Origin: a virus
IMG/VR virus record: IMGVR_UViG_3300021295_000040
Coordinates: 1 to 36,237 of that record
Reading direction: 5' to 3' (one strand)
DNA: 36,237 nt
The position numbers and the translations under genes were made by a program. Positions 1-36,237 of the stretch are shown piece by piece (the first letter of the stretch is position 1; the number at the start of each line of letters is the position of its first letter). The notes under the pieces were generated by a model. That model was given only the letters and a program-made list of their open reading frames with translations. It made no database searches and was not told the DNA's origin.

Positions 1-2166
1 CCTACTGGTGTCTGCACAATTCAAATGTCGACGGTTATTATAACATTTAACTGGTGTTTTGTACTTAGAATTCCTATAACCTGAATAAGTTACATTATCC
101 AATAACCAGGAATGTATTAATTTGGCTTTCTTTAAATCATTGGTTTCATTTCCAACAATCTTTTTAACAAGATTATCTATGACTTTTCCTTCTCCACCTT
201 TTAAGCTGGTGTTTTTCTTTGATTTGCTTGTTGTTTTAGATTTAGATGATGTTTTAGATGAGCTTGAATTTGATTGTTGAGCGGATTTATAATCCTCTTC
301 CCATTTGAGCCTACTTTCCCGGTATTGTCTGACACTACTTGGGAATGGATTTAGTTCAACTTCAGCGTCAAACTTTGTTCCATCATTGGTTATTGTAACA
401 GCTTCAATATACCATCTATTCAATGAATATCCGACATAACGATTATAGGTTGAATTTAGAACTTCTGCAAGTGTAGAAAAGTTTTCCAATACAAATTCAG
501 TTGGCAATTCTGTATATAAAAACATATTAGTGTGCAGTTTTTTTAATAATGGATTTCCCAACGGTAATGTGAGTTTTAAACTCAATAAATCACGAATACT
601 GTCACTTAATCTGTTTCTGGCACTAGCCATTTCATTATTAATTGACATGGCAGTATTTGTGGAAATTGGAGTTGTTTTAGTTTTCTTTGTAGATTTAGTT
701 GTTTTTTTATCAGAAGTTTTGAAATTAGGGAATTTGGAAGCAATTTCCTTTGCATTTTTACCAATGACAACACCTACACCAGCATTTAAAAGATGTTTTT
801 CAGGATTGCTGACGCCTCTGAAACTTGAAGGTGAAAAATTGTCATCATGAGCACGAGGCAGCCATTTTAAATTGTGAATATTTGTACTTGGTGGTGATAA
901 GAATGCCACTACCATTTTTGCCTTTTTCTTTTTGAGAACACTTTTATAGTGATTGGAAGACCAGTGCTCCTTTAAGGTTCCAGCACATGCACCGCCATAA
1001 ATGCACATGTATATTCCATTCTTTTTCACACGGTTTATTTGAGAATAATGATAACTTGGTCCGATACCACCAATTTCAACCTTGTAACCTCTTTTTTTAA
1101 GATATTTACCAATATCCTTCATTAACTTCATATCTCTTGATTTAGAATGAATATTGTCAATGTTCATAAACACAGTGATACCAGTTCCCTCTTTTTGCTT
1201 TGTATTGGTTGATTTTTTACTGGAAACTTTTTTAGAAGATGAAGTTTTTGCAGCAGTTGTTTTGTTTGGATTATCAATAGTTGTTGTTAAATTACCGAAA
1301 AATGCACTTAAATCCAGCCTAACAAGTTTTTCACTTGAATAAGAATATCCTTTCTTTAAACTGTCTTGAGAATTAACAACAACGCCTGTGATAATGTTGG
1401 TGGTGTCAAACTTAAATTTGCTACTTGCAAGTTCAGGAGTTGTCAAATATATTCCGCTTTGTAACCAATCTTCCTTGCTGAATGGTTCTATTTGAAGCAC
1501 ACCATACTTATTGAAATATACATCAATATACGCCCCTGTACTAAACACCAAATTACGTATCGCTTCAATATATGACACATCACGAAATACCATTTGGGTA
1601 GTTGATTTCATTGGATTGAAGTTTATACCATTTCCCCAAATTCCCTGATCATAATAAAGTTTTGGCCTCAGCCCTGAAAGTTCTGTTTTGTACTTGCTTA
1701 ATTTTTTAGCTGATACCCGACCCTTTCCATTATTAACACCATTTTGAGTGAGGAACAATCTCAATAAATCATAATAGCTATTGTTTTTAGAAATCAGATT
1801 AAATTTGCTTTGGTACTTTCTGCTGAAGTCCTGACATTGGTAGCTGTATAATCCTGTTGATTTATCATAATCTACAGTTAAAATGATGCCTCCAAAGTCT
1901 TCATGATAAGGACTTGTAATCAAAATTGTATATAAACCGGTCGTTAGGTCAAAATAATGTGGGCTGGTGAAAGTTGCAGTCTTTTGCCTCATATCAGTTT
2001 CTTTTATCTGATATTTGGTCCAATAAATCTGCAATTTGTTTTTCCAAAAATCATTACCAAGAGTTTTTGATTTGGCATTGGCAAACCTACCTACATAAAT
2101 GATTGAATGATTTTGAACAAGATTGGTGTCATAATACACCTTTTCAACAATACTGCTTATTGCCAT
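1..2166 (-). CDS. Baseplate hub/tail-associated cell-wall hydrolase, truncated at the window edge (at least 722 aa; absent from the ORF track)
   Basis: Manual translation from ATG 2166 (MAISSIVEKVYYDTN...) is open to position 1. It has an N-terminal hub-like region, an internal YGGACAGTL...WLPRAHDDNFS domain, Lys/Ser/Thr linkers, and a final ...IHSWLLDNVTYSGY...HLNCADTSR transglutaminase-like Cys motif. Confidence 0.8.
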   Translation of the reverse strand, partial: MAISSIVEKVYYDTNLVQNHSIIYVGRFANAKSKTLGNDFWKNKLQIYWTKYQIKETDMRQKTATFTSPHYFDLTTGLYTILITSPYHEDFGGIILTVDYDKSTGLYSYQCQDFSRKYQSKFNLISKNNSYYDLLRLFLTQNGVNNGKGRVSAKKLSKYKTELSGLRPKLYYDQGIWGNGINFNPMKSTTQMVFRDVSYIEAIRNLVFSTGAYIDVYFNKYGVLQIEPFSKEDWLQSGIYLTTPELASSKFKFDTTNIITGVVVNSQDSLKKGYSYSSEKLVRLDLSAFFGNLTTTIDNPNKTTAAKTSSSKKVSSKKSTNTKQKEGTGITVFMNIDNIHSKSRDMKLMKDIGKYLKKRGYKVEIGGIGPSYHYSQINRVKKNGIYMCIYGGACAGTLKEHWSSNHYKSVLKKKKAKMVVAFLSPPSTNIHNLKWLPRAHDDNFSPSSFRGVSNPEKHLLNAGVGVVIGKNAKEIASKFPNFKTSDKKTTKSTKKTKTTPISTNTAMSINNEMASARNRLSDSIRDLLSLKLTLPLGNPLLKKLHTNMFLYTELPTEFVLENFSTLAEVLNSTYNRYVGYSLNRWYIEAVTITNDGTKFDAEVELNPFPSSVRQYRESRLKWEEDYKSAQQSNSSSSKTSSKSKTTSKSKKNTSLKGGEGKVIDNLVKKIVGNETNDLKKAKLIHSWLLDNVTYSGYRNSKYKTPVKCYNNRRHLNCADTSR

Positions 2167-2179
2167 ATTCAAAACCACC

Positions 2180-2938
2180 TTATACATTGATTAATGCTTT
2201 TAAAGTTGCCTTATCAACCTTCCCGTTCACCTTTAATTTGTATTTCTTTTTATATTTTTTCTGAAACTTTTTAAGTGCTGTTTTTGTTACAGGACCAAAA
2301 TAACCATCAACCTGTTTTTTAGTCAGGTATCCCTTCTTTTTCAACACCTTCTGCATGTATTTAACACAATTACTCTTTTTTAAACCATATTTCAGATTTG
2401 AGAGTTTGCATTTTTTTAATTTATTCTTGTTGGTGCTGTTAGCCTTTGATTTTTTACTGACCTTTGCTTTCTTTTTTGCCTTTGCATAATTTTTCTTAGC
2501 TTTATTAACATAAGAATTATCATTTTTAAATTTAGTAATGTTGATACCCTTGAATTGAATGAATTCCAATGACCAAACAGTATTATCACGATAGGTCTGT
2601 TTTCTATCACTGTTTTTTGAAATGATATATCGGTCATTTTTAATGTCAATGGCTTCAGTAACTACATATAATGGAGTCATGGTTATCATCCATTCATGTA
2701 ACTTTTCAAGAACGGTAGTATTTCCAAACATATCATTTTTATTGATTATTACATCTATTTTAAATGAAATTCCACCGTAACCGTTGTTTAGAAATTGTTT
2801 GTTTCCCTCATTCAGGTCATTGACGATGATTTTTAAATCAGGAGTTACACCAACACCGTTGTTTTGGATAACTTTTAAAGACATAGGGGTTGAACCTTTA
2901 CTAATTTCATCAGCACTTATTACACTAAAAAAACTCAT
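2180..2938 (-). CDS. Tail/baseplate protein with C-terminal peptidoglycan-binding-like (PG_binding_1-type) domain
   Basis: Lies directly after the tape measure gene. The C-terminus (VKYMQKVLKKKGY...VDGYFGPVTKTALKKFQ...KVNGKVDKAT) matches the PG-binding three-helix pattern. Confidence 0.65.
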   Translation of the reverse strand: MSFFSVISADEISKGSTPMSLKVIQNNGVGVTPDLKIIVNDLNEGNKQFLNNGYGGISFKIDVIINKNDMFGNTTVLEKLHEWMITMTPLYVVTEAIDIKNDRYIISKNSDRKQTYRDNTVWSLEFIQFKGINITKFKNDNSYVNKAKKNYAKAKKKAKVSKKSKANSTNKNKLKKCKLSNLKYGLKKSNCVKYMQKVLKKKGYLTKKQVDGYFGPVTKTALKKFQKKYKKKYKLKVNGKVDKATLKALINV

Positions 2939-5130
2939 ACTGTCCTCCCTGCTGTTTTATTATCCCAAAAAATGTATTCTCTGATAACTTCAATGATTTC
3001 ATCAATTCTTTCCCTTTTATCAACTGTGCCAACATTTAAAGTGAGATTTAACACATTACCATTTTTATTATCACCAATAGCCAATAATACTTCTAATAAA
3101 TTTTCGTTAGAAAAATCGAAATTTGATGCGTTGGTATCATTTAAACTGTCGGTATTAAAACCAACATTGAATCTTGGATTTCCGAAGGATTTAACAGCAT
3201 TTTCCCCTACATTTCCGAGATTTCTGATGATGTTTTGACTTGCAGTTGGAATTCTATCACCTGTATCCTCCATCTCCTTGAGCAATTTTATTTGCATAAT
3301 TCCTGGAGAATGAATACCTAAAGCATTCAGGAAATTTTTAACAGCATTGACACCGGCTTCCCAAAATTTTTGAGGTAATGTTGCAGCCCATTGTCCTACA
3401 GCACTTAACATACTGTTCAATTCAGCCACAAACCTACCAGGCATGCTTGAAATTTGACCCATAAATCGAGTAACTGAATTTACACCAGCACTTAACATTC
3501 TCTGGACAAAATTATTACCAAATCCAAGTGTTCTTGCAATCATATTGGTGAATATCATTGCTAATTGGAATGGAAGAGTTGCAATAAAAATCATTACACC
3601 AATTACACCATCAACAATATTATTGCCAGTTATTGAAACATTGGATTGTAATAATCCTCCTAATGTCATAATATAAGTGTAAAGGTTTTGCAGTGAACTT
3701 ATAACCCAATTTACAAAGTTCATAACAGAAGTATAAATTATTTGACCAGCCAATATGAAAGATTGGCCCAAAGCATCTATTGCGGCCCTTACTTGCTCGT
3801 TATTAAAGTAAAGATAACCTAAAACTGCAATCAATGCGATGATTGCAAGTACAACAATCATTATTGGATTTGCACTCATTGCTGCATTCATTAACCATTG
3901 AGCTGCAGCACCCGCTTTAGTTGCAATATTACTTGCAATTTGAGTTAATTCTAATGTCCTTAATGAACCTGCAAGAGTTACAATACCATTAATACCCACA
4001 GCAAATGAACCGGCTTGACCAATTAAACCTAAAAAACTAGTCATTGGAGCTAATACAGGAGACATTAAAAGACTCATATCTTCCCAAGCAGCATTTATTT
4101 GGTCCAACCAAGTTTTATGTTCAGCTTCTTCACTAGCAAGTGTTTGTAATTGACCTTCATATTCACCAGTTAGTTGAGAAGCATTTGAAATTGATCCAGC
4201 TTGAAGTCCAAGTGCTTGTTCTAATGCTTTTGTATCACCATTAGATTCTTTTAATGCATCTGATAAACCAGTTAACGCTGCACGACCGCCACCAAATTTT
4301 TGTGTGGCACCAGCAATAATGACAGATGCTTGATCAACATTAAAACCTAATTCATTGAATTGGGAGTCATATTTTCTTAAGAAAGTATAATAGTTCTGCA
4401 TTCCGCCAACAGTGTTTGAATTAGCATAAGCAAGTGCATTAAAACTTGATGAAACATTATTCATATCTACACCAAGAACACTAAGTTCCTGACCTAAGCT
4501 ATTTGTAGTTTGAGCACCCAGACCAAATGCATCATTAATACGGTCTAAATCTGTTGCTGATTTGCCAAGATTTTCACTAGAAACACCGATTTGGTCAAGA
4601 CTTTTAACATACATCATTGCTTCATCATTTGGAAATGTAGCATTTGATATATTATTAATTAAACTAATCATTTTAGGTTCGGCAACACCTGTTTGTGTCG
4701 ATAGTTGACCAACACTTATGGCTGCTGTGTTCATATCTTGAGCCATACCTTCAGCGTTACTACCAATACTGGATAACTCACTTGATATACTCATTAAAGC
4801 TCCGGCTTCAATTAATTCAAGACTATTTCCTAATCCTTCAACATCTGATTCAGCATTTTGAGCAGAACCCCCTAATTCATCTATAGGTGAACTGTCAATG
4901 CCACTTAATGATGAAGATAAATTATCAGAACTATTTGAGGCATTTTGCATTGAGGTATCAAGATTTTCTACAGATTCTTCAGCATTAACAACATCTGAAT
5001 CTTCAACATTAACATCAATATCTACATCACTTTCCATTTCTTTTAGTGTGGATATGGCTTCGGACAAATCCTCAACTTCAGTCTTGTCAGCTCTTGCTGT
5101 AATGTTAATATCAAGATTATTATCTGCCAT
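2935..5130 (-). CDS. Tail tape measure protein (731 aa)
   Basis: Long Ala/Ser/Gly-rich helical protein with amphipathic repeats, hydrophobic segments (MSANPIMIVVLAIIALIAVLGYLY) and a LGIHSPG motif; follows the chaperone gene. Confidence 0.9.
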   Translation of the reverse strand: MADNNLDINITARADKTEVEDLSEAISTLKEMESDVDIDVNVEDSDVVNAEESVENLDTSMQNASNSSDNLSSSLSGIDSSPIDELGGSAQNAESDVEGLGNSLELIEAGALMSISSELSSIGSNAEGMAQDMNTAAISVGQLSTQTGVAEPKMISLINNISNATFPNDEAMMYVKSLDQIGVSSENLGKSATDLDRINDAFGLGAQTTNSLGQELSVLGVDMNNVSSSFNALAYANSNTVGGMQNYYTFLRKYDSQFNELGFNVDQASVIIAGATQKFGGGRAALTGLSDALKESNGDTKALEQALGLQAGSISNASQLTGEYEGQLQTLASEEAEHKTWLDQINAAWEDMSLLMSPVLAPMTSFLGLIGQAGSFAVGINGIVTLAGSLRTLELTQIASNIATKAGAAAQWLMNAAMSANPIMIVVLAIIALIAVLGYLYFNNEQVRAAIDALGQSFILAGQIIYTSVMNFVNWVISSLQNLYTYIMTLGGLLQSNVSITGNNIVDGVIGVMIFIATLPFQLAMIFTNMIARTLGFGNNFVQRMLSAGVNSVTRFMGQISSMPGRFVAELNSMLSAVGQWAATLPQKFWEAGVNAVKNFLNALGIHSPGIMQIKLLKEMEDTGDRIPTASQNIIRNLGNVGENAVKSFGNPRFNVGFNTDSLNDTNASNFDFSNENLLEVLLAIGDNKNGNVLNLTLNVGTVDKRERIDEIIEVIREYIFWDNKTAGRTV

Positions 5131-5132
5131 TG

Positions 5133-5315
5133 TTAATCAACTACTAAAAATGCTTTATTTTTCAAGCTATGTTGTCTTGCAATTTCTTTCATACATATTA
5201 TTGCCATTTGTTGTAAGATTGTTAAATTTTCAATATTTCCATTGTTTAATCTATGTCCCGCAATATATAATTGAGTTAAATGTCTTAATTTACCAGTTTT
5301 TAGGTCTAAAACCCC
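5133..5315 (-). CDS. Putative -1 frameshift extension of the tail assembly chaperone (gpT-like, 60 codons)
   Basis: The -1 frame (GVLDLKTGKLRHLTQLYIAGHRLNNG...AFLVVD*) is open from the GGGGTTTT run at the chaperone end to 2 nt before the tape measure start. It has no early ATG. Confidence 0.6.
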   Translation of the reverse strand, partial: GVLDLKTGKLRHLTQLYIAGHRLNNGNIENLTILQQMAIICMKEIARQHSLKNKAFLVVD

Positions 5316-5719
5316 ATTAAATCATCAAATATTTGTTGTTGTGCATCTTCTGATGTATCCATCAATTCCACACCACTTATTCTGTTAATTTCATTTGTAA
5401 TTCTGGTTATTACACCAGCCGGCAATTCGGCCAGTAAATCATCAGGGAATTTGGTTTCATCAAGTTTGTAAACGCCTAATTTAGCAAGTTCAATCAATAG
5501 ATTAGTTTTCAGTCTTTTACTTGATAATATGGCTTTTTGATATTCATTTGTTGATAATGGTCTTATTAAAACTCCAACCTTTTTTGTAGTATTTGGATAA
5601 ATGAATGTGAATGGTATTTTAGCATTTGTTCCTTCAGTGATTATCTGATCCAATTCAAAAATTTCTTCCTCTTTTTGTAAGTGTTCTAATTCTTTTTGCT
5701 TTTCTTTTTCAGCAGGCAT
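5306..5719 (-). CDS. Tail assembly chaperone (gpG-like)
   Basis: Acidic 137-aa protein between tube and tape measure genes; IRPLSTNEY motif; ends ATG GGG TTT TAG. Confidence 0.7.
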   Translation of the reverse strand: MPAEKEKQKELEHLQKEEEIFELDQIITEGTNAKIPFTFIYPNTTKKVGVLIRPLSTNEYQKAILSSKRLKTNLLIELAKLGVYKLDETKFPDDLLAELPAGVITRITNEINRISGVELMDTSEDAQQQIFDDLMGF

Positions 5720-5800
5720 CTTTAAATCTCCATAAATAAAAATAATTTGTTTAAAAATTTTTTAAAAAAAAAGAATGAATAAAACAAAGTTTAAAGTGTT

Positions 5801-6196
5801 TTATTCATATTTCCTATCTCTTCTACTTGCTTTGAGCTTGATATTTTCAACGGTTTTTTCATCAGGTTTTACTTCATAATCGTTACCATTTACTAAACAA
5901 TTGAAATAATTATCTACGATGGTGTATGATTCATCAGGTGTGATGACAGTTTCTCTTATAGTAACCATTGCAGGTGTGCTTATCATTTTATCTAAAGTTT
6001 CTGACATCTCTTTGTGTGAAGCTAATCCCTCATATCTTAATTTTGAAAATTCAAGACTCCACGGTACTTCGTCAAGTCCCTCATTTACTACACCGTCAAA
6101 GGTGGAAGTGCTTGAAGTATTTGTTTCAGGACTTGCTTTTGCTGATGTACCATACATCATTTTTTTACCGTCAATAATAACTTCCTTATTAGCCAT
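5801..6196 (-). CDS. Tail tube protein
   Basis: 131-aa beta-rich protein directly after the sheath gene. Confidence 0.65.
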   Translation of the reverse strand: MANKEVIIDGKKMMYGTSAKASPETNTSSTSTFDGVVNEGLDEVPWSLEFSKLRYEGLASHKEMSETLDKMISTPAMVTIRETVITPDESYTIVDNYFNCLVNGNDYEVKPDEKTVENIKLKASRRDRKYE

Positions 6197-7228
6197 CTAT
6201 TCCACCTCAATTGTAATGTAAACGTCGATTTCAGTGATAATTCCAGCAAATAACAATTTGGTAATGTTTATATCAACGCACTTTGGAGATTTCTTTTCTA
6301 CAGTGTATTCAATGTCTTCAAGTAAATCTAAAGTGTTTACACACCTATCTTTGACCCTATCCAATTCCTGTTTGATTTCATTTAAAGTTGCAGTACGGTT
6401 TCTTTCACCTAAGAATTGATGTAGGCTCATTTCACGTACAATAAAATCACGTGCCCGGTTGATATATAAATCATAACCGTTTGGTTGTTCGCTGTTGACA
6501 ACAACATATTTATTATTTCCACGATCTTGACATCTGAATGTAGTTATACCAGATTCAAGTAATGATAAACCATTTCCACCTGTTTCAAATGATAATTCTG
6601 GAGTAACACCAGTTACATTTGGAACCACTTTCATTGTCATACTATTTCCAACATTTAAGCTTGCAAGAACACCGCAATAATATGCTGCACTTTCCACCTC
6701 AGATAGTAACGTATCATTTACTATTAATTGCTGGTTCAACAATCCGTAACTGAAATCTCCAGCCAGACTTGCATCGAAATTTATAAATGATACATAACCG
6801 GCAGGTAATTTATCCTTAAACCTTTTGTCTAAAAATTCAGTAATTATTGGAATTAAATTGGAATCAACTTTAACTGCTATGTATAACATGTTAAAGTCCT
6901 CACCACTTATTTTAGACAATGCTGATGTTAGTTTTCCTGGAGTGATGTCTTTATCAACAACCTCATTTTCACCGCTTCCAGATTTGGTGGTGATATTTAC
7001 AGCTAAAATACTTGAAGCTCCGTAAAACAATTCATCCAAACATGCAACACCAGCGTAACTAGTATCATTTCCTAATTCTTCATGAGCATCATCAATTTTG
7101 GTAAATAATAATGGTTCAGTTTCAGTGGAATCAAAAGCACCGATTAAAGCTATCTTTGATGCTAGTCCAGGTTTGCTTTTTACAGGATTTGGTTTTTTAA
7201 AAATCTGAACTTTTGGTAATGAAGCCAT
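6197..7228 (-). CDS. Tail sheath protein (compact, 343 aa)
   Basis: N-terminal KIALIGAF...ELFYGASSILAVNI pattern and C-terminal beta-rich IEYTVEK...VDINITK...ITEIDVYITIE typical of contractile sheaths; position between terminator and tube. Confidence 0.7.
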   Translation of the reverse strand: MASLPKVQIFKKPNPVKSKPGLASKIALIGAFDSTETEPLLFTKIDDAHEELGNDTSYAGVACLDELFYGASSILAVNITTKSGSGENEVVDKDITPGKLTSALSKISGEDFNMLYIAVKVDSNLIPIITEFLDKRFKDKLPAGYVSFINFDASLAGDFSYGLLNQQLIVNDTLLSEVESAAYYCGVLASLNVGNSMTMKVVPNVTGVTPELSFETGGNGLSLLESGITTFRCQDRGNNKYVVVNSEQPNGYDLYINRARDFIVREMSLHQFLGERNRTATLNEIKQELDRVKDRCVNTLDLLEDIEYTVEKKSPKCVDINITKLLFAGIITEIDVYITIEVE

Positions 7229-7232
7229 AATT

Positions 7233-7397
7233 TCAACCCCCTATTTTCAAATTCGCATACTCTTTAATGATTTTTTCAAATTCTTTTTTATTATTGATAG
7301 AAATATTATTAGATGAAATGTAATATCTTAATCCAGATTTGAACATATTGGGACAAAGCAAATCATCTAATTCTTTATCTAAATCAAATTTTACCAT
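7233..7397 (-). CDS. Small hypothetical protein (54 aa, MVKFDLDKELDDLLCPNMFKSGLRYY...KIGG)
   Basis: Manual translation; fills the gap between flanking genes, below the ORF-track cutoff. Confidence 0.55.
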   Translation of the reverse strand: MVKFDLDKELDDLLCPNMFKSGLRYYISSNNISINNKKEFEKIIKEYANLKIGG

Positions 7398-7403
7398 AAA
7401 CAA

Positions 7404-7874
7404 TCACTTTTCTTCAATTTTTTCTAATAATAAATTACATAAATAATAATCTTCTTCAGATGGAACTAACGATTCTGGTTTGCTTTTCACTTGAATTCTT
7501 AAATGGCCTCTTGTTAAGACAAAATCCCTGTTGTATTCAGGAGTTATATTTCTAATGATTGGTTTATTGTCAAATAGGTCATTATTTTCATAGATTAATC
7601 TGGTGATTTCTTTAGAAACAGTTTTGATGATTTTAAGTGCTTCTCGGTAGTTACGGTTTTTAGTAACTATAAGAACTTCAACCAGATCTGTGAAACTTGA
7701 AAAATCAAAACCTTCAATATTACTTTCACTATCAACAGCCCCAACAAAAATGCTATTGCTTTCCTGGACAACCTGTTTAGAAGGATAGGAAATTTTAAAA
7801 TGTTTTAATAATGGGTTTTGCTCATTTTGTGCTTTTAATAATATTTTTAAAATTATTTCATCAGTTTGTAGCAT
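7404..7874 (-). CDS. Tail terminator/completion-like protein
   Basis: 156 aa, position between neck and sheath genes; assignment by synteny. Confidence 0.5.
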   Translation of the reverse strand: MLQTDEIILKILLKAQNEQNPLLKHFKISYPSKQVVQESNSIFVGAVDSESNIEGFDFSSFTDLVEVLIVTKNRNYREALKIIKTVSKEITRLIYENNDLFDNKPIIRNITPEYNRDFVLTRGHLRIQVKSKPESLVPSEEDYYLCNLLLEKIEEK

Positions 7875-8388
7875 TATAAATCTCCACCTTTAAAATATCT
7901 ACTGCTCGATTGCTTGTCTCTTCAAAAGCCGGTTTTACAAAAGGTCTTGGAGGAGCCGGTGATGAGTATTTACTGAAAATTTCTTTTCCAGATAATGTAA
8001 ACCAATGCAAAAACTTTGCTCTTATTGGCCTTACTTCTCTTCGGCCCTTTTCAACACATAATGGATAGAAATGTGTGATGTTTGTCCCAATGATGTAGTT
8101 GGTTTCAGATTCTTTTGTAATTTCAATACTATTCAATAAGTTGTTAGAAAACATTGTTGCATTAGTTGCTATTGCCAATTCCTGAAGGGATTTATCAACT
8201 TCAGCAATTGCTTTTGCTCCCGTCTTTGAGCCTTCAATTATTCCATTTTTATACCTTTGGGCAATTTCAACAGCAGGCTCAAAAATTGGATCATTAGCAA
8301 AAAAATCAATTAACTCATCTAACTCAACAGTATCCAGATTTACATTGACTTCAGTATCCAATTCATCCCAAGTACCCATATTTTCCAC
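7861..8388 (-). CDS. HK97 gp10-like neck/tail-completion protein
   Basis: C-terminal YPLCVEKG...PPRPFVKPAFEE motif characteristic of the gp10-like family. Confidence 0.7.
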   Translation of the reverse strand: MENMGTWDELDTEVNVNLDTVELDELIDFFANDPIFEPAVEIAQRYKNGIIEGSKTGAKAIAEVDKSLQELAIATNATMFSNNLLNSIEITKESETNYIIGTNITHFYPLCVEKGRREVRPIRAKFLHWFTLSGKEIFSKYSSPAPPRPFVKPAFEETSNRAVDILKVEIYNATN

Positions 8389-8395
8389 CTACGTT

Positions 8396-8782
8396 TTAGA
8401 AAATATTGAAATTGTATTTTTTATAAGGTTTTAACATTTCTTTTGCTTGAATTATCAATGAGTCCCCATAACCGATTGTTACTGACTCGTCAATCTGGTC
8501 ATTGGCCCTGATATCATATTTCCTCCAAAGAAGTCCAGCTGTCCACAATATCAATGCAGTGTCGCTGATTGGAATATCTGAAAAATCAGACAATTGTGTG
8601 TAGGATAAAGCGTAGTTTTGTGCCACATTATAGAAGTGTAGGATTTCTTCACTTGACACTTTTTTATTATAGTCCATGCCATTGTACTCAGAATCAATTA
8701 AATTGTCCTCGTTATCTACATCAGCAACCGTCCAGTTATCCAGTTTAAATAACACTTCTTTAATTATTGTTTCATCATCCAT
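8396..8782 (-). CDS. Head-tail adaptor/connector protein
   Basis: 128-aa helical protein following the capsid gene; synteny. Confidence 0.55.
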   Translation of the reverse strand: MDDETIIKEVLFKLDNWTVADVDNEDNLIDSEYNGMDYNKKVSSEEILHFYNVAQNYALSYTQLSDFSDIPISDTALILWTAGLLWRKYDIRANDQIDESVTIGYGDSLIIQAKEMLKPYKKYNFNIF

Positions 8783-8872
8783 TATTCACACAACCTTTAA
8801 AAAAGTATTAAAATAATTAATCATAGGATTGAAAATTTGATAAGTAATTTTCAACCTAAAAATTAATCATAA

Positions 8873-9197
8873 TCAAGTAATCCTTCCACTATCTATAGGT
8901 TCCGAAACATTAATTAAAATCAGTTCAAACTCATCATTACCATCAGAAACATCAATAATTCTTTCAGCAGTATAATCTTCACCAGATATAGTTGCTGATG
9001 CAAATAATAGATATTCTCCATCTTCCACATCTCTTAATGTACAGCCACCAGCACTACCAGTAGTACATGATTTAATTGGCTCTCCTTCAGGATGTTCCGC
9101 TGATGGATATAATCCGACAGAAACTCCACTGATAGAAGTGGAACCATCAGTTACAGTTACACTAATATTTCTTTTTTCAGGATTCACCTCATTATTA
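8873..9197 (-). CDS. Ig-like/transthyretin-like domain, probably expressed as a +1 frameshift extension of the capsid protein (track ORF 8873..9259)
   Basis: Beta-sandwich pattern ISVTVTDGSTSISGVSVGLY...CTTGSAGGCTLRDVEDGEYLLFAS. Its only Met lies inside the capsid gene, which ends CCC TAA with the +1 frame open. Confidence 0.7.
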
Positions 9198-10283
9198 GGG
9201 AGAATCCTCACCGTCCTCAACAGCTGATGGTATATTGGTGATTCTTGCAGCCAATACATCTTTGTTGTATAAAATCAATACATCAAAGTAAACATCTACA
9301 GTTGAAAGATATGCTTTTGCAGATAATTCATATTCGTTTTCAGATTCTATTTCATTTAAAAATCCAAATACAATGCTGTCAGGATCAGCCATTAAGATTT
9401 GTTCTTCAAATCCATTATCAGGTTCATCAAGGAAATCAGCTTGAACAATTGGAACACCCCAAAGTGTTAACTGGCCATTATCATCAAAGTAAAGGTTGTC
9501 ACCTCTTTGAGTTGGTCTTTGGTCAGCCTGTTCAATTAATAAACCTTCAAGTTCAGTAGAAACGTAGATTTTTGCTTTGGACCTTTTACCTTTCTGTTTG
9601 GTGAATTGAGTAATCATTCTTTTGATTTGTTTTGCCAAATCTCCACTTGCATCGATGTCATGGTAATAACCCATAGGCGCTCTGCGGTCAATTGCAACAT
9701 TGGTTTCGTAATTACTTGCAATATCTTCCAATTGTTTGAAAACACCGTCAATTTGATGTACACCATCAGTACTTGTAGTGTTCTCGTTTTTGATACCATA
9801 CATTCCAATATTTTCAGCAGAATAACCTGCCCTTTCAGCGAGAATAGCTTCAATATGAGTCAGGAAAGAATCATGCTCAATATTGGTTTTTAAGAATAAT
9901 TTACTGGTGTAGGTAAATATTGAGAATGGTTCAGCTACAAGTCTGGACCTACTAAATTCAGGTACGGTTTCCTCAATAGCTGTAGTATAATCTTTTTGAA
10001 GAGGTGCACCTTTATTTTCACCAGATAATTTTTTCATGGATTGCAATCTTGCTTTTACACGAAGGTAGTTAATATCATGCTCAATAGCATCCATTTGAAT
10101 AAATCTTGCATCGTTTAATATACTTGGAGTACTTTCAACTAATTCAAGGAAGCGATCAATTTCAGTTTGCTGTTTCCAACCTGGATTGATTGCTCCACCG
10201 TTTCCAATTGGATTTTTAGACCATTTTAAAATAAATGGCAAATTATCTTCAATAGTTTTTGCATCTACAATTGTAACAGACAT
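9195..10283 (-). CDS. Major capsid protein (HK97-like fold), 362 aa
   Basis: Follows protease/scaffold gene; size and motifs (TLWGVPIVQADFL, ILMADPDSIVFG) fit HK97-type capsid proteins. Confidence 0.85.
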   Translation of the reverse strand: MSVTIVDAKTIEDNLPFILKWSKNPIGNGGAINPGWKQQTEIDRFLELVESTPSILNDARFIQMDAIEHDINYLRVKARLQSMKKLSGENKGAPLQKDYTTAIEETVPEFSRSRLVAEPFSIFTYTSKLFLKTNIEHDSFLTHIEAILAERAGYSAENIGMYGIKNENTTSTDGVHQIDGVFKQLEDIASNYETNVAIDRRAPMGYYHDIDASGDLAKQIKRMITQFTKQKGKRSKAKIYVSTELEGLLIEQADQRPTQRGDNLYFDDNGQLTLWGVPIVQADFLDEPDNGFEEQILMADPDSIVFGFLNEIESENEYELSAKAYLSTVDVYFDVLILYNKDVLAARITNIPSAVEDGEDSP

Positions 10284-10320
10284 ATTTATCAGCTCATTAA
10301 ATTTATTTTAAAAAAAAAAA

Positions 10321-11328
10321 TTAGTTTCTTATTTTCCTTCCTAAATGATCCCTATGGGTTCTTTGATAGAAATCTTGTGAAGGAGCATCATCGACTACAA
10401 TATCAGTCATAGAAGTTTGTCTTTTATTAATTTCGACATCTTCTTTTTCTTTTTCATCATTTTCAGACTCTTCAGGTTTTTCTTCTACATTTTCCTCTTC
10501 AGAGCCTTCATCTTTTTCTTCTTCATCATTTTTGTCATTCTTATCAATATCTTCATCAGTATTAGCATTGGCGACTGCTTCACTGATTGCTTCTTTAACA
10601 GATTCTGCTAAGGCAGCAGGTAATTTTTCCAGCAATTCCTTATTTGAAATGTCATCATTGACAGGTTCTTCAACATCTGTTTCTTGTTTGTTAACTTCAG
10701 GAGTTTCATCAATAGCTTCATTTTTTGTAAAGCTAAAGAACTCACGAAGTTTATCAAGTGCAGATATTGGAATCATAGGTTCTTCATTAGTTACTATTTC
10801 TTCTTCAGTCATTTTTTCACCGTTTTTATCATTTTTATTAATGTAAACATTATAGTCCATTATTTCTAAGCCATATTGGTTCGCTCCTTTATCTACAAAA
10901 CTAATAAACAATGGAATAACTTCTTCCATATCCTCTAAGTCCTGATAATGTATTGATTTATTGATAAACCAATATTTTTTAGTCATAGCATCTTCAGAAA
11001 CTGAACCAAGACTTAAACCTTGAATACTACCATCAAGTATTGAAGATAATAATTCTTCATTTGTTACTGCAAATGTAGCCATCCAGGAACCAGCGGGAAC
11101 GGTCTTGCCATTTAATTGTGTGTCACTTTCAGTAATCCAATTTGCAAGAACTTCAACACCTTCGTTTTTAATTCTGGTGTGCATTACATCAGTGGCCCGG
11201 TCAAGATATTTTGTGAAGATTTTTTTGATGTCTTTTTTATAAAGACAATCCCCATCACTATCTGGAACGCCATTGGCGATTACAACTCCAGTAATATAAG
11301 TTGCTTCGTTCAATTTTGATAACCTCAC
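10321..11328 (-). CDS. XkdF-like prohead protease with acidic scaffold-like C-terminus
   Basis: YITGVVIANGVPDSDGD...DVMH...PAGSWMATF...DGSIQGLSLG motifs followed by a Glu/Asp/Asn-rich tail. Confidence 0.8.
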   Translation of the reverse strand: MRLSKLNEATYITGVVIANGVPDSDGDCLYKKDIKKIFTKYLDRATDVMHTRIKNEGVEVLANWITESDTQLNGKTVPAGSWMATFAVTNEELLSSILDGSIQGLSLGSVSEDAMTKKYWFINKSIHYQDLEDMEEVIPLFISFVDKGANQYGLEIMDYNVYINKNDKNGEKMTEEEIVTNEEPMIPISALDKLREFFSFTKNEAIDETPEVNKQETDVEEPVNDDISNKELLEKLPAALAESVKEAISEAVANANTDEDIDKNDKNDEEEKDEGSEEENVEEKPEESENDEKEKEDVEINKRQTSMTDIVVDDAPSQDFYQRTHRDHLGRKIRN

Positions 11329-11427
11329 ATTAAATTTTATTTAACATTAAATCATAGCCTCTAGACTCAAACTAGAAAAAAACAAAAACAAATTTTAGCT
11401 ATGTTAAGAAATTATAAAAAAAATATA

Positions 11428-12267
11428 TTAGAATGCTCTCATCTGACAATAACAAATTCCAGTATTTGAAAAACTACCGTTTGGATCACATGGATACATT
11501 AATTCATCAACATCACCATTTGCATCGTTTACAATAGTGAATGTTTCATAAAAACCTACAATCTGACCATGATTAGATTCATGTCTTGTGGTCATACCTT
11601 CACCAGTCCAAATCCATTCTTTTTGTGTATAAACATCTGGAAGACCTTTTTCTTTTGCTTCTTGATTTATTGCATCGTATTCTTCCCAACCGGCAGCCAT
11701 TTGGGTTTGCCGGTTTAATGCCTCAGCTGTATTTTCCAAATCACGATAAGAAAAAACATTTGGTTGAATATTTACGCCGAATTTGCTTCTGACAAAATCT
11801 AAATCTTTTACACTGCGTTCCATGATATTTTTACGGTTTGAAATCTTACTTTCACGTTTAGCTATTTTTTGATATTCTTTTAGATTTAATTCATGAGTTT
11901 TTAGCACTTTTTCAGTGTATTCCAGATTCTTATTAATTCTTTCAAGTTCAGCTTCAACAACCGTATTTAAACGAGCATTAGCTTTGTTTTTCATTAACAT
12001 CTCAAACAGTGCTTTATCGCTGGTGTATTTGGAGTTAATGATTTTTTGGTATTGCTTGTTTACATGAGGTTTATTTAAAATCCATAAATCTGCATATAAT
12101 GTTGCTTGTGACGGTTTTGCAATTGTCTCATCATTTATAAAATCTTCAATATACTTATCAATTACATTATTATTATAAACTTGAATTCTATAGGCTGCAT
12201 TTTTGTTTTCTCTTTTTTCAATCAGAGATTTGTTAATCCAATATTTATTGTTTAAGATTGAAGCCAT
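11428..12267 (-). CDS. Head morphogenesis protein (Mu gpF/SPP1 gp7-like)
   Basis: C-terminal EWIW...TTRHESNHGQ...F...LMYPCDPNG...ICYC motif; follows portal. Confidence 0.75.
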   Translation of the reverse strand: MASILNNKYWINKSLIEKRENKNAAYRIQVYNNNVIDKYIEDFINDETIAKPSQATLYADLWILNKPHVNKQYQKIINSKYTSDKALFEMLMKNKANARLNTVVEAELERINKNLEYTEKVLKTHELNLKEYQKIAKRESKISNRKNIMERSVKDLDFVRSKFGVNIQPNVFSYRDLENTAEALNRQTQMAAGWEEYDAINQEAKEKGLPDVYTQKEWIWTGEGMTTRHESNHGQIVGFYETFTIVNDANGDVDELMYPCDPNGSFSNTGICYCQMRAF

Positions 12268-13586
12268 GCCATCACACCATTTAACTGGCTAAAATCTTCC
12301 TCAGAAGCCTCAGCCATTCCTAAAATCCTACCATTATAATATCTTTCACTAAACAATGGATTTGTGTCATTATATTCTAATTGTAAAGCTGGATAATATA
12401 CACTAATTGCTTTAATAGCTTCACCAAGTGTAATTAAACCATTATTGAACAATGTAAGTATTGTATTGATTTCAACATCTTTTTTATCAGAGAATATTGG
12501 AGTTTCAATATTAACGGTCCCGGAATATTCAAAGTATTTTTTATTGAATTTGTTGATTTCAATTTCAAAAGGTAACTGCTCATTTTCTAAGCTTTTAGTG
12601 TAAATCTCATAGATTGTATTAGATTTGTTTGAATTCATTGATTCTGTAACATCATCAATCATTAAACGTACTTTTGGTATACTAAAACAGGCCAAAATAT
12701 CATCATCACACCTATCAGCCAATTCTGAAAGGTAAGAATAGTTTTGCTCACTGATTGGTACATATTGCACTTCTAATGGAATTTCAGTATTGAAACTTTC
12801 CAAATCCAAAGTTAAAATTCCTGTTCCAGCATCAGCCATTTGGTTTTGCAAATCTTTTTTGGTTTCTTCTTTTTCACCATCAATTGCTGGAGGGCGTCTA
12901 ATGACCAAAATCCCACTCATCAAGTTACCTTCATTAATCTTTTTAGCGTTAAGCTCATCTAGTGCAACTTTTGCACTAATACTATTAACTGCTGGTACCC
13001 AATAAGGGATTTCATAAAATTCAGAAGTCTTGCCTCCACCTAACCAGAAGCAAGTTGGAAGATCATCGTCTTCAGCATCATATTTAAACCTTGAAAGCTT
13101 CATTTTAATAGCTGGTTTTCCAACAATTTCTTGAAGAGCATAATAGCTGAAGGTTCCATCTGAATTTCTTTCTTGTTTGATGCTTACGGTTTCAGCTGGA
13201 ATCTGATACAGTTCTTTTGGACGACCTGTTTTTTTATCAAAAATGATTTCACTTGCTCCAAAGCCATAACTATAATATTCCTGAATCTGTTTGTACAATT
13301 CATTAATGTTATTTTTCCAGAAGTTTATCAAATTCTCATCAGTTTCCTTTTCATCATTTAGATAAGTGAATTCATTTAATATCACATCTTGAGCAAGGAT
13401 ACGTATTGCCTTGTCAAGTTTATTATTTTGAAGTATTAGATTTTGAGCTATTGAAACACTTACCAATGGATAAAGTTTGTATTTATAATCTTTATCTTCT
13501 TTTCTTGTTTTAGGAGCAATACTGGCTTGGATTTGTTTTTTATTAATTTCCAAGCCATTATTTAATCTGGAAAAATTAACTTTCAT
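12252..13586 (-). CDS. Portal protein (start probably MKVNFS at 13586; track ORF begins 13622)
   Basis: About 445 aa between terL and head genes; YGFGASEIIF, ELYQIPAETV and ILACFSIP motifs typical of portals. Confidence 0.8.
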   Translation of the reverse strand: MKVNFSRLNNGLEINKKQIQASIAPKTRKEDKDYKYKLYPLVSVSIAQNLILQNNKLDKAIRILAQDVILNEFTYLNDEKETDENLINFWKNNINELYKQIQEYYSYGFGASEIIFDKKTGRPKELYQIPAETVSIKQERNSDGTFSYYALQEIVGKPAIKMKLSRFKYDAEDDDLPTCFWLGGGKTSEFYEIPYWVPAVNSISAKVALDELNAKKINEGNLMSGILVIRRPPAIDGEKEETKKDLQNQMADAGTGILTLDLESFNTEIPLEVQYVPISEQNYSYLSELADRCDDDILACFSIPKVRLMIDDVTESMNSNKSNTIYEIYTKSLENEQLPFEIEINKFNKKYFEYSGTVNIETPIFSDKKDVEINTILTLFNNGLITLGEAIKAISVYYPALQLEYNDTNPLFSERYYNGRILGMAEASEEDFSQLNGVMAWLQS

Positions 13587-13883
13587 AATTGTCAGCTCCA
13601 AAGGTGAATTATGAAGGTACATTTTTAAGAAGGAAAAACAAAATGGTTAGACACATTAGTGGCAATATTTTCTAAGTAAAATTCGGTAACATAATTTGTA
13701 AAATTAAATGCACCTTCAATATATACTCTAATAAAAATAGTGTCAGTTGATTTAGTGATAATTATTAGAATATTATTCTATTAAAGAAAATAGGTGGTTT
13801 TAATATTTTTTTAAATCGAAACTATTAATACATATCTTGTGCATAAATATATATCAATTAAAATAAAATTAGGGAGAAATTAT

Positions 13884-16800
13884 ATGAAATATAAAAAGAG
13901 TTTAGTTTTCATTTGTTTGCTGATTTGTTTGTTCACAATTGGTTCTGTGGTGGCTACCGATGCAAACGAAACAAGTGTGGCGAGTGGAGATCAAGAGGAC
14001 TTTCTTCATATGGAAAATTCTTTGACTAATGATTATATTCAACATCAAAATGAAAATGAAGAGGATATTTCTGCTGTGTCTGAAAATTCATTTGATAGTT
14101 TATCAAACAGGATAAAAACATCAAAAGAAGTCAAATTAACTAGTAATTATGCGTATAACGAAGAAGTGGATAAACATTTGTTGTATACTGGTATAAAAAT
14201 TAATAACGCTGTTTCAATTGATGGTCAAAATCATTATATTGATGGTAAAAATAAAATTTGTGCTTTTTATGTTAAATATGATAATGTTACATTAAAGAAT
14301 ATTAGATTTGTTAATTGTGGTTATTCCGCGGTTATGTGGAATGGTGCATCTGGTTCAATAATTAATTGCTCATTTATTAATTGTTCTGCTGGGACTTATG
14401 GTGGAGCCGTTATATGGGATGGTACTTGTGGGAATATAATTAATTCCACATTTATTAATTGTTCTTGTACTAAATATGAATCCTATGGAGGAGCTATTCG
14501 TTGGGAAGGTACAAATGGACATATAATTAATTCTACTTTTATTAATAATACAGCGGGCAAAGGTAATAATATTTATATAGCAAATGGTGTATTTTATCAA
14601 GAAGAGTTAATTTCTAATAATCAAATTAACGAGGGGGTTTATACTTCAACTTCTTTCAAAATTTTGACCACCCTTGATAAAATTTGCGTTCATGTACCTG
14701 GTGTTAAAAATGGGAAATTACAAGTTATTTTTTCAAATAATACTACAATTATCGTTGATATTATAGATGGAATTGCGAAATTAAATTTAATTGAAGGTCA
14801 TTATAATTTGAATATTACTTTTATTAAAGAAAATTATTCTTCTATCTCTGTTTATAATGAATATATAATTGGAAAAGAACTTTGGAAAAATTCATTTAAT
14901 GAAATTTATGACAATCAAATTATAGAAATTACTCAAGATTATATGATAGGTCAATATTCGTACATTCATGACTTTATAGCAATTAATGGAGATAATATTA
15001 TTGTTAATGGTAATGGGCACACTATTAATGTAAATCAATATGGTTTATTTGATATTAATGGAAATAATATAACTTTAAAAAATTTTAATTTCATTAATGT
15101 TTATAGGGATGCTATAAACTGGTATGGAAATAATGGTTCTCTAATTAATTGTAGTTTCTGTAATAGTTCAGCAGATTCAAATGGATTAATATCATGGTTT
15201 GGAAGTAATGGCTTTATATCAAATATCCAATTTATCAATAATACATGCACATCAACATCCCCTATCTTATATTTTAAGGGAAATAATATGAACTGTTTTA
15301 ATGCATCATTTAAAAATAATACGGGAAAGTTAATAGATTCATATTCAACTAACTCTATTTTATATAATATCTCTAGTAATGATGGTTCACTGTATATATG
15401 TGGAAACAATGGTCTTATAAAAAATTGTGAGTTTAATTCAACATTAGTTTCTTTCAGTGGAATTAATTCTAGCATGGAATATTGTAACTTTTTTAATGGA
15501 ATATCTAAAACTAATGATATAAGTGTATTATCAACTGGATCAAATGTCACAATTAAAAATTGTTTGTTTAGTGGTTGTCGTGGAACTGCTTCTCGTGGTG
15601 GAGCAATATCACTAGGAAAATATTCATATATAATAAACTGTACTATAATAAATTGTAATGCAAATAGTGGAAGTGCAATATATTGTAGAGACCATAATAC
15701 AACAATAATTGATACTATTATAGAAAATTGTTCAAGCAAATATGGTACTATTTATAACCTAGTATATGATAATTTGAAGATTATAAACTGTTCTTTTATA
15801 GGTAACTCAGCTAATTATGGTGGAGCAGTCCTTGTTGAACCATATTATGAAGGCAACTTTTTTATTTTTAATTCAACATTTATAAATAATTTTTCTAACA
15901 CTACTTTAATACAATCAACAGGAAATAATAGCTTTATTAGTAATTCTAAATTAATTAATAATACTTGTTTAGATTTAATTAAGGGATTAGATGAAAATAA
16001 TATATTCAATTGTATTTTTGAAGATAATTCTGTAATTATTAAGATCACCACTAAAGAATTTTATTTAAATGGGACATTATCAATTCAATCAATACCGGGC
16101 AGTGTAGAAATTTTTGTAAATGGCAGTCATTTGAGTGGAAATATTGAAAATTATAAAATTGATTTTATAATTCCAAAAAATATCTCTTCAGGAACTCAGA
16201 AGTTAACAATAATTCATAATGGTAATGATCTTTTTAAAACAACCATTGTCGAAAAAATAATTGATATTAAAAAAATTGTTAATTATGATATAGGCATAAA
16301 AAATACTTCTTTAAGTATTGGTGAAAAAATAGATATTATATTGCCTAATGATGCAAAAGGTATTATTAATATTTCAATTGATAATCAAACTTTTTTAGGA
16401 GAAGTGCAATCCGGGCATGCGTATATAGATATTTCTAAATTAAAATCTGGTCTATTTAATGCAAAATTATATTATACCGGAGATAGTTGCTATTCAAATA
16501 AAACAATCGAATCCAAAATTATTCGAGTTTATAAACTAAACACTGATTTATTAATTAATATAACTAATAATAATGTTAATAAAAATATTACATTTACCAT
16601 GGAGCTTCTTAATGATGCCACAGGGAATATTTCTCTCTCTTTGAACAATCATAATTACATCTATAATAATATCCATGGTAGTTTTACGATAGTAACTAAA
16701 AAGTTACCTCAAGGTAATTACACCGCCAAAATTGTGTATTCTGGTAATGATTATTATAAACCTTTATCCTACACTTTAACTTTTGAAGTATTCGGAAGAA

Positions 16801-17885
16801 TCATATTAACTAAAAATGACATTTTAATAAATTTGAATTTAGATAAGGAGAATATTGGACAATTAACTATTCAAATACCAAATAATGCTACAGGTATTTT
16901 ACTTGTAGATATTAATAATCAAAATTATTATGGCAATTTAATAAATGGTATTGTAAATATTTTAGTTCCAAATTTAGTTGATAAAAATTATGCTTTGTCT
17001 ATTAAGTATTTGGGTGATGATAATTACGATGAATTCTTTATTCAAGATACATTAGAAGTTTTTAAAACAATCAAATCTAATGATATGAATATAAATTATA
17101 ATAGTGCTTTAGATTTCCAAGCTACTTTTTATGATAATGAGGGAAATGCATTGTCGAATAAATATGTAATTTTTAAAGTAGATGGCACTGATTATCCAGT
17201 CATCACTTCTTTTAATGGCGTCGCAACATTAAAAGTAGGTTTAATGCCTGGAACATATGAGATTACTTTAATTAATACAGTAACAGATGAAGTTAAAACT
17301 AATACATTAATAATTAATTCTAAGCCTATTGATGAAAAAGATATTGTTATCCCCACTTTACCTAGTTCCTCTAGTGGATCCGTAACTGTAAAATTGCCTA
17401 GCGATGCAACTGGTACTGTCACTTTAAGCATTGGCGGTAAAGACTATAAATTTGATGTTGTCAATGGTGTGGCTAACGTTAAAGTGCCTGATTTGGCCAA
17501 TGCTGCATACTCCTACTCAATCACCTACTCTGGAGATAGTAAATATTCATCATTCACAAAAACAGGCAAGGTAACAGTGAATAAGCCTGCTCCAAAACCT
17601 GTGACAAAAACAACACTGACACTTAAAAAGGTCAAGGTCAAAAGATCTGCTAAAAAACTGGTTATCCAAGCAACATTGAAAATAAATGGTAAAGCTGTCA
17701 AAGGTAAAGTTATTAAATTCAAGTTTAATAAGAAATCCTACAAAGCCAAAACCAATGCCAAAGGTGTTGCAAAAATAACTATTAAAAAATCAGTTCTCAA
17801 AAAACTTAAAAAGGGTAAAAAAGTAACTTACACAGCAACATATAGTAAAGTTACCAAGAAAGTGACTGTTAAAGTTAAAAAGTAG
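13884..17885 (+). CDS. Methanobrevibacter-type adhesin-like surface protein (start probably 13884; track ORF begins 13839)
   Basis: Signal peptide MKYKKSLVFICLLICLFTIGSVVA; tandem beta-helix repeats (IINCSFINCSA..YGGAVIW.G); Ig-like repeats (Y.GD..Y); Lys-rich C-terminal domain (TLTLKKVKVKRSAKKLVIQATLKINGK...VTVKVKK). Confidence 0.88.
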   Translation: MKYKKSLVFICLLICLFTIGSVVATDANETSVASGDQEDFLHMENSLTNDYIQHQNENEEDISAVSENSFDSLSNRIKTSKEVKLTSNYAYNEEVDKHLLYTGIKINNAVSIDGQNHYIDGKNKICAFYVKYDNVTLKNIRFVNCGYSAVMWNGASGSIINCSFINCSAGTYGGAVIWDGTCGNIINSTFINCSCTKYESYGGAIRWEGTNGHIINSTFINNTAGKGNNIYIANGVFYQEELISNNQINEGVYTSTSFKILTTLDKICVHVPGVKNGKLQVIFSNNTTIIVDIIDGIAKLNLIEGHYNLNITFIKENYSSISVYNEYIIGKELWKNSFNEIYDNQIIEITQDYMIGQYSYIHDFIAINGDNIIVNGNGHTINVNQYGLFDINGNNITLKNFNFINVYRDAINWYGNNGSLINCSFCNSSADSNGLISWFGSNGFISNIQFINNTCTSTSPILYFKGNNMNCFNASFKNNTGKLIDSYSTNSILYNISSNDGSLYICGNNGLIKNCEFNSTLVSFSGINSSMEYCNFFNGISKTNDISVLSTGSNVTIKNCLFSGCRGTASRGGAISLGKYSYIINCTIINCNANSGSAIYCRDHNTTIIDTIIENCSSKYGTIYNLVYDNLKIINCSFIGNSANYGGAVLVEPYYEGNFFIFNSTFINNFSNTTLIQSTGNNSFISNSKLINNTCLDLIKGLDENNIFNCIFEDNSVIIKITTKEFYLNGTLSIQSIPGSVEIFVNGSHLSGNIENYKIDFIIPKNISSGTQKLTIIHNGNDLFKTTIVEKIIDIKKIVNYDIGIKNTSLSIGEKIDIILPNDAKGIINISIDNQTFLGEVQSGHAYIDISKLKSGLFNAKLYYTGDSCYSNKTIESKIIRVYKLNTDLLINITNNNVNKNITFTMELLNDATGNISLSLNNHNYIYNNIHGSFTIVTKKLPQGNYTAKIVYSGNDYYKPLSYTLTFEVFGRIILTKNDILINLNLDKENIGQLTIQIPNNATGILLVDINNQNYYGNLINGIVNILVPNLVDKNYALSIKYLGDDNYDEFFIQDTLEVFKTIKSNDMNINYNSALDFQATFYDNEGNALSNKYVIFKVDGTDYPVITSFNGVATLKVGLMPGTYEITLINTVTDEVKTNTLIINSKPIDEKDIVIPTLPSSSSGSVTVKLPSDATGTVTLSIGGKDYKFDVVNGVANVKVPDLANAAYSYSITYSGDSKYSSFTKTGKVTVNKPAPKPVTKTTLTLKKVKVKRSAKKLVIQATLKINGKAVKGKVIKFKFNKKSYKAKTNAKGVAKITIKKSVLKKLKKGKKVTYTATYSKVTKKVTVKVKK

Positions 17886-17917
17886 GTGAATTTATTCATC
17901 TACAATTTTCTATTTTT

Positions 17918-19291
17918 TTATAACCTAATTACATTCTGAATCTCCATAAAAGCATAACCTAAGCTATCAAGCTCATCAGGAGAAGGATATTCTTTCATTA
18001 CCTCTTTATCCGGGTGAACATATACATATTGATTAAACAATGTTCTTAGTTTTTCAGGATTAATTCTATCATCAAAGAACAATCTGTTTTGTCTAATCAT
18101 ATTTGCAGTTGGTCTTGCACGATTATATTTGGAGTGGCTGGATTGAGTTTTCTTAACAGTAATTCCATATTTTTTAACCAAATCTCTTAATATGTGTTGC
18201 CAATGCTTCAAGGCATATGTTGAATCACTTCCAGGTTCCTGTTCAAAATTAATAATGTATGGGTTCCAATGTGAGTTTCTAATAATGAAATTTCTAAGCA
18301 ATTCTTCAGGATATGCGGAAGGTGTTGAGTCCAAATCAACAAGAACAATATTTCCATTATTAAAGTATACAAGACAGCTCATTGCAAATTTATCATGACC
18401 TGTACTTGCCGGATCGATACCAATTGTACAAAATGAAGGCTGCCATGTTTTGTATGTATTTTCATATGAAATTAAAGAATTATTTAATCTATCACGTGAA
18501 ACAAGTAATCCTTCTTTTAGAACAGCATTCCAATCTCCATATTTAAGCTGCAAACGTGTTAGCTCATCAAGCTTGTCTAACTGTTTTGAATATTCCTCCT
18601 GGTTCAAGTATTGGTTGTCAGTATAAGCTGAAGGTATAAATGGTAGTTTACTGTCATCATCTACAAATCTTTTTTTAACCCAATCATGACCAATACCTCC
18701 AGGATTTGAGGCTCCTCTCATTCTTATTGGAATATCTGAGTTTTCAAGTTTACGTAAACGTGAATGAAGATAATTGTATTGGTTTTCAGGAAATTGTGTC
18801 AGTTCATCAAAACCCACAAATTGCAATTCTGCTCCCTGATAAGAGTTTAAATGCTTATTATGAGACAAATAACGAAATGTTAATGTTGCACCACTGTTAA
18901 AAATAAATCTTTTCTTCTGGTCCTTCCAGACAAGTAAACCTTCATCTTCTTTTGGAAGCAGCCATTGTTTTGCCCGATCCATTATAGCATTTGGCATGTC
19001 CAAATCTTCAAGAGTTCTACGTATAATAAGTGCATTATACTTTAATTTGTTTTCACCTTCCGGAATGTGTTTTTCTTCAACGTATTGTAATGCAGACATT
19101 AAAAGACAGTCTGATTTACCACCACCAGCTTGACCACCGTAAAAAATTTCCCTAGACGGATAAATAATGAATTTAACTTGGTTAAAGAATGGTTTATGAG
19201 GTATAAATACGTTGTCAAAAATTGTTGTCTTAAAATGATTTCTTTGTTGAATCCACAATTTCGCCCAATTTGCGGTTTTTTCAACATTCAT
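17918..19291 (-). CDS. terL: Terminase large subunit (start probably MNVEKT at 19291; track ORF begins 19330)
   Basis: Walker A YGGQAGGGKS, Walker B FVGFDELTQF, motif C GASNPG, nuclease IGIDPA and DELDSLGY. Confidence 0.93.
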   Translation of the reverse strand: MNVEKTANWAKLWIQQRNHFKTTIFDNVFIPHKPFFNQVKFIIYPSREIFYGGQAGGGKSDCLLMSALQYVEEKHIPEGENKLKYNALIIRRTLEDLDMPNAIMDRAKQWLLPKEDEGLLVWKDQKKRFIFNSGATLTFRYLSHNKHLNSYQGAELQFVGFDELTQFPENQYNYLHSRLRKLENSDIPIRMRGASNPGGIGHDWVKKRFVDDDSKLPFIPSAYTDNQYLNQEEYSKQLDKLDELTRLQLKYGDWNAVLKEGLLVSRDRLNNSLISYENTYKTWQPSFCTIGIDPASTGHDKFAMSCLVYFNNGNIVLVDLDSTPSAYPEELLRNFIIRNSHWNPYIINFEQEPGSDSTYALKHWQHILRDLVKKYGITVKKTQSSHSKYNRARPTANMIRQNRLFFDDRINPEKLRTLFNQYVYVHPDKEVMKEYPSPDELDSLGYAFMEIQNVIRL

Positions 19292-19314
19292 TTTAATACA
19301 ACTTCCAATTATAT

Positions 19315-20415
19315 TCAAAATTCTATCCAAGGTAAACCTTTAGCAATTACTTTTTCTTTTAGTTTGTTTAAATCGACTGAAGTTAAATGCTTTATTTTAT
19401 TATTTTCATCTTGGTAACGATATTCATAGCTAAATCCCTGTTTACAAGTTTTACAATTCTTTTTTGTAACTCTATAAATTCCCAAACTCCCTATAGCTTT
19501 ACTAATTCTCAGTTTACTTTCTCGAGTATGATGGATGAATCTTTTTTCCACTTTCTCATTACTTTCTTTTAAAGTAAATTCTGCTTTATCCTCATCAACT
19601 ATGGTCCATTTCAAACCTTTGTCAATTACTTTTTCTTTTAATCTGAGAATATCAACGCTTGAAAGTTCTTTTCTTTTATCGCCTTCATAATACCTATAAA
19701 CATATCTAAATCCTTTTAAACATGTTTCATCTTTAGATTTATTAACACGAAAAAACCCAGTAGGGTTGTTGTTACTACTTATCTTTATTTTATGTTCTTC
19801 TGAGAGTTTTCTTTCATATTTTGGTTTATTTTTATCAAGAAATAATGACCCTAAAGCGTTACGCCCATCATTAATTACCCAATCTAAACCTCTGCTAATA
19901 ACCTCTTTTTTTAATTCCAATAAATCTGTTCGTGATATTTCTACTCTTTTTCCATTTTCGTTATATCCATAAACCCATCTAAAACCATTCAGACAAGTTT
20001 CATCTTTAGCAATAACAACCCGATAAAATCCTGTTGAAGTTTTAGTCTTCTTTCTTATTTCTCGTAAACTTTTGCTCAATTTTTTCTTACTTGATTGAGA
20101 TAGTTTTGGATATTGTCCTCCAGATTCTAAATTGTAACCTTTTTCATCATTATCAAAAGTGCCATATTTTTCAATATAATGTATCTCCAATTCATTCAAG
20201 TCTTCAGCTTCACACAATTCAAGAATTTCGAATTCAAAATTATCTTCACCATATTTGTTCCAGGAATTTTGCAGATAATCGTTTTTATGCATGTTAGAAT
20301 TTAATTCTCTTCTATGCATTCTCCATCTACTAGAAATATCTAAAGATCGTCCAATATACCGTTTACCATTGATTTTATTCCTTATACAATAAATTCCAAT
20401 TATTTTAGAAGTCAT
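19315..20415 (-). CDS. GIY-YIG homing-type endonuclease with three repeated C-terminal modules
   Basis: GIYCIRNKINGKRYIGRS, R..H, E, GYN catalytic motifs, then three NUMOD3-like helices each followed by a G(F/I)(Y/F)RV..C..GF...D...LK..V...GL.W domain. Confidence 0.88.
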   Translation of the reverse strand: MTSKIIGIYCIRNKINGKRYIGRSLDISSRWRMHRRELNSNMHKNDYLQNSWNKYGEDNFEFEILELCEAEDLNELEIHYIEKYGTFDNDEKGYNLESGGQYPKLSQSSKKKLSKSLREIRKKTKTSTGFYRVVIAKDETCLNGFRWVYGYNENGKRVEISRTDLLELKKEVISRGLDWVINDGRNALGSLFLDKNKPKYERKLSEEHKIKISSNNNPTGFFRVNKSKDETCLKGFRYVYRYYEGDKRKELSSVDILRLKEKVIDKGLKWTIVDEDKAEFTLKESNEKVEKRFIHHTRESKLRISKAIGSLGIYRVTKKNCKTCKQGFSYEYRYQDENNKIKHLTSVDLNKLKEKVIAKGLPWIEF

Positions 20416-20437
20416 GAGTAGATTTAGGGACTTATTA

Positions 20438-20515
20438 TCATTTATGTTTGTTCATTTCAACGTTTAATTGCTTGAAATATACATCAGCCCATATTTCTTC
20501 AGCTAATGTTTTAAT
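20438..20515 (-). pseudogene. Decayed duplicate of the terS 3' end
   Basis: Translates IKTLAEEIWADVYFKQLNVEMNKHK* versus terS C-terminus VKTLAEEEIEADEYFKNLDKEMNK* (17 of 23 aligned residues identical); no start codon for this segment. Confidence 0.75.
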
Positions 20516-20573
20516 CTAAATTATTAAAAAGTAGTGAAGGTTTTTTATAGGTGAAAAATAGTGAATAAATAAT

Positions 20574-21152
20574 TTACTGTTTATATTCTTCGAGTTCTTT
20601 GAGCCTATCTTCTGCAATACGTGTTAAAATTTCCCCCCACAATGCATTTGCATATTGATTCTCTAGAATTTTTGCTGAGAAATATATTTTATTTATTTTT
20701 ATTGCTTGTTCAACTTCAGACTCCACTTTTATTAAAGAATCTGGACCCTCTGTCACTGAAAAATGAGTTATATCTGAAGGTAATTCATTAAAATCAAATA
20801 ATTCCTTATAATATCCACTTTCGATAAAATATTCATCATAATATTCTTTTATTGTTAAATCATTTTTAGTTGCGATTCTCATGAAAAAAGAATGACCGTT
20901 TCTTTTTGCGAAATCTATTATTTTCATTGCATCTTCAGTGTCTTTCTTAATTAATTTCTCTAAATTCTCTTTTGATGCTTTTAAAACTTCTTCTGAGGGA
21001 TTGATTATATTATTGGAATTAATATTTGGTATTTCACCAGTACGTATATATTCATATAAGAGTTCAGGGTTTCTTTTAACTTCATTTGGGAGTTCATCAT
21101 AAGGTTTACCAATTTTTTGAAAATTCCATTCATTATTAGTTTTTTCTTTCAT
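20574..21152 (-). CDS. Hypothetical protein (192 aa), cargo between terS and the terS remnant
   Basis: Long ORF in operon orientation; no recognisable motif. Confidence 0.7.
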   Translation of the reverse strand: MKEKTNNEWNFQKIGKPYDELPNEVKRNPELLYEYIRTGEIPNINSNNIINPSEEVLKASKENLEKLIKKDTEDAMKIIDFAKRNGHSFFMRIATKNDLTIKEYYDEYFIESGYYKELFDFNELPSDITHFSVTEGPDSLIKVESEVEQAIKINKIYFSAKILENQYANALWGEILTRIAEDRLKELEEYKQ

Positions 21153-21217
21153 AGATAATCACTTGCAGAGTTTGTTTTTAAAAGATTGAATTATTACTTA
21201 GGATTTTATCCATAATA

Positions 21218-21919
21218 TTATTTATTCATTTCTTTATCCAAATTCTTGAAATACTCATCAGCTTCGATTTCCTCTTCAGCAAGTGTTTTAACATCAAATT
21301 TATTATTAATATTCATCTCACCAGTATTGTCATTGTGATTGTGGTTTTCACGTTTTAGGACTCCTCCATACAATAGCTTATAAACACTGTCTAAGCTTTT
21401 ATCATATGCACGCTGGTTTTCAGCCTCAGAATCAACTTTTTTGTCAAGTGAAATTCCTTTTATAACACTTCCATCAGCCTGTTTTTGATCACGTTCTGGA
21501 GCTTCATGAAGTTTTTGTAAAGTGTCGTTGTGGTAGTTACATCTCTGCTTTGCAAATTTAAGCTGTTCTGATTCCCATTCCATAACCTCTTTTTCTTTTC
21601 TTTTAATATGCAATTCTTTAAAATGATTGTCATAAGCATCAAAGCGCATTTGGTATTTGTATTTGGAGGAGTTGGTTGTAACTGAACTGTATCTTTTTTT
21701 AATCCTTGTTTGGATTTGTTTTTCTGTTGGCTTTTTGTATTTTTTATTTTTCATCACTGCTTCTTTTTTCTCTTCTGAGATTTGCTCATAAACCAGCTCT
21801 TCTGCAAATTTTCTTAAATTCCTGTCATTTTTTATCAAAAGCCTGGAGAAGTGTCTAAATGATACTGGAGGTTCCAGGCCGTACTTTTCATCATAAAAAC
21901 GCTCTTCCCAGATTTCCAT
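21218..21919 (-). CDS. Putative terminase small subunit
   Basis: Upstream of terL; N-terminal WEER...EPPVSFRHF..L...RNL pattern, helical middle and KRENHNHNDNTGEMNINN-type tail. Confidence 0.6.
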   Translation of the reverse strand: MEIWEERFYDEKYGLEPPVSFRHFSRLLIKNDRNLRKFAEELVYEQISEEKKEAVMKNKKYKKPTEKQIQTRIKKRYSSVTTNSSKYKYQMRFDAYDNHFKELHIKRKEKEVMEWESEQLKFAKQRCNYHNDTLQKLHEAPERDQKQADGSVIKGISLDKKVDSEAENQRAYDKSLDSVYKLLYGGVLKRENHNHNDNTGEMNINNKFDVKTLAEEEIEADEYFKNLDKEMNK

Positions 21920-22091
21920 ACACTCACCTCATTATTTTTATCTCATAAATCAAAGCTATTGAAAAAATTATAATATTTGTTAAAATGAATATTTTTGTTA
22001 TATTTAAAATCATAATTTATCCCCAAATTCATCACAGAATAATTTCTGAATTTAATTTTAGTTTTTACTTGTAAATATTGCTTATTTTTAT

Positions 22092-22150
22092 GAACATATT
22101 TATATATGATGTTTAATAGATTATATATACAGAGAACGGTGATTATTATG
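22092..22150 (+). promoter_or_regulatory. Promoter/leader/RBS cassette, copy on plus strand
   Basis: GAACATATTTATATATGATGT...CAGAGAACGGTGATTATTATG; 51/59 identical to the minus-strand copy at 23553-23611; contains TTTATATA box and GGTGA RBS. Confidence 0.8.
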
Positions 22151-22327
22151 AAAAACGTTGATTCTAAAATTGTAAAAATAACTGGTGACGATAATAGTGG
22201 ATTTTTAATGTATGTTAACGGACACTTAATGTGGATTTGTGAAACCCGTCAGGACGTTTATGATCAAATTGAATTTTCAAAAGAAATGGAATATTTTGAT
22301 GAAAATACAGTGATTCCAGAATTTTAA
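22148..22327 (+). CDS. Hypothetical protein (start MKNVDS at 22148; track ORF begins 22106)
   Basis: ATG preceded by GGTGATT RBS within the promoter cassette. Confidence 0.7.
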   Translation: MKNVDSKIVKITGDDNSGFLMYVNGHLMWICETRQDVYDQIEFSKEMEYFDENTVIPEF

Positions 22328-22329
22328 GG

Positions 22330-22533
22330 GTGATTGTTATGAGCAGATTTGATTTTGTTAGCAAAAAATTTGATAATGAAAAAGATGTGAGAGCTCATAA
22401 AAACTTATTAGATGAACTTGATGAAAAACATGGATACATTTCTTTAAGTGAAGCTAAAGAAGTAATTGAAAGATTAATTGCTGGTGAAGACTTAGCAGAT
22501 ATTGAAGAAAGCATGTTTTTCAGGATTTTCTAA
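22330..22533 (+). CDS. Hypothetical acidic protein (start possibly 22339)
   Basis: Coupled to the preceding ORF; GGTGATT RBS before ATG 22339. Confidence 0.65.
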   Translation: MIVMSRFDFVSKKFDNEKDVRAHKNLLDELDEKHGYISLSEAKEVIERLIAGEDLADIEESMFFRIF

Positions 22534-22611
22534 TTTTTTTTAGTTTAAAACTATTTTTTCGCAAACGAAACTTTAAGACAAGGTGAAAAAAAATAACAAC
22601 ACTTTATTGAT

Positions 22612-22722
22612 TTAATCTATAGATTCTTTTTCCTGTAACTGATCCAACAATTCACCAAGAGGGATTTCTCGACCATAACCAAGTATTAAATCTTCAACAA
22701 TTTCTATTTCTGTTTCAAACAT
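22612..22722 (-). CDS. Small hypothetical protein (36 aa, MFETEIEIVEDLILGYGREIPLGELLDQLQEKESID)
   Basis: Manual translation; TAATG overlap with the upstream ORF. Confidence 0.45.
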   Translation of the reverse strand: MFETEIEIVEDLILGYGREIPLGELLDQLQEKESID

Positions 22723-22979
22723 TATACCACCACTTTGTAATCCCATCCGGTTTCAAGAAGGGTGTTTCTGCTTCTTTGAATTTCCTTATTTAATTCTATC
22801 ATTGCGCTGCTGTTCATGAGGTTGCTTGTGTCAATCACAATCTTTGCTCCAGCTTCTTTGAACTGGTAGGGAATATTTTTATATTCCAAGTATTGTAAGA
22901 GACTCATGTTGCGGTAGGGACAAGAATTCTTGTTTCTTGTCCAGGCAATGCAATTATCACAAACTGAATGATCAAACAT
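22722..22979 (-). CDS. Hypothetical protein with N-terminal Cys motif (start probably MFDHSVCDNC at 22979)
   Basis: CxxC...C cluster; start 1 nt after the upstream stop. Confidence 0.6.
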   Translation of the reverse strand: MFDHSVCDNCIAWTRNKNSCPYRNMSLLQYLEYKNIPYQFKEAGAKIVIDTSNLMNSSAMIELNKEIQRSRNTLLETGWDYKVVV

Positions 22980-22980
22980 T

Positions 22981-23286
22981 TTAGCACTTCCCGTTGATGT
23001 ATTTTTTACTGCTTGTAAGAGGAGAAGGACAAATTGTATTTTTAACATAACTTGCCATGTTATCCTTGATTATTTCACAAGCAATAACTACAAGTTTGAA
23101 ATGTTCACCACTTCCAGCTCCAGCAGCTTTTGCCAAATTGTAGTGTTTCATTAACTTTGTTTGTTCTTCAAATGTTAATGAATCACACATTTGTTTAACT
23201 TCATATTCTGGAGTTAAATCTCCTTTTTCATAATCATAAGCAATATTGTCTAAAAATCCGCAATCTGCAATCATAAATCTCACCAT
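22981..23286 (-). CDS. Hypothetical protein
   Basis: ORF track; operon orientation. Confidence 0.65.
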   Translation of the reverse strand: MVRFMIADCGFLDNIAYDYEKGDLTPEYEVKQMCDSLTFEEQTKLMKHYNLAKAAGAGSGEHFKLVVIACEIIKDNMASYVKNTICPSPLTSSKKYINGKC

Positions 23287-23294
23287 TTTTTAAA

Positions 23295-23555
23295 TTAATT
23301 GAAATAGATGTTTGATTCCCATCTTCTTGAGCGTAAATATTCCATACTTTCAACTTGAAGACTTTCCTTTTCATCTTCACTCATAACACAGGATTTTTTA
23401 GTGACTTCCTGATCGATATCTTCACAAATTTCCTCAGCACTTTTTTCACATTCACGGATGTAAATGGTCCAAGCTTCAAAAAGTTGTCCTTCTTCTAAAA
23501 AGCTATTACAAGTTTCGTTTTCTTCTGCAAATCTTTTAAGTTTACCGTAAGCCAT
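23295..23555 (-). CDS. Hypothetical protein (start MAYGK at 23555)
   Basis: ATG is the last codon of the promoter/RBS cassette. Confidence 0.7.
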   Translation of the reverse strand: MAYGKLKRFAEENETCNSFLEEGQLFEAWTIYIRECEKSAEEICEDIDQEVTKKSCVMSEDEKESLQVESMEYLRSRRWESNIYFN

Positions 23556-23611
23556 AATAATCACCTTTCTCTGTTTATATTATCTATTTCACATCACATA
23601 TAAAGGTGTTC
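23553..23611 (-). promoter_or_regulatory. Promoter/leader/RBS cassette, minus-strand copy
   Basis: GAACACCTTTATATGTGATGTGAAATAGATAATATAAACAGAGAAAGGTGATTATTATG. Confidence 0.8.
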
Positions 23612-23653
23612 ATGATTTATAGACGTTATTAGTCTTTAATTTAAAAATAGAGA

Positions 23654-23932
23654 TTATTGGTTTTTCCAATAATCCAAATCCTCTTTAATTATTGCTTTGC
23701 AGCCTTCAACAGAACCAATTCTCTCATCACACTCAGCACCTAAATACACACATACTGCCTCAAGGTTCTTGTGACTCTTCCAGGATAGTGATCTTTTTAA
23801 CAGTTTCACCATTGCTTTTTTATTTTCTTTTGGATATAGTGGTTCAGCTTCACCATATCTGTATCCAAATTCAGCCAAATGCAAATCATCAAAGAATTTT
23901 TCCATTGTTTTACTCATTGCCATTATAATCAC
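23654..23932 (-). CDS. Hypothetical protein (true start probably 23923 or 23917)
   Basis: AGGTGATT RBS precedes ATG GCA ATG AGT. Confidence 0.65.
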   Translation of the reverse strand: MIIMAMSKTMEKFFDDLHLAEFGYRYGEAEPLYPKENKKAMVKLLKRSLSWKSHKNLEAVCVYLGAECDERIGSVEGCKAIIKEDLDYWKNQ

Positions 23933-23947
23933 CTTAAAAAAAAATAT

Positions 23948-24184
23948 TTAGTAAATAAATCTTTTTTTACTTACTAAACAACCGTATCCGCAACCTCTTG
24001 AGTCGTTAATCCATCTGTCACAAGCATATTTGTTCCTGTAGCCAACATCCCAGTCACGGATTTTCTGTTTGTGTCTGCTTAAGATGTTGATGTTTTGCAT
24101 TCCTTCATGTTTGCTTGAGTTGCTCATGAATTTAATTTCATTTGCGAGTTTGTTACCTAAACCAGCTTGTTTTAATTTCTGCAT
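23948..24184 (-). CDS. Hypothetical basic protein
   Basis: AGGTGA RBS; operon orientation. Confidence 0.65.
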   Translation of the reverse strand: MQKLKQAGLGNKLANEIKFMSNSSKHEGMQNINILSRHKQKIRDWDVGYRNKYACDRWINDSRGCGYGCLVSKKRFIY

Positions 24185-24230
24185 AATAATTCACCTTCTT
24201 TTAAAATTTTAAGTTGTGGGATTAACCCAC

Positions 24231-24488
24231 TTAGAAATCTCCTCCAGTAGCTAAAATTACTTCAGCTGCAACATTACTGTCAAAATCAGATTCATAAATC
24301 GGGATCATTACAGTGTGGAAGTTTTCATAAATTAAATTTACATCAACATGAAACTCATCAGCGATTTTTTCAAATTTTTTAAAGAAGTCATTTTTTAAAG
24401 CTTCTTTATCATCAGCAGTTAAATCGCCACAAAGTTCTTCAACCATTTCAATTTGCTCATTTAAGAAATCAATAACCATTTTGTTCAT
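24231..24488 (-). CDS. Hypothetical acidic protein
   Basis: Directly downstream of the third promoter cassette and AGGTGATT RBS. Confidence 0.7.
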   Translation of the reverse strand: MNKMVIDFLNEQIEMVEELCGDLTADDKEALKNDFFKKFEKIADEFHVDVNLIYENFHTVMIPIYESDFDSNVAAEVILATGGDF

Positions 24489-24495
24489 TTTAAAT

Positions 24496-24544
24496 CACCT
24501 GTGTCTACTTATTATTCTCTTCCACATCATATATAAAGGTGTTC
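24496..24544 (-). promoter_or_regulatory. Promoter/leader/RBS cassette, third copy
   Basis: Core GAACACCTTTATATATGATGTG, 21/22 identical to 23590-23611, followed by AGGTGATT RBS. Confidence 0.8.
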
Positions 24545-24618
24545 CTAATTTAAAGACTTAAAAACTCTTTAAATAAAAAATTGAGAGTAAGTAATTTAAA
24601 AAAATAAAAAATAATCAC

Positions 24619-25308
24619 TTACAAATCTTCTTTTCTATAAATGATGCTGGATTCATCACTTCTGCACCAGGAAACAGCACGGTAAGTAACAGGTTGAAGT
24701 ACTGTTTCAATTAAAACTTTCATCACATATTGAGTTAAAATGAAACCTAAAAGCATTACTGGAGGCATGGTTCCAACAAAAGCAATTCCAATAAATAAAA
24801 TTGTATCCACCAATTCTCCACCAACAGTTGAGCCAATGGTACGTAAAAACAGATGCTCACCATTTGTGTAATTTCCAATTACGGTCATCAATCTTGCATT
24901 TACAAACTGACCTACAATGTAACCGCAAAGACTTGCAAAGGTGATTCTTGGAACAAAACCAAACACATAGGCCAAGTGTGGTTGAGCTGTAAAAGTGGTC
25001 GGATCAAATGGCATCATAATACATAAAAGTCCACAAATAACCATCATAACCTTCATACACATTCCTAACAGTGCTGTTTTAATCATGGTCTTTTCACCAA
25101 ACACTTCAGTAATTACATCAGCCACTAAATAACAAACAGGGAACAATATACAACCACATTCGATGGAGAAAAATCCCCAACTACAAACTTTAGTTGCAAG
25201 TAAGTCACTTAAAACTCCAGCAACAGCGAATATAGTAATCAACACAATTTTTTTCTGTGTAAAATTCAATTTCAAATCATTTCTAATATTATAATCATAT
25301 TTTACCAT
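24619..25308 (-). CDS. yhhQ: Queuosine-precursor (preQ0/preQ1) transporter, VUT/YhhQ family
   Basis: Multi-TM 229 aa with GCILFPVCYLVADVITEVFG, PRITFASL..Y.VGQF, RT.GST..GE..DT.LF..IAF.G family motifs. Confidence 0.88.
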   Translation of the reverse strand: MVKYDYNIRNDLKLNFTQKKIVLITIFAVAGVLSDLLATKVCSWGFFSIECGCILFPVCYLVADVITEVFGEKTMIKTALLGMCMKVMMVICGLLCIMMPFDPTTFTAQPHLAYVFGFVPRITFASLCGYIVGQFVNARLMTVIGNYTNGEHLFLRTIGSTVGGELVDTILFIGIAFVGTMPPVMLLGFILTQYVMKVLIETVLQPVTYRAVSWCRSDESSIIYRKEDL

Positions 25309-26050
25309 TTTTTAACCTCTTATTTTTCTCATTCCAATATTTTTCATAATATCTTTGCTTTTTTCTCCAATCAAGTAAACTCAAAACAAGCTTTTCACAA
25401 TAAGTCAAGCTATTTCTGTCAATGTGTTTGCTTTTGTATCTTCCATTAACAGCACTAAACAACCAACTGGCACTATCAACACTATCAAAGGGAACATTAT
25501 TCAAAATGAATTTCCTGGTACCTCCAAGACCATGAATTTTACAATCATAATCATGTGCAATATTTGCAAACTTAATCAAATCATGATCAGGTATACCCTC
25601 AATGGGAAGACAAGATATTGAAACATAATCATAATTGCTGCACATCCTTTTGAACTTTTTAAACCCACGATTCTTGTGCCAAACCGGAATAACTTTATCT
25701 GTTACCTCTTCAATGATTTTTCTCAACTTCAAAACATTCTTAAAACCAATACGGTTGTCAATATCCATTTCAAAATACCCAACAACATTTGAAGTGTCGG
25801 TTTGTTTTATAAAGTTTGAGTAGTTCACAGTAAACTCAGTAAAATCAATATCCTTAGCTGTATGAAATGTATGAGCTCCACTATCTATCAAAATTCTTTC
25901 AGATTTGGATTTGAAAAATAGATAATCCTCATACATCTTCTTTTGCTGAATATAAAAATAGCTGAAAAGATGGTTTATCGGCCTTATATTGGTCTCTTGA
26001 ACATAATTGTGCAAACACTGATGTTCTGAGGCTGCTAAAAAAATGTTCAT
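25295..26050 (-). CDS. dpdA: TGT-fold base-exchange enzyme, viral DpdA-like (start MNIFLA at 26050, ATGA overlap)
   Basis: TGT-like motifs LIDSGAHTF, FEMDID, IPVWH, KIHGLG, FDSVDSASW; adjacent to yhhQ. Confidence 0.75.
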   Translation of the reverse strand: MNIFLAASEHQCLHNYVQETNIRPINHLFSYFYIQQKKMYEDYLFFKSKSERILIDSGAHTFHTAKDIDFTEFTVNYSNFIKQTDTSNVVGYFEMDIDNRIGFKNVLKLRKIIEEVTDKVIPVWHKNRGFKKFKRMCSNYDYVSISCLPIEGIPDHDLIKFANIAHDYDCKIHGLGGTRKFILNNVPFDSVDSASWLFSAVNGRYKSKHIDRNSLTYCEKLVLSLLDWRKKQRYYEKYWNEKNKRLKNGKI

Positions 26051-26712
26051 GAATCTGACATCCTGCAAGTATAACCTTCTTCTACTAATTTATCAAATGC
26101 CTCAGTCATTTCATCTTCACTGTCAAATAATAATGTAATCTCATAAAAACCAATACTGGAATCATCATCGTCATCAAAATCATCATCAAAGGTTTCTCTA
26201 TCAGAAGATTCACTGCTAACGGCTTGTTTTTGAGGGTCTGTAAATTCCATCTTGTCAAGTAAACCTTTGATTTCAATTTCCTCATCAAAACCATCAAAAC
26301 CAGTTAATTCCAAATCAAAATTATTAACTTCCAATTCTTCCAAAACGGAGAATAATTTTTCAGTATCCCATTCACCGCCAATCTTGTTTAAAGTCAAGTT
26401 CAGCGCTTTTTCATGGTCATCAGACTCAACAGTTAATTCGGTATCGGTAAATACCCAACCAATATCACCAAGTCTGATTAAATTCAGCTCATCAAAGATT
26501 TTATTATCTTCAAGATGCTGATCTATTAAAACCTCAAACCTTTGGTGACCTCCAATGATATGGTTGTTTTTAAGGTTGATTACAATAGGGTCCACCAAAC
26601 CAAAAGTCTCTAAGCTATTTCTTAATTTGGTGGACTCGTTTTCAGGCATTATTCTTGGATTATAATCACTAGGGATTAAATCAGTTATTTTTATCTTTTC
26701 TACTTCTATCAT
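26047..26712 (-). CDS. ParB/Srx N-terminal domain protein with acidic linker
   Basis: IKITDLIPSDYNPRIM...LRNSLETFGLVDPIVIN...IIGGHQRFEVL, and LNLTLNKIGGEWD. Confidence 0.85.
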   Translation of the reverse strand: MIEVEKIKITDLIPSDYNPRIMPENESTKLRNSLETFGLVDPIVINLKNNHIIGGHQRFEVLIDQHLEDNKIFDELNLIRLGDIGWVFTDTELTVESDDHEKALNLTLNKIGGEWDTEKLFSVLEELEVNNFDLELTGFDGFDEEIEIKGLLDKMEFTDPQKQAVSSESSDRETFDDDFDDDDDSSIGFYEITLLFDSEDEMTEAFDKLVEEGYTCRMSDS

Positions 26713-26738
26713 TTTTGGCGACTCCGTTTAAATTTTTA

Positions 26739-26787
26739 TTATGTATTTAAATTGCAACAATCATTTGAATTGCAATTATTTTTTCTA
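26739..26787 (-). pseudogene. Decayed duplicate of the radical SAM gene 3' end
   Basis: 26746-26778 is 30/33 identical to 27388-27420; encodes KNNCNSNDCCNLNT* versus KNINYNPNDCCNLNN*. Confidence 0.75.
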
Positions 26788-26859
26788 TAAACCAGTTATA
26801 GTAAAATTAACGTCATTATAAAGTAAAAATTCTTTAAAATTTAATTATATGATTTTTTA

Positions 26860-27354
26860 TCAATTTACATATTTTTCAACAACACATATAGTATCGTGAT
26901 GGCTCCCACCATGACCTACAACAAGTATACATTCTTGCTTGAAACCTCTTTTTTTACCCATTACAATACTATGATAACCGTAAGTAATGATTCGTCCATT
27001 TTTATTCAAAATAAAAGATAATTCATTTTTTATTTTGTTAAATGTAGAACAAATTCTGCCATTATATTTTTCCATAGATTTTCTTAAGCTATAAGGCGGG
27101 TCAAGAATTATTGTGTCGAATTTTACACCTTTTTCTTTACAACACAAAACAAAATCAAATGCTTCCATACAATAATCCGGATTAAATTCATCAGATAAAT
27201 CAACACGAATTTCATTACAATTCAATCTTGTTTTTCCAGCAAATAAATTCAATACTTTGCCTTTACAATACTTTTCAGTCCATTTTTTTAATTTTGGCTG
27301 TTCAAAAGTATATTTTTTAGGCGGTTGCACCATATAATCCATTTTCAATTTCAA
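26860..27354 (-). CDS. Small SAM-dependent amino (N6-adenine-type) DNA methyltransferase
   Basis: Motif I VLNLFAGKT and catalytic motif IV IILDPPY; no obvious target-recognition domain. Confidence 0.8.
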   Translation of the reverse strand: MKLKMDYMVQPPKKYTFEQPKLKKWTEKYCKGKVLNLFAGKTRLNCNEIRVDLSDEFNPDYCMEAFDFVLCCKEKGVKFDTIILDPPYSLRKSMEKYNGRICSTFNKIKNELSFILNKNGRIITYGYHSIVMGKKRGFKQECILVVGHGGSHHDTICVVEKYVN

Positions 27355-27380
27355 ATCTTAACCTCCTTAAAAAATAAATA

Positions 27381-28223
27381 TTAATTGTTTAAATTACAAC
27401 AATCATTTGGATTGTAATTAATGTTCTTTGTAAAATAATCATAATGAGTTTGTACATCATCACAAACAGTTAACTGCTTAAAATCTAATTTAGACAATAC
27501 TTCAAGTTTTTTCTCTAACGGCAAATGACGATAACCTCCAGCTTTAAGAGAATATTGATTAAAATCAATAAAATCGTTTAAATCTTCTTCCAAACTTGGT
27601 TTTGTTCTTAAAAACTCAACAAGACACTTATCAACACCAATATTGTTTATAACATCAAAATCAGCTGTGTCAAATAAAAATGGAGATAATCTCAAAGCTA
27701 CATCAAAACCAAGATTATATAAAATTTCAATTGCATTTCTTCTTCTCTCAAAGCATGGTGCGTTATCTGTTGCAGCCAAAACTTCATTGTCATTTGTTGG
27801 AATTGAAATTTGAATATGTGCTAAATCTTTATCCAAAATATTAATATATTCATCTTCAACAATCAAATCCGATTTTGTAACAATTAGATAATGAATACCT
27901 TTTTCATTAAGTTTTCTAATTGCATTATAAGTATTTCTGTATTTTAACTCAATTGGCTGGAAACAGTCTGTTAGACCACCTAATCTTATAACACTTCCAG
28001 CTGGAATTTTATCGATTGTCCTGTAAACCTGGAGAAGTGGTGCAACCCCAACATCAGCAGGGTTCCAAAGTTTTCTAAAGTCTAAAATTTGTTTTGCATA
28101 GCAATAATTGCAGTTAAAAAAACAGCCCTTACCGTATAAATCAAGTCTTGTTGGATAAAAGCATCTATCACCTTCCGATCCTCCAACGGTTTTATAAAAA
28201 GAATTGTACTTATTCATTTTCAA
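27381..28223 (-). CDS. Radical SAM protein, SplB/photolyase-like family
   Basis: CX3CX2C motif GCFFNCNYCYAK, plus LTDCFQPIE and LIVTKS motifs. Confidence 0.85.
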   Translation of the reverse strand: MKMNKYNSFYKTVGGSEGDRCFYPTRLDLYGKGCFFNCNYCYAKQILDFRKLWNPADVGVAPLLQVYRTIDKIPAGSVIRLGGLTDCFQPIELKYRNTYNAIRKLNEKGIHYLIVTKSDLIVEDEYINILDKDLAHIQISIPTNDNEVLAATDNAPCFERRRNAIEILYNLGFDVALRLSPFLFDTADFDVINNIGVDKCLVEFLRTKPSLEEDLNDFIDFNQYSLKAGGYRHLPLEKKLEVLSKLDFKQLTVCDDVQTHYDYFTKNINYNPNDCCNLNN

Positions 28224-28551
28224 TCTCCCTTAGATATTCCAGCACCTTTTCTTCTGCAATGCGTTTTGCTTTTTCATCGATTTGTCTGTCAATTGCCTCA
28301 AGCTCTTCTTTTTTGGTTTTTTCTTTATACCTGTCAATGCTTGTGATAACAGCAATGGCCAATATTATTGCTATAACACCGGTAAAAATAGCTATTTCAT
28401 TAAATCCAGAAAACAAAGGGTGTTCTGTTACACCATTAAAAATCAAAACCACACCTGTTGAGATTAGTGAACCTGAAAGAGTGGTTTTAACAAATCCGTA
28501 GGTCCAGATTGTCCGCCTCCATGAAATTGTTTCAGTCAATGGCTTAGACAT
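28210..28551 (-). CDS. Holin-like membrane protein (start probably MSKPLT at 28551)
   Basis: Two hydrophobic segments and a highly charged C-terminal coiled coil. Confidence 0.5.
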   Translation of the reverse strand: MSKPLTETISWRRTIWTYGFVKTTLSGSLISTGVVLIFNGVTEHPLFSGFNEIAIFTGVIAIILAIAVITSIDRYKEKTKKEELEAIDRQIDEKAKRIAEEKVLEYLREIENE

Positions 28552-28552
28552 G

Positions 28553-28798
28553 CTAATCCCCCTTAAGTTCAATGGTGATTTCAGACATTTCATCATCAAT
28601 TTCCTTTTCAGTTAAAATTAATCCATCATCATTTTTTAAACAAAACATTGCAATTTTAAAATCATTGTATACTTCAAAATCATCAGTAGCTTCGTCTAAA
28701 AGAATTGTTGGAACGGTCAATGTTGCTTTTGTTGAAAATCTCACAAGGTCCTTGATATTTGAGCTTCTATCATCACACATAATCCTCATCTCTTTCAT
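28553..28798 (-). CDS. Hypothetical acidic protein
   Basis: ORF track; tightly coupled to neighbours. Confidence 0.55.
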   Translation of the reverse strand: MKEMRIMCDDRSSNIKDLVRFSTKATLTVPTILLDEATDDFEVYNDFKIAMFCLKNDDGLILTEKEIDDEMSEITIELKGD

Positions 28799-29033
28799 CT
28801 AAGCTCTCTTTTGGAATTTCATATTCTTCCCTAATAAGACCTTCAGCTATTTTTACACGATAATTTTCAGGAATGATTTTAACAATTAATGCAGCAGCAC
28901 CAATTACACCAACAGCTATTGACTGATATTTGACAGGTAAAAAACTGATGTCACTTGCTGTAAGACCACTTATGAAAACCAAAATCGCAAATACTACACT
29001 AATCAACCAACTGTATTTTTTAAAACTGTACAT
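28773..29033 (-). CDS. Small two-TM holin-like protein
   Basis: WLISVVFAILVFISGL and IAVGVIGAAALIVKII helices with charged tail. Confidence 0.55.
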   Translation of the reverse strand: MYSFKKYSWLISVVFAILVFISGLTASDISFLPVKYQSIAVGVIGAAALIVKIIPENYRVKIAEGLIREEYEIPKESLDERDEDYV

Positions 29034-29260
29034 TTTTTCATCCTCCAGAAATCCTTTTTCTTTTCTTCGTTTTTGTTATCTTCAAGCATTTCAGTTAATG
29101 TCTTAAATCTTATTCCAGCTGTATATGGGTATGATGATTTGATAACAACACCGCAATTTTTGCAGTAAACTTCCTCATTGTCATCTTTTTCAAATTCACC
29201 TTCATTTTCACATTCAGGACATACCAAGTTTGAATATGTTTGATTACACATTGACTTCAA
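29003..29260 (-). CDS. TFIIB/TFB-type zinc-ribbon protein
   Basis: CPECENEGEFEKDDNEEVYCKNCGVVI matches the TFB N-terminal Zn ribbon; no cyclin repeats. Confidence 0.75.
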   Translation of the reverse strand: MKSMCNQTYSNLVCPECENEGEFEKDDNEEVYCKNCGVVIKSSYPYTAGIRFKTLTEMLEDNKNEEKKKDFWRMKKCTVLKNTVG

Positions 29261-29328
29261 TACTCTCCTTCACTAAAAACTATAATAAGAATAAACAAAA
29301 TTCAACCAACCTAAAATTATTAGAAATA

Positions 29329-30096
29329 TTACAATCCCAATCGTTTCTTTTCATTGCTTATTAGACGTGCTTCGACTTCATGGTCAGTATTTGCATGAGC
29401 GTGAAGATTTGCGCCTCTACTTCCTAAAGCACCTTTTTGAGCTTCACTCATGGTGTCTTTGTATCTTTTGTAATAGTTACGGAAGTTCTGTCGATTTTGT
29501 TCTTCTTTTGCATAATCTTTGCATTTGTTGGAACAATATTTTTTAAAATGAATTGTTTTTGTAAACAAACGTCCACACCAATTGCAGGTTGGCAAAACTT
29601 CAAATATTGTCTCAATAGCTTCTTTAAATGTTAAATCAACACCCCCACGAACAAAATTCACAGGATACACATTATTAAATTGCTGAATTAGATCATTGAA
29701 TTTCTGTATAATTTGATTGTCTTCTTGCAATGGCTGCACAACAACAATTATGTCCATATTCGGAACAAATTTGTTAATTGTCTTAATGAATGATGGTTTA
29801 ACTTCAGGATTTGTGTGAAAAGCGTAGCTGGAGAGAATGCTAGTTTGCCAAATAACAATATCAAAATTGCTAAAGTTTTCATGGTTCCAGTTAATGCTTC
29901 TATCAAGTGCGGCCAGTAGTGCTCTTTCAGAAAATGTCAAATCATAGCTATTCAATATAGACTGCATTATTTCATCTTCAAGTGGAAAAATTGTCTTTAC
30001 AGTATATGATTTTGAGGCTAAATATTCTACAAGTTTTTGTACAATGATGTGGTTTACATTCACGTAAATTCCATCTAATGCAATGTGAAGTGTCAC
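29329..30096 (-). CDS. Degenerate thymidylate-kinase-like domain fused to Zn finger and basic tail
   Basis: IALDGIYVNVNHII replaces the TMK P-loop; ERALLAALDR and IVIWQTSILSSYAF are TMK-like; CNWCGRLF...YCSNKC finger follows. Confidence 0.6.
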   Translation of the reverse strand: MTLHIALDGIYVNVNHIIVQKLVEYLASKSYTVKTIFPLEDEIMQSILNSYDLTFSERALLAALDRSINWNHENFSNFDIVIWQTSILSSYAFHTNPEVKPSFIKTINKFVPNMDIIVVVQPLQEDNQIIQKFNDLIQQFNNVYPVNFVRGGVDLTFKEAIETIFEVLPTCNWCGRLFTKTIHFKKYCSNKCKDYAKEEQNRQNFRNYYKRYKDTMSEAQKGALGSRGANLHAHANTDHEVEARLISNEKKRLGL

Positions 30097-30181
30097 GCAA
30101 AATCACCTCACAAAAATAGTATCTAAAAATTTCAAAATTATCACCGACTTTCACTTTTCATCGGCACAAAACAGGAGTAAG

Positions 30182-30250
30182 GGAAAAATAAGTCAAGATA
30201 AGGGTTAGAACAGAACAGTTTGAAAAAAAGCAATTCTGACTTATTTTTCC
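30182..30250. repeat. 14-bp perfect inverted repeat with 41-nt spacer
   Basis: GGAAAAATAAGTCA (30182-30195) and TGACTTATTTTTCC (30237-30250); the spacer contains AAAAAAAGCA (30223-30232). Confidence 0.85.
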
Positions 30251-30485
30251 ACCATGTACGAAAACAAAAGAAACCAAACCATGTTAATTCTGTTTTACAA
30301 TACAATATTGTGTGTTAATATTATTTATAAGTGAGATTAAGAATTAAATTACACAAAATGAATTATGTATTTTAAAAGTAAGTTTAAAATAGTTATAAAC
30401 CAATTTAATGTTATTAATTCATAACTAAATGATATATATTCTATTAAATTAAAATAATTATTTAGGCAATAATTAAAGTGATATT

Positions 30486-31187
30486 ATGAGTTTTAATATA
30501 TCTGATTTTTTAATAAAAGACATCATATATACGGCTAAAGAAAAAATTGAAGGCTCCTTTTTTAAAGTAACCGTTGAAAACGTAGATTATCCTGTTTTAA
30601 TATCTAGAGTTGGTGCTTCATTAATTGGAATATCAATTTACTGTATGAGAAGTCAGGTTAATGATGAAAATCCAATTGAGAAGAAAATAATTGAATATAA
30701 TGATGCTCAAAAAGAGGAAGGCCATGATTACCTATTACGGGAACATGGTAGTAATTGGAATGTTGATTTTTTTGATCCTGAAAAATTCTTTTTCCGCACA
30801 AATTTATATTATATATTTGAAGAGAGTAATTTTGAATTCTCTGACGTGAATGAAAAAACGAATGATTTTTTAAATAGCCAAATGCTTAAAGAACAATTAA
30901 TTTACCTAACTTATACTGAAATAATTTATAAAGGTTTGCAAAATCCAACTTGTGATTTTGAAAAAAAATTAAGAAATATCTTGCTTGAAAAATGTTCTAA
31001 ACAATATGTAAACAATATTGATTTACAAAATACTCTAATCGAAGTTAAAAATAAACAAATTGAATATGAAAAAGAAAAAGAAGAACGTATGAAACTTGTA
31101 AGAGAAAAAGAACGTGAAATACAAGAATATAATGATAATCTTGAAGTTCCTAAAAGGAAAAATTTAAAGGATTATAATATCAGATAA
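30486..31187 (+). CDS. Hypothetical protein (233 aa) with C-terminal coiled coil
   Basis: Long ORF; GTGAT RBS; no recognisable family. Confidence 0.7.
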   Translation: MSFNISDFLIKDIIYTAKEKIEGSFFKVTVENVDYPVLISRVGASLIGISIYCMRSQVNDENPIEKKIIEYNDAQKEEGHDYLLREHGSNWNVDFFDPEKFFFRTNLYYIFEESNFEFSDVNEKTNDFLNSQMLKEQLIYLTYTEIIYKGLQNPTCDFEKKLRNILLEKCSKQYVNNIDLQNTLIEVKNKQIEYEKEKEERMKLVREKEREIQEYNDNLEVPKRKNLKDYNIR

Positions 31188-31228
31188 CATTAAAGAAAGA
31201 AATTCTTGAGAAGCTTTAGAGATATATT

Positions 31229-31504
31229 ATGATTAAATTAAATTATGATGAAATTAAAAGATTAGAAGATGATCTCATACATTTTAAAGGTTTTTTGCCT
31301 TTCGAATTATTTCGTACTATTAGTATGCTTAAAAGAAACAATTATCTTAAACAAATAGGATTATATGATGTTATTCAAACAAAAAATATTTTAGAGCGCA
31401 AGAGAATGAAATCCAGCGGCGATGTTGATAAGTATCTTGAGAAACAGTTATTGGATTGGATTGAAGATAATCCACAGTTTAAAGATTGCATAATTTTGGA
31501 CTAA
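31229..31504 (+). CDS. Hypothetical protein
   Basis: ORF track. Confidence 0.6.
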   Translation: MIKLNYDEIKRLEDDLIHFKGFLPFELFRTISMLKRNNYLKQIGLYDVIQTKNILERKRMKSSGDVDKYLEKQLLDWIEDNPQFKDCIILD

Positions 31505-31525
31505 AAATGAAATATATTTTCAAAT

Positions 31526-31759
31526 TTGAATAAATCTCATAAACGAGTCGCCAATATGGATTCTGTAGAAAATATAGAAAATAAAGAACAATTAGACCGT
31601 ATTGAAAGAAATATAAGGGAGGTTCGTTTGCTAGTGAATATGATACTAAAAGAAAATAACGAATTAAAAGCTCGCAACGAAGAACTTGAAAAAGAAAATA
31701 AAAAACTACACGAAACTATATTAAAAATATCTCAAAATCAAAATAAAAGCAATGATTAG
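31526..31759 (+). CDS. Hypothetical coiled-coil protein (start possibly ATG 31555)
   Basis: Heptad pattern ILKENNELKARNEELEKENKKL. Confidence 0.55.
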   Translation: MNKSHKRVANMDSVENIENKEQLDRIERNIREVRLLVNMILKENNELKARNEELEKENKKLHETILKISQNQNKSND

Positions 31760-31774
31760 TGAGATACTACTTCT

Positions 31775-32092
31775 TTACTCCTCATCTAAAACTCTGATAC
31801 ATAATATTTGCGACACATACAAAATTATTCTTTCGACATTAAAATAATCTTTAAAAGTGACAGTGAAATCATTAATAACATCAAATGGTTGGTTTGTATT
31901 ATCATCTGCATTATTAAAATCTCTTAAATATGTTAATCCAGAAGGTATAACAATTTTCATCCTTTTAATTTGGCCATCATTATCTACAATACCGTACCAA
32001 ACTTCTAATTTTTGGTAAGATTTTAAATTTTTATACATTTCCCATAGCTGATCTTCAGTAGGGTCCCAAATTCTATTTGATGTTACAATCAT
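31775..32092 (-). CDS. Hypothetical protein (105 aa), beta-rich C-terminus
   Basis: ORF track; starts about 40 nt downstream of putative sRNA-A. Confidence 0.65.
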   Translation of the reverse strand: MIVTSNRIWDPTEDQLWEMYKNLKSYQKLEVWYGIVDNDGQIKRMKIVIPSGLTYLRDFNNADDNTNQPFDVINDFTVTFKDYFNVERIILYVSQILCIRVLDEE

Positions 32093-32130
32093 AGTATCTT
32101 ATTTGAAGTAAATGTTTTTAATCATTCTGC

Positions 32131-32238
32131 GTTGGGTTTATTATGGAGTATGAGTAAAAAAAGCAATATAACGAGCTATAACTCCATATACCCAACTTAA
32201 CCATCACCAAATTTATCAGCCTAAATAATTTCAGGCTG
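32131..32238 (-). ncRNA. Putative structured small RNA A (5' short hairpin, linker, long interrupted hairpin with U7 loop)
   Basis: Stems CAGCCT/AGGCTG, GTTGGGT/ACCCAAC and ATGGAGT/ACTCCAT; begins 24 nt after a TTATATA box; repeated at 32572-32674. Confidence 0.6.
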
Positions 32239-32262
32239 TAATAAATAGTCTTAATTTTGAAG

Positions 32263-32289
32263 TATATAAGCAAAGTGAGAGAGCATTTG
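32263..32289 (-). promoter_or_regulatory. CAAATGCTCTC-N9-TTATATA promoter unit A
   Basis: Same motif and spacing at 32699-32725 and 32868-32894. Confidence 0.65.
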
Positions 32290-32329
32290 AAAACTATTCG
32301 TCATGAAAATTTACATAATTTTTTAAACA

Positions 32330-32557
32330 ATGAAAAATAAAATATTGAAAGAACTCAATAATTTGGAGATTTGTAATATGACTAGAGCAGAAGCAGAATT
32401 ACACGCCATTAGAACCACCATTGAAGCTTATCAAATGATTTTAAAAAATAATAATGAATTGTCTGAAAATGATAAAAACAATATTAGGAAAAAGATAACA
32501 GAGTTGGGAGAGCTTAGGGACAAAATATTGTCTGAAATATACAATCACGGCCTTTAA
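32330..32557 (+). CDS. Hypothetical helical protein (75 aa) between the two sRNA repeats
   Basis: ORF track. Confidence 0.6.
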   Translation: MKNKILKELNNLEICNMTRAEAELHAIRTTIEAYQMILKNNNELSENDKNNIRKKITELGELRDKILSEIYNHGL

Positions 32558-32571
32558 ATATTTAAAACATT

Positions 32572-32674
32572 GTCGGGTTTATGGAGCATGAGTAAAAAAA
32601 AGCAGTTTGACGAGTTTTAACTCCACAACCCAACTTAACCATTACCATACATCAGCCCAAATAATTTCAGGCTG
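32572..32674 (-). ncRNA. Putative structured small RNA B (diverged copy of A)
   Basis: Four stem substitutions relative to copy A are C-A or A-C mismatches on the plus strand but G-U wobbles on the minus strand. Confidence 0.6.
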
Positions 32675-32698
32675 CAATTAAAAATCTTATTTTTGAAG

Positions 32699-32725
32699 TA
32701 TATAAGCAAAGTGAGAGAGCATTTG
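32699..32725 (-). promoter_or_regulatory. CAAATGCTCTC-N9-TTATATA promoter unit B
   Basis: Identical to unit A over these 27 nt. Confidence 0.65.
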
Positions 32726-32755
32726 GTAAGTAATTTTTATATTGAAAAATAGTTA

Positions 32756-32843
32756 GAAGTCACATTTCCAGGATTTCAACCATCACTAAATCCAACAATT
32801 TTACACTTTTTTAACAAAAAAAGCATCTGAAATATGTGACTTC
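32756..32843 (-). ncRNA. Putative structured small RNA C
   Basis: Terminal stem GAAGTCACAT/ATGTGACTTC, inner stem GGATTT/AAATCC; contains TGCTTTTTTT and GTGATGGTT; begins 24 nt after a TTATATT box. Confidence 0.5.
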
Positions 32844-32867
32844 AATTTGTATATTAAACTAATAAAA

Positions 32868-32894
32868 AATATAACACTTGTGCGAGAGCATTTG
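32868..32894 (-). promoter_or_regulatory. CAAATGCTCTC-N9-TTATATT promoter unit C
   Basis: Conserved 11-mer and TATA-like box with the same 9-nt spacing. Confidence 0.6.
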
Positions 32895-32979
32895 GAAAGT
32901 ATTCAGTGAAAATTTAAGACGCTAATTATAACTTTTATGGCCGATAAAATATCATATAATACAAAAAAGGAGATATGAT

Positions 32980-33201
32980 ATGAAAATATTTAATAGTTTT
33001 AATAATAGACAATATCAGTTATCTGTTTGCTGTAAAAGCAAACACAGAAGTTTGAAAAGTAGAAAAGTTAATGATTTATTTGTTGGTAAAATAGCTTATA
33101 ATCCGATGCTATTTAGAAATACCAGCCATTACCCTATTGAAAACCGGCAGAAGATCAGAATGCAGATTAAGCTATTGGATAAAATTATTAATAGGAATTG
33201 A
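32980..33201 (+). CDS. Hypothetical basic protein (73 aa)
   Basis: AGGAG RBS upstream; no family recognised. Confidence 0.45.
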   Translation: MKIFNSFNNRQYQLSVCCKSKHRSLKSRKVNDLFVGKIAYNPMLFRNTSHYPIENRQKIRMQIKLLDKIINRN

Positions 33202-33441
33202 GGATAAATATTTTTTTAAATTTTTTATTTTGATTTTTTATTGCAGTATTATGTAATAAATAATAAAGGAGTCAATATTTCTGTAATTTAAATGAATTTT
33301 TTACTTCGTAAATTGCAACGTTTAATGATTGAAGATTTATTAAAGCATTTTGAAAATTTTGTTATACACATATAATAAACATTATATTATGTGTATAACA
33401 AAAATAAATTTGATAATGACTTTTTATTAGAGGGTTTAAAA

Positions 33442-36237
33442 ATGTCAGTTGATGTCGAAAGTGAAGCAATGCTTGAAGAAAAATTCATAGAACAACTGCA
33501 AAGAATGGGCTATGAAAGAATCAAAATAAAAAATGAAGAACAGCTAAATGCTAATTTTAAGAAACAATTGGAAAAATTAAATAAAAAAGAGCTAAATGGA
33601 AGTAGAATAACTGATGAAGAATTTGAAAGAATACTCATTTACCTCGATTCTGGTTCAATTTTCGACAAAGCCGACAAACTAAGAGATGAATATACTATTA
33701 AAAGAGATAATGAACCATCAGTATCAATTAAATTTTTAAATCAAAAAGATTGGTGTAAAAACATATTTCAAGTGTCTAACCAAATTACAATGAGAAGTAA
33801 ACATGAATATCGTTATGATGTAACAATATTGATAAATGGTTTGCCATTGGTCCAGGTTGAACTAAAAAGAAGATCAGTAGCAATATCCGAAGCGTTTAAT
33901 CAAGTAAAAAAATACATGAAATATTCTTATAAAAATTTATTTGGATATATACAAATTTTTATTGTAAGTAATGGTTTAGAAACAAAATATTTTGCTAATA
34001 GAAGACCTGATGATGTGAATTTTGGATACACATTCTATTGGAAAGATAAAAACAATGAAAATATTCATTCACTAGAACAATTTACAGAAGATTTTCTTGA
34101 AAAATGTAATATTGCTAAAATGATTTCTAAATTCATGGTGCTCAATGAATCAACAAAAGAATTAATGGTCCTAAGAGCTTATCAAAAATATGCTGTAGAT
34201 GCAGTATTAGAACAAGCATTAGAAAATAAACGGAACGGATATGTTTACCACACTACTGGAAGTGGTAAAACATTAACTTCATTCAAAGTAAGCCAATTAT
34301 TGTCAGAAGAACCCTCAATTCATAAAGTAATTTTTGTAGTAGATAGGCGGGATTTGAATGACCAAACCAATAAAGAATTCAATAAATTTTGTCCTAAATG
34401 TGTAGGAACTTCAGAACATACTGGAGCATTAGTTAAAAATCTATTGAGTGATAAAAATAAACTAATCACAACAACTATTCAAAAATTAGCAATTGCAGTA
34501 AATAGAAAACACACCAAAAATAAATTAGAAAAAATTAAAGATGAAAATATTATTTTAATCTACGATGAATGTCACAGAAGTCAATTTGGAAAAATGCAGC
34601 AAGACATAAGTAATTTCTTTAAAAATAGTTTATCTTATGGATTTACTGGAACGCCAATCTTTGAAGAAAATGCAAAAGGTTTAAAAACAACCAAAACGAT
34701 TTTTGGAGATAGATTACACACTTATATGATTAAAGATGCAATCGCAGATCATAACGTTTTAGGTTTTTCAATAGATTACTATAATACATTAAAAATGAAA
34801 GAAGGAGTTATTGATGAAGAAGTATATTCCATTAAAATAAATGAAGCCTACGCATCTGAAGAAAGATTAAATTTAATTGTGGACCATATTCTTGATAGTT
34901 ATAATGCAAAAACAAAAAATCGTGAATTTAACGCCATATTCGCTGTTTCCCAAAAAACTAAAGATAATCCATCAGGATTTATACATGATTATTATAAATT
35001 GTTTAAAGAAAAAATAAAAGAAAGAAACATAGATTTTAAACTAGCAACAATTTTTACATATGCAGCTAATGAAAATCTTGATGAAAAAGAAAAACATTCA
35101 CAAGAATTATTAGATGAATATATGGCAGATTATAATAAAATGTTTGGAACAAACTTCAATACAGAAACTATGAGAGAATATCACCGTGATGTTTGTAAAA
35201 GAATGAAGACACGTGAAATAGACTTATTATTAGTAATAAACATGTTTTTAACAGGTTTTGACAGTAAACTTTTAAACACATTGTATGTTGATAAGAACTT
35301 AGAATATCATGGATTATTACAAGCATTTTCAAGAACAAACAGGATTTATAATGCACATAAATCTCATGGAAATATCGTCTGTTACAGGCCGCTGCATAAA
35401 GAAGTAGATAAAGCAATAGCATTATTTTCAAATAATTCCCCTCCAGAAGATATATTCATAGAACCATATAAAAAACTTGTAGAAATATTTAACAATGATT
35501 TAAAAGAATTACACAAGTTAGTTAAATCAGCACAAGAAGTATATAAGCTCCAAAGTGAAAAACAACAATTAAAATTTGTTGTAGGATTTAAAAAATTAAT
35601 GAAAACAAAAAATAAACTAGACACTTATTTAGAATTTACTTTTAATGATTTGGATTTAGAAGAACAAGACTATGAAGATTTTACGGGGGCTTATCTAAAT
35701 ATAAAAGAAAAAGTAGACCAACGAAAAAAGACAAACGGCGGAGGCACCACAATCTTAGATGATATTGATTTTGAATTAGAGTATCTTAAAACCGATAAAA
35801 TCAATGTAGATTATATTTTGGAATTACTTGAAAATATGAATATAACAGACAATCCTAAAAAAGGAAGAGAAAAAATTGTAAAAATGATGGAAAATACTGT
35901 CCATTTAAGGAGTAAAATAAAATTAATGGAAAAGTTCATGGATTCTGAACTTAGACGTATTAAAGAGAATGATTTAAATATAAAAGAAGAATTTGATAAC
36001 TTTGTCAATAACGAGAGGCGACAAGCCATATGTGATTTAATTGATGAAGAACAATTAAGTGAAGAAATAACAAGGGAGTTATTAAGCGAATATGAATTTT
36101 CGGAAAAATTAGATGAACAATTAATCAGAGAAGCTTTTAAAGACAAAACTTTAAAATATAGAGATCGAAAAGCAAAAATTAAAAAAGTTAAAGAAGAAAT
36201 TTTAGACATATTTGATGTGTTCGATTTAAATAGGTGA
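33442..36237 (+). CDS. hsdR: Type I restriction endonuclease subunit R (start probably MSVDVE at 33442; track ORF begins 33391)
   Basis: Nuclease RYDVTILINGLPLVQVELK, Walker A HTTGSGKT, DECHRS, GFTGTP, MFLTGFD and QAFSRTNR helicase motifs. Confidence 0.95.
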   Translation: MSVDVESEAMLEEKFIEQLQRMGYERIKIKNEEQLNANFKKQLEKLNKKELNGSRITDEEFERILIYLDSGSIFDKADKLRDEYTIKRDNEPSVSIKFLNQKDWCKNIFQVSNQITMRSKHEYRYDVTILINGLPLVQVELKRRSVAISEAFNQVKKYMKYSYKNLFGYIQIFIVSNGLETKYFANRRPDDVNFGYTFYWKDKNNENIHSLEQFTEDFLEKCNIAKMISKFMVLNESTKELMVLRAYQKYAVDAVLEQALENKRNGYVYHTTGSGKTLTSFKVSQLLSEEPSIHKVIFVVDRRDLNDQTNKEFNKFCPKCVGTSEHTGALVKNLLSDKNKLITTTIQKLAIAVNRKHTKNKLEKIKDENIILIYDECHRSQFGKMQQDISNFFKNSLSYGFTGTPIFEENAKGLKTTKTIFGDRLHTYMIKDAIADHNVLGFSIDYYNTLKMKEGVIDEEVYSIKINEAYASEERLNLIVDHILDSYNAKTKNREFNAIFAVSQKTKDNPSGFIHDYYKLFKEKIKERNIDFKLATIFTYAANENLDEKEKHSQELLDEYMADYNKMFGTNFNTETMREYHRDVCKRMKTREIDLLLVINMFLTGFDSKLLNTLYVDKNLEYHGLLQAFSRTNRIYNAHKSHGNIVCYRPLHKEVDKAIALFSNNSPPEDIFIEPYKKLVEIFNNDLKELHKLVKSAQEVYKLQSEKQQLKFVVGFKKLMKTKNKLDTYLEFTFNDLDLEEQDYEDFTGAYLNIKEKVDQRKKTNGGGTTILDDIDFELEYLKTDKINVDYILELLENMNITDNPKKGREKIVKMMENTVHLRSKIKLMEKFMDSELRRIKENDLNIKEEFDNFVNNERRQAICDLIDEEQLSEEITRELLSEYEFSEKLDEQLIREAFKDKTLKYRDRKAKIKKVKEEILDIFDVFDLNR

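What the first reader, a model, noticed from the sequence alone, without database searches (positions are those of the whole stretch)
24619..28223. Five-gene DNA-modification cluster: DpdA-like transglycosylase coupled to a preQ0/preQ1 transporter, plus ParB-like, adenine MTase and radical SAM genes
Seen: overlapping rSAM, (MTase), parB-like, TGT-fold and yhhQ-like genes. Established: viral DpdA enzymes (e.g. phage 9g, halovirus HVTV-1) exchange guanine in DNA for 7-deazaguanines that block restriction, and YhhQ imports preQ0/preQ1. Methanogens make preQ0 for tRNA archaeosine. No folE/queD/queE/queC is in the window. Inference: this virus scavenges precursor from the host archaeosine pathway and from the environment to modify its genome. 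The SplB-like radical SAM and ParB-like proteins may further modify the base, possibly into an undescribed derivative.
Basis: partly seen in the sequence, partly recalled or inferred. Interest (0 to 1): 0.8.

Follow-up and report, generated by a model that had tools for sequence, protein, structure and literature searches.

The report
Methanogen virus deazaguanine DNA-modification cassette
A provirus of the gut and rumen methanogen Methanobrevibacter carries a helper protein, a base-swapping enzyme and a base importer that most likely replace guanines in the viral DNA with a scavenged 7-deazaguanine to escape restriction enzymes; this trick is known from bacteriophages, here in a little-studied ParB-partnered form in an archaeal virus.

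Summary
The five co-directional genes exist at the stated coordinates, but they are not one five-gene pathway.

**Core unit.** It has three genes: a small ParB-N protein (26047-26712), a short DpdA-type DNA guanine transglycosylase (25295-26050) and a YhhQ 7-deazaguanine-precursor transporter (24619-25308).
- Across 93 related loci, a ParB-N gene sits directly upstream of the DpdA gene in 81 of 84 loci with enough flank.
- A YhhQ gene follows in 50 of 89.
- Some relatives are fused to YhhQ or to the unrelated precursor transporter QueT.

**Other two genes.**
- The DPPY methyltransferase is a later insertion flanked by a 54-nt repeat. It is absent from the 79-97% identical sister provirus L001 and from all 93 loci.
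- The radical SAM enzyme is closest in fold to spore photoproduct lyase. It accompanies DpdA in about 10% of loci. Its usual neighbour is a ParB-N gene, not DpdA.

**Host.** MAGs carrying sister proviruses encode QueC and arcTGT, so host preQ0 is available.

**Reading.** This is salvage-type deazaguanine modification of viral DNA. ParB most likely acts as an activator, by analogy with DpdB and with ParB-dependent thymine dioxygenases. A role for the radical SAM enzyme on the deazaguanine base is unsupported.

This scan has noted the ParB-DpdA-YhhQ cassette on other DNA, mostly bacterial phages (25 findings). I found no paper on it in a methanogen virus.

The parts
24619..25308 (-). YhhQ/COG1738-family transporter for 7-deazaguanine precursors (preQ0/preQ1 class), 229 aa
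   Evidence: Pfam Vut_1 1.3e-42 (146 bits, cut-off 27.2). NCBIfam TIGR00697 109 bits, cut-off 50.95. Its start overlaps the DpdA stop by 14 nt. A homolog lies downstream of DpdA in 50 of 89 loci.
25295..26050 (-). Short (251 aa) DpdA-type DNA guanine transglycosylase; TGT-superfamily TIM barrel without a C-terminal Zn subdomain
   Evidence: phrog_887 5.1e-34. tblastn to Bacillus phage BCD7 DpdA 2e-21 and to Seurat/PaMx25-type DpdA about 1e-5. AF2 pLDDT 93. VIA Z: Cap10 15.6, ArcTGT 14.9, DpdA 7ui4 14.6, TGT 13.7. D56-S-G-A, H125 and D192-S..W196 are invariant with phage DpdAs. The ATG at 26050 fits the family N-terminus.
26047..26712 (-). Small ParB N-terminal-domain protein (221 aa) with GGHQR motif, acidic linker and a small C-terminal domain; proposed activator/DNA-access partner of DpdA
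   Evidence: phrog_620 3.2e-34; ParB_N 2.6e-4. PADLOC hit to the ParB-N part of an MTase_II model, 6.4e-22. A same-family ORF lies directly upstream of DpdA in 81 of 84 loci, mostly with a 4-nt overlap. 39 of 45 partners hit Pfam ParB_N. Complex prediction with DpdA gave weak support: 0.50 against a best control of 0.00.
26730..26783 (.). Downstream copy of a 54-nt direct repeat (a duplicate of the rSAM gene's 3' end) bracketing the MTase insertion
   Evidence: the repeat finder D1: 26730-26783 and 27372-27425, 80% identity, spacing 642 nt. Also seen in the sequence.
26860..27354 (-). Small DPPY amino-methyltransferase (probably N6-adenine), an inserted moron that is not part of the cassette
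   Evidence: phrog_11619 3.7e-29. Motifs NLFAGKT and DPPY read directly. Absent from the sister provirus L001, where rSAM abuts ParB, and from all 93 DpdA loci. Start is TTG 27354 (SD-like AAGGAGG 6 nt upstream) or ATG 27342.
27372..27425 (.). Upstream copy of the 54-nt direct repeat (the true 3' end of the rSAM gene)
27381..28223 (-). Spore-photoproduct-lyase-like radical SAM enzyme (278-280 aa), a DNA-directed enzyme of unknown substrate that usually neighbours a ParB-N gene
   Evidence: Radical_SAM 3.7e-12; TIGR04470 6e-18; PA0069 family 1.1e-13. AF2 pLDDT 85. Best solved fold is SPL 4fhc, Z 14.8, 233 residues, 3.4 A, next best 12.8; the Foldseek top six are all SPL, about 1e-7. It shares the C-x-Y-C-Y cluster motif with clostridial SPL. 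It occurs in 9 of 93 DpdA loci. Of 80 rSAM loci, 8 carry DpdA and 20 ParB by tblastn, and 21-22 of 89 downstream ORFs are ParB-like.

Best explanation
The functional unit is a three-gene, salvage-type 7-deazaguanine DNA-modification cassette in a myovirus-like Methanobrevibacter provirus.

- YhhQ imports a free 7-deazaguanine base (preQ0 or preQ1 class) from the gut or rumen. This adds to preQ0 that the host makes for tRNA archaeosine.
- The short DpdA-type transglycosylase exchanges guanine in replicated viral dsDNA for that base. It would use the TGT double-displacement chemistry, with Asp56 as general acid/base and Asp192 as nucleophile.
- The small ParB-N protein is translationally coupled to DpdA. 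It acts as a cognate activator or DNA-access factor that lets DpdA work on duplex DNA.
- The modified DNA resists host restriction. A type I HsdR gene lies at the window's right end.
- The SPL-like radical SAM gene is a separate ParB-associated DNA enzyme (repair or modification, substrate unknown).
- The DPPY methyltransferase is an independently inserted, additional protective methylase.

What is shown here: gene identities, fold, conserved catalytic residues, gene linkage and fusions, and host QueC/arcTGT. What is inferred: DNA as the substrate, the identity of the base, the ParB activator role and the anti-restriction outcome.
For: **DpdA identity**
- phrog_887 5.1e-34.
- tblastn hits 143 phage records, including Queuovirinae (Seurat) and BCD7.
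- The BCD7 homolog directly follows FolE, QueC, QueE and QueD; the Seurat homolog follows QueC, QueD and FolE.
- The four best solved folds are all TGT superfamily, including the DNA preQ0 insertase DpdA 7ui4 (Z 14.6, 235 residues, 3.6 A).
- BFVD hits to phage TGT/DpdA reach 3e-24.
- The DSGA motif, His125 and the DS..W motif are invariant with phage DpdAs. They correspond by motif to Asp95, His181 and Asp256 of Salmonella DpdA (PMC10164549).

**Transporter link**
- YhhQ lies downstream in 50 of 89 loci, or 24 of 38 clusters at 70% identity.
- Family members are fused to Vut_1 (P0335, P0036) and to the unrelated QueT transporter (P0249, 9.4e-36).

**ParB link**
- 81 of 84 loci, or 37 of 38 clusters.
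- ATGA overlap with DpdA.
- Weak complex support: ipSAE 0.50 against a best control of 0.00, runs agreeing in at least 51% of contacts, partner pLDDT at least 69. The tool's calibration counts are 58 of 80 solved complexes and 2 of 110 mismatched pairs reaching the mark, but scores of 0.60 or less account for only 7 of those 80 and for both mismatches.
- Published precedents: bacterial DpdA needs the ParB-like ATPase DpdB (PMC10164549); phage 5mYOX176 needs ParB176 only on dsDNA (PMC13229309).

**Host and precedent**
- Methanobrevibacter MAGs with sister proviruses have QueC (about 1e-64) and arcTGT (about 1e-90).
- The isolated Fusobacterium phage phiFN37 has the same ParB|DpdA|x|transporter order.
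Against: - No biochemical or mass-spectrometry data exist for any member of this DpdA clade.
- The protein fails Pfam TGT and has no PADLOC match.
- The Z-score margin over generic TIM barrels is small: 13.7-15.6 against 13.5.
- The top structural hit is Cap10, which modifies a protein, not DNA.
- The residue four positions after the catalytic Asp is His rather than the Phe of DpdA/TGT.
- The ParB-like protein is of the MTase-fusion ParBc type, not the DGQQR DpdB/DndB type.
- ParB-N genes are common at this position in phage genomes, so adjacency could partly reflect a 'privileged' locus.
- Phage DpdA1 enzymes work without a ParB partner (PMC6884629).
- The host already makes preQ0, so the need for an importer is not self-evident.
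Confidence: 0.65

Rival explanations
1. One reading: all five genes cooperate, and the radical SAM enzyme (and/or ParB, MTase) further tailors the inserted deazaguanine into an undescribed derivative.
For: - rSAM-ParB-DpdA-YhhQ is the ancestral order in the Methanobrevibacter clade (window, L001, L014).
- The rSAM recurs near DpdA in several distant bacterial-virus lineages at 44-49% identity.
- Its closest solved fold acts on DNA.
Against: - Only 9 of 93 DpdA loci (4 of 38 clusters) carry the rSAM.
- 72 of 80 rSAM loci lack this DpdA.
- The MTase is in 0 of 93 loci and is a repeat-flanked insertion.
- The rSAM is not close to QueE (Z 9.9) or queuine lyase (Z 8.3), and RaSEA is not among its NCBIfam matches at E 0.01 or better.
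- It keeps the SPL-type C-x-Y-C-Y motif, which points to thymine-type chemistry.
Confidence: 0.08
2. The cassette acts on tRNA or on host queuosine/archaeosine-precursor supply (an auxiliary metabolic gene set), not on viral DNA.
For: - GenBank and PHROG annotate the family as 'queuine tRNA-ribosyltransferase'.
- In one host MAG (G002) the provirus YhhQ is the only Vut_1 gene, so it could confer precursor salvage on the lysogen.
Against: - The protein is a bare barrel of 251 aa. It lacks the C-terminal tRNA-binding and PUA domains of the 663-685 aa host arcTGT frames.
- The virus encodes no tRNA.
- Homologs belong to phage groups with proven DNA modification (PMC6884629).
- A DNA-type ParB partner is nearly universal.
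Confidence: 0.08
3. The TGT-fold protein is a Cap10-like enzyme that attaches a deazaguanine to a protein (for example to interfere with host signalling or defence) rather than to DNA.
For: Cap10 in the Cap10-CdnD complex is the nominally best solved-structure match (Z 15.6; Foldseek 1.9e-5).
Against: - The Z-scores of Cap10, ArcTGT and DpdA are tied within 1 unit.
- There is no QueC-like Cap9 or CD-NTase nearby.
- Sequence-level links go to phage DpdA genes inside preQ0 operons.
Confidence: 0.03
4. On the radical SAM gene only: it is a true spore-photoproduct-lyase-type repair enzyme. It would remove UV thymine dimers formed in densely packed virion DNA during transit outside the anaerobic host, and it is unrelated to base modification.
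For: - SPL is the best fold match, 2 Z units above other radical SAM enzymes.
- The Foldseek top six are all SPL.
- It shares the C-x-Y-C-Y motif and collinear motifs with clostridial SPL.
- A conserved Cys85 follows the conserved Asp. From my memory of the SPL literature, this is where Bacillus-type SPL carries its H-donor Cys.
- Some homologs carry a Pfam SPL hit.
Against: - The hhalign probability to SPL is only 4%.
- The window protein has no Pfam SPL hit.
- The frequent ParB-N partner has no counterpart in SplB biology.
- Extra invariant cysteines (C198, C252, C273-C274) are unexplained.
Confidence: 0.35

Closest known systems
Phage DpdA systems (DpdA1 of Escherichia phages 9g and CAjan/Seurat, Salmonella phage 7-11; Hutinet 2019, PMC6884629; subfamilies DpdA1-4 in PMC10516641)
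   Same: - A TGT-superfamily enzyme that replaces G in phage DNA with 7-deazaguanines after replication.
- DpdA-only phages are already proposed to use host preQ0 or uptake, and some phages are noted to encode YhhQ.
- There is direct BLAST-level similarity, with shared DSGA, His and DS..W residues.
   Different: - About 250 aa, with no Pfam TGT or DUF6610 hit.
- Nearly always preceded by a ParB-N gene (81 of 84), which those papers do not mention (0 occurrences of 'ParB').
- Salvage only, and here in a methanogen virus.
Bacterial Dpd system, DpdA plus the ParB-like ATPase DpdB (Salmonella Montevideo; PMC10164549)
   Same: A transglycosylase that inserts preQ0 into dsDNA only with a ParB-superfamily partner. 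yhhQ is embedded in some dpd clusters (PMC5699537).
   Different: - The partner here is about 170-230 aa, of the GH(T/Q)R ParBc type, not the larger DGQQR DpdB.
- Neither protein matches NCBIfam or PADLOC Dpd models.
- There is no DpdC or DpdD-K restriction side.
- It is a viral counter-defence, not a host defence.
ParB-dependent phage thymine dioxygenases (5mYOX176/ParB176; O'Toole 2026, PMC13229309)
   Same: A small phage ParB homolog without an obvious DNA-binding domain activates a cognate DNA base-modifying enzyme and is needed only on dsDNA. The genes are co-located near the packaging genes.
   Different: The client enzyme is an Fe/2OG dioxygenase acting on thymine, not a transglycosylase. 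No DpdA or radical SAM client is reported there.
Fusobacterium phage phiFN37 (OR492271) and uncultured gut/rumen Bacillota phages
   Same: The same gene order, ParB-like | DpdA | (small ORF) | queuosine precursor transporter, annotated in GenBank. 80 of 93 tree rows form the Bacillota-virus clade.
   Different: These have bacterial hosts. Their ParB partners end in a CPxC zinc-ribbon-like tail instead of the acidic linker and C-terminal domain of the Methanobrevibacter clade. None has been tested.
Haloarchaeal virus systems (HVTV-1 DpdA4 with preQ1; HRTV-29 DpdA only; HCTV-1/16 with YhhQ; PMC8651126, PMC10516641)
   Same: Archaeal tailed viruses with DpdA and/or YhhQ that are proposed to hijack host preQ0.
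   Different: The DpdA subfamily is different (DpdA4 = DUF6610, no hit here). The hosts are halophiles, not methanogens. No ParB coupling is described.
Spore photoproduct lyase SplB (PDB 4fhc)
   Same: Best structural match of the radical SAM protein. It shares the CxxxCxYCY motif and is a DNA-acting radical SAM enzyme.
   Different: Shorter, remote in sequence (hhalign probability 4%), ParB-associated and viral. It has extra conserved cysteines, including a C-terminal DCCNL motif.

Membership tests
DpdA (DNA guanine transglycosylases of the TGT superfamily) | TGT-type (beta/alpha)8 barrel fold | tested here: met
   AF2 pLDDT 93. The top four of 48,161 chains are Cap10, ArcTGT, DpdA 7ui4 and TGT, Z 15.6-13.7; the margin over other TIM barrels (13.5) is small.
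DpdA (DNA guanine transglycosylases of the TGT superfamily) | Sequence homology to phage DpdA proteins | tested here: met
   phrog_887 5.1e-34. tblastn to BCD7 2e-21, phiFN37 4e-18, Seurat 7e-5. Pfam TGT PF01702 gave no hit.
DpdA (DNA guanine transglycosylases of the TGT superfamily) | Catalytic Asp (general acid/base), nucleophile Asp and base-recognising His conserved | tested here: met
   D56, D192 and H125 are invariant across the window protein, its clade and the Seurat, BCD7 and phiFN37 DpdAs. Equivalence to D95, D256 and H181 of 7ui4 rests on motif position, not on a residue-level structural alignment.
DpdA (DNA guanine transglycosylases of the TGT superfamily) | Genomic association with 7-deazaguanine synthesis or uptake genes | tested here: met
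   YhhQ downstream in 50 of 89 loci. Fusions to Vut_1 and QueT. The BCD7 homolog lies in a FolE-QueC-QueE-QueD operon.
DpdA (DNA guanine transglycosylases of the TGT superfamily) | Exchanges guanine in DNA for a 7-deazaguanine | not testable with these tools
   Needs LC-MS/MS of DNA or an in vitro exchange assay.
DpdA4 (archaeal-virus subfamily, Pfam DUF6610 PF20314) | Match to PF20314 | tested here: not met
   No Pfam family at E <= 0.01 for the protein.
DpdB (ParB-like ATPase partner of bacterial DpdA) | ParB/Srx-fold N-terminal NTPase domain next to dpdA | tested here: met
   ParB_N 2.6e-4 for the window protein; 39 of 45 clade partners hit at <= 1e-3. Adjacent to DpdA in 81 of 84 loci.
DpdB (ParB-like ATPase partner of bacterial DpdA) | DGQQR motif, DndB/SspE-like C-terminal domain, sequence membership | tested here: not met
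   The motif is GGHQR / GH(T)R. There is no DpdB/DndB model hit in NCBIfam or PADLOC; the best PADLOC hit is the ParB-N part of an MTase_II model.
DpdB (ParB-like ATPase partner of bacterial DpdA) | Required for DpdA activity; NTP hydrolysis | not testable with these tools
   Only an in silico complex test was possible: weak support, 0.50 against a best control of 0.00.
YhhQ / COG1738 queuosine-precursor transporters | Family HMM above the curated cut-off | tested here: met
   TIGR00697 109 bits (cut-off 50.95); Vut_1 146 bits (cut-off 27.2). The E. coli-type equivalog NF008406 scored only 50 bits against a cut-off of 252.
YhhQ / COG1738 queuosine-precursor transporters | Transports preQ0/preQ1 (or queuine) | not testable with these tools
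   Needs complementation or uptake assays.
Spore photoproduct lyase (SplB, Pfam PF20903) | SPL-like radical SAM fold with a CxxxCxxC cluster and flanking Tyr residues | tested here: met
   4fhc Z 14.8, 233 residues, 3.4 A, next best 12.8. Foldseek top six are all SPL. C32-x3-C36-x-Y38-C39-Y40 matches C-x3-C-x-Y-C-Y of clostridial SPL.
Spore photoproduct lyase (SplB, Pfam PF20903) | Sequence membership (PF20903) | tested here: not met
   The window protein has no PF20903 hit. hhalign against two clostridial SPLs gives probability 4%. A few homologs carry a precomputed PF20903 hit.
N6-adenine DNA methyltransferases | SAM-binding motif I and (D/N)PPY motif IV | tested here: met
   NLFAGKT and DPPY read in the translation; phrog_11619 'DNA methyltransferase' 3.7e-29. 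The target base (N6-A, N4-C or N2-G) is not determined. The only Pfam hit is a weak RsmD-like match, 0.0086.

The most novel reading that the evidence does not exclude
The single small ParB-N protein is a shared dsDNA-access activator for two unrelated enzymes encoded on either side of it: the SPL-like radical SAM enzyme upstream and DpdA downstream. Phage ParB-N proteins would then be general cofactors that open duplex DNA to base-modifying enzymes. The radical SAM enzyme would install a second, oxygen-independent and still undescribed DNA modification. Virion DNA of this methanogen virus would then carry up to three stacked marks: deazaguanine, a radical-SAM product and a methylated base.
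Probability: 0.15. Interest if true: 0.75.

Novelty: new variant of a known kind. Interest (0 to 1): 0.48.

Why it matters
- **A possible first for methanogen viruses.** If confirmed, this would be the first deazaguanine-modified DNA in such a virus among the papers I could search. It would also show that viruses of gut archaea and gut Bacillota draw on the same anti-restriction cassette.
- **A testable rule for this DpdA clade.** About 3,460 50%-identity clusters match the profile in public data. Members of the clade are expected to need a small ParB-N partner on duplex DNA. That would link DpdA/DpdB biology with the recently described ParB-activated thymine dioxygenases.
- **A micronutrient link.** The cassette ties phage DNA protection to the pool of free queuosine precursors in gut and rumen.
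- **Practical consequences.** Such modification could affect restriction-based cloning, nanopore base-calling and host-range prediction for Methanobrevibacter viruses, which are of interest for rumen methane work.

Tried and rejected
- **PDB sequence searches.** Neither the DpdA protein nor its profile gave a meaningful hit. The rSAM profile gave none, even at E 10.
- **PADLOC.** The scan gave no match for DpdA or YhhQ and no DpdB model for ParB.
- **Rfam.** No family reached its gathering score on the whole window, so there is no preQ1 riboswitch or other known RNA.
- **tRNA.** No tRNA genes were found.
- **SplB reference.** TIGR00620 is not in the NCBIfam copy. No SplB was found in five Bacillota MAGs. 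Two clostridial SPLs were then obtained from 22 genomes of G004's taxonomic family (Clostridiaceae by L004's record title), but hhalign to them was weak.
- **Small flanking ORFs.** PHROG and Pfam scans of the small ORFs on both sides of the cassette found no QueF, Gat-QueC, ArcS, DpdC or other tailoring enzyme.
- **Ideas rejected.**
  - That the ParB-like gene and the MTase are the two halves of a split ParB-MTase fusion. The MTase is upstream of ParB, is absent from the sister provirus and is flanked by a repeat.
  - That the rSAM is QueE or RaSEA. QueE is a distant fold match (Z 9.9), and neither family is among the rSAM's NCBIfam matches at E 0.01 or better.
- **Complex prediction.** DpdA with ParB gave only weak support.

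Full report
**Setting**

The window is a complete IMG/VR record classed as a provirus fragment (36,237 bp, CheckV 67%). It encodes a myovirus-like structural module on the minus strand: terminase large subunit, portal, protease, capsid protein, sheath, tape measure and endolysin-like protein. A type I restriction R subunit lies on the plus strand at the right end.

The closest relatives of the genes studied here lie in Methanobrevibacter MAGs from goat gut. L001 is 97% identical for the DpdA gene and 79-91% for its neighbours. The host is therefore a Methanobrevibacter.

**Observation**

Five co-directional minus-strand ORFs occupy 24619-28223.

| Gene | Coordinates | Key evidence |
|---|---|---|
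| YhhQ | 24619-25308 | Vut_1 1.3e-42; TIGR00697 above cut-off |
| DpdA-like | 25295-26050 | No Pfam hit; phrog_887 'queuine tRNA-ribosyltransferase' 5.1e-34 |
| ParB-like | 26047-26712 | phrog_620 3.2e-34; ParB_N 2.6e-4 |
| MTase | 26860-27354 | DPPY motif; phrog_11619 3.7e-29 |
| Radical SAM | 27381-28223 | Radical_SAM 3.7e-12; TIGR04470 6e-18; PA0069 family 1.1e-13 |

ParB/DpdA overlap in ATGA, and DpdA/YhhQ overlap by 14 nt. The other two junctions are gaps of 147 and 26 nt. The window has no QueC, QueD, FolE or canonical TGT.

**The transglycosylase**

- tblastn finds 143 phage records. These include Bacillus phage BCD7 (2e-21), Fusobacterium phage phiFN37 (4e-18) and Queuovirinae such as Seurat, PaMx25 and NP1.
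- In BCD7 the homologous domain begins a gene that directly follows FolE, QueC, QueE and QueD. In Seurat it follows QueC, QueD and FolE.
- The AF2 model is confident (pLDDT 93, pTM 0.91).
- An exhaustive comparison with 48,161 solved chains ranks four TGT-superfamily proteins first, just above generic TIM barrels at 13.5:
  - Cap10, Z 15.6
  - archaeosine TGT, Z 14.9
  - the DNA preQ0 insertase DpdA 7ui4, Z 14.6 (235 residues, 3.6 A)
  - bacterial TGT, Z 13.7
- In the viral structure library the matches are phage 'queuine tRNA-ribosyltransferases', down to 3e-24.
- An alignment with the Seurat, BCD7 and phiFN37 enzymes leaves D56-S-G-A, H125, H173, T178 and D192-S..W196 invariant.
- By motif position these residues are the general acid/base Asp, the base-recognising His and the nucleophile Asp. 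Mutating the two Asp residues abolished activity in Salmonella DpdA (PMC10164549).
- The protein is a bare barrel of 251 aa with no CxCxxC...H zinc motif, by direct reading.
- The profile matches 3,460 50%-identity clusters at E <= 1e-3, and 335 at <= 1e-30.

**Gene linkage**

I collected 93 loci encoding members of this clade: 13 from species-representative genomes and 80 from IMG/VR. I scored their ORFs with HMMs built from the window's proteins.

| Neighbour of DpdA | Loci | Clusters at 70% DpdA identity |
|---|---|---|
| ParB-N ORF directly upstream, same strand | 81 of 84 with flank | 37 of 38 |
| YhhQ downstream | 50 of 89 | 24 of 38 |
| Radical SAM nearby | 9 of 93 | 4 of 38 |
| The MTase | 0 of 93 | not counted |

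- The ParB-N ORF mostly overlaps DpdA by 4 nt. 39 of 45 sampled partners hit Pfam ParB_N.
- Some family members are fused to a Vut_1 domain (P0335, P0036). One is fused to QueT, an unrelated queuosine-precursor transporter (P0249, 9.4e-36).
- Two non-homologous precursor transporters attached to the same enzyme clade is strong evidence that its substrate is an imported 7-deazaguanine.
- A FastTree places the Methanobrevibacter sequences in their own clade of seven (support 100). This clade lies beside a clade of 80 whose named members are Bacillota. One Methanomicrobiales MAG locus nests inside the bacterial clade.

**The ParB-like protein**

- It has the NPR and GGHQR motifs of ParB N-terminal domains, an acidic linker and a small C-terminal domain. 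Bacterial-virus partners end instead in a CPxC motif.
- It is not a DpdB by sequence. There is no NCBIfam or PADLOC DpdB/DndB hit, and the best PADLOC match is the ParB-N portion of a methyltransferase model.
- Two published systems show what such a partner can do:
  - Bacterial DpdA inserts preQ0 only with ATP hydrolysis by the ParB-like DpdB (PMC10164549).
  - The phage thymine dioxygenase 5mYOX176 needs its small cognate ParB only on double-stranded DNA (PMC13229309).
- A complex prediction of DpdA with this ParB gave weak support. The score was 0.50 against a best control of 0.00, the runs agreed in at least 51% of contacts, and the partner's pLDDT was at least 69. In the tool's calibration the mark was reached by 58 of 80 solved complexes and 2 of 110 mismatched pairs, but scores of 0.60 or less account for only 7 of those 80 and for both mismatches.
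- I therefore read ParB as an activator or DNA-access factor, not a base-tailoring enzyme.
- The papers I searched on phage DpdA do not mention a ParB partner.

**The radical SAM enzyme**

- The AF2 model (pLDDT 85) is closest to spore photoproduct lyase: 4fhc, Z 14.8, 233 residues, 3.4 A, with the next best at 12.8. The Foldseek top six are all SPL.
- QueE (Z 9.9) and queuine lyase (Z 8.3) are far lower.
- It shares the C-x3-C-x-Y-C-Y motif with clostridial SPLs, but profile similarity is weak.
- The family is large: 4,107 hits.
- In 80 viral loci holding it, only 8 carry this DpdA. A ParB-like gene is the commonest downstream neighbour: 20 loci by tblastn, and 21-22 of 89 downstream ORFs by PHROG.
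- ParB-N is therefore the hub. The patterns are rSAM-then-ParB, ParB-then-DpdA, and here their union.
- Whether the rSAM repairs SP-type damage or modifies DNA cannot be decided here. A specific role on deazaguanine is unsupported.

**The methyltransferase**

It is bracketed by a 54-nt, 80%-identical direct repeat that duplicates the 3' end of the rSAM gene: 26730-26783 and 27372-27425. It is missing in L001, where rSAM abuts ParB. It is an inserted extra methylase, probably N6-adenine.

**Host supply**

- Two Methanobrevibacter MAGs with sister proviruses encode QueC (about 1e-64) and a 663-685 aa arcTGT frame (about 1e-90). QueD was found in one of them.
- In MAG G002 the provirus YhhQ is the only Vut_1 gene. 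G001 has two more.
- Host preQ0 is thus available, and the importer adds an external source. The base inserted (preQ0 or preQ1) remains open.

**Comparison and novelty**

- The idea that DpdA-only phages use host or imported precursor, and that some phages and haloarchaeal viruses encode YhhQ, is already published (PMC6884629, PMC8651126, PMC5699537).
- The same gene order is annotated in the isolated phage phiFN37.
- This scan has already reported the ParB-DpdA-YhhQ cassette in 25 findings from at least 24 genomes, mostly bacterial phages. It has also reported ParB-partnered SPL-like radical SAM pairs in other phages.
- Relative to the papers I could search, three things are new:
  - the near-obligate ParB-N coupling of this DpdA clade;
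  - its presence in Methanobrevibacter viruses (no relevant paper);
  - the combination with an SPL-like radical SAM gene.
- I class it as a new variant of a known kind, of moderate interest.

Noticed in passing
window 26730-26783 and 27372-27425: A 54-nt direct repeat (80% identical) duplicates the 3' end of the radical SAM gene on both sides of the DPPY methyltransferase gene. The sister provirus L001 lacks the methyltransferase, so it is a recent single-gene insertion.
   Followed up: yes
window 13839-17885 (+): A 1,348-aa protein with Big_3_5 Ig-like and beta-helix domains lies on the opposite strand between the portal and terminase genes. Local GC is about 24-26%. It looks like a Methanobrevibacter adhesin-like protein carried as cargo inside the packaging/head module.
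   Followed up: partly
window 19315-20415 (-): A GIY-YIG homing-endonuclease-like gene (phrog_7168 2.7e-34; Pfam GIY-YIG 2.3e-9) abuts and slightly overlaps the start of the terminase large subunit gene. A related copy lies just downstream of YhhQ in L002.
   Followed up: no
window 33391-36237 (+): A type I restriction enzyme R subunit (HsdR; several Pfam domains at 1e-39 to 1e-56) runs off the right end of the record. It is either host flank or provirus cargo. It is the kind of enzyme the DNA modification would counter.
   Followed up: no
window 29003-29260 (-) and 29329-30096 (-): Upstream of the cassette lie an 85-aa zinc-ribbon protein and a 255-aa protein with a C-terminal HNH-like region. 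The first has weak hits to the TFIIB Zn-ribbon (1.5e-5) and to the Lar restriction-alleviation family (1.2e-3). The second hits phrog_13750 at 1.2e-12. Both are conserved in L001.
   Followed up: no
proteins P0249, P0335, P0036 (metagenomic relatives): DpdA-clade enzymes are fused at the C-terminus to a QueT transporter (P0249) or to YhhQ/Vut_1 domains (P0335, P0036). A soluble DNA enzyme would then be tethered to a membrane importer.
   Followed up: partly
L007:7378-9361 (Methanomicrobiales MAG contig): The cassette occurs in the order YhhQ-DpdA-ParB on a 51% GC contig binned to Methanomicrobiales. Its DpdA nests within the bacterial-virus clade. This is either cross-domain transfer or a binning error.
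   Followed up: no
G002:C72:10991-11473 (host MAG of L002): In this Methanobrevibacter MAG the provirus YhhQ is the only Vut_1-family gene found, so the provirus may give its lysogen a precursor-uptake capacity. The MAG may be incomplete.
   Followed up: partly
window 27381-28223 (-), alignment A2: The radical SAM family has extra invariant cysteines beyond the CxxxCxxC motif (C19, C85, C198, C252, C273-C274) and an invariant C-terminal DCCNL motif. A second metal or cluster site is possible.
   Followed up: no
window 1-2187 (-) and 2180-2938 (-): The truncated first gene ends in a transglutaminase-like segment (Pfam 2.9e-4). The next gene has endolysin-family PHROG hits (4.4e-11). Both are candidate pseudomurein-degrading functions of the virion or lysis system.
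   Followed up: no

Follow-up and report, generated by a model that had tools for sequence, protein, structure and literature searches.

Three short units on the minus strand of a tailed Methanobrevibacter virus appear, on comparison with their homologues, to belong to an undescribed group of provirus-borne small RNA genes, made up of real families that fall within no named one. Their promoters share a box with DNA-repair genes of the host, and the RNAs share a pair of motifs with a differently folded core host RNA; this link between box-driven viral RNAs and a core host RNA is new. As far as sequence can tell, DNA damage probably leads the virus to express mimics of a host regulator. We found no description of either the box or the RNAs in the literature.

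A gene-poor stretch of a Methanobrevibacter virus

The window (the whole stretch of DNA analysed, 36 kb of IMG/VR record IMGVR_UViG_3300021295_000040) encodes terminase, portal, sheath, tape-measure and endolysin proteins, contains an adhesin-like gene, and ends on the right in a type I restriction subunit. The region to the left of this subunit is poor in genes and contains units A, B and C. Units C and B recur at 92% identity in a Methanobrevibacter thaueri MAG, which identifies the host genus as Methanobrevibacter; the virus is a tailed virus of these methane-making archaea of the gut. No DNA match to the window was found among GenBank phages, and the proteins neighbouring the units had no relatives in viral contigs.

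None of the small ORFs near the units has a convincing Pfam, PHROG or PADLOC family. A plus-strand ORF of 59 aa (32378..32557; 75 aa if read from 32330) is convergent with RNA B, has no Pfam family and adjoins B-type RNA in other genomes too, and an ORF of 105 aa on the strand of unit A starts ~40 nt past that unit. The 73-aa ORF at 32980-33201, which is conserved in G001, resembles on visual inspection part of a type I specificity subunit; one pairwise test against the neighbouring HsdS-like protein gave no match. Elsewhere in the window, small ORFs are surrounded by two repeats, one inverted (80 nt) and one direct (74 nt) (22090-22169, 23534-23656 and 24513-24589), probably a repeated promoter cassette, while consecutive queuine tRNA-ribosyltransferase-like, ParB-like and radical SAM genes (25295-28223) suggest a DNA-modification module. 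Scans of the window for bacterial promoters and terminators stayed at chance level.

Three units with one promoter geometry

A preliminary description of this DNA reported three minus-strand promoter copies, each at a fixed distance from a hairpin, and this pattern holds. The arrangement CAAATGCTCTC-N9-TTATAT occurs on the minus strand at 32264-32289, 32700-32725 and 32869-32894 and nowhere else in the window, against a mean of 0.02 in 100 shuffles, even with two mismatches allowed. Exactly 24 nt separate the 7-nt TATA element from the first paired base (32238, 32674 and 32843) in all three units. The promoter motif is present as described, but the conserved box is 20 nt long and begins 9 nt further upstream than had been claimed.

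All of the following features lie on the minus strand. In unit C, the box (32884..32903) is followed 9 nt later by the TATA element (32868..32874) and then by an RNA of ~88 nt (32756..32843) with a closing stem, an inner hairpin holding a U-run (32816-32825) and a mostly unpaired motif (32778-32786). Unit B has its box at 32715..32734, a 7-nt TATA element at 32699..32705 and an RNA of ~103 nt (32572..32674), in which hairpin 1 and an unpaired motif (32637-32645) are followed by hairpin 2, with a U-run in its loop (32594-32604). The box (32279..32298) and 7-nt TATA element (32263..32269) of unit A precede an RNA of ~108 nt (32131..32238), a diverged copy of B with an unpaired motif at 32199-32207 and a U-run at 32156-32165. 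At these positions the motif reads GU(G/A)AUGGUU and the U-run element UGCU7-8 in each unit.

A and B are, as proposed, diverged copies of one fold (89% identity over 82 nt), and the four stem changes between them are G-U or U-G pairs on the minus strand. Unit C does carry the two motifs in the reverse of the A/B order, but its U-run is paired inside a stem and not exposed in a loop. The minus-strand folds have z-scores of -3.1, -2.6 and -3.7 in the three units. Box orientation and one-sided G-C to G-U changes fix the minus strand, the latter as had been argued; the z-scores do not, being similar on both strands.

Families of structured RNAs in proviruses

Homologues of A/B were found in 13 of 103 genomes of the genus and homologues of C in 9, both counts being lower bounds because most of these genomes are incomplete MAGs. 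Every copy that we read sits in a provirus or an island, next to an integrase, a terminase gene or a restriction system. In one locus (L075 12060-13569) a reverse-transcriptase gene is inserted between an A/B-type RNA and terminase genes.

In the homologues, whose covariation had been suggested earlier as a check, pairing is kept, with compensatory changes both in hairpin 1 of A/B and in C. Hairpin 1 varies in sequence, is 98% paired and has three compensatory pairs; none of 500 shuffles matches its score, a count that should not be read as a probability, since the seven sequences are related. In C, both the closing stem and the inner hairpin persist, with three pairs changed on both sides and several G-C/G-U switches. 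Over 13 units, G-U pairs number 57 on the given strand and 7 on the opposite one. A third fold, a long hairpin with the same box and a similar closing stem, is present in further proviruses. In all folds the first stem begins ~51 nt after the start of the box core, which is where transcription should begin. C units and the third fold often directly adjoin tyrosine-integrase genes, and for many C units the next gene is a 170-aa ORF on the same strand; the window B, G014 and G069 units face a convergent gene.

Models of the different folds recognise neither one another nor the host RNA. Rfam 15 gave no match to the window (best local scores 13-20 bits, E 1 or worse) and none to the host siblings. 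Pattern scans of metagenome and viral sequences returned mostly chance matches, and four new units were kept after filtering. The idea of a family of structured minus-strand small RNAs linked to viruses or mobile elements, with their own promoter and no Rfam name, is thereby borne out. Three features of trans-acting base-pairing sRNAs, namely an own promoter, a conserved fold and a conserved unpaired seed, appear in the predicted units. Part of the window (share 0.04-0.85) is contained in 15 RNA-labelled runs from animal gut or faeces, as contigs only and with promoter DNA included in the best holders, for which reason these runs are no evidence of expression.

Three other identities were tried and rejected. 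The reading frame of a small peptide or type I toxin has 26-28 codons in window A and B, but it is shifted in G001, ends after its third codon in G014 and lacks a start in the A2 variants. For a tRNA-sensing (T-box-like) RNA, the best duplex over the host tRNAs found was -9 kcal/mol, not beyond chance. The units are separate promoter-driven genes and not the tandem pseudoknot repeats of a type III antitoxin or its mimic, and no toxin family was recognised among the small ORFs nearby. A check for RNA anti-CRISPRs gave a best local score of 9-11 against a single Methanobrevibacter repeat, no sign of similarity.

A motif pair shared with a core host RNA

The motif G(G/A)U(G/A)A(U)GG is present in all 13 units. 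The preliminary description had stressed the U-run, and a run of at least six U is indeed kept in 12 of the 13; the unpaired UGGURAUGGUU, an element that the host RNA has as well, is better conserved. UGC ahead of the U-run, ACUCAU and CUGA are not conserved across the 13 units, and the conserved core is UGGURAUGGUU plus the U-run, not UGCU7ACUCAU. The motif has an unpaired probability of 0.66-0.97 in eight of nine scored A/B and C units and of 0.8 in the host RNA, and is less clearly unpaired in the third fold. The two motifs lie within 30 nt of each other 46 times, against 7 in the control, and in reverse order 20 times against 2. At least five unrelated scaffolds carry both motifs in either order, even at one orthologous locus, so the opposite order first noticed in C is a property of the wider group. 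When a short, unpaired motif is conserved across so many scaffolds, it serves either as a seed for pairing or as a site for binding.

The host RNA with both motifs, itself folded differently, is present in 87 of the 103 genomes, likewise a lower bound, mostly at >90% identity (G009 1217424-1217536, L401; also L350, L426 and L435). It is a single-copy gene with two hairpins and a plain TATA promoter without the box, and in the four loci read it is followed by a conserved gene pair on the same strand. Like the viral RNAs, it has an unpaired UGGUGAUGGUU beside a U-rich loop and the same G-U strand bias; unlike them, it has other stems, a model without cross-match, no box, a single copy and high conservation. 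It hides an 11-12-codon frame without synonymous change. At the level of sequence, it was not found outside Methanobrevibacter among the genomes searched. At DUF308-like membrane-protein genes (L375, L379, L383, L387, L397, L422 and L351), further structured elements run convergent with the 3' end of the gene and have the motif and the U-run in either order.

The box is an element of the host DNA-repair regulon

The promoter had been taken for virus-specific, but its box belongs to the host DNA-repair regulon. The exact box core has 11 copies in one host MAG against none in the control, and 15 and 18 against none in two further host genomes. It precedes genes that we take to encode RPA, MCM, Hef, Hel308, UvrD, UvrA, Hjc, topoisomerase VI B, DUF763 and a DinG-like helicase (part of these names have Pfam support and the remainder were recognised from N-termini), as well as integrases and TnpB-like genes. 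A weight matrix adds Mre11-, NurA- and ribonucleotide-reductase-like genes and finds no box at radA. In host genes the box stands ~9 nt ahead of the TATA element, and its orientation relative to the gene is the same in host repair genes as in the RNA units; this agreement between host-gene and RNA direction counters the objection that the promoters fire only on the plus strand.

Boxes A, B and C match the published Sulfolobus consensus, which comes from another phylum, at 16, 14 and 16 of 20 positions. The DNA-damage-responsive element of Sulfolobus, bound by Orc1-2, is likewise 20 nt long and lies just upstream of the core promoter of repair-related genes (PMC6061795); the Methanobrevibacter box differs in belonging to another phylum and in driving viral non-coding RNA genes, with a binding protein and induction that are putative here. 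From the set of boxed genes and the match to the Sulfolobus consensus, we infer that the box is damage-inducible in Methanobrevibacter. Against the induction part of the pairing model set out below stand the lack of a box at radA and the M. smithii provirus MSTV1, which mitomycin C did not induce (PMC11375127).

The box occurs in other settings too. A perfect copy drives the gene of a small membrane protein, which is convergent with one for Orc1/Cdc6 (G009 276361-276600), and a similar boxed gene is found in G005 (L110). At L249 4086-4126, L298 235-294 and L326 3509-3550, the box lies between the TATA element of an RNA and the start, 13-32 nt off, of a divergent integrase-like gene, so that a single site might both switch on the RNA and repress the integrase. 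In other viral contigs (L009 2492-2660, L005 488-620 and L001 4641-4666) it stands before non-coding hairpins without the standard motif.

A pairing model and its alternatives

The reading that we prefer, tentatively and at somewhat less than even confidence, is that the units are damage-induced siblings of the host RNA, trans-acting RNAs of ~90-110 nt that would pair with ACCAUYACC sites. Upon DNA damage, a host activator, probably of the Orc1/Cdc6 family as in Sulfolobus, would bind the 20-nt box, and transcription would begin 24 nt beyond the TATA element, alongside host repair genes and provirus integrases; we regard this step as a whole as likely. Comparison of the sequences shows that the RNAs fold as scaffolds that leave UGGURAUGGUU unpaired and carry the U-run, the motifs common to the host RNA. 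The unpaired motif may act as a seed for C-rich ACCAUYACC sites in mRNAs, and the U-run may be a loading site for an Sm-type protein, U-rich single strands being plausible SmAP sites (PMC5587771). The virus would thus supply a damage-triggered dose of a host-type regulator as proviruses are induced.

We looked for such sites host-wide in the first 2.02 of 2.27 Mb (89%) of one genome, G009, with our own simple ORF calls. ACCATYACC occurs 5 times in its coding sequence against 12.5 expected, a depletion of the motif complement that is not extreme among 7-mers, and CCATCAC follows the stop codons of convergent genes 7 times against 0.26. The best start-region match in the host genome (-17.4 kcal/mol) is a pre-terminase gene, located ahead of the large terminase subunit of another provirus family; with the seed reversed, or shuffled in four ways, nothing at -14 appears in host start regions. 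A/B-type RNAs lie 0.7-2 kb upstream of such a pre-terminase-type start in four genomes; the ACT-variant start sites are known by position only. No start region in the window pairs well with RNA A, B or C, so that a target would be in the host or on another element.

No more than 7 of the 15 homologues compared carry the pre-terminase site. Among these starts (L556-L570, L074, L075, L407, L456 and L524), a strong hairpin over the ribosome-binding site is found in 5 of 15 and the motif complement in 7 of 15, never both, and the C-rich spacer is also explained by such a self-hairpin. Most carriers of the site have no such RNA nearby, and its 17-mer starts genes in unrelated bacterial phages too. 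Co-variation of a provirus's own RNA with its pre-terminase start was rejected. A candidate site in the box-regulated DinG/XPD-like helicase occurs in two of four homologues, 223 nt inside the gene; this site and one in the viral endolysin gene are suggestive only. Some host 3' ends are candidate sites as well. The motif varies among the RNAs (UAGUGAUGG, GGUAAUGG, GGUGAGG), and one target accordingly does not fit all. Integrase mRNA as a common target was rejected, and no rRNA target was found beyond a 6-bp anti-SD match.

ACCATYACC also stands 9-43 nt past the stops of convergent host genes, without a preceding U-tract (L343, L344, L346, L354, L363, L369, L370, L411 and L416), and is kept there in orthologues in two cases; these are either target sites, a 3'-end signal or decayed RNA genes. 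A box-regulated SocA/Panacea-domain gene (L501 8268-8330) has a leader with two motif complements in G009 and none in its G005 homologue.

Instead of pairing with mRNAs, the RNAs might be damage-induced sponges for a protein or RNA that binds the host RNA via the two motifs, in the manner of CsrB or pseudo-ToxI, a credible alternative that we nevertheless hold to be unlikely. It would accommodate the recurrence of the same two motifs, in free order, on five or more unrelated scaffolds, even within a single orthologous locus, and fold models that recognise neither one another nor the host RNA. The presence of three copies in tandem points to dosage. The motif is similar to the host ribosome-binding site (GGUGAU) and the U-run to the host terminator (GGTGAT and CTTTTTTT rank first among host words ahead of starts and past stops), and no single convincing mRNA target was found. 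The binding partner is putative, however, coding sequence shows no depletion of the sense motif (98 against 88.5 expected), and each RNA has one motif, unlike CsrB. It is very improbable that ribosomes are what is decoyed, with exposed GGUGAU pairing with the 16S rRNA 3' tail and occupying small subunits: the tail ends in GAUCACCUCCU and GGTGAT is the commonest host ribosome-binding word, but the pairing reaches 6 bp at most, leaves the conserved GGUU extension unexplained and is broken by the GGUAAU and AGUGAU variants. The function first suggested, an A/B loop antisense to an ATG AGT AAA AAA start or a GUGAUG K-turn with L7Ae, now has next to no probability. Its complement formally exists in window A and B, and some integrase genes contain AAAAAAAGCA near their start (a match found in 4 of 10 genes that reflects Lys-Lys-Ser codons), but the non-conservation of ACUCAU and CUGA largely refutes it: among 13 units ACUCAU is found only in window A and B, and no gene start matches it, whether in the window or among 1764 host ORFs (2.02 Mb of host genome), and CUGA is confined to the same two. 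A C/D box guide or K-turn RNA was likewise rejected, as full box C (RUGAUGA) occurs in 1 of 13 units and CUGA in 2, never together.

The units could also act in cis, as leaders or attenuators whose fold and internal U-run govern read-through from the damage promoter to the next gene. Same-strand neighbours do exist (the 105-aa ORF past A, the 170-aa ORF after many C units and the gene pair after the host RNA), and C sequesters its U-run in a stem; yet the downstream genes are unrelated between units, several units (window B, G014 and G069) face a convergent gene, and no conserved alternative fold was found; we consider a cis role improbable. We find it quite improbable that the units are not RNA genes at all and are folded-DNA or recombination sites beside integrases, or remnants of duplicated promoters. 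The frequent tyrosine-integrase neighbours of C and the third fold, the like z-scores on both strands and a start of C that resembles a second box would suit such a reading, whereas every scaffold starts to fold where transcription is expected to begin, the G-U pairs favour one strand, and no integrase lies beside the window units or A/B units.

Going beyond the damage-induced, trans-pairing siblings that we prefer, Methanobrevibacter may have an undescribed regulatory RNA circuit based on one motif pair (UGGURAUGGUU and the U-run) with the core host RNA. Proviruses would repeatedly have built folds around this pair and wired them to the host damage element, silencing or timing packaging and lysis genes of co-resident proviruses or disarming the host circuit at induction; we consider this larger scheme rather unlikely. 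Should our preferred reading be right, a damage element of the Sulfolobus type, a core RNA of the host and the biology of proviruses would come together in the principal methane producers of the animal gut. To our knowledge, next to nothing has been learned about small RNAs in methanogen viruses, or about the means by which their proviruses, lacking a LexA/RecA switch, perceive damage. In the best-studied methanogen provirus the inducing signal is unknown (PMC11375127). The units offer a direct test, with one promoter element, three short RNAs with predicted starts, a mutable motif and a host RNA for comparison.

Comparison with known systems

By analogy, the units seem to act like phage regulatory or mimic RNAs while standing outside any named family. 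SSV1, a temperate virus of archaea, offers a parallel in its short transcripts T-ind and T3E, which form part of a UV-inducible programme (bioRxiv 10.64898/2026.06.17.732947); T-ind is under control of the viral F55 protein, T3E is cis-antisense and not induced, and no homology to the units is expected. Lambda OOP, PreS and VpdS of VP882 (PMC12197685) resemble the units as short virus-encoded RNAs tied to exit from lysogeny, and VpdS competes with host sRNAs for Hfq (PMC12197685). The units differ from all three in their archaeal host, in having no sequence relation to them, in not being cis-antisense to a neighbour and in building several folds around one motif common to a host RNA. Pseudo-ToxI of phage PhiTE (PMC3475682) is comparable in that tandem virus-borne RNAs imitate a host RNA; unlike pseudo-ToxI, the units form no repeat array of one unit and no toxin partner was found, each has its own promoter, and their folds differ from that of the host RNA.
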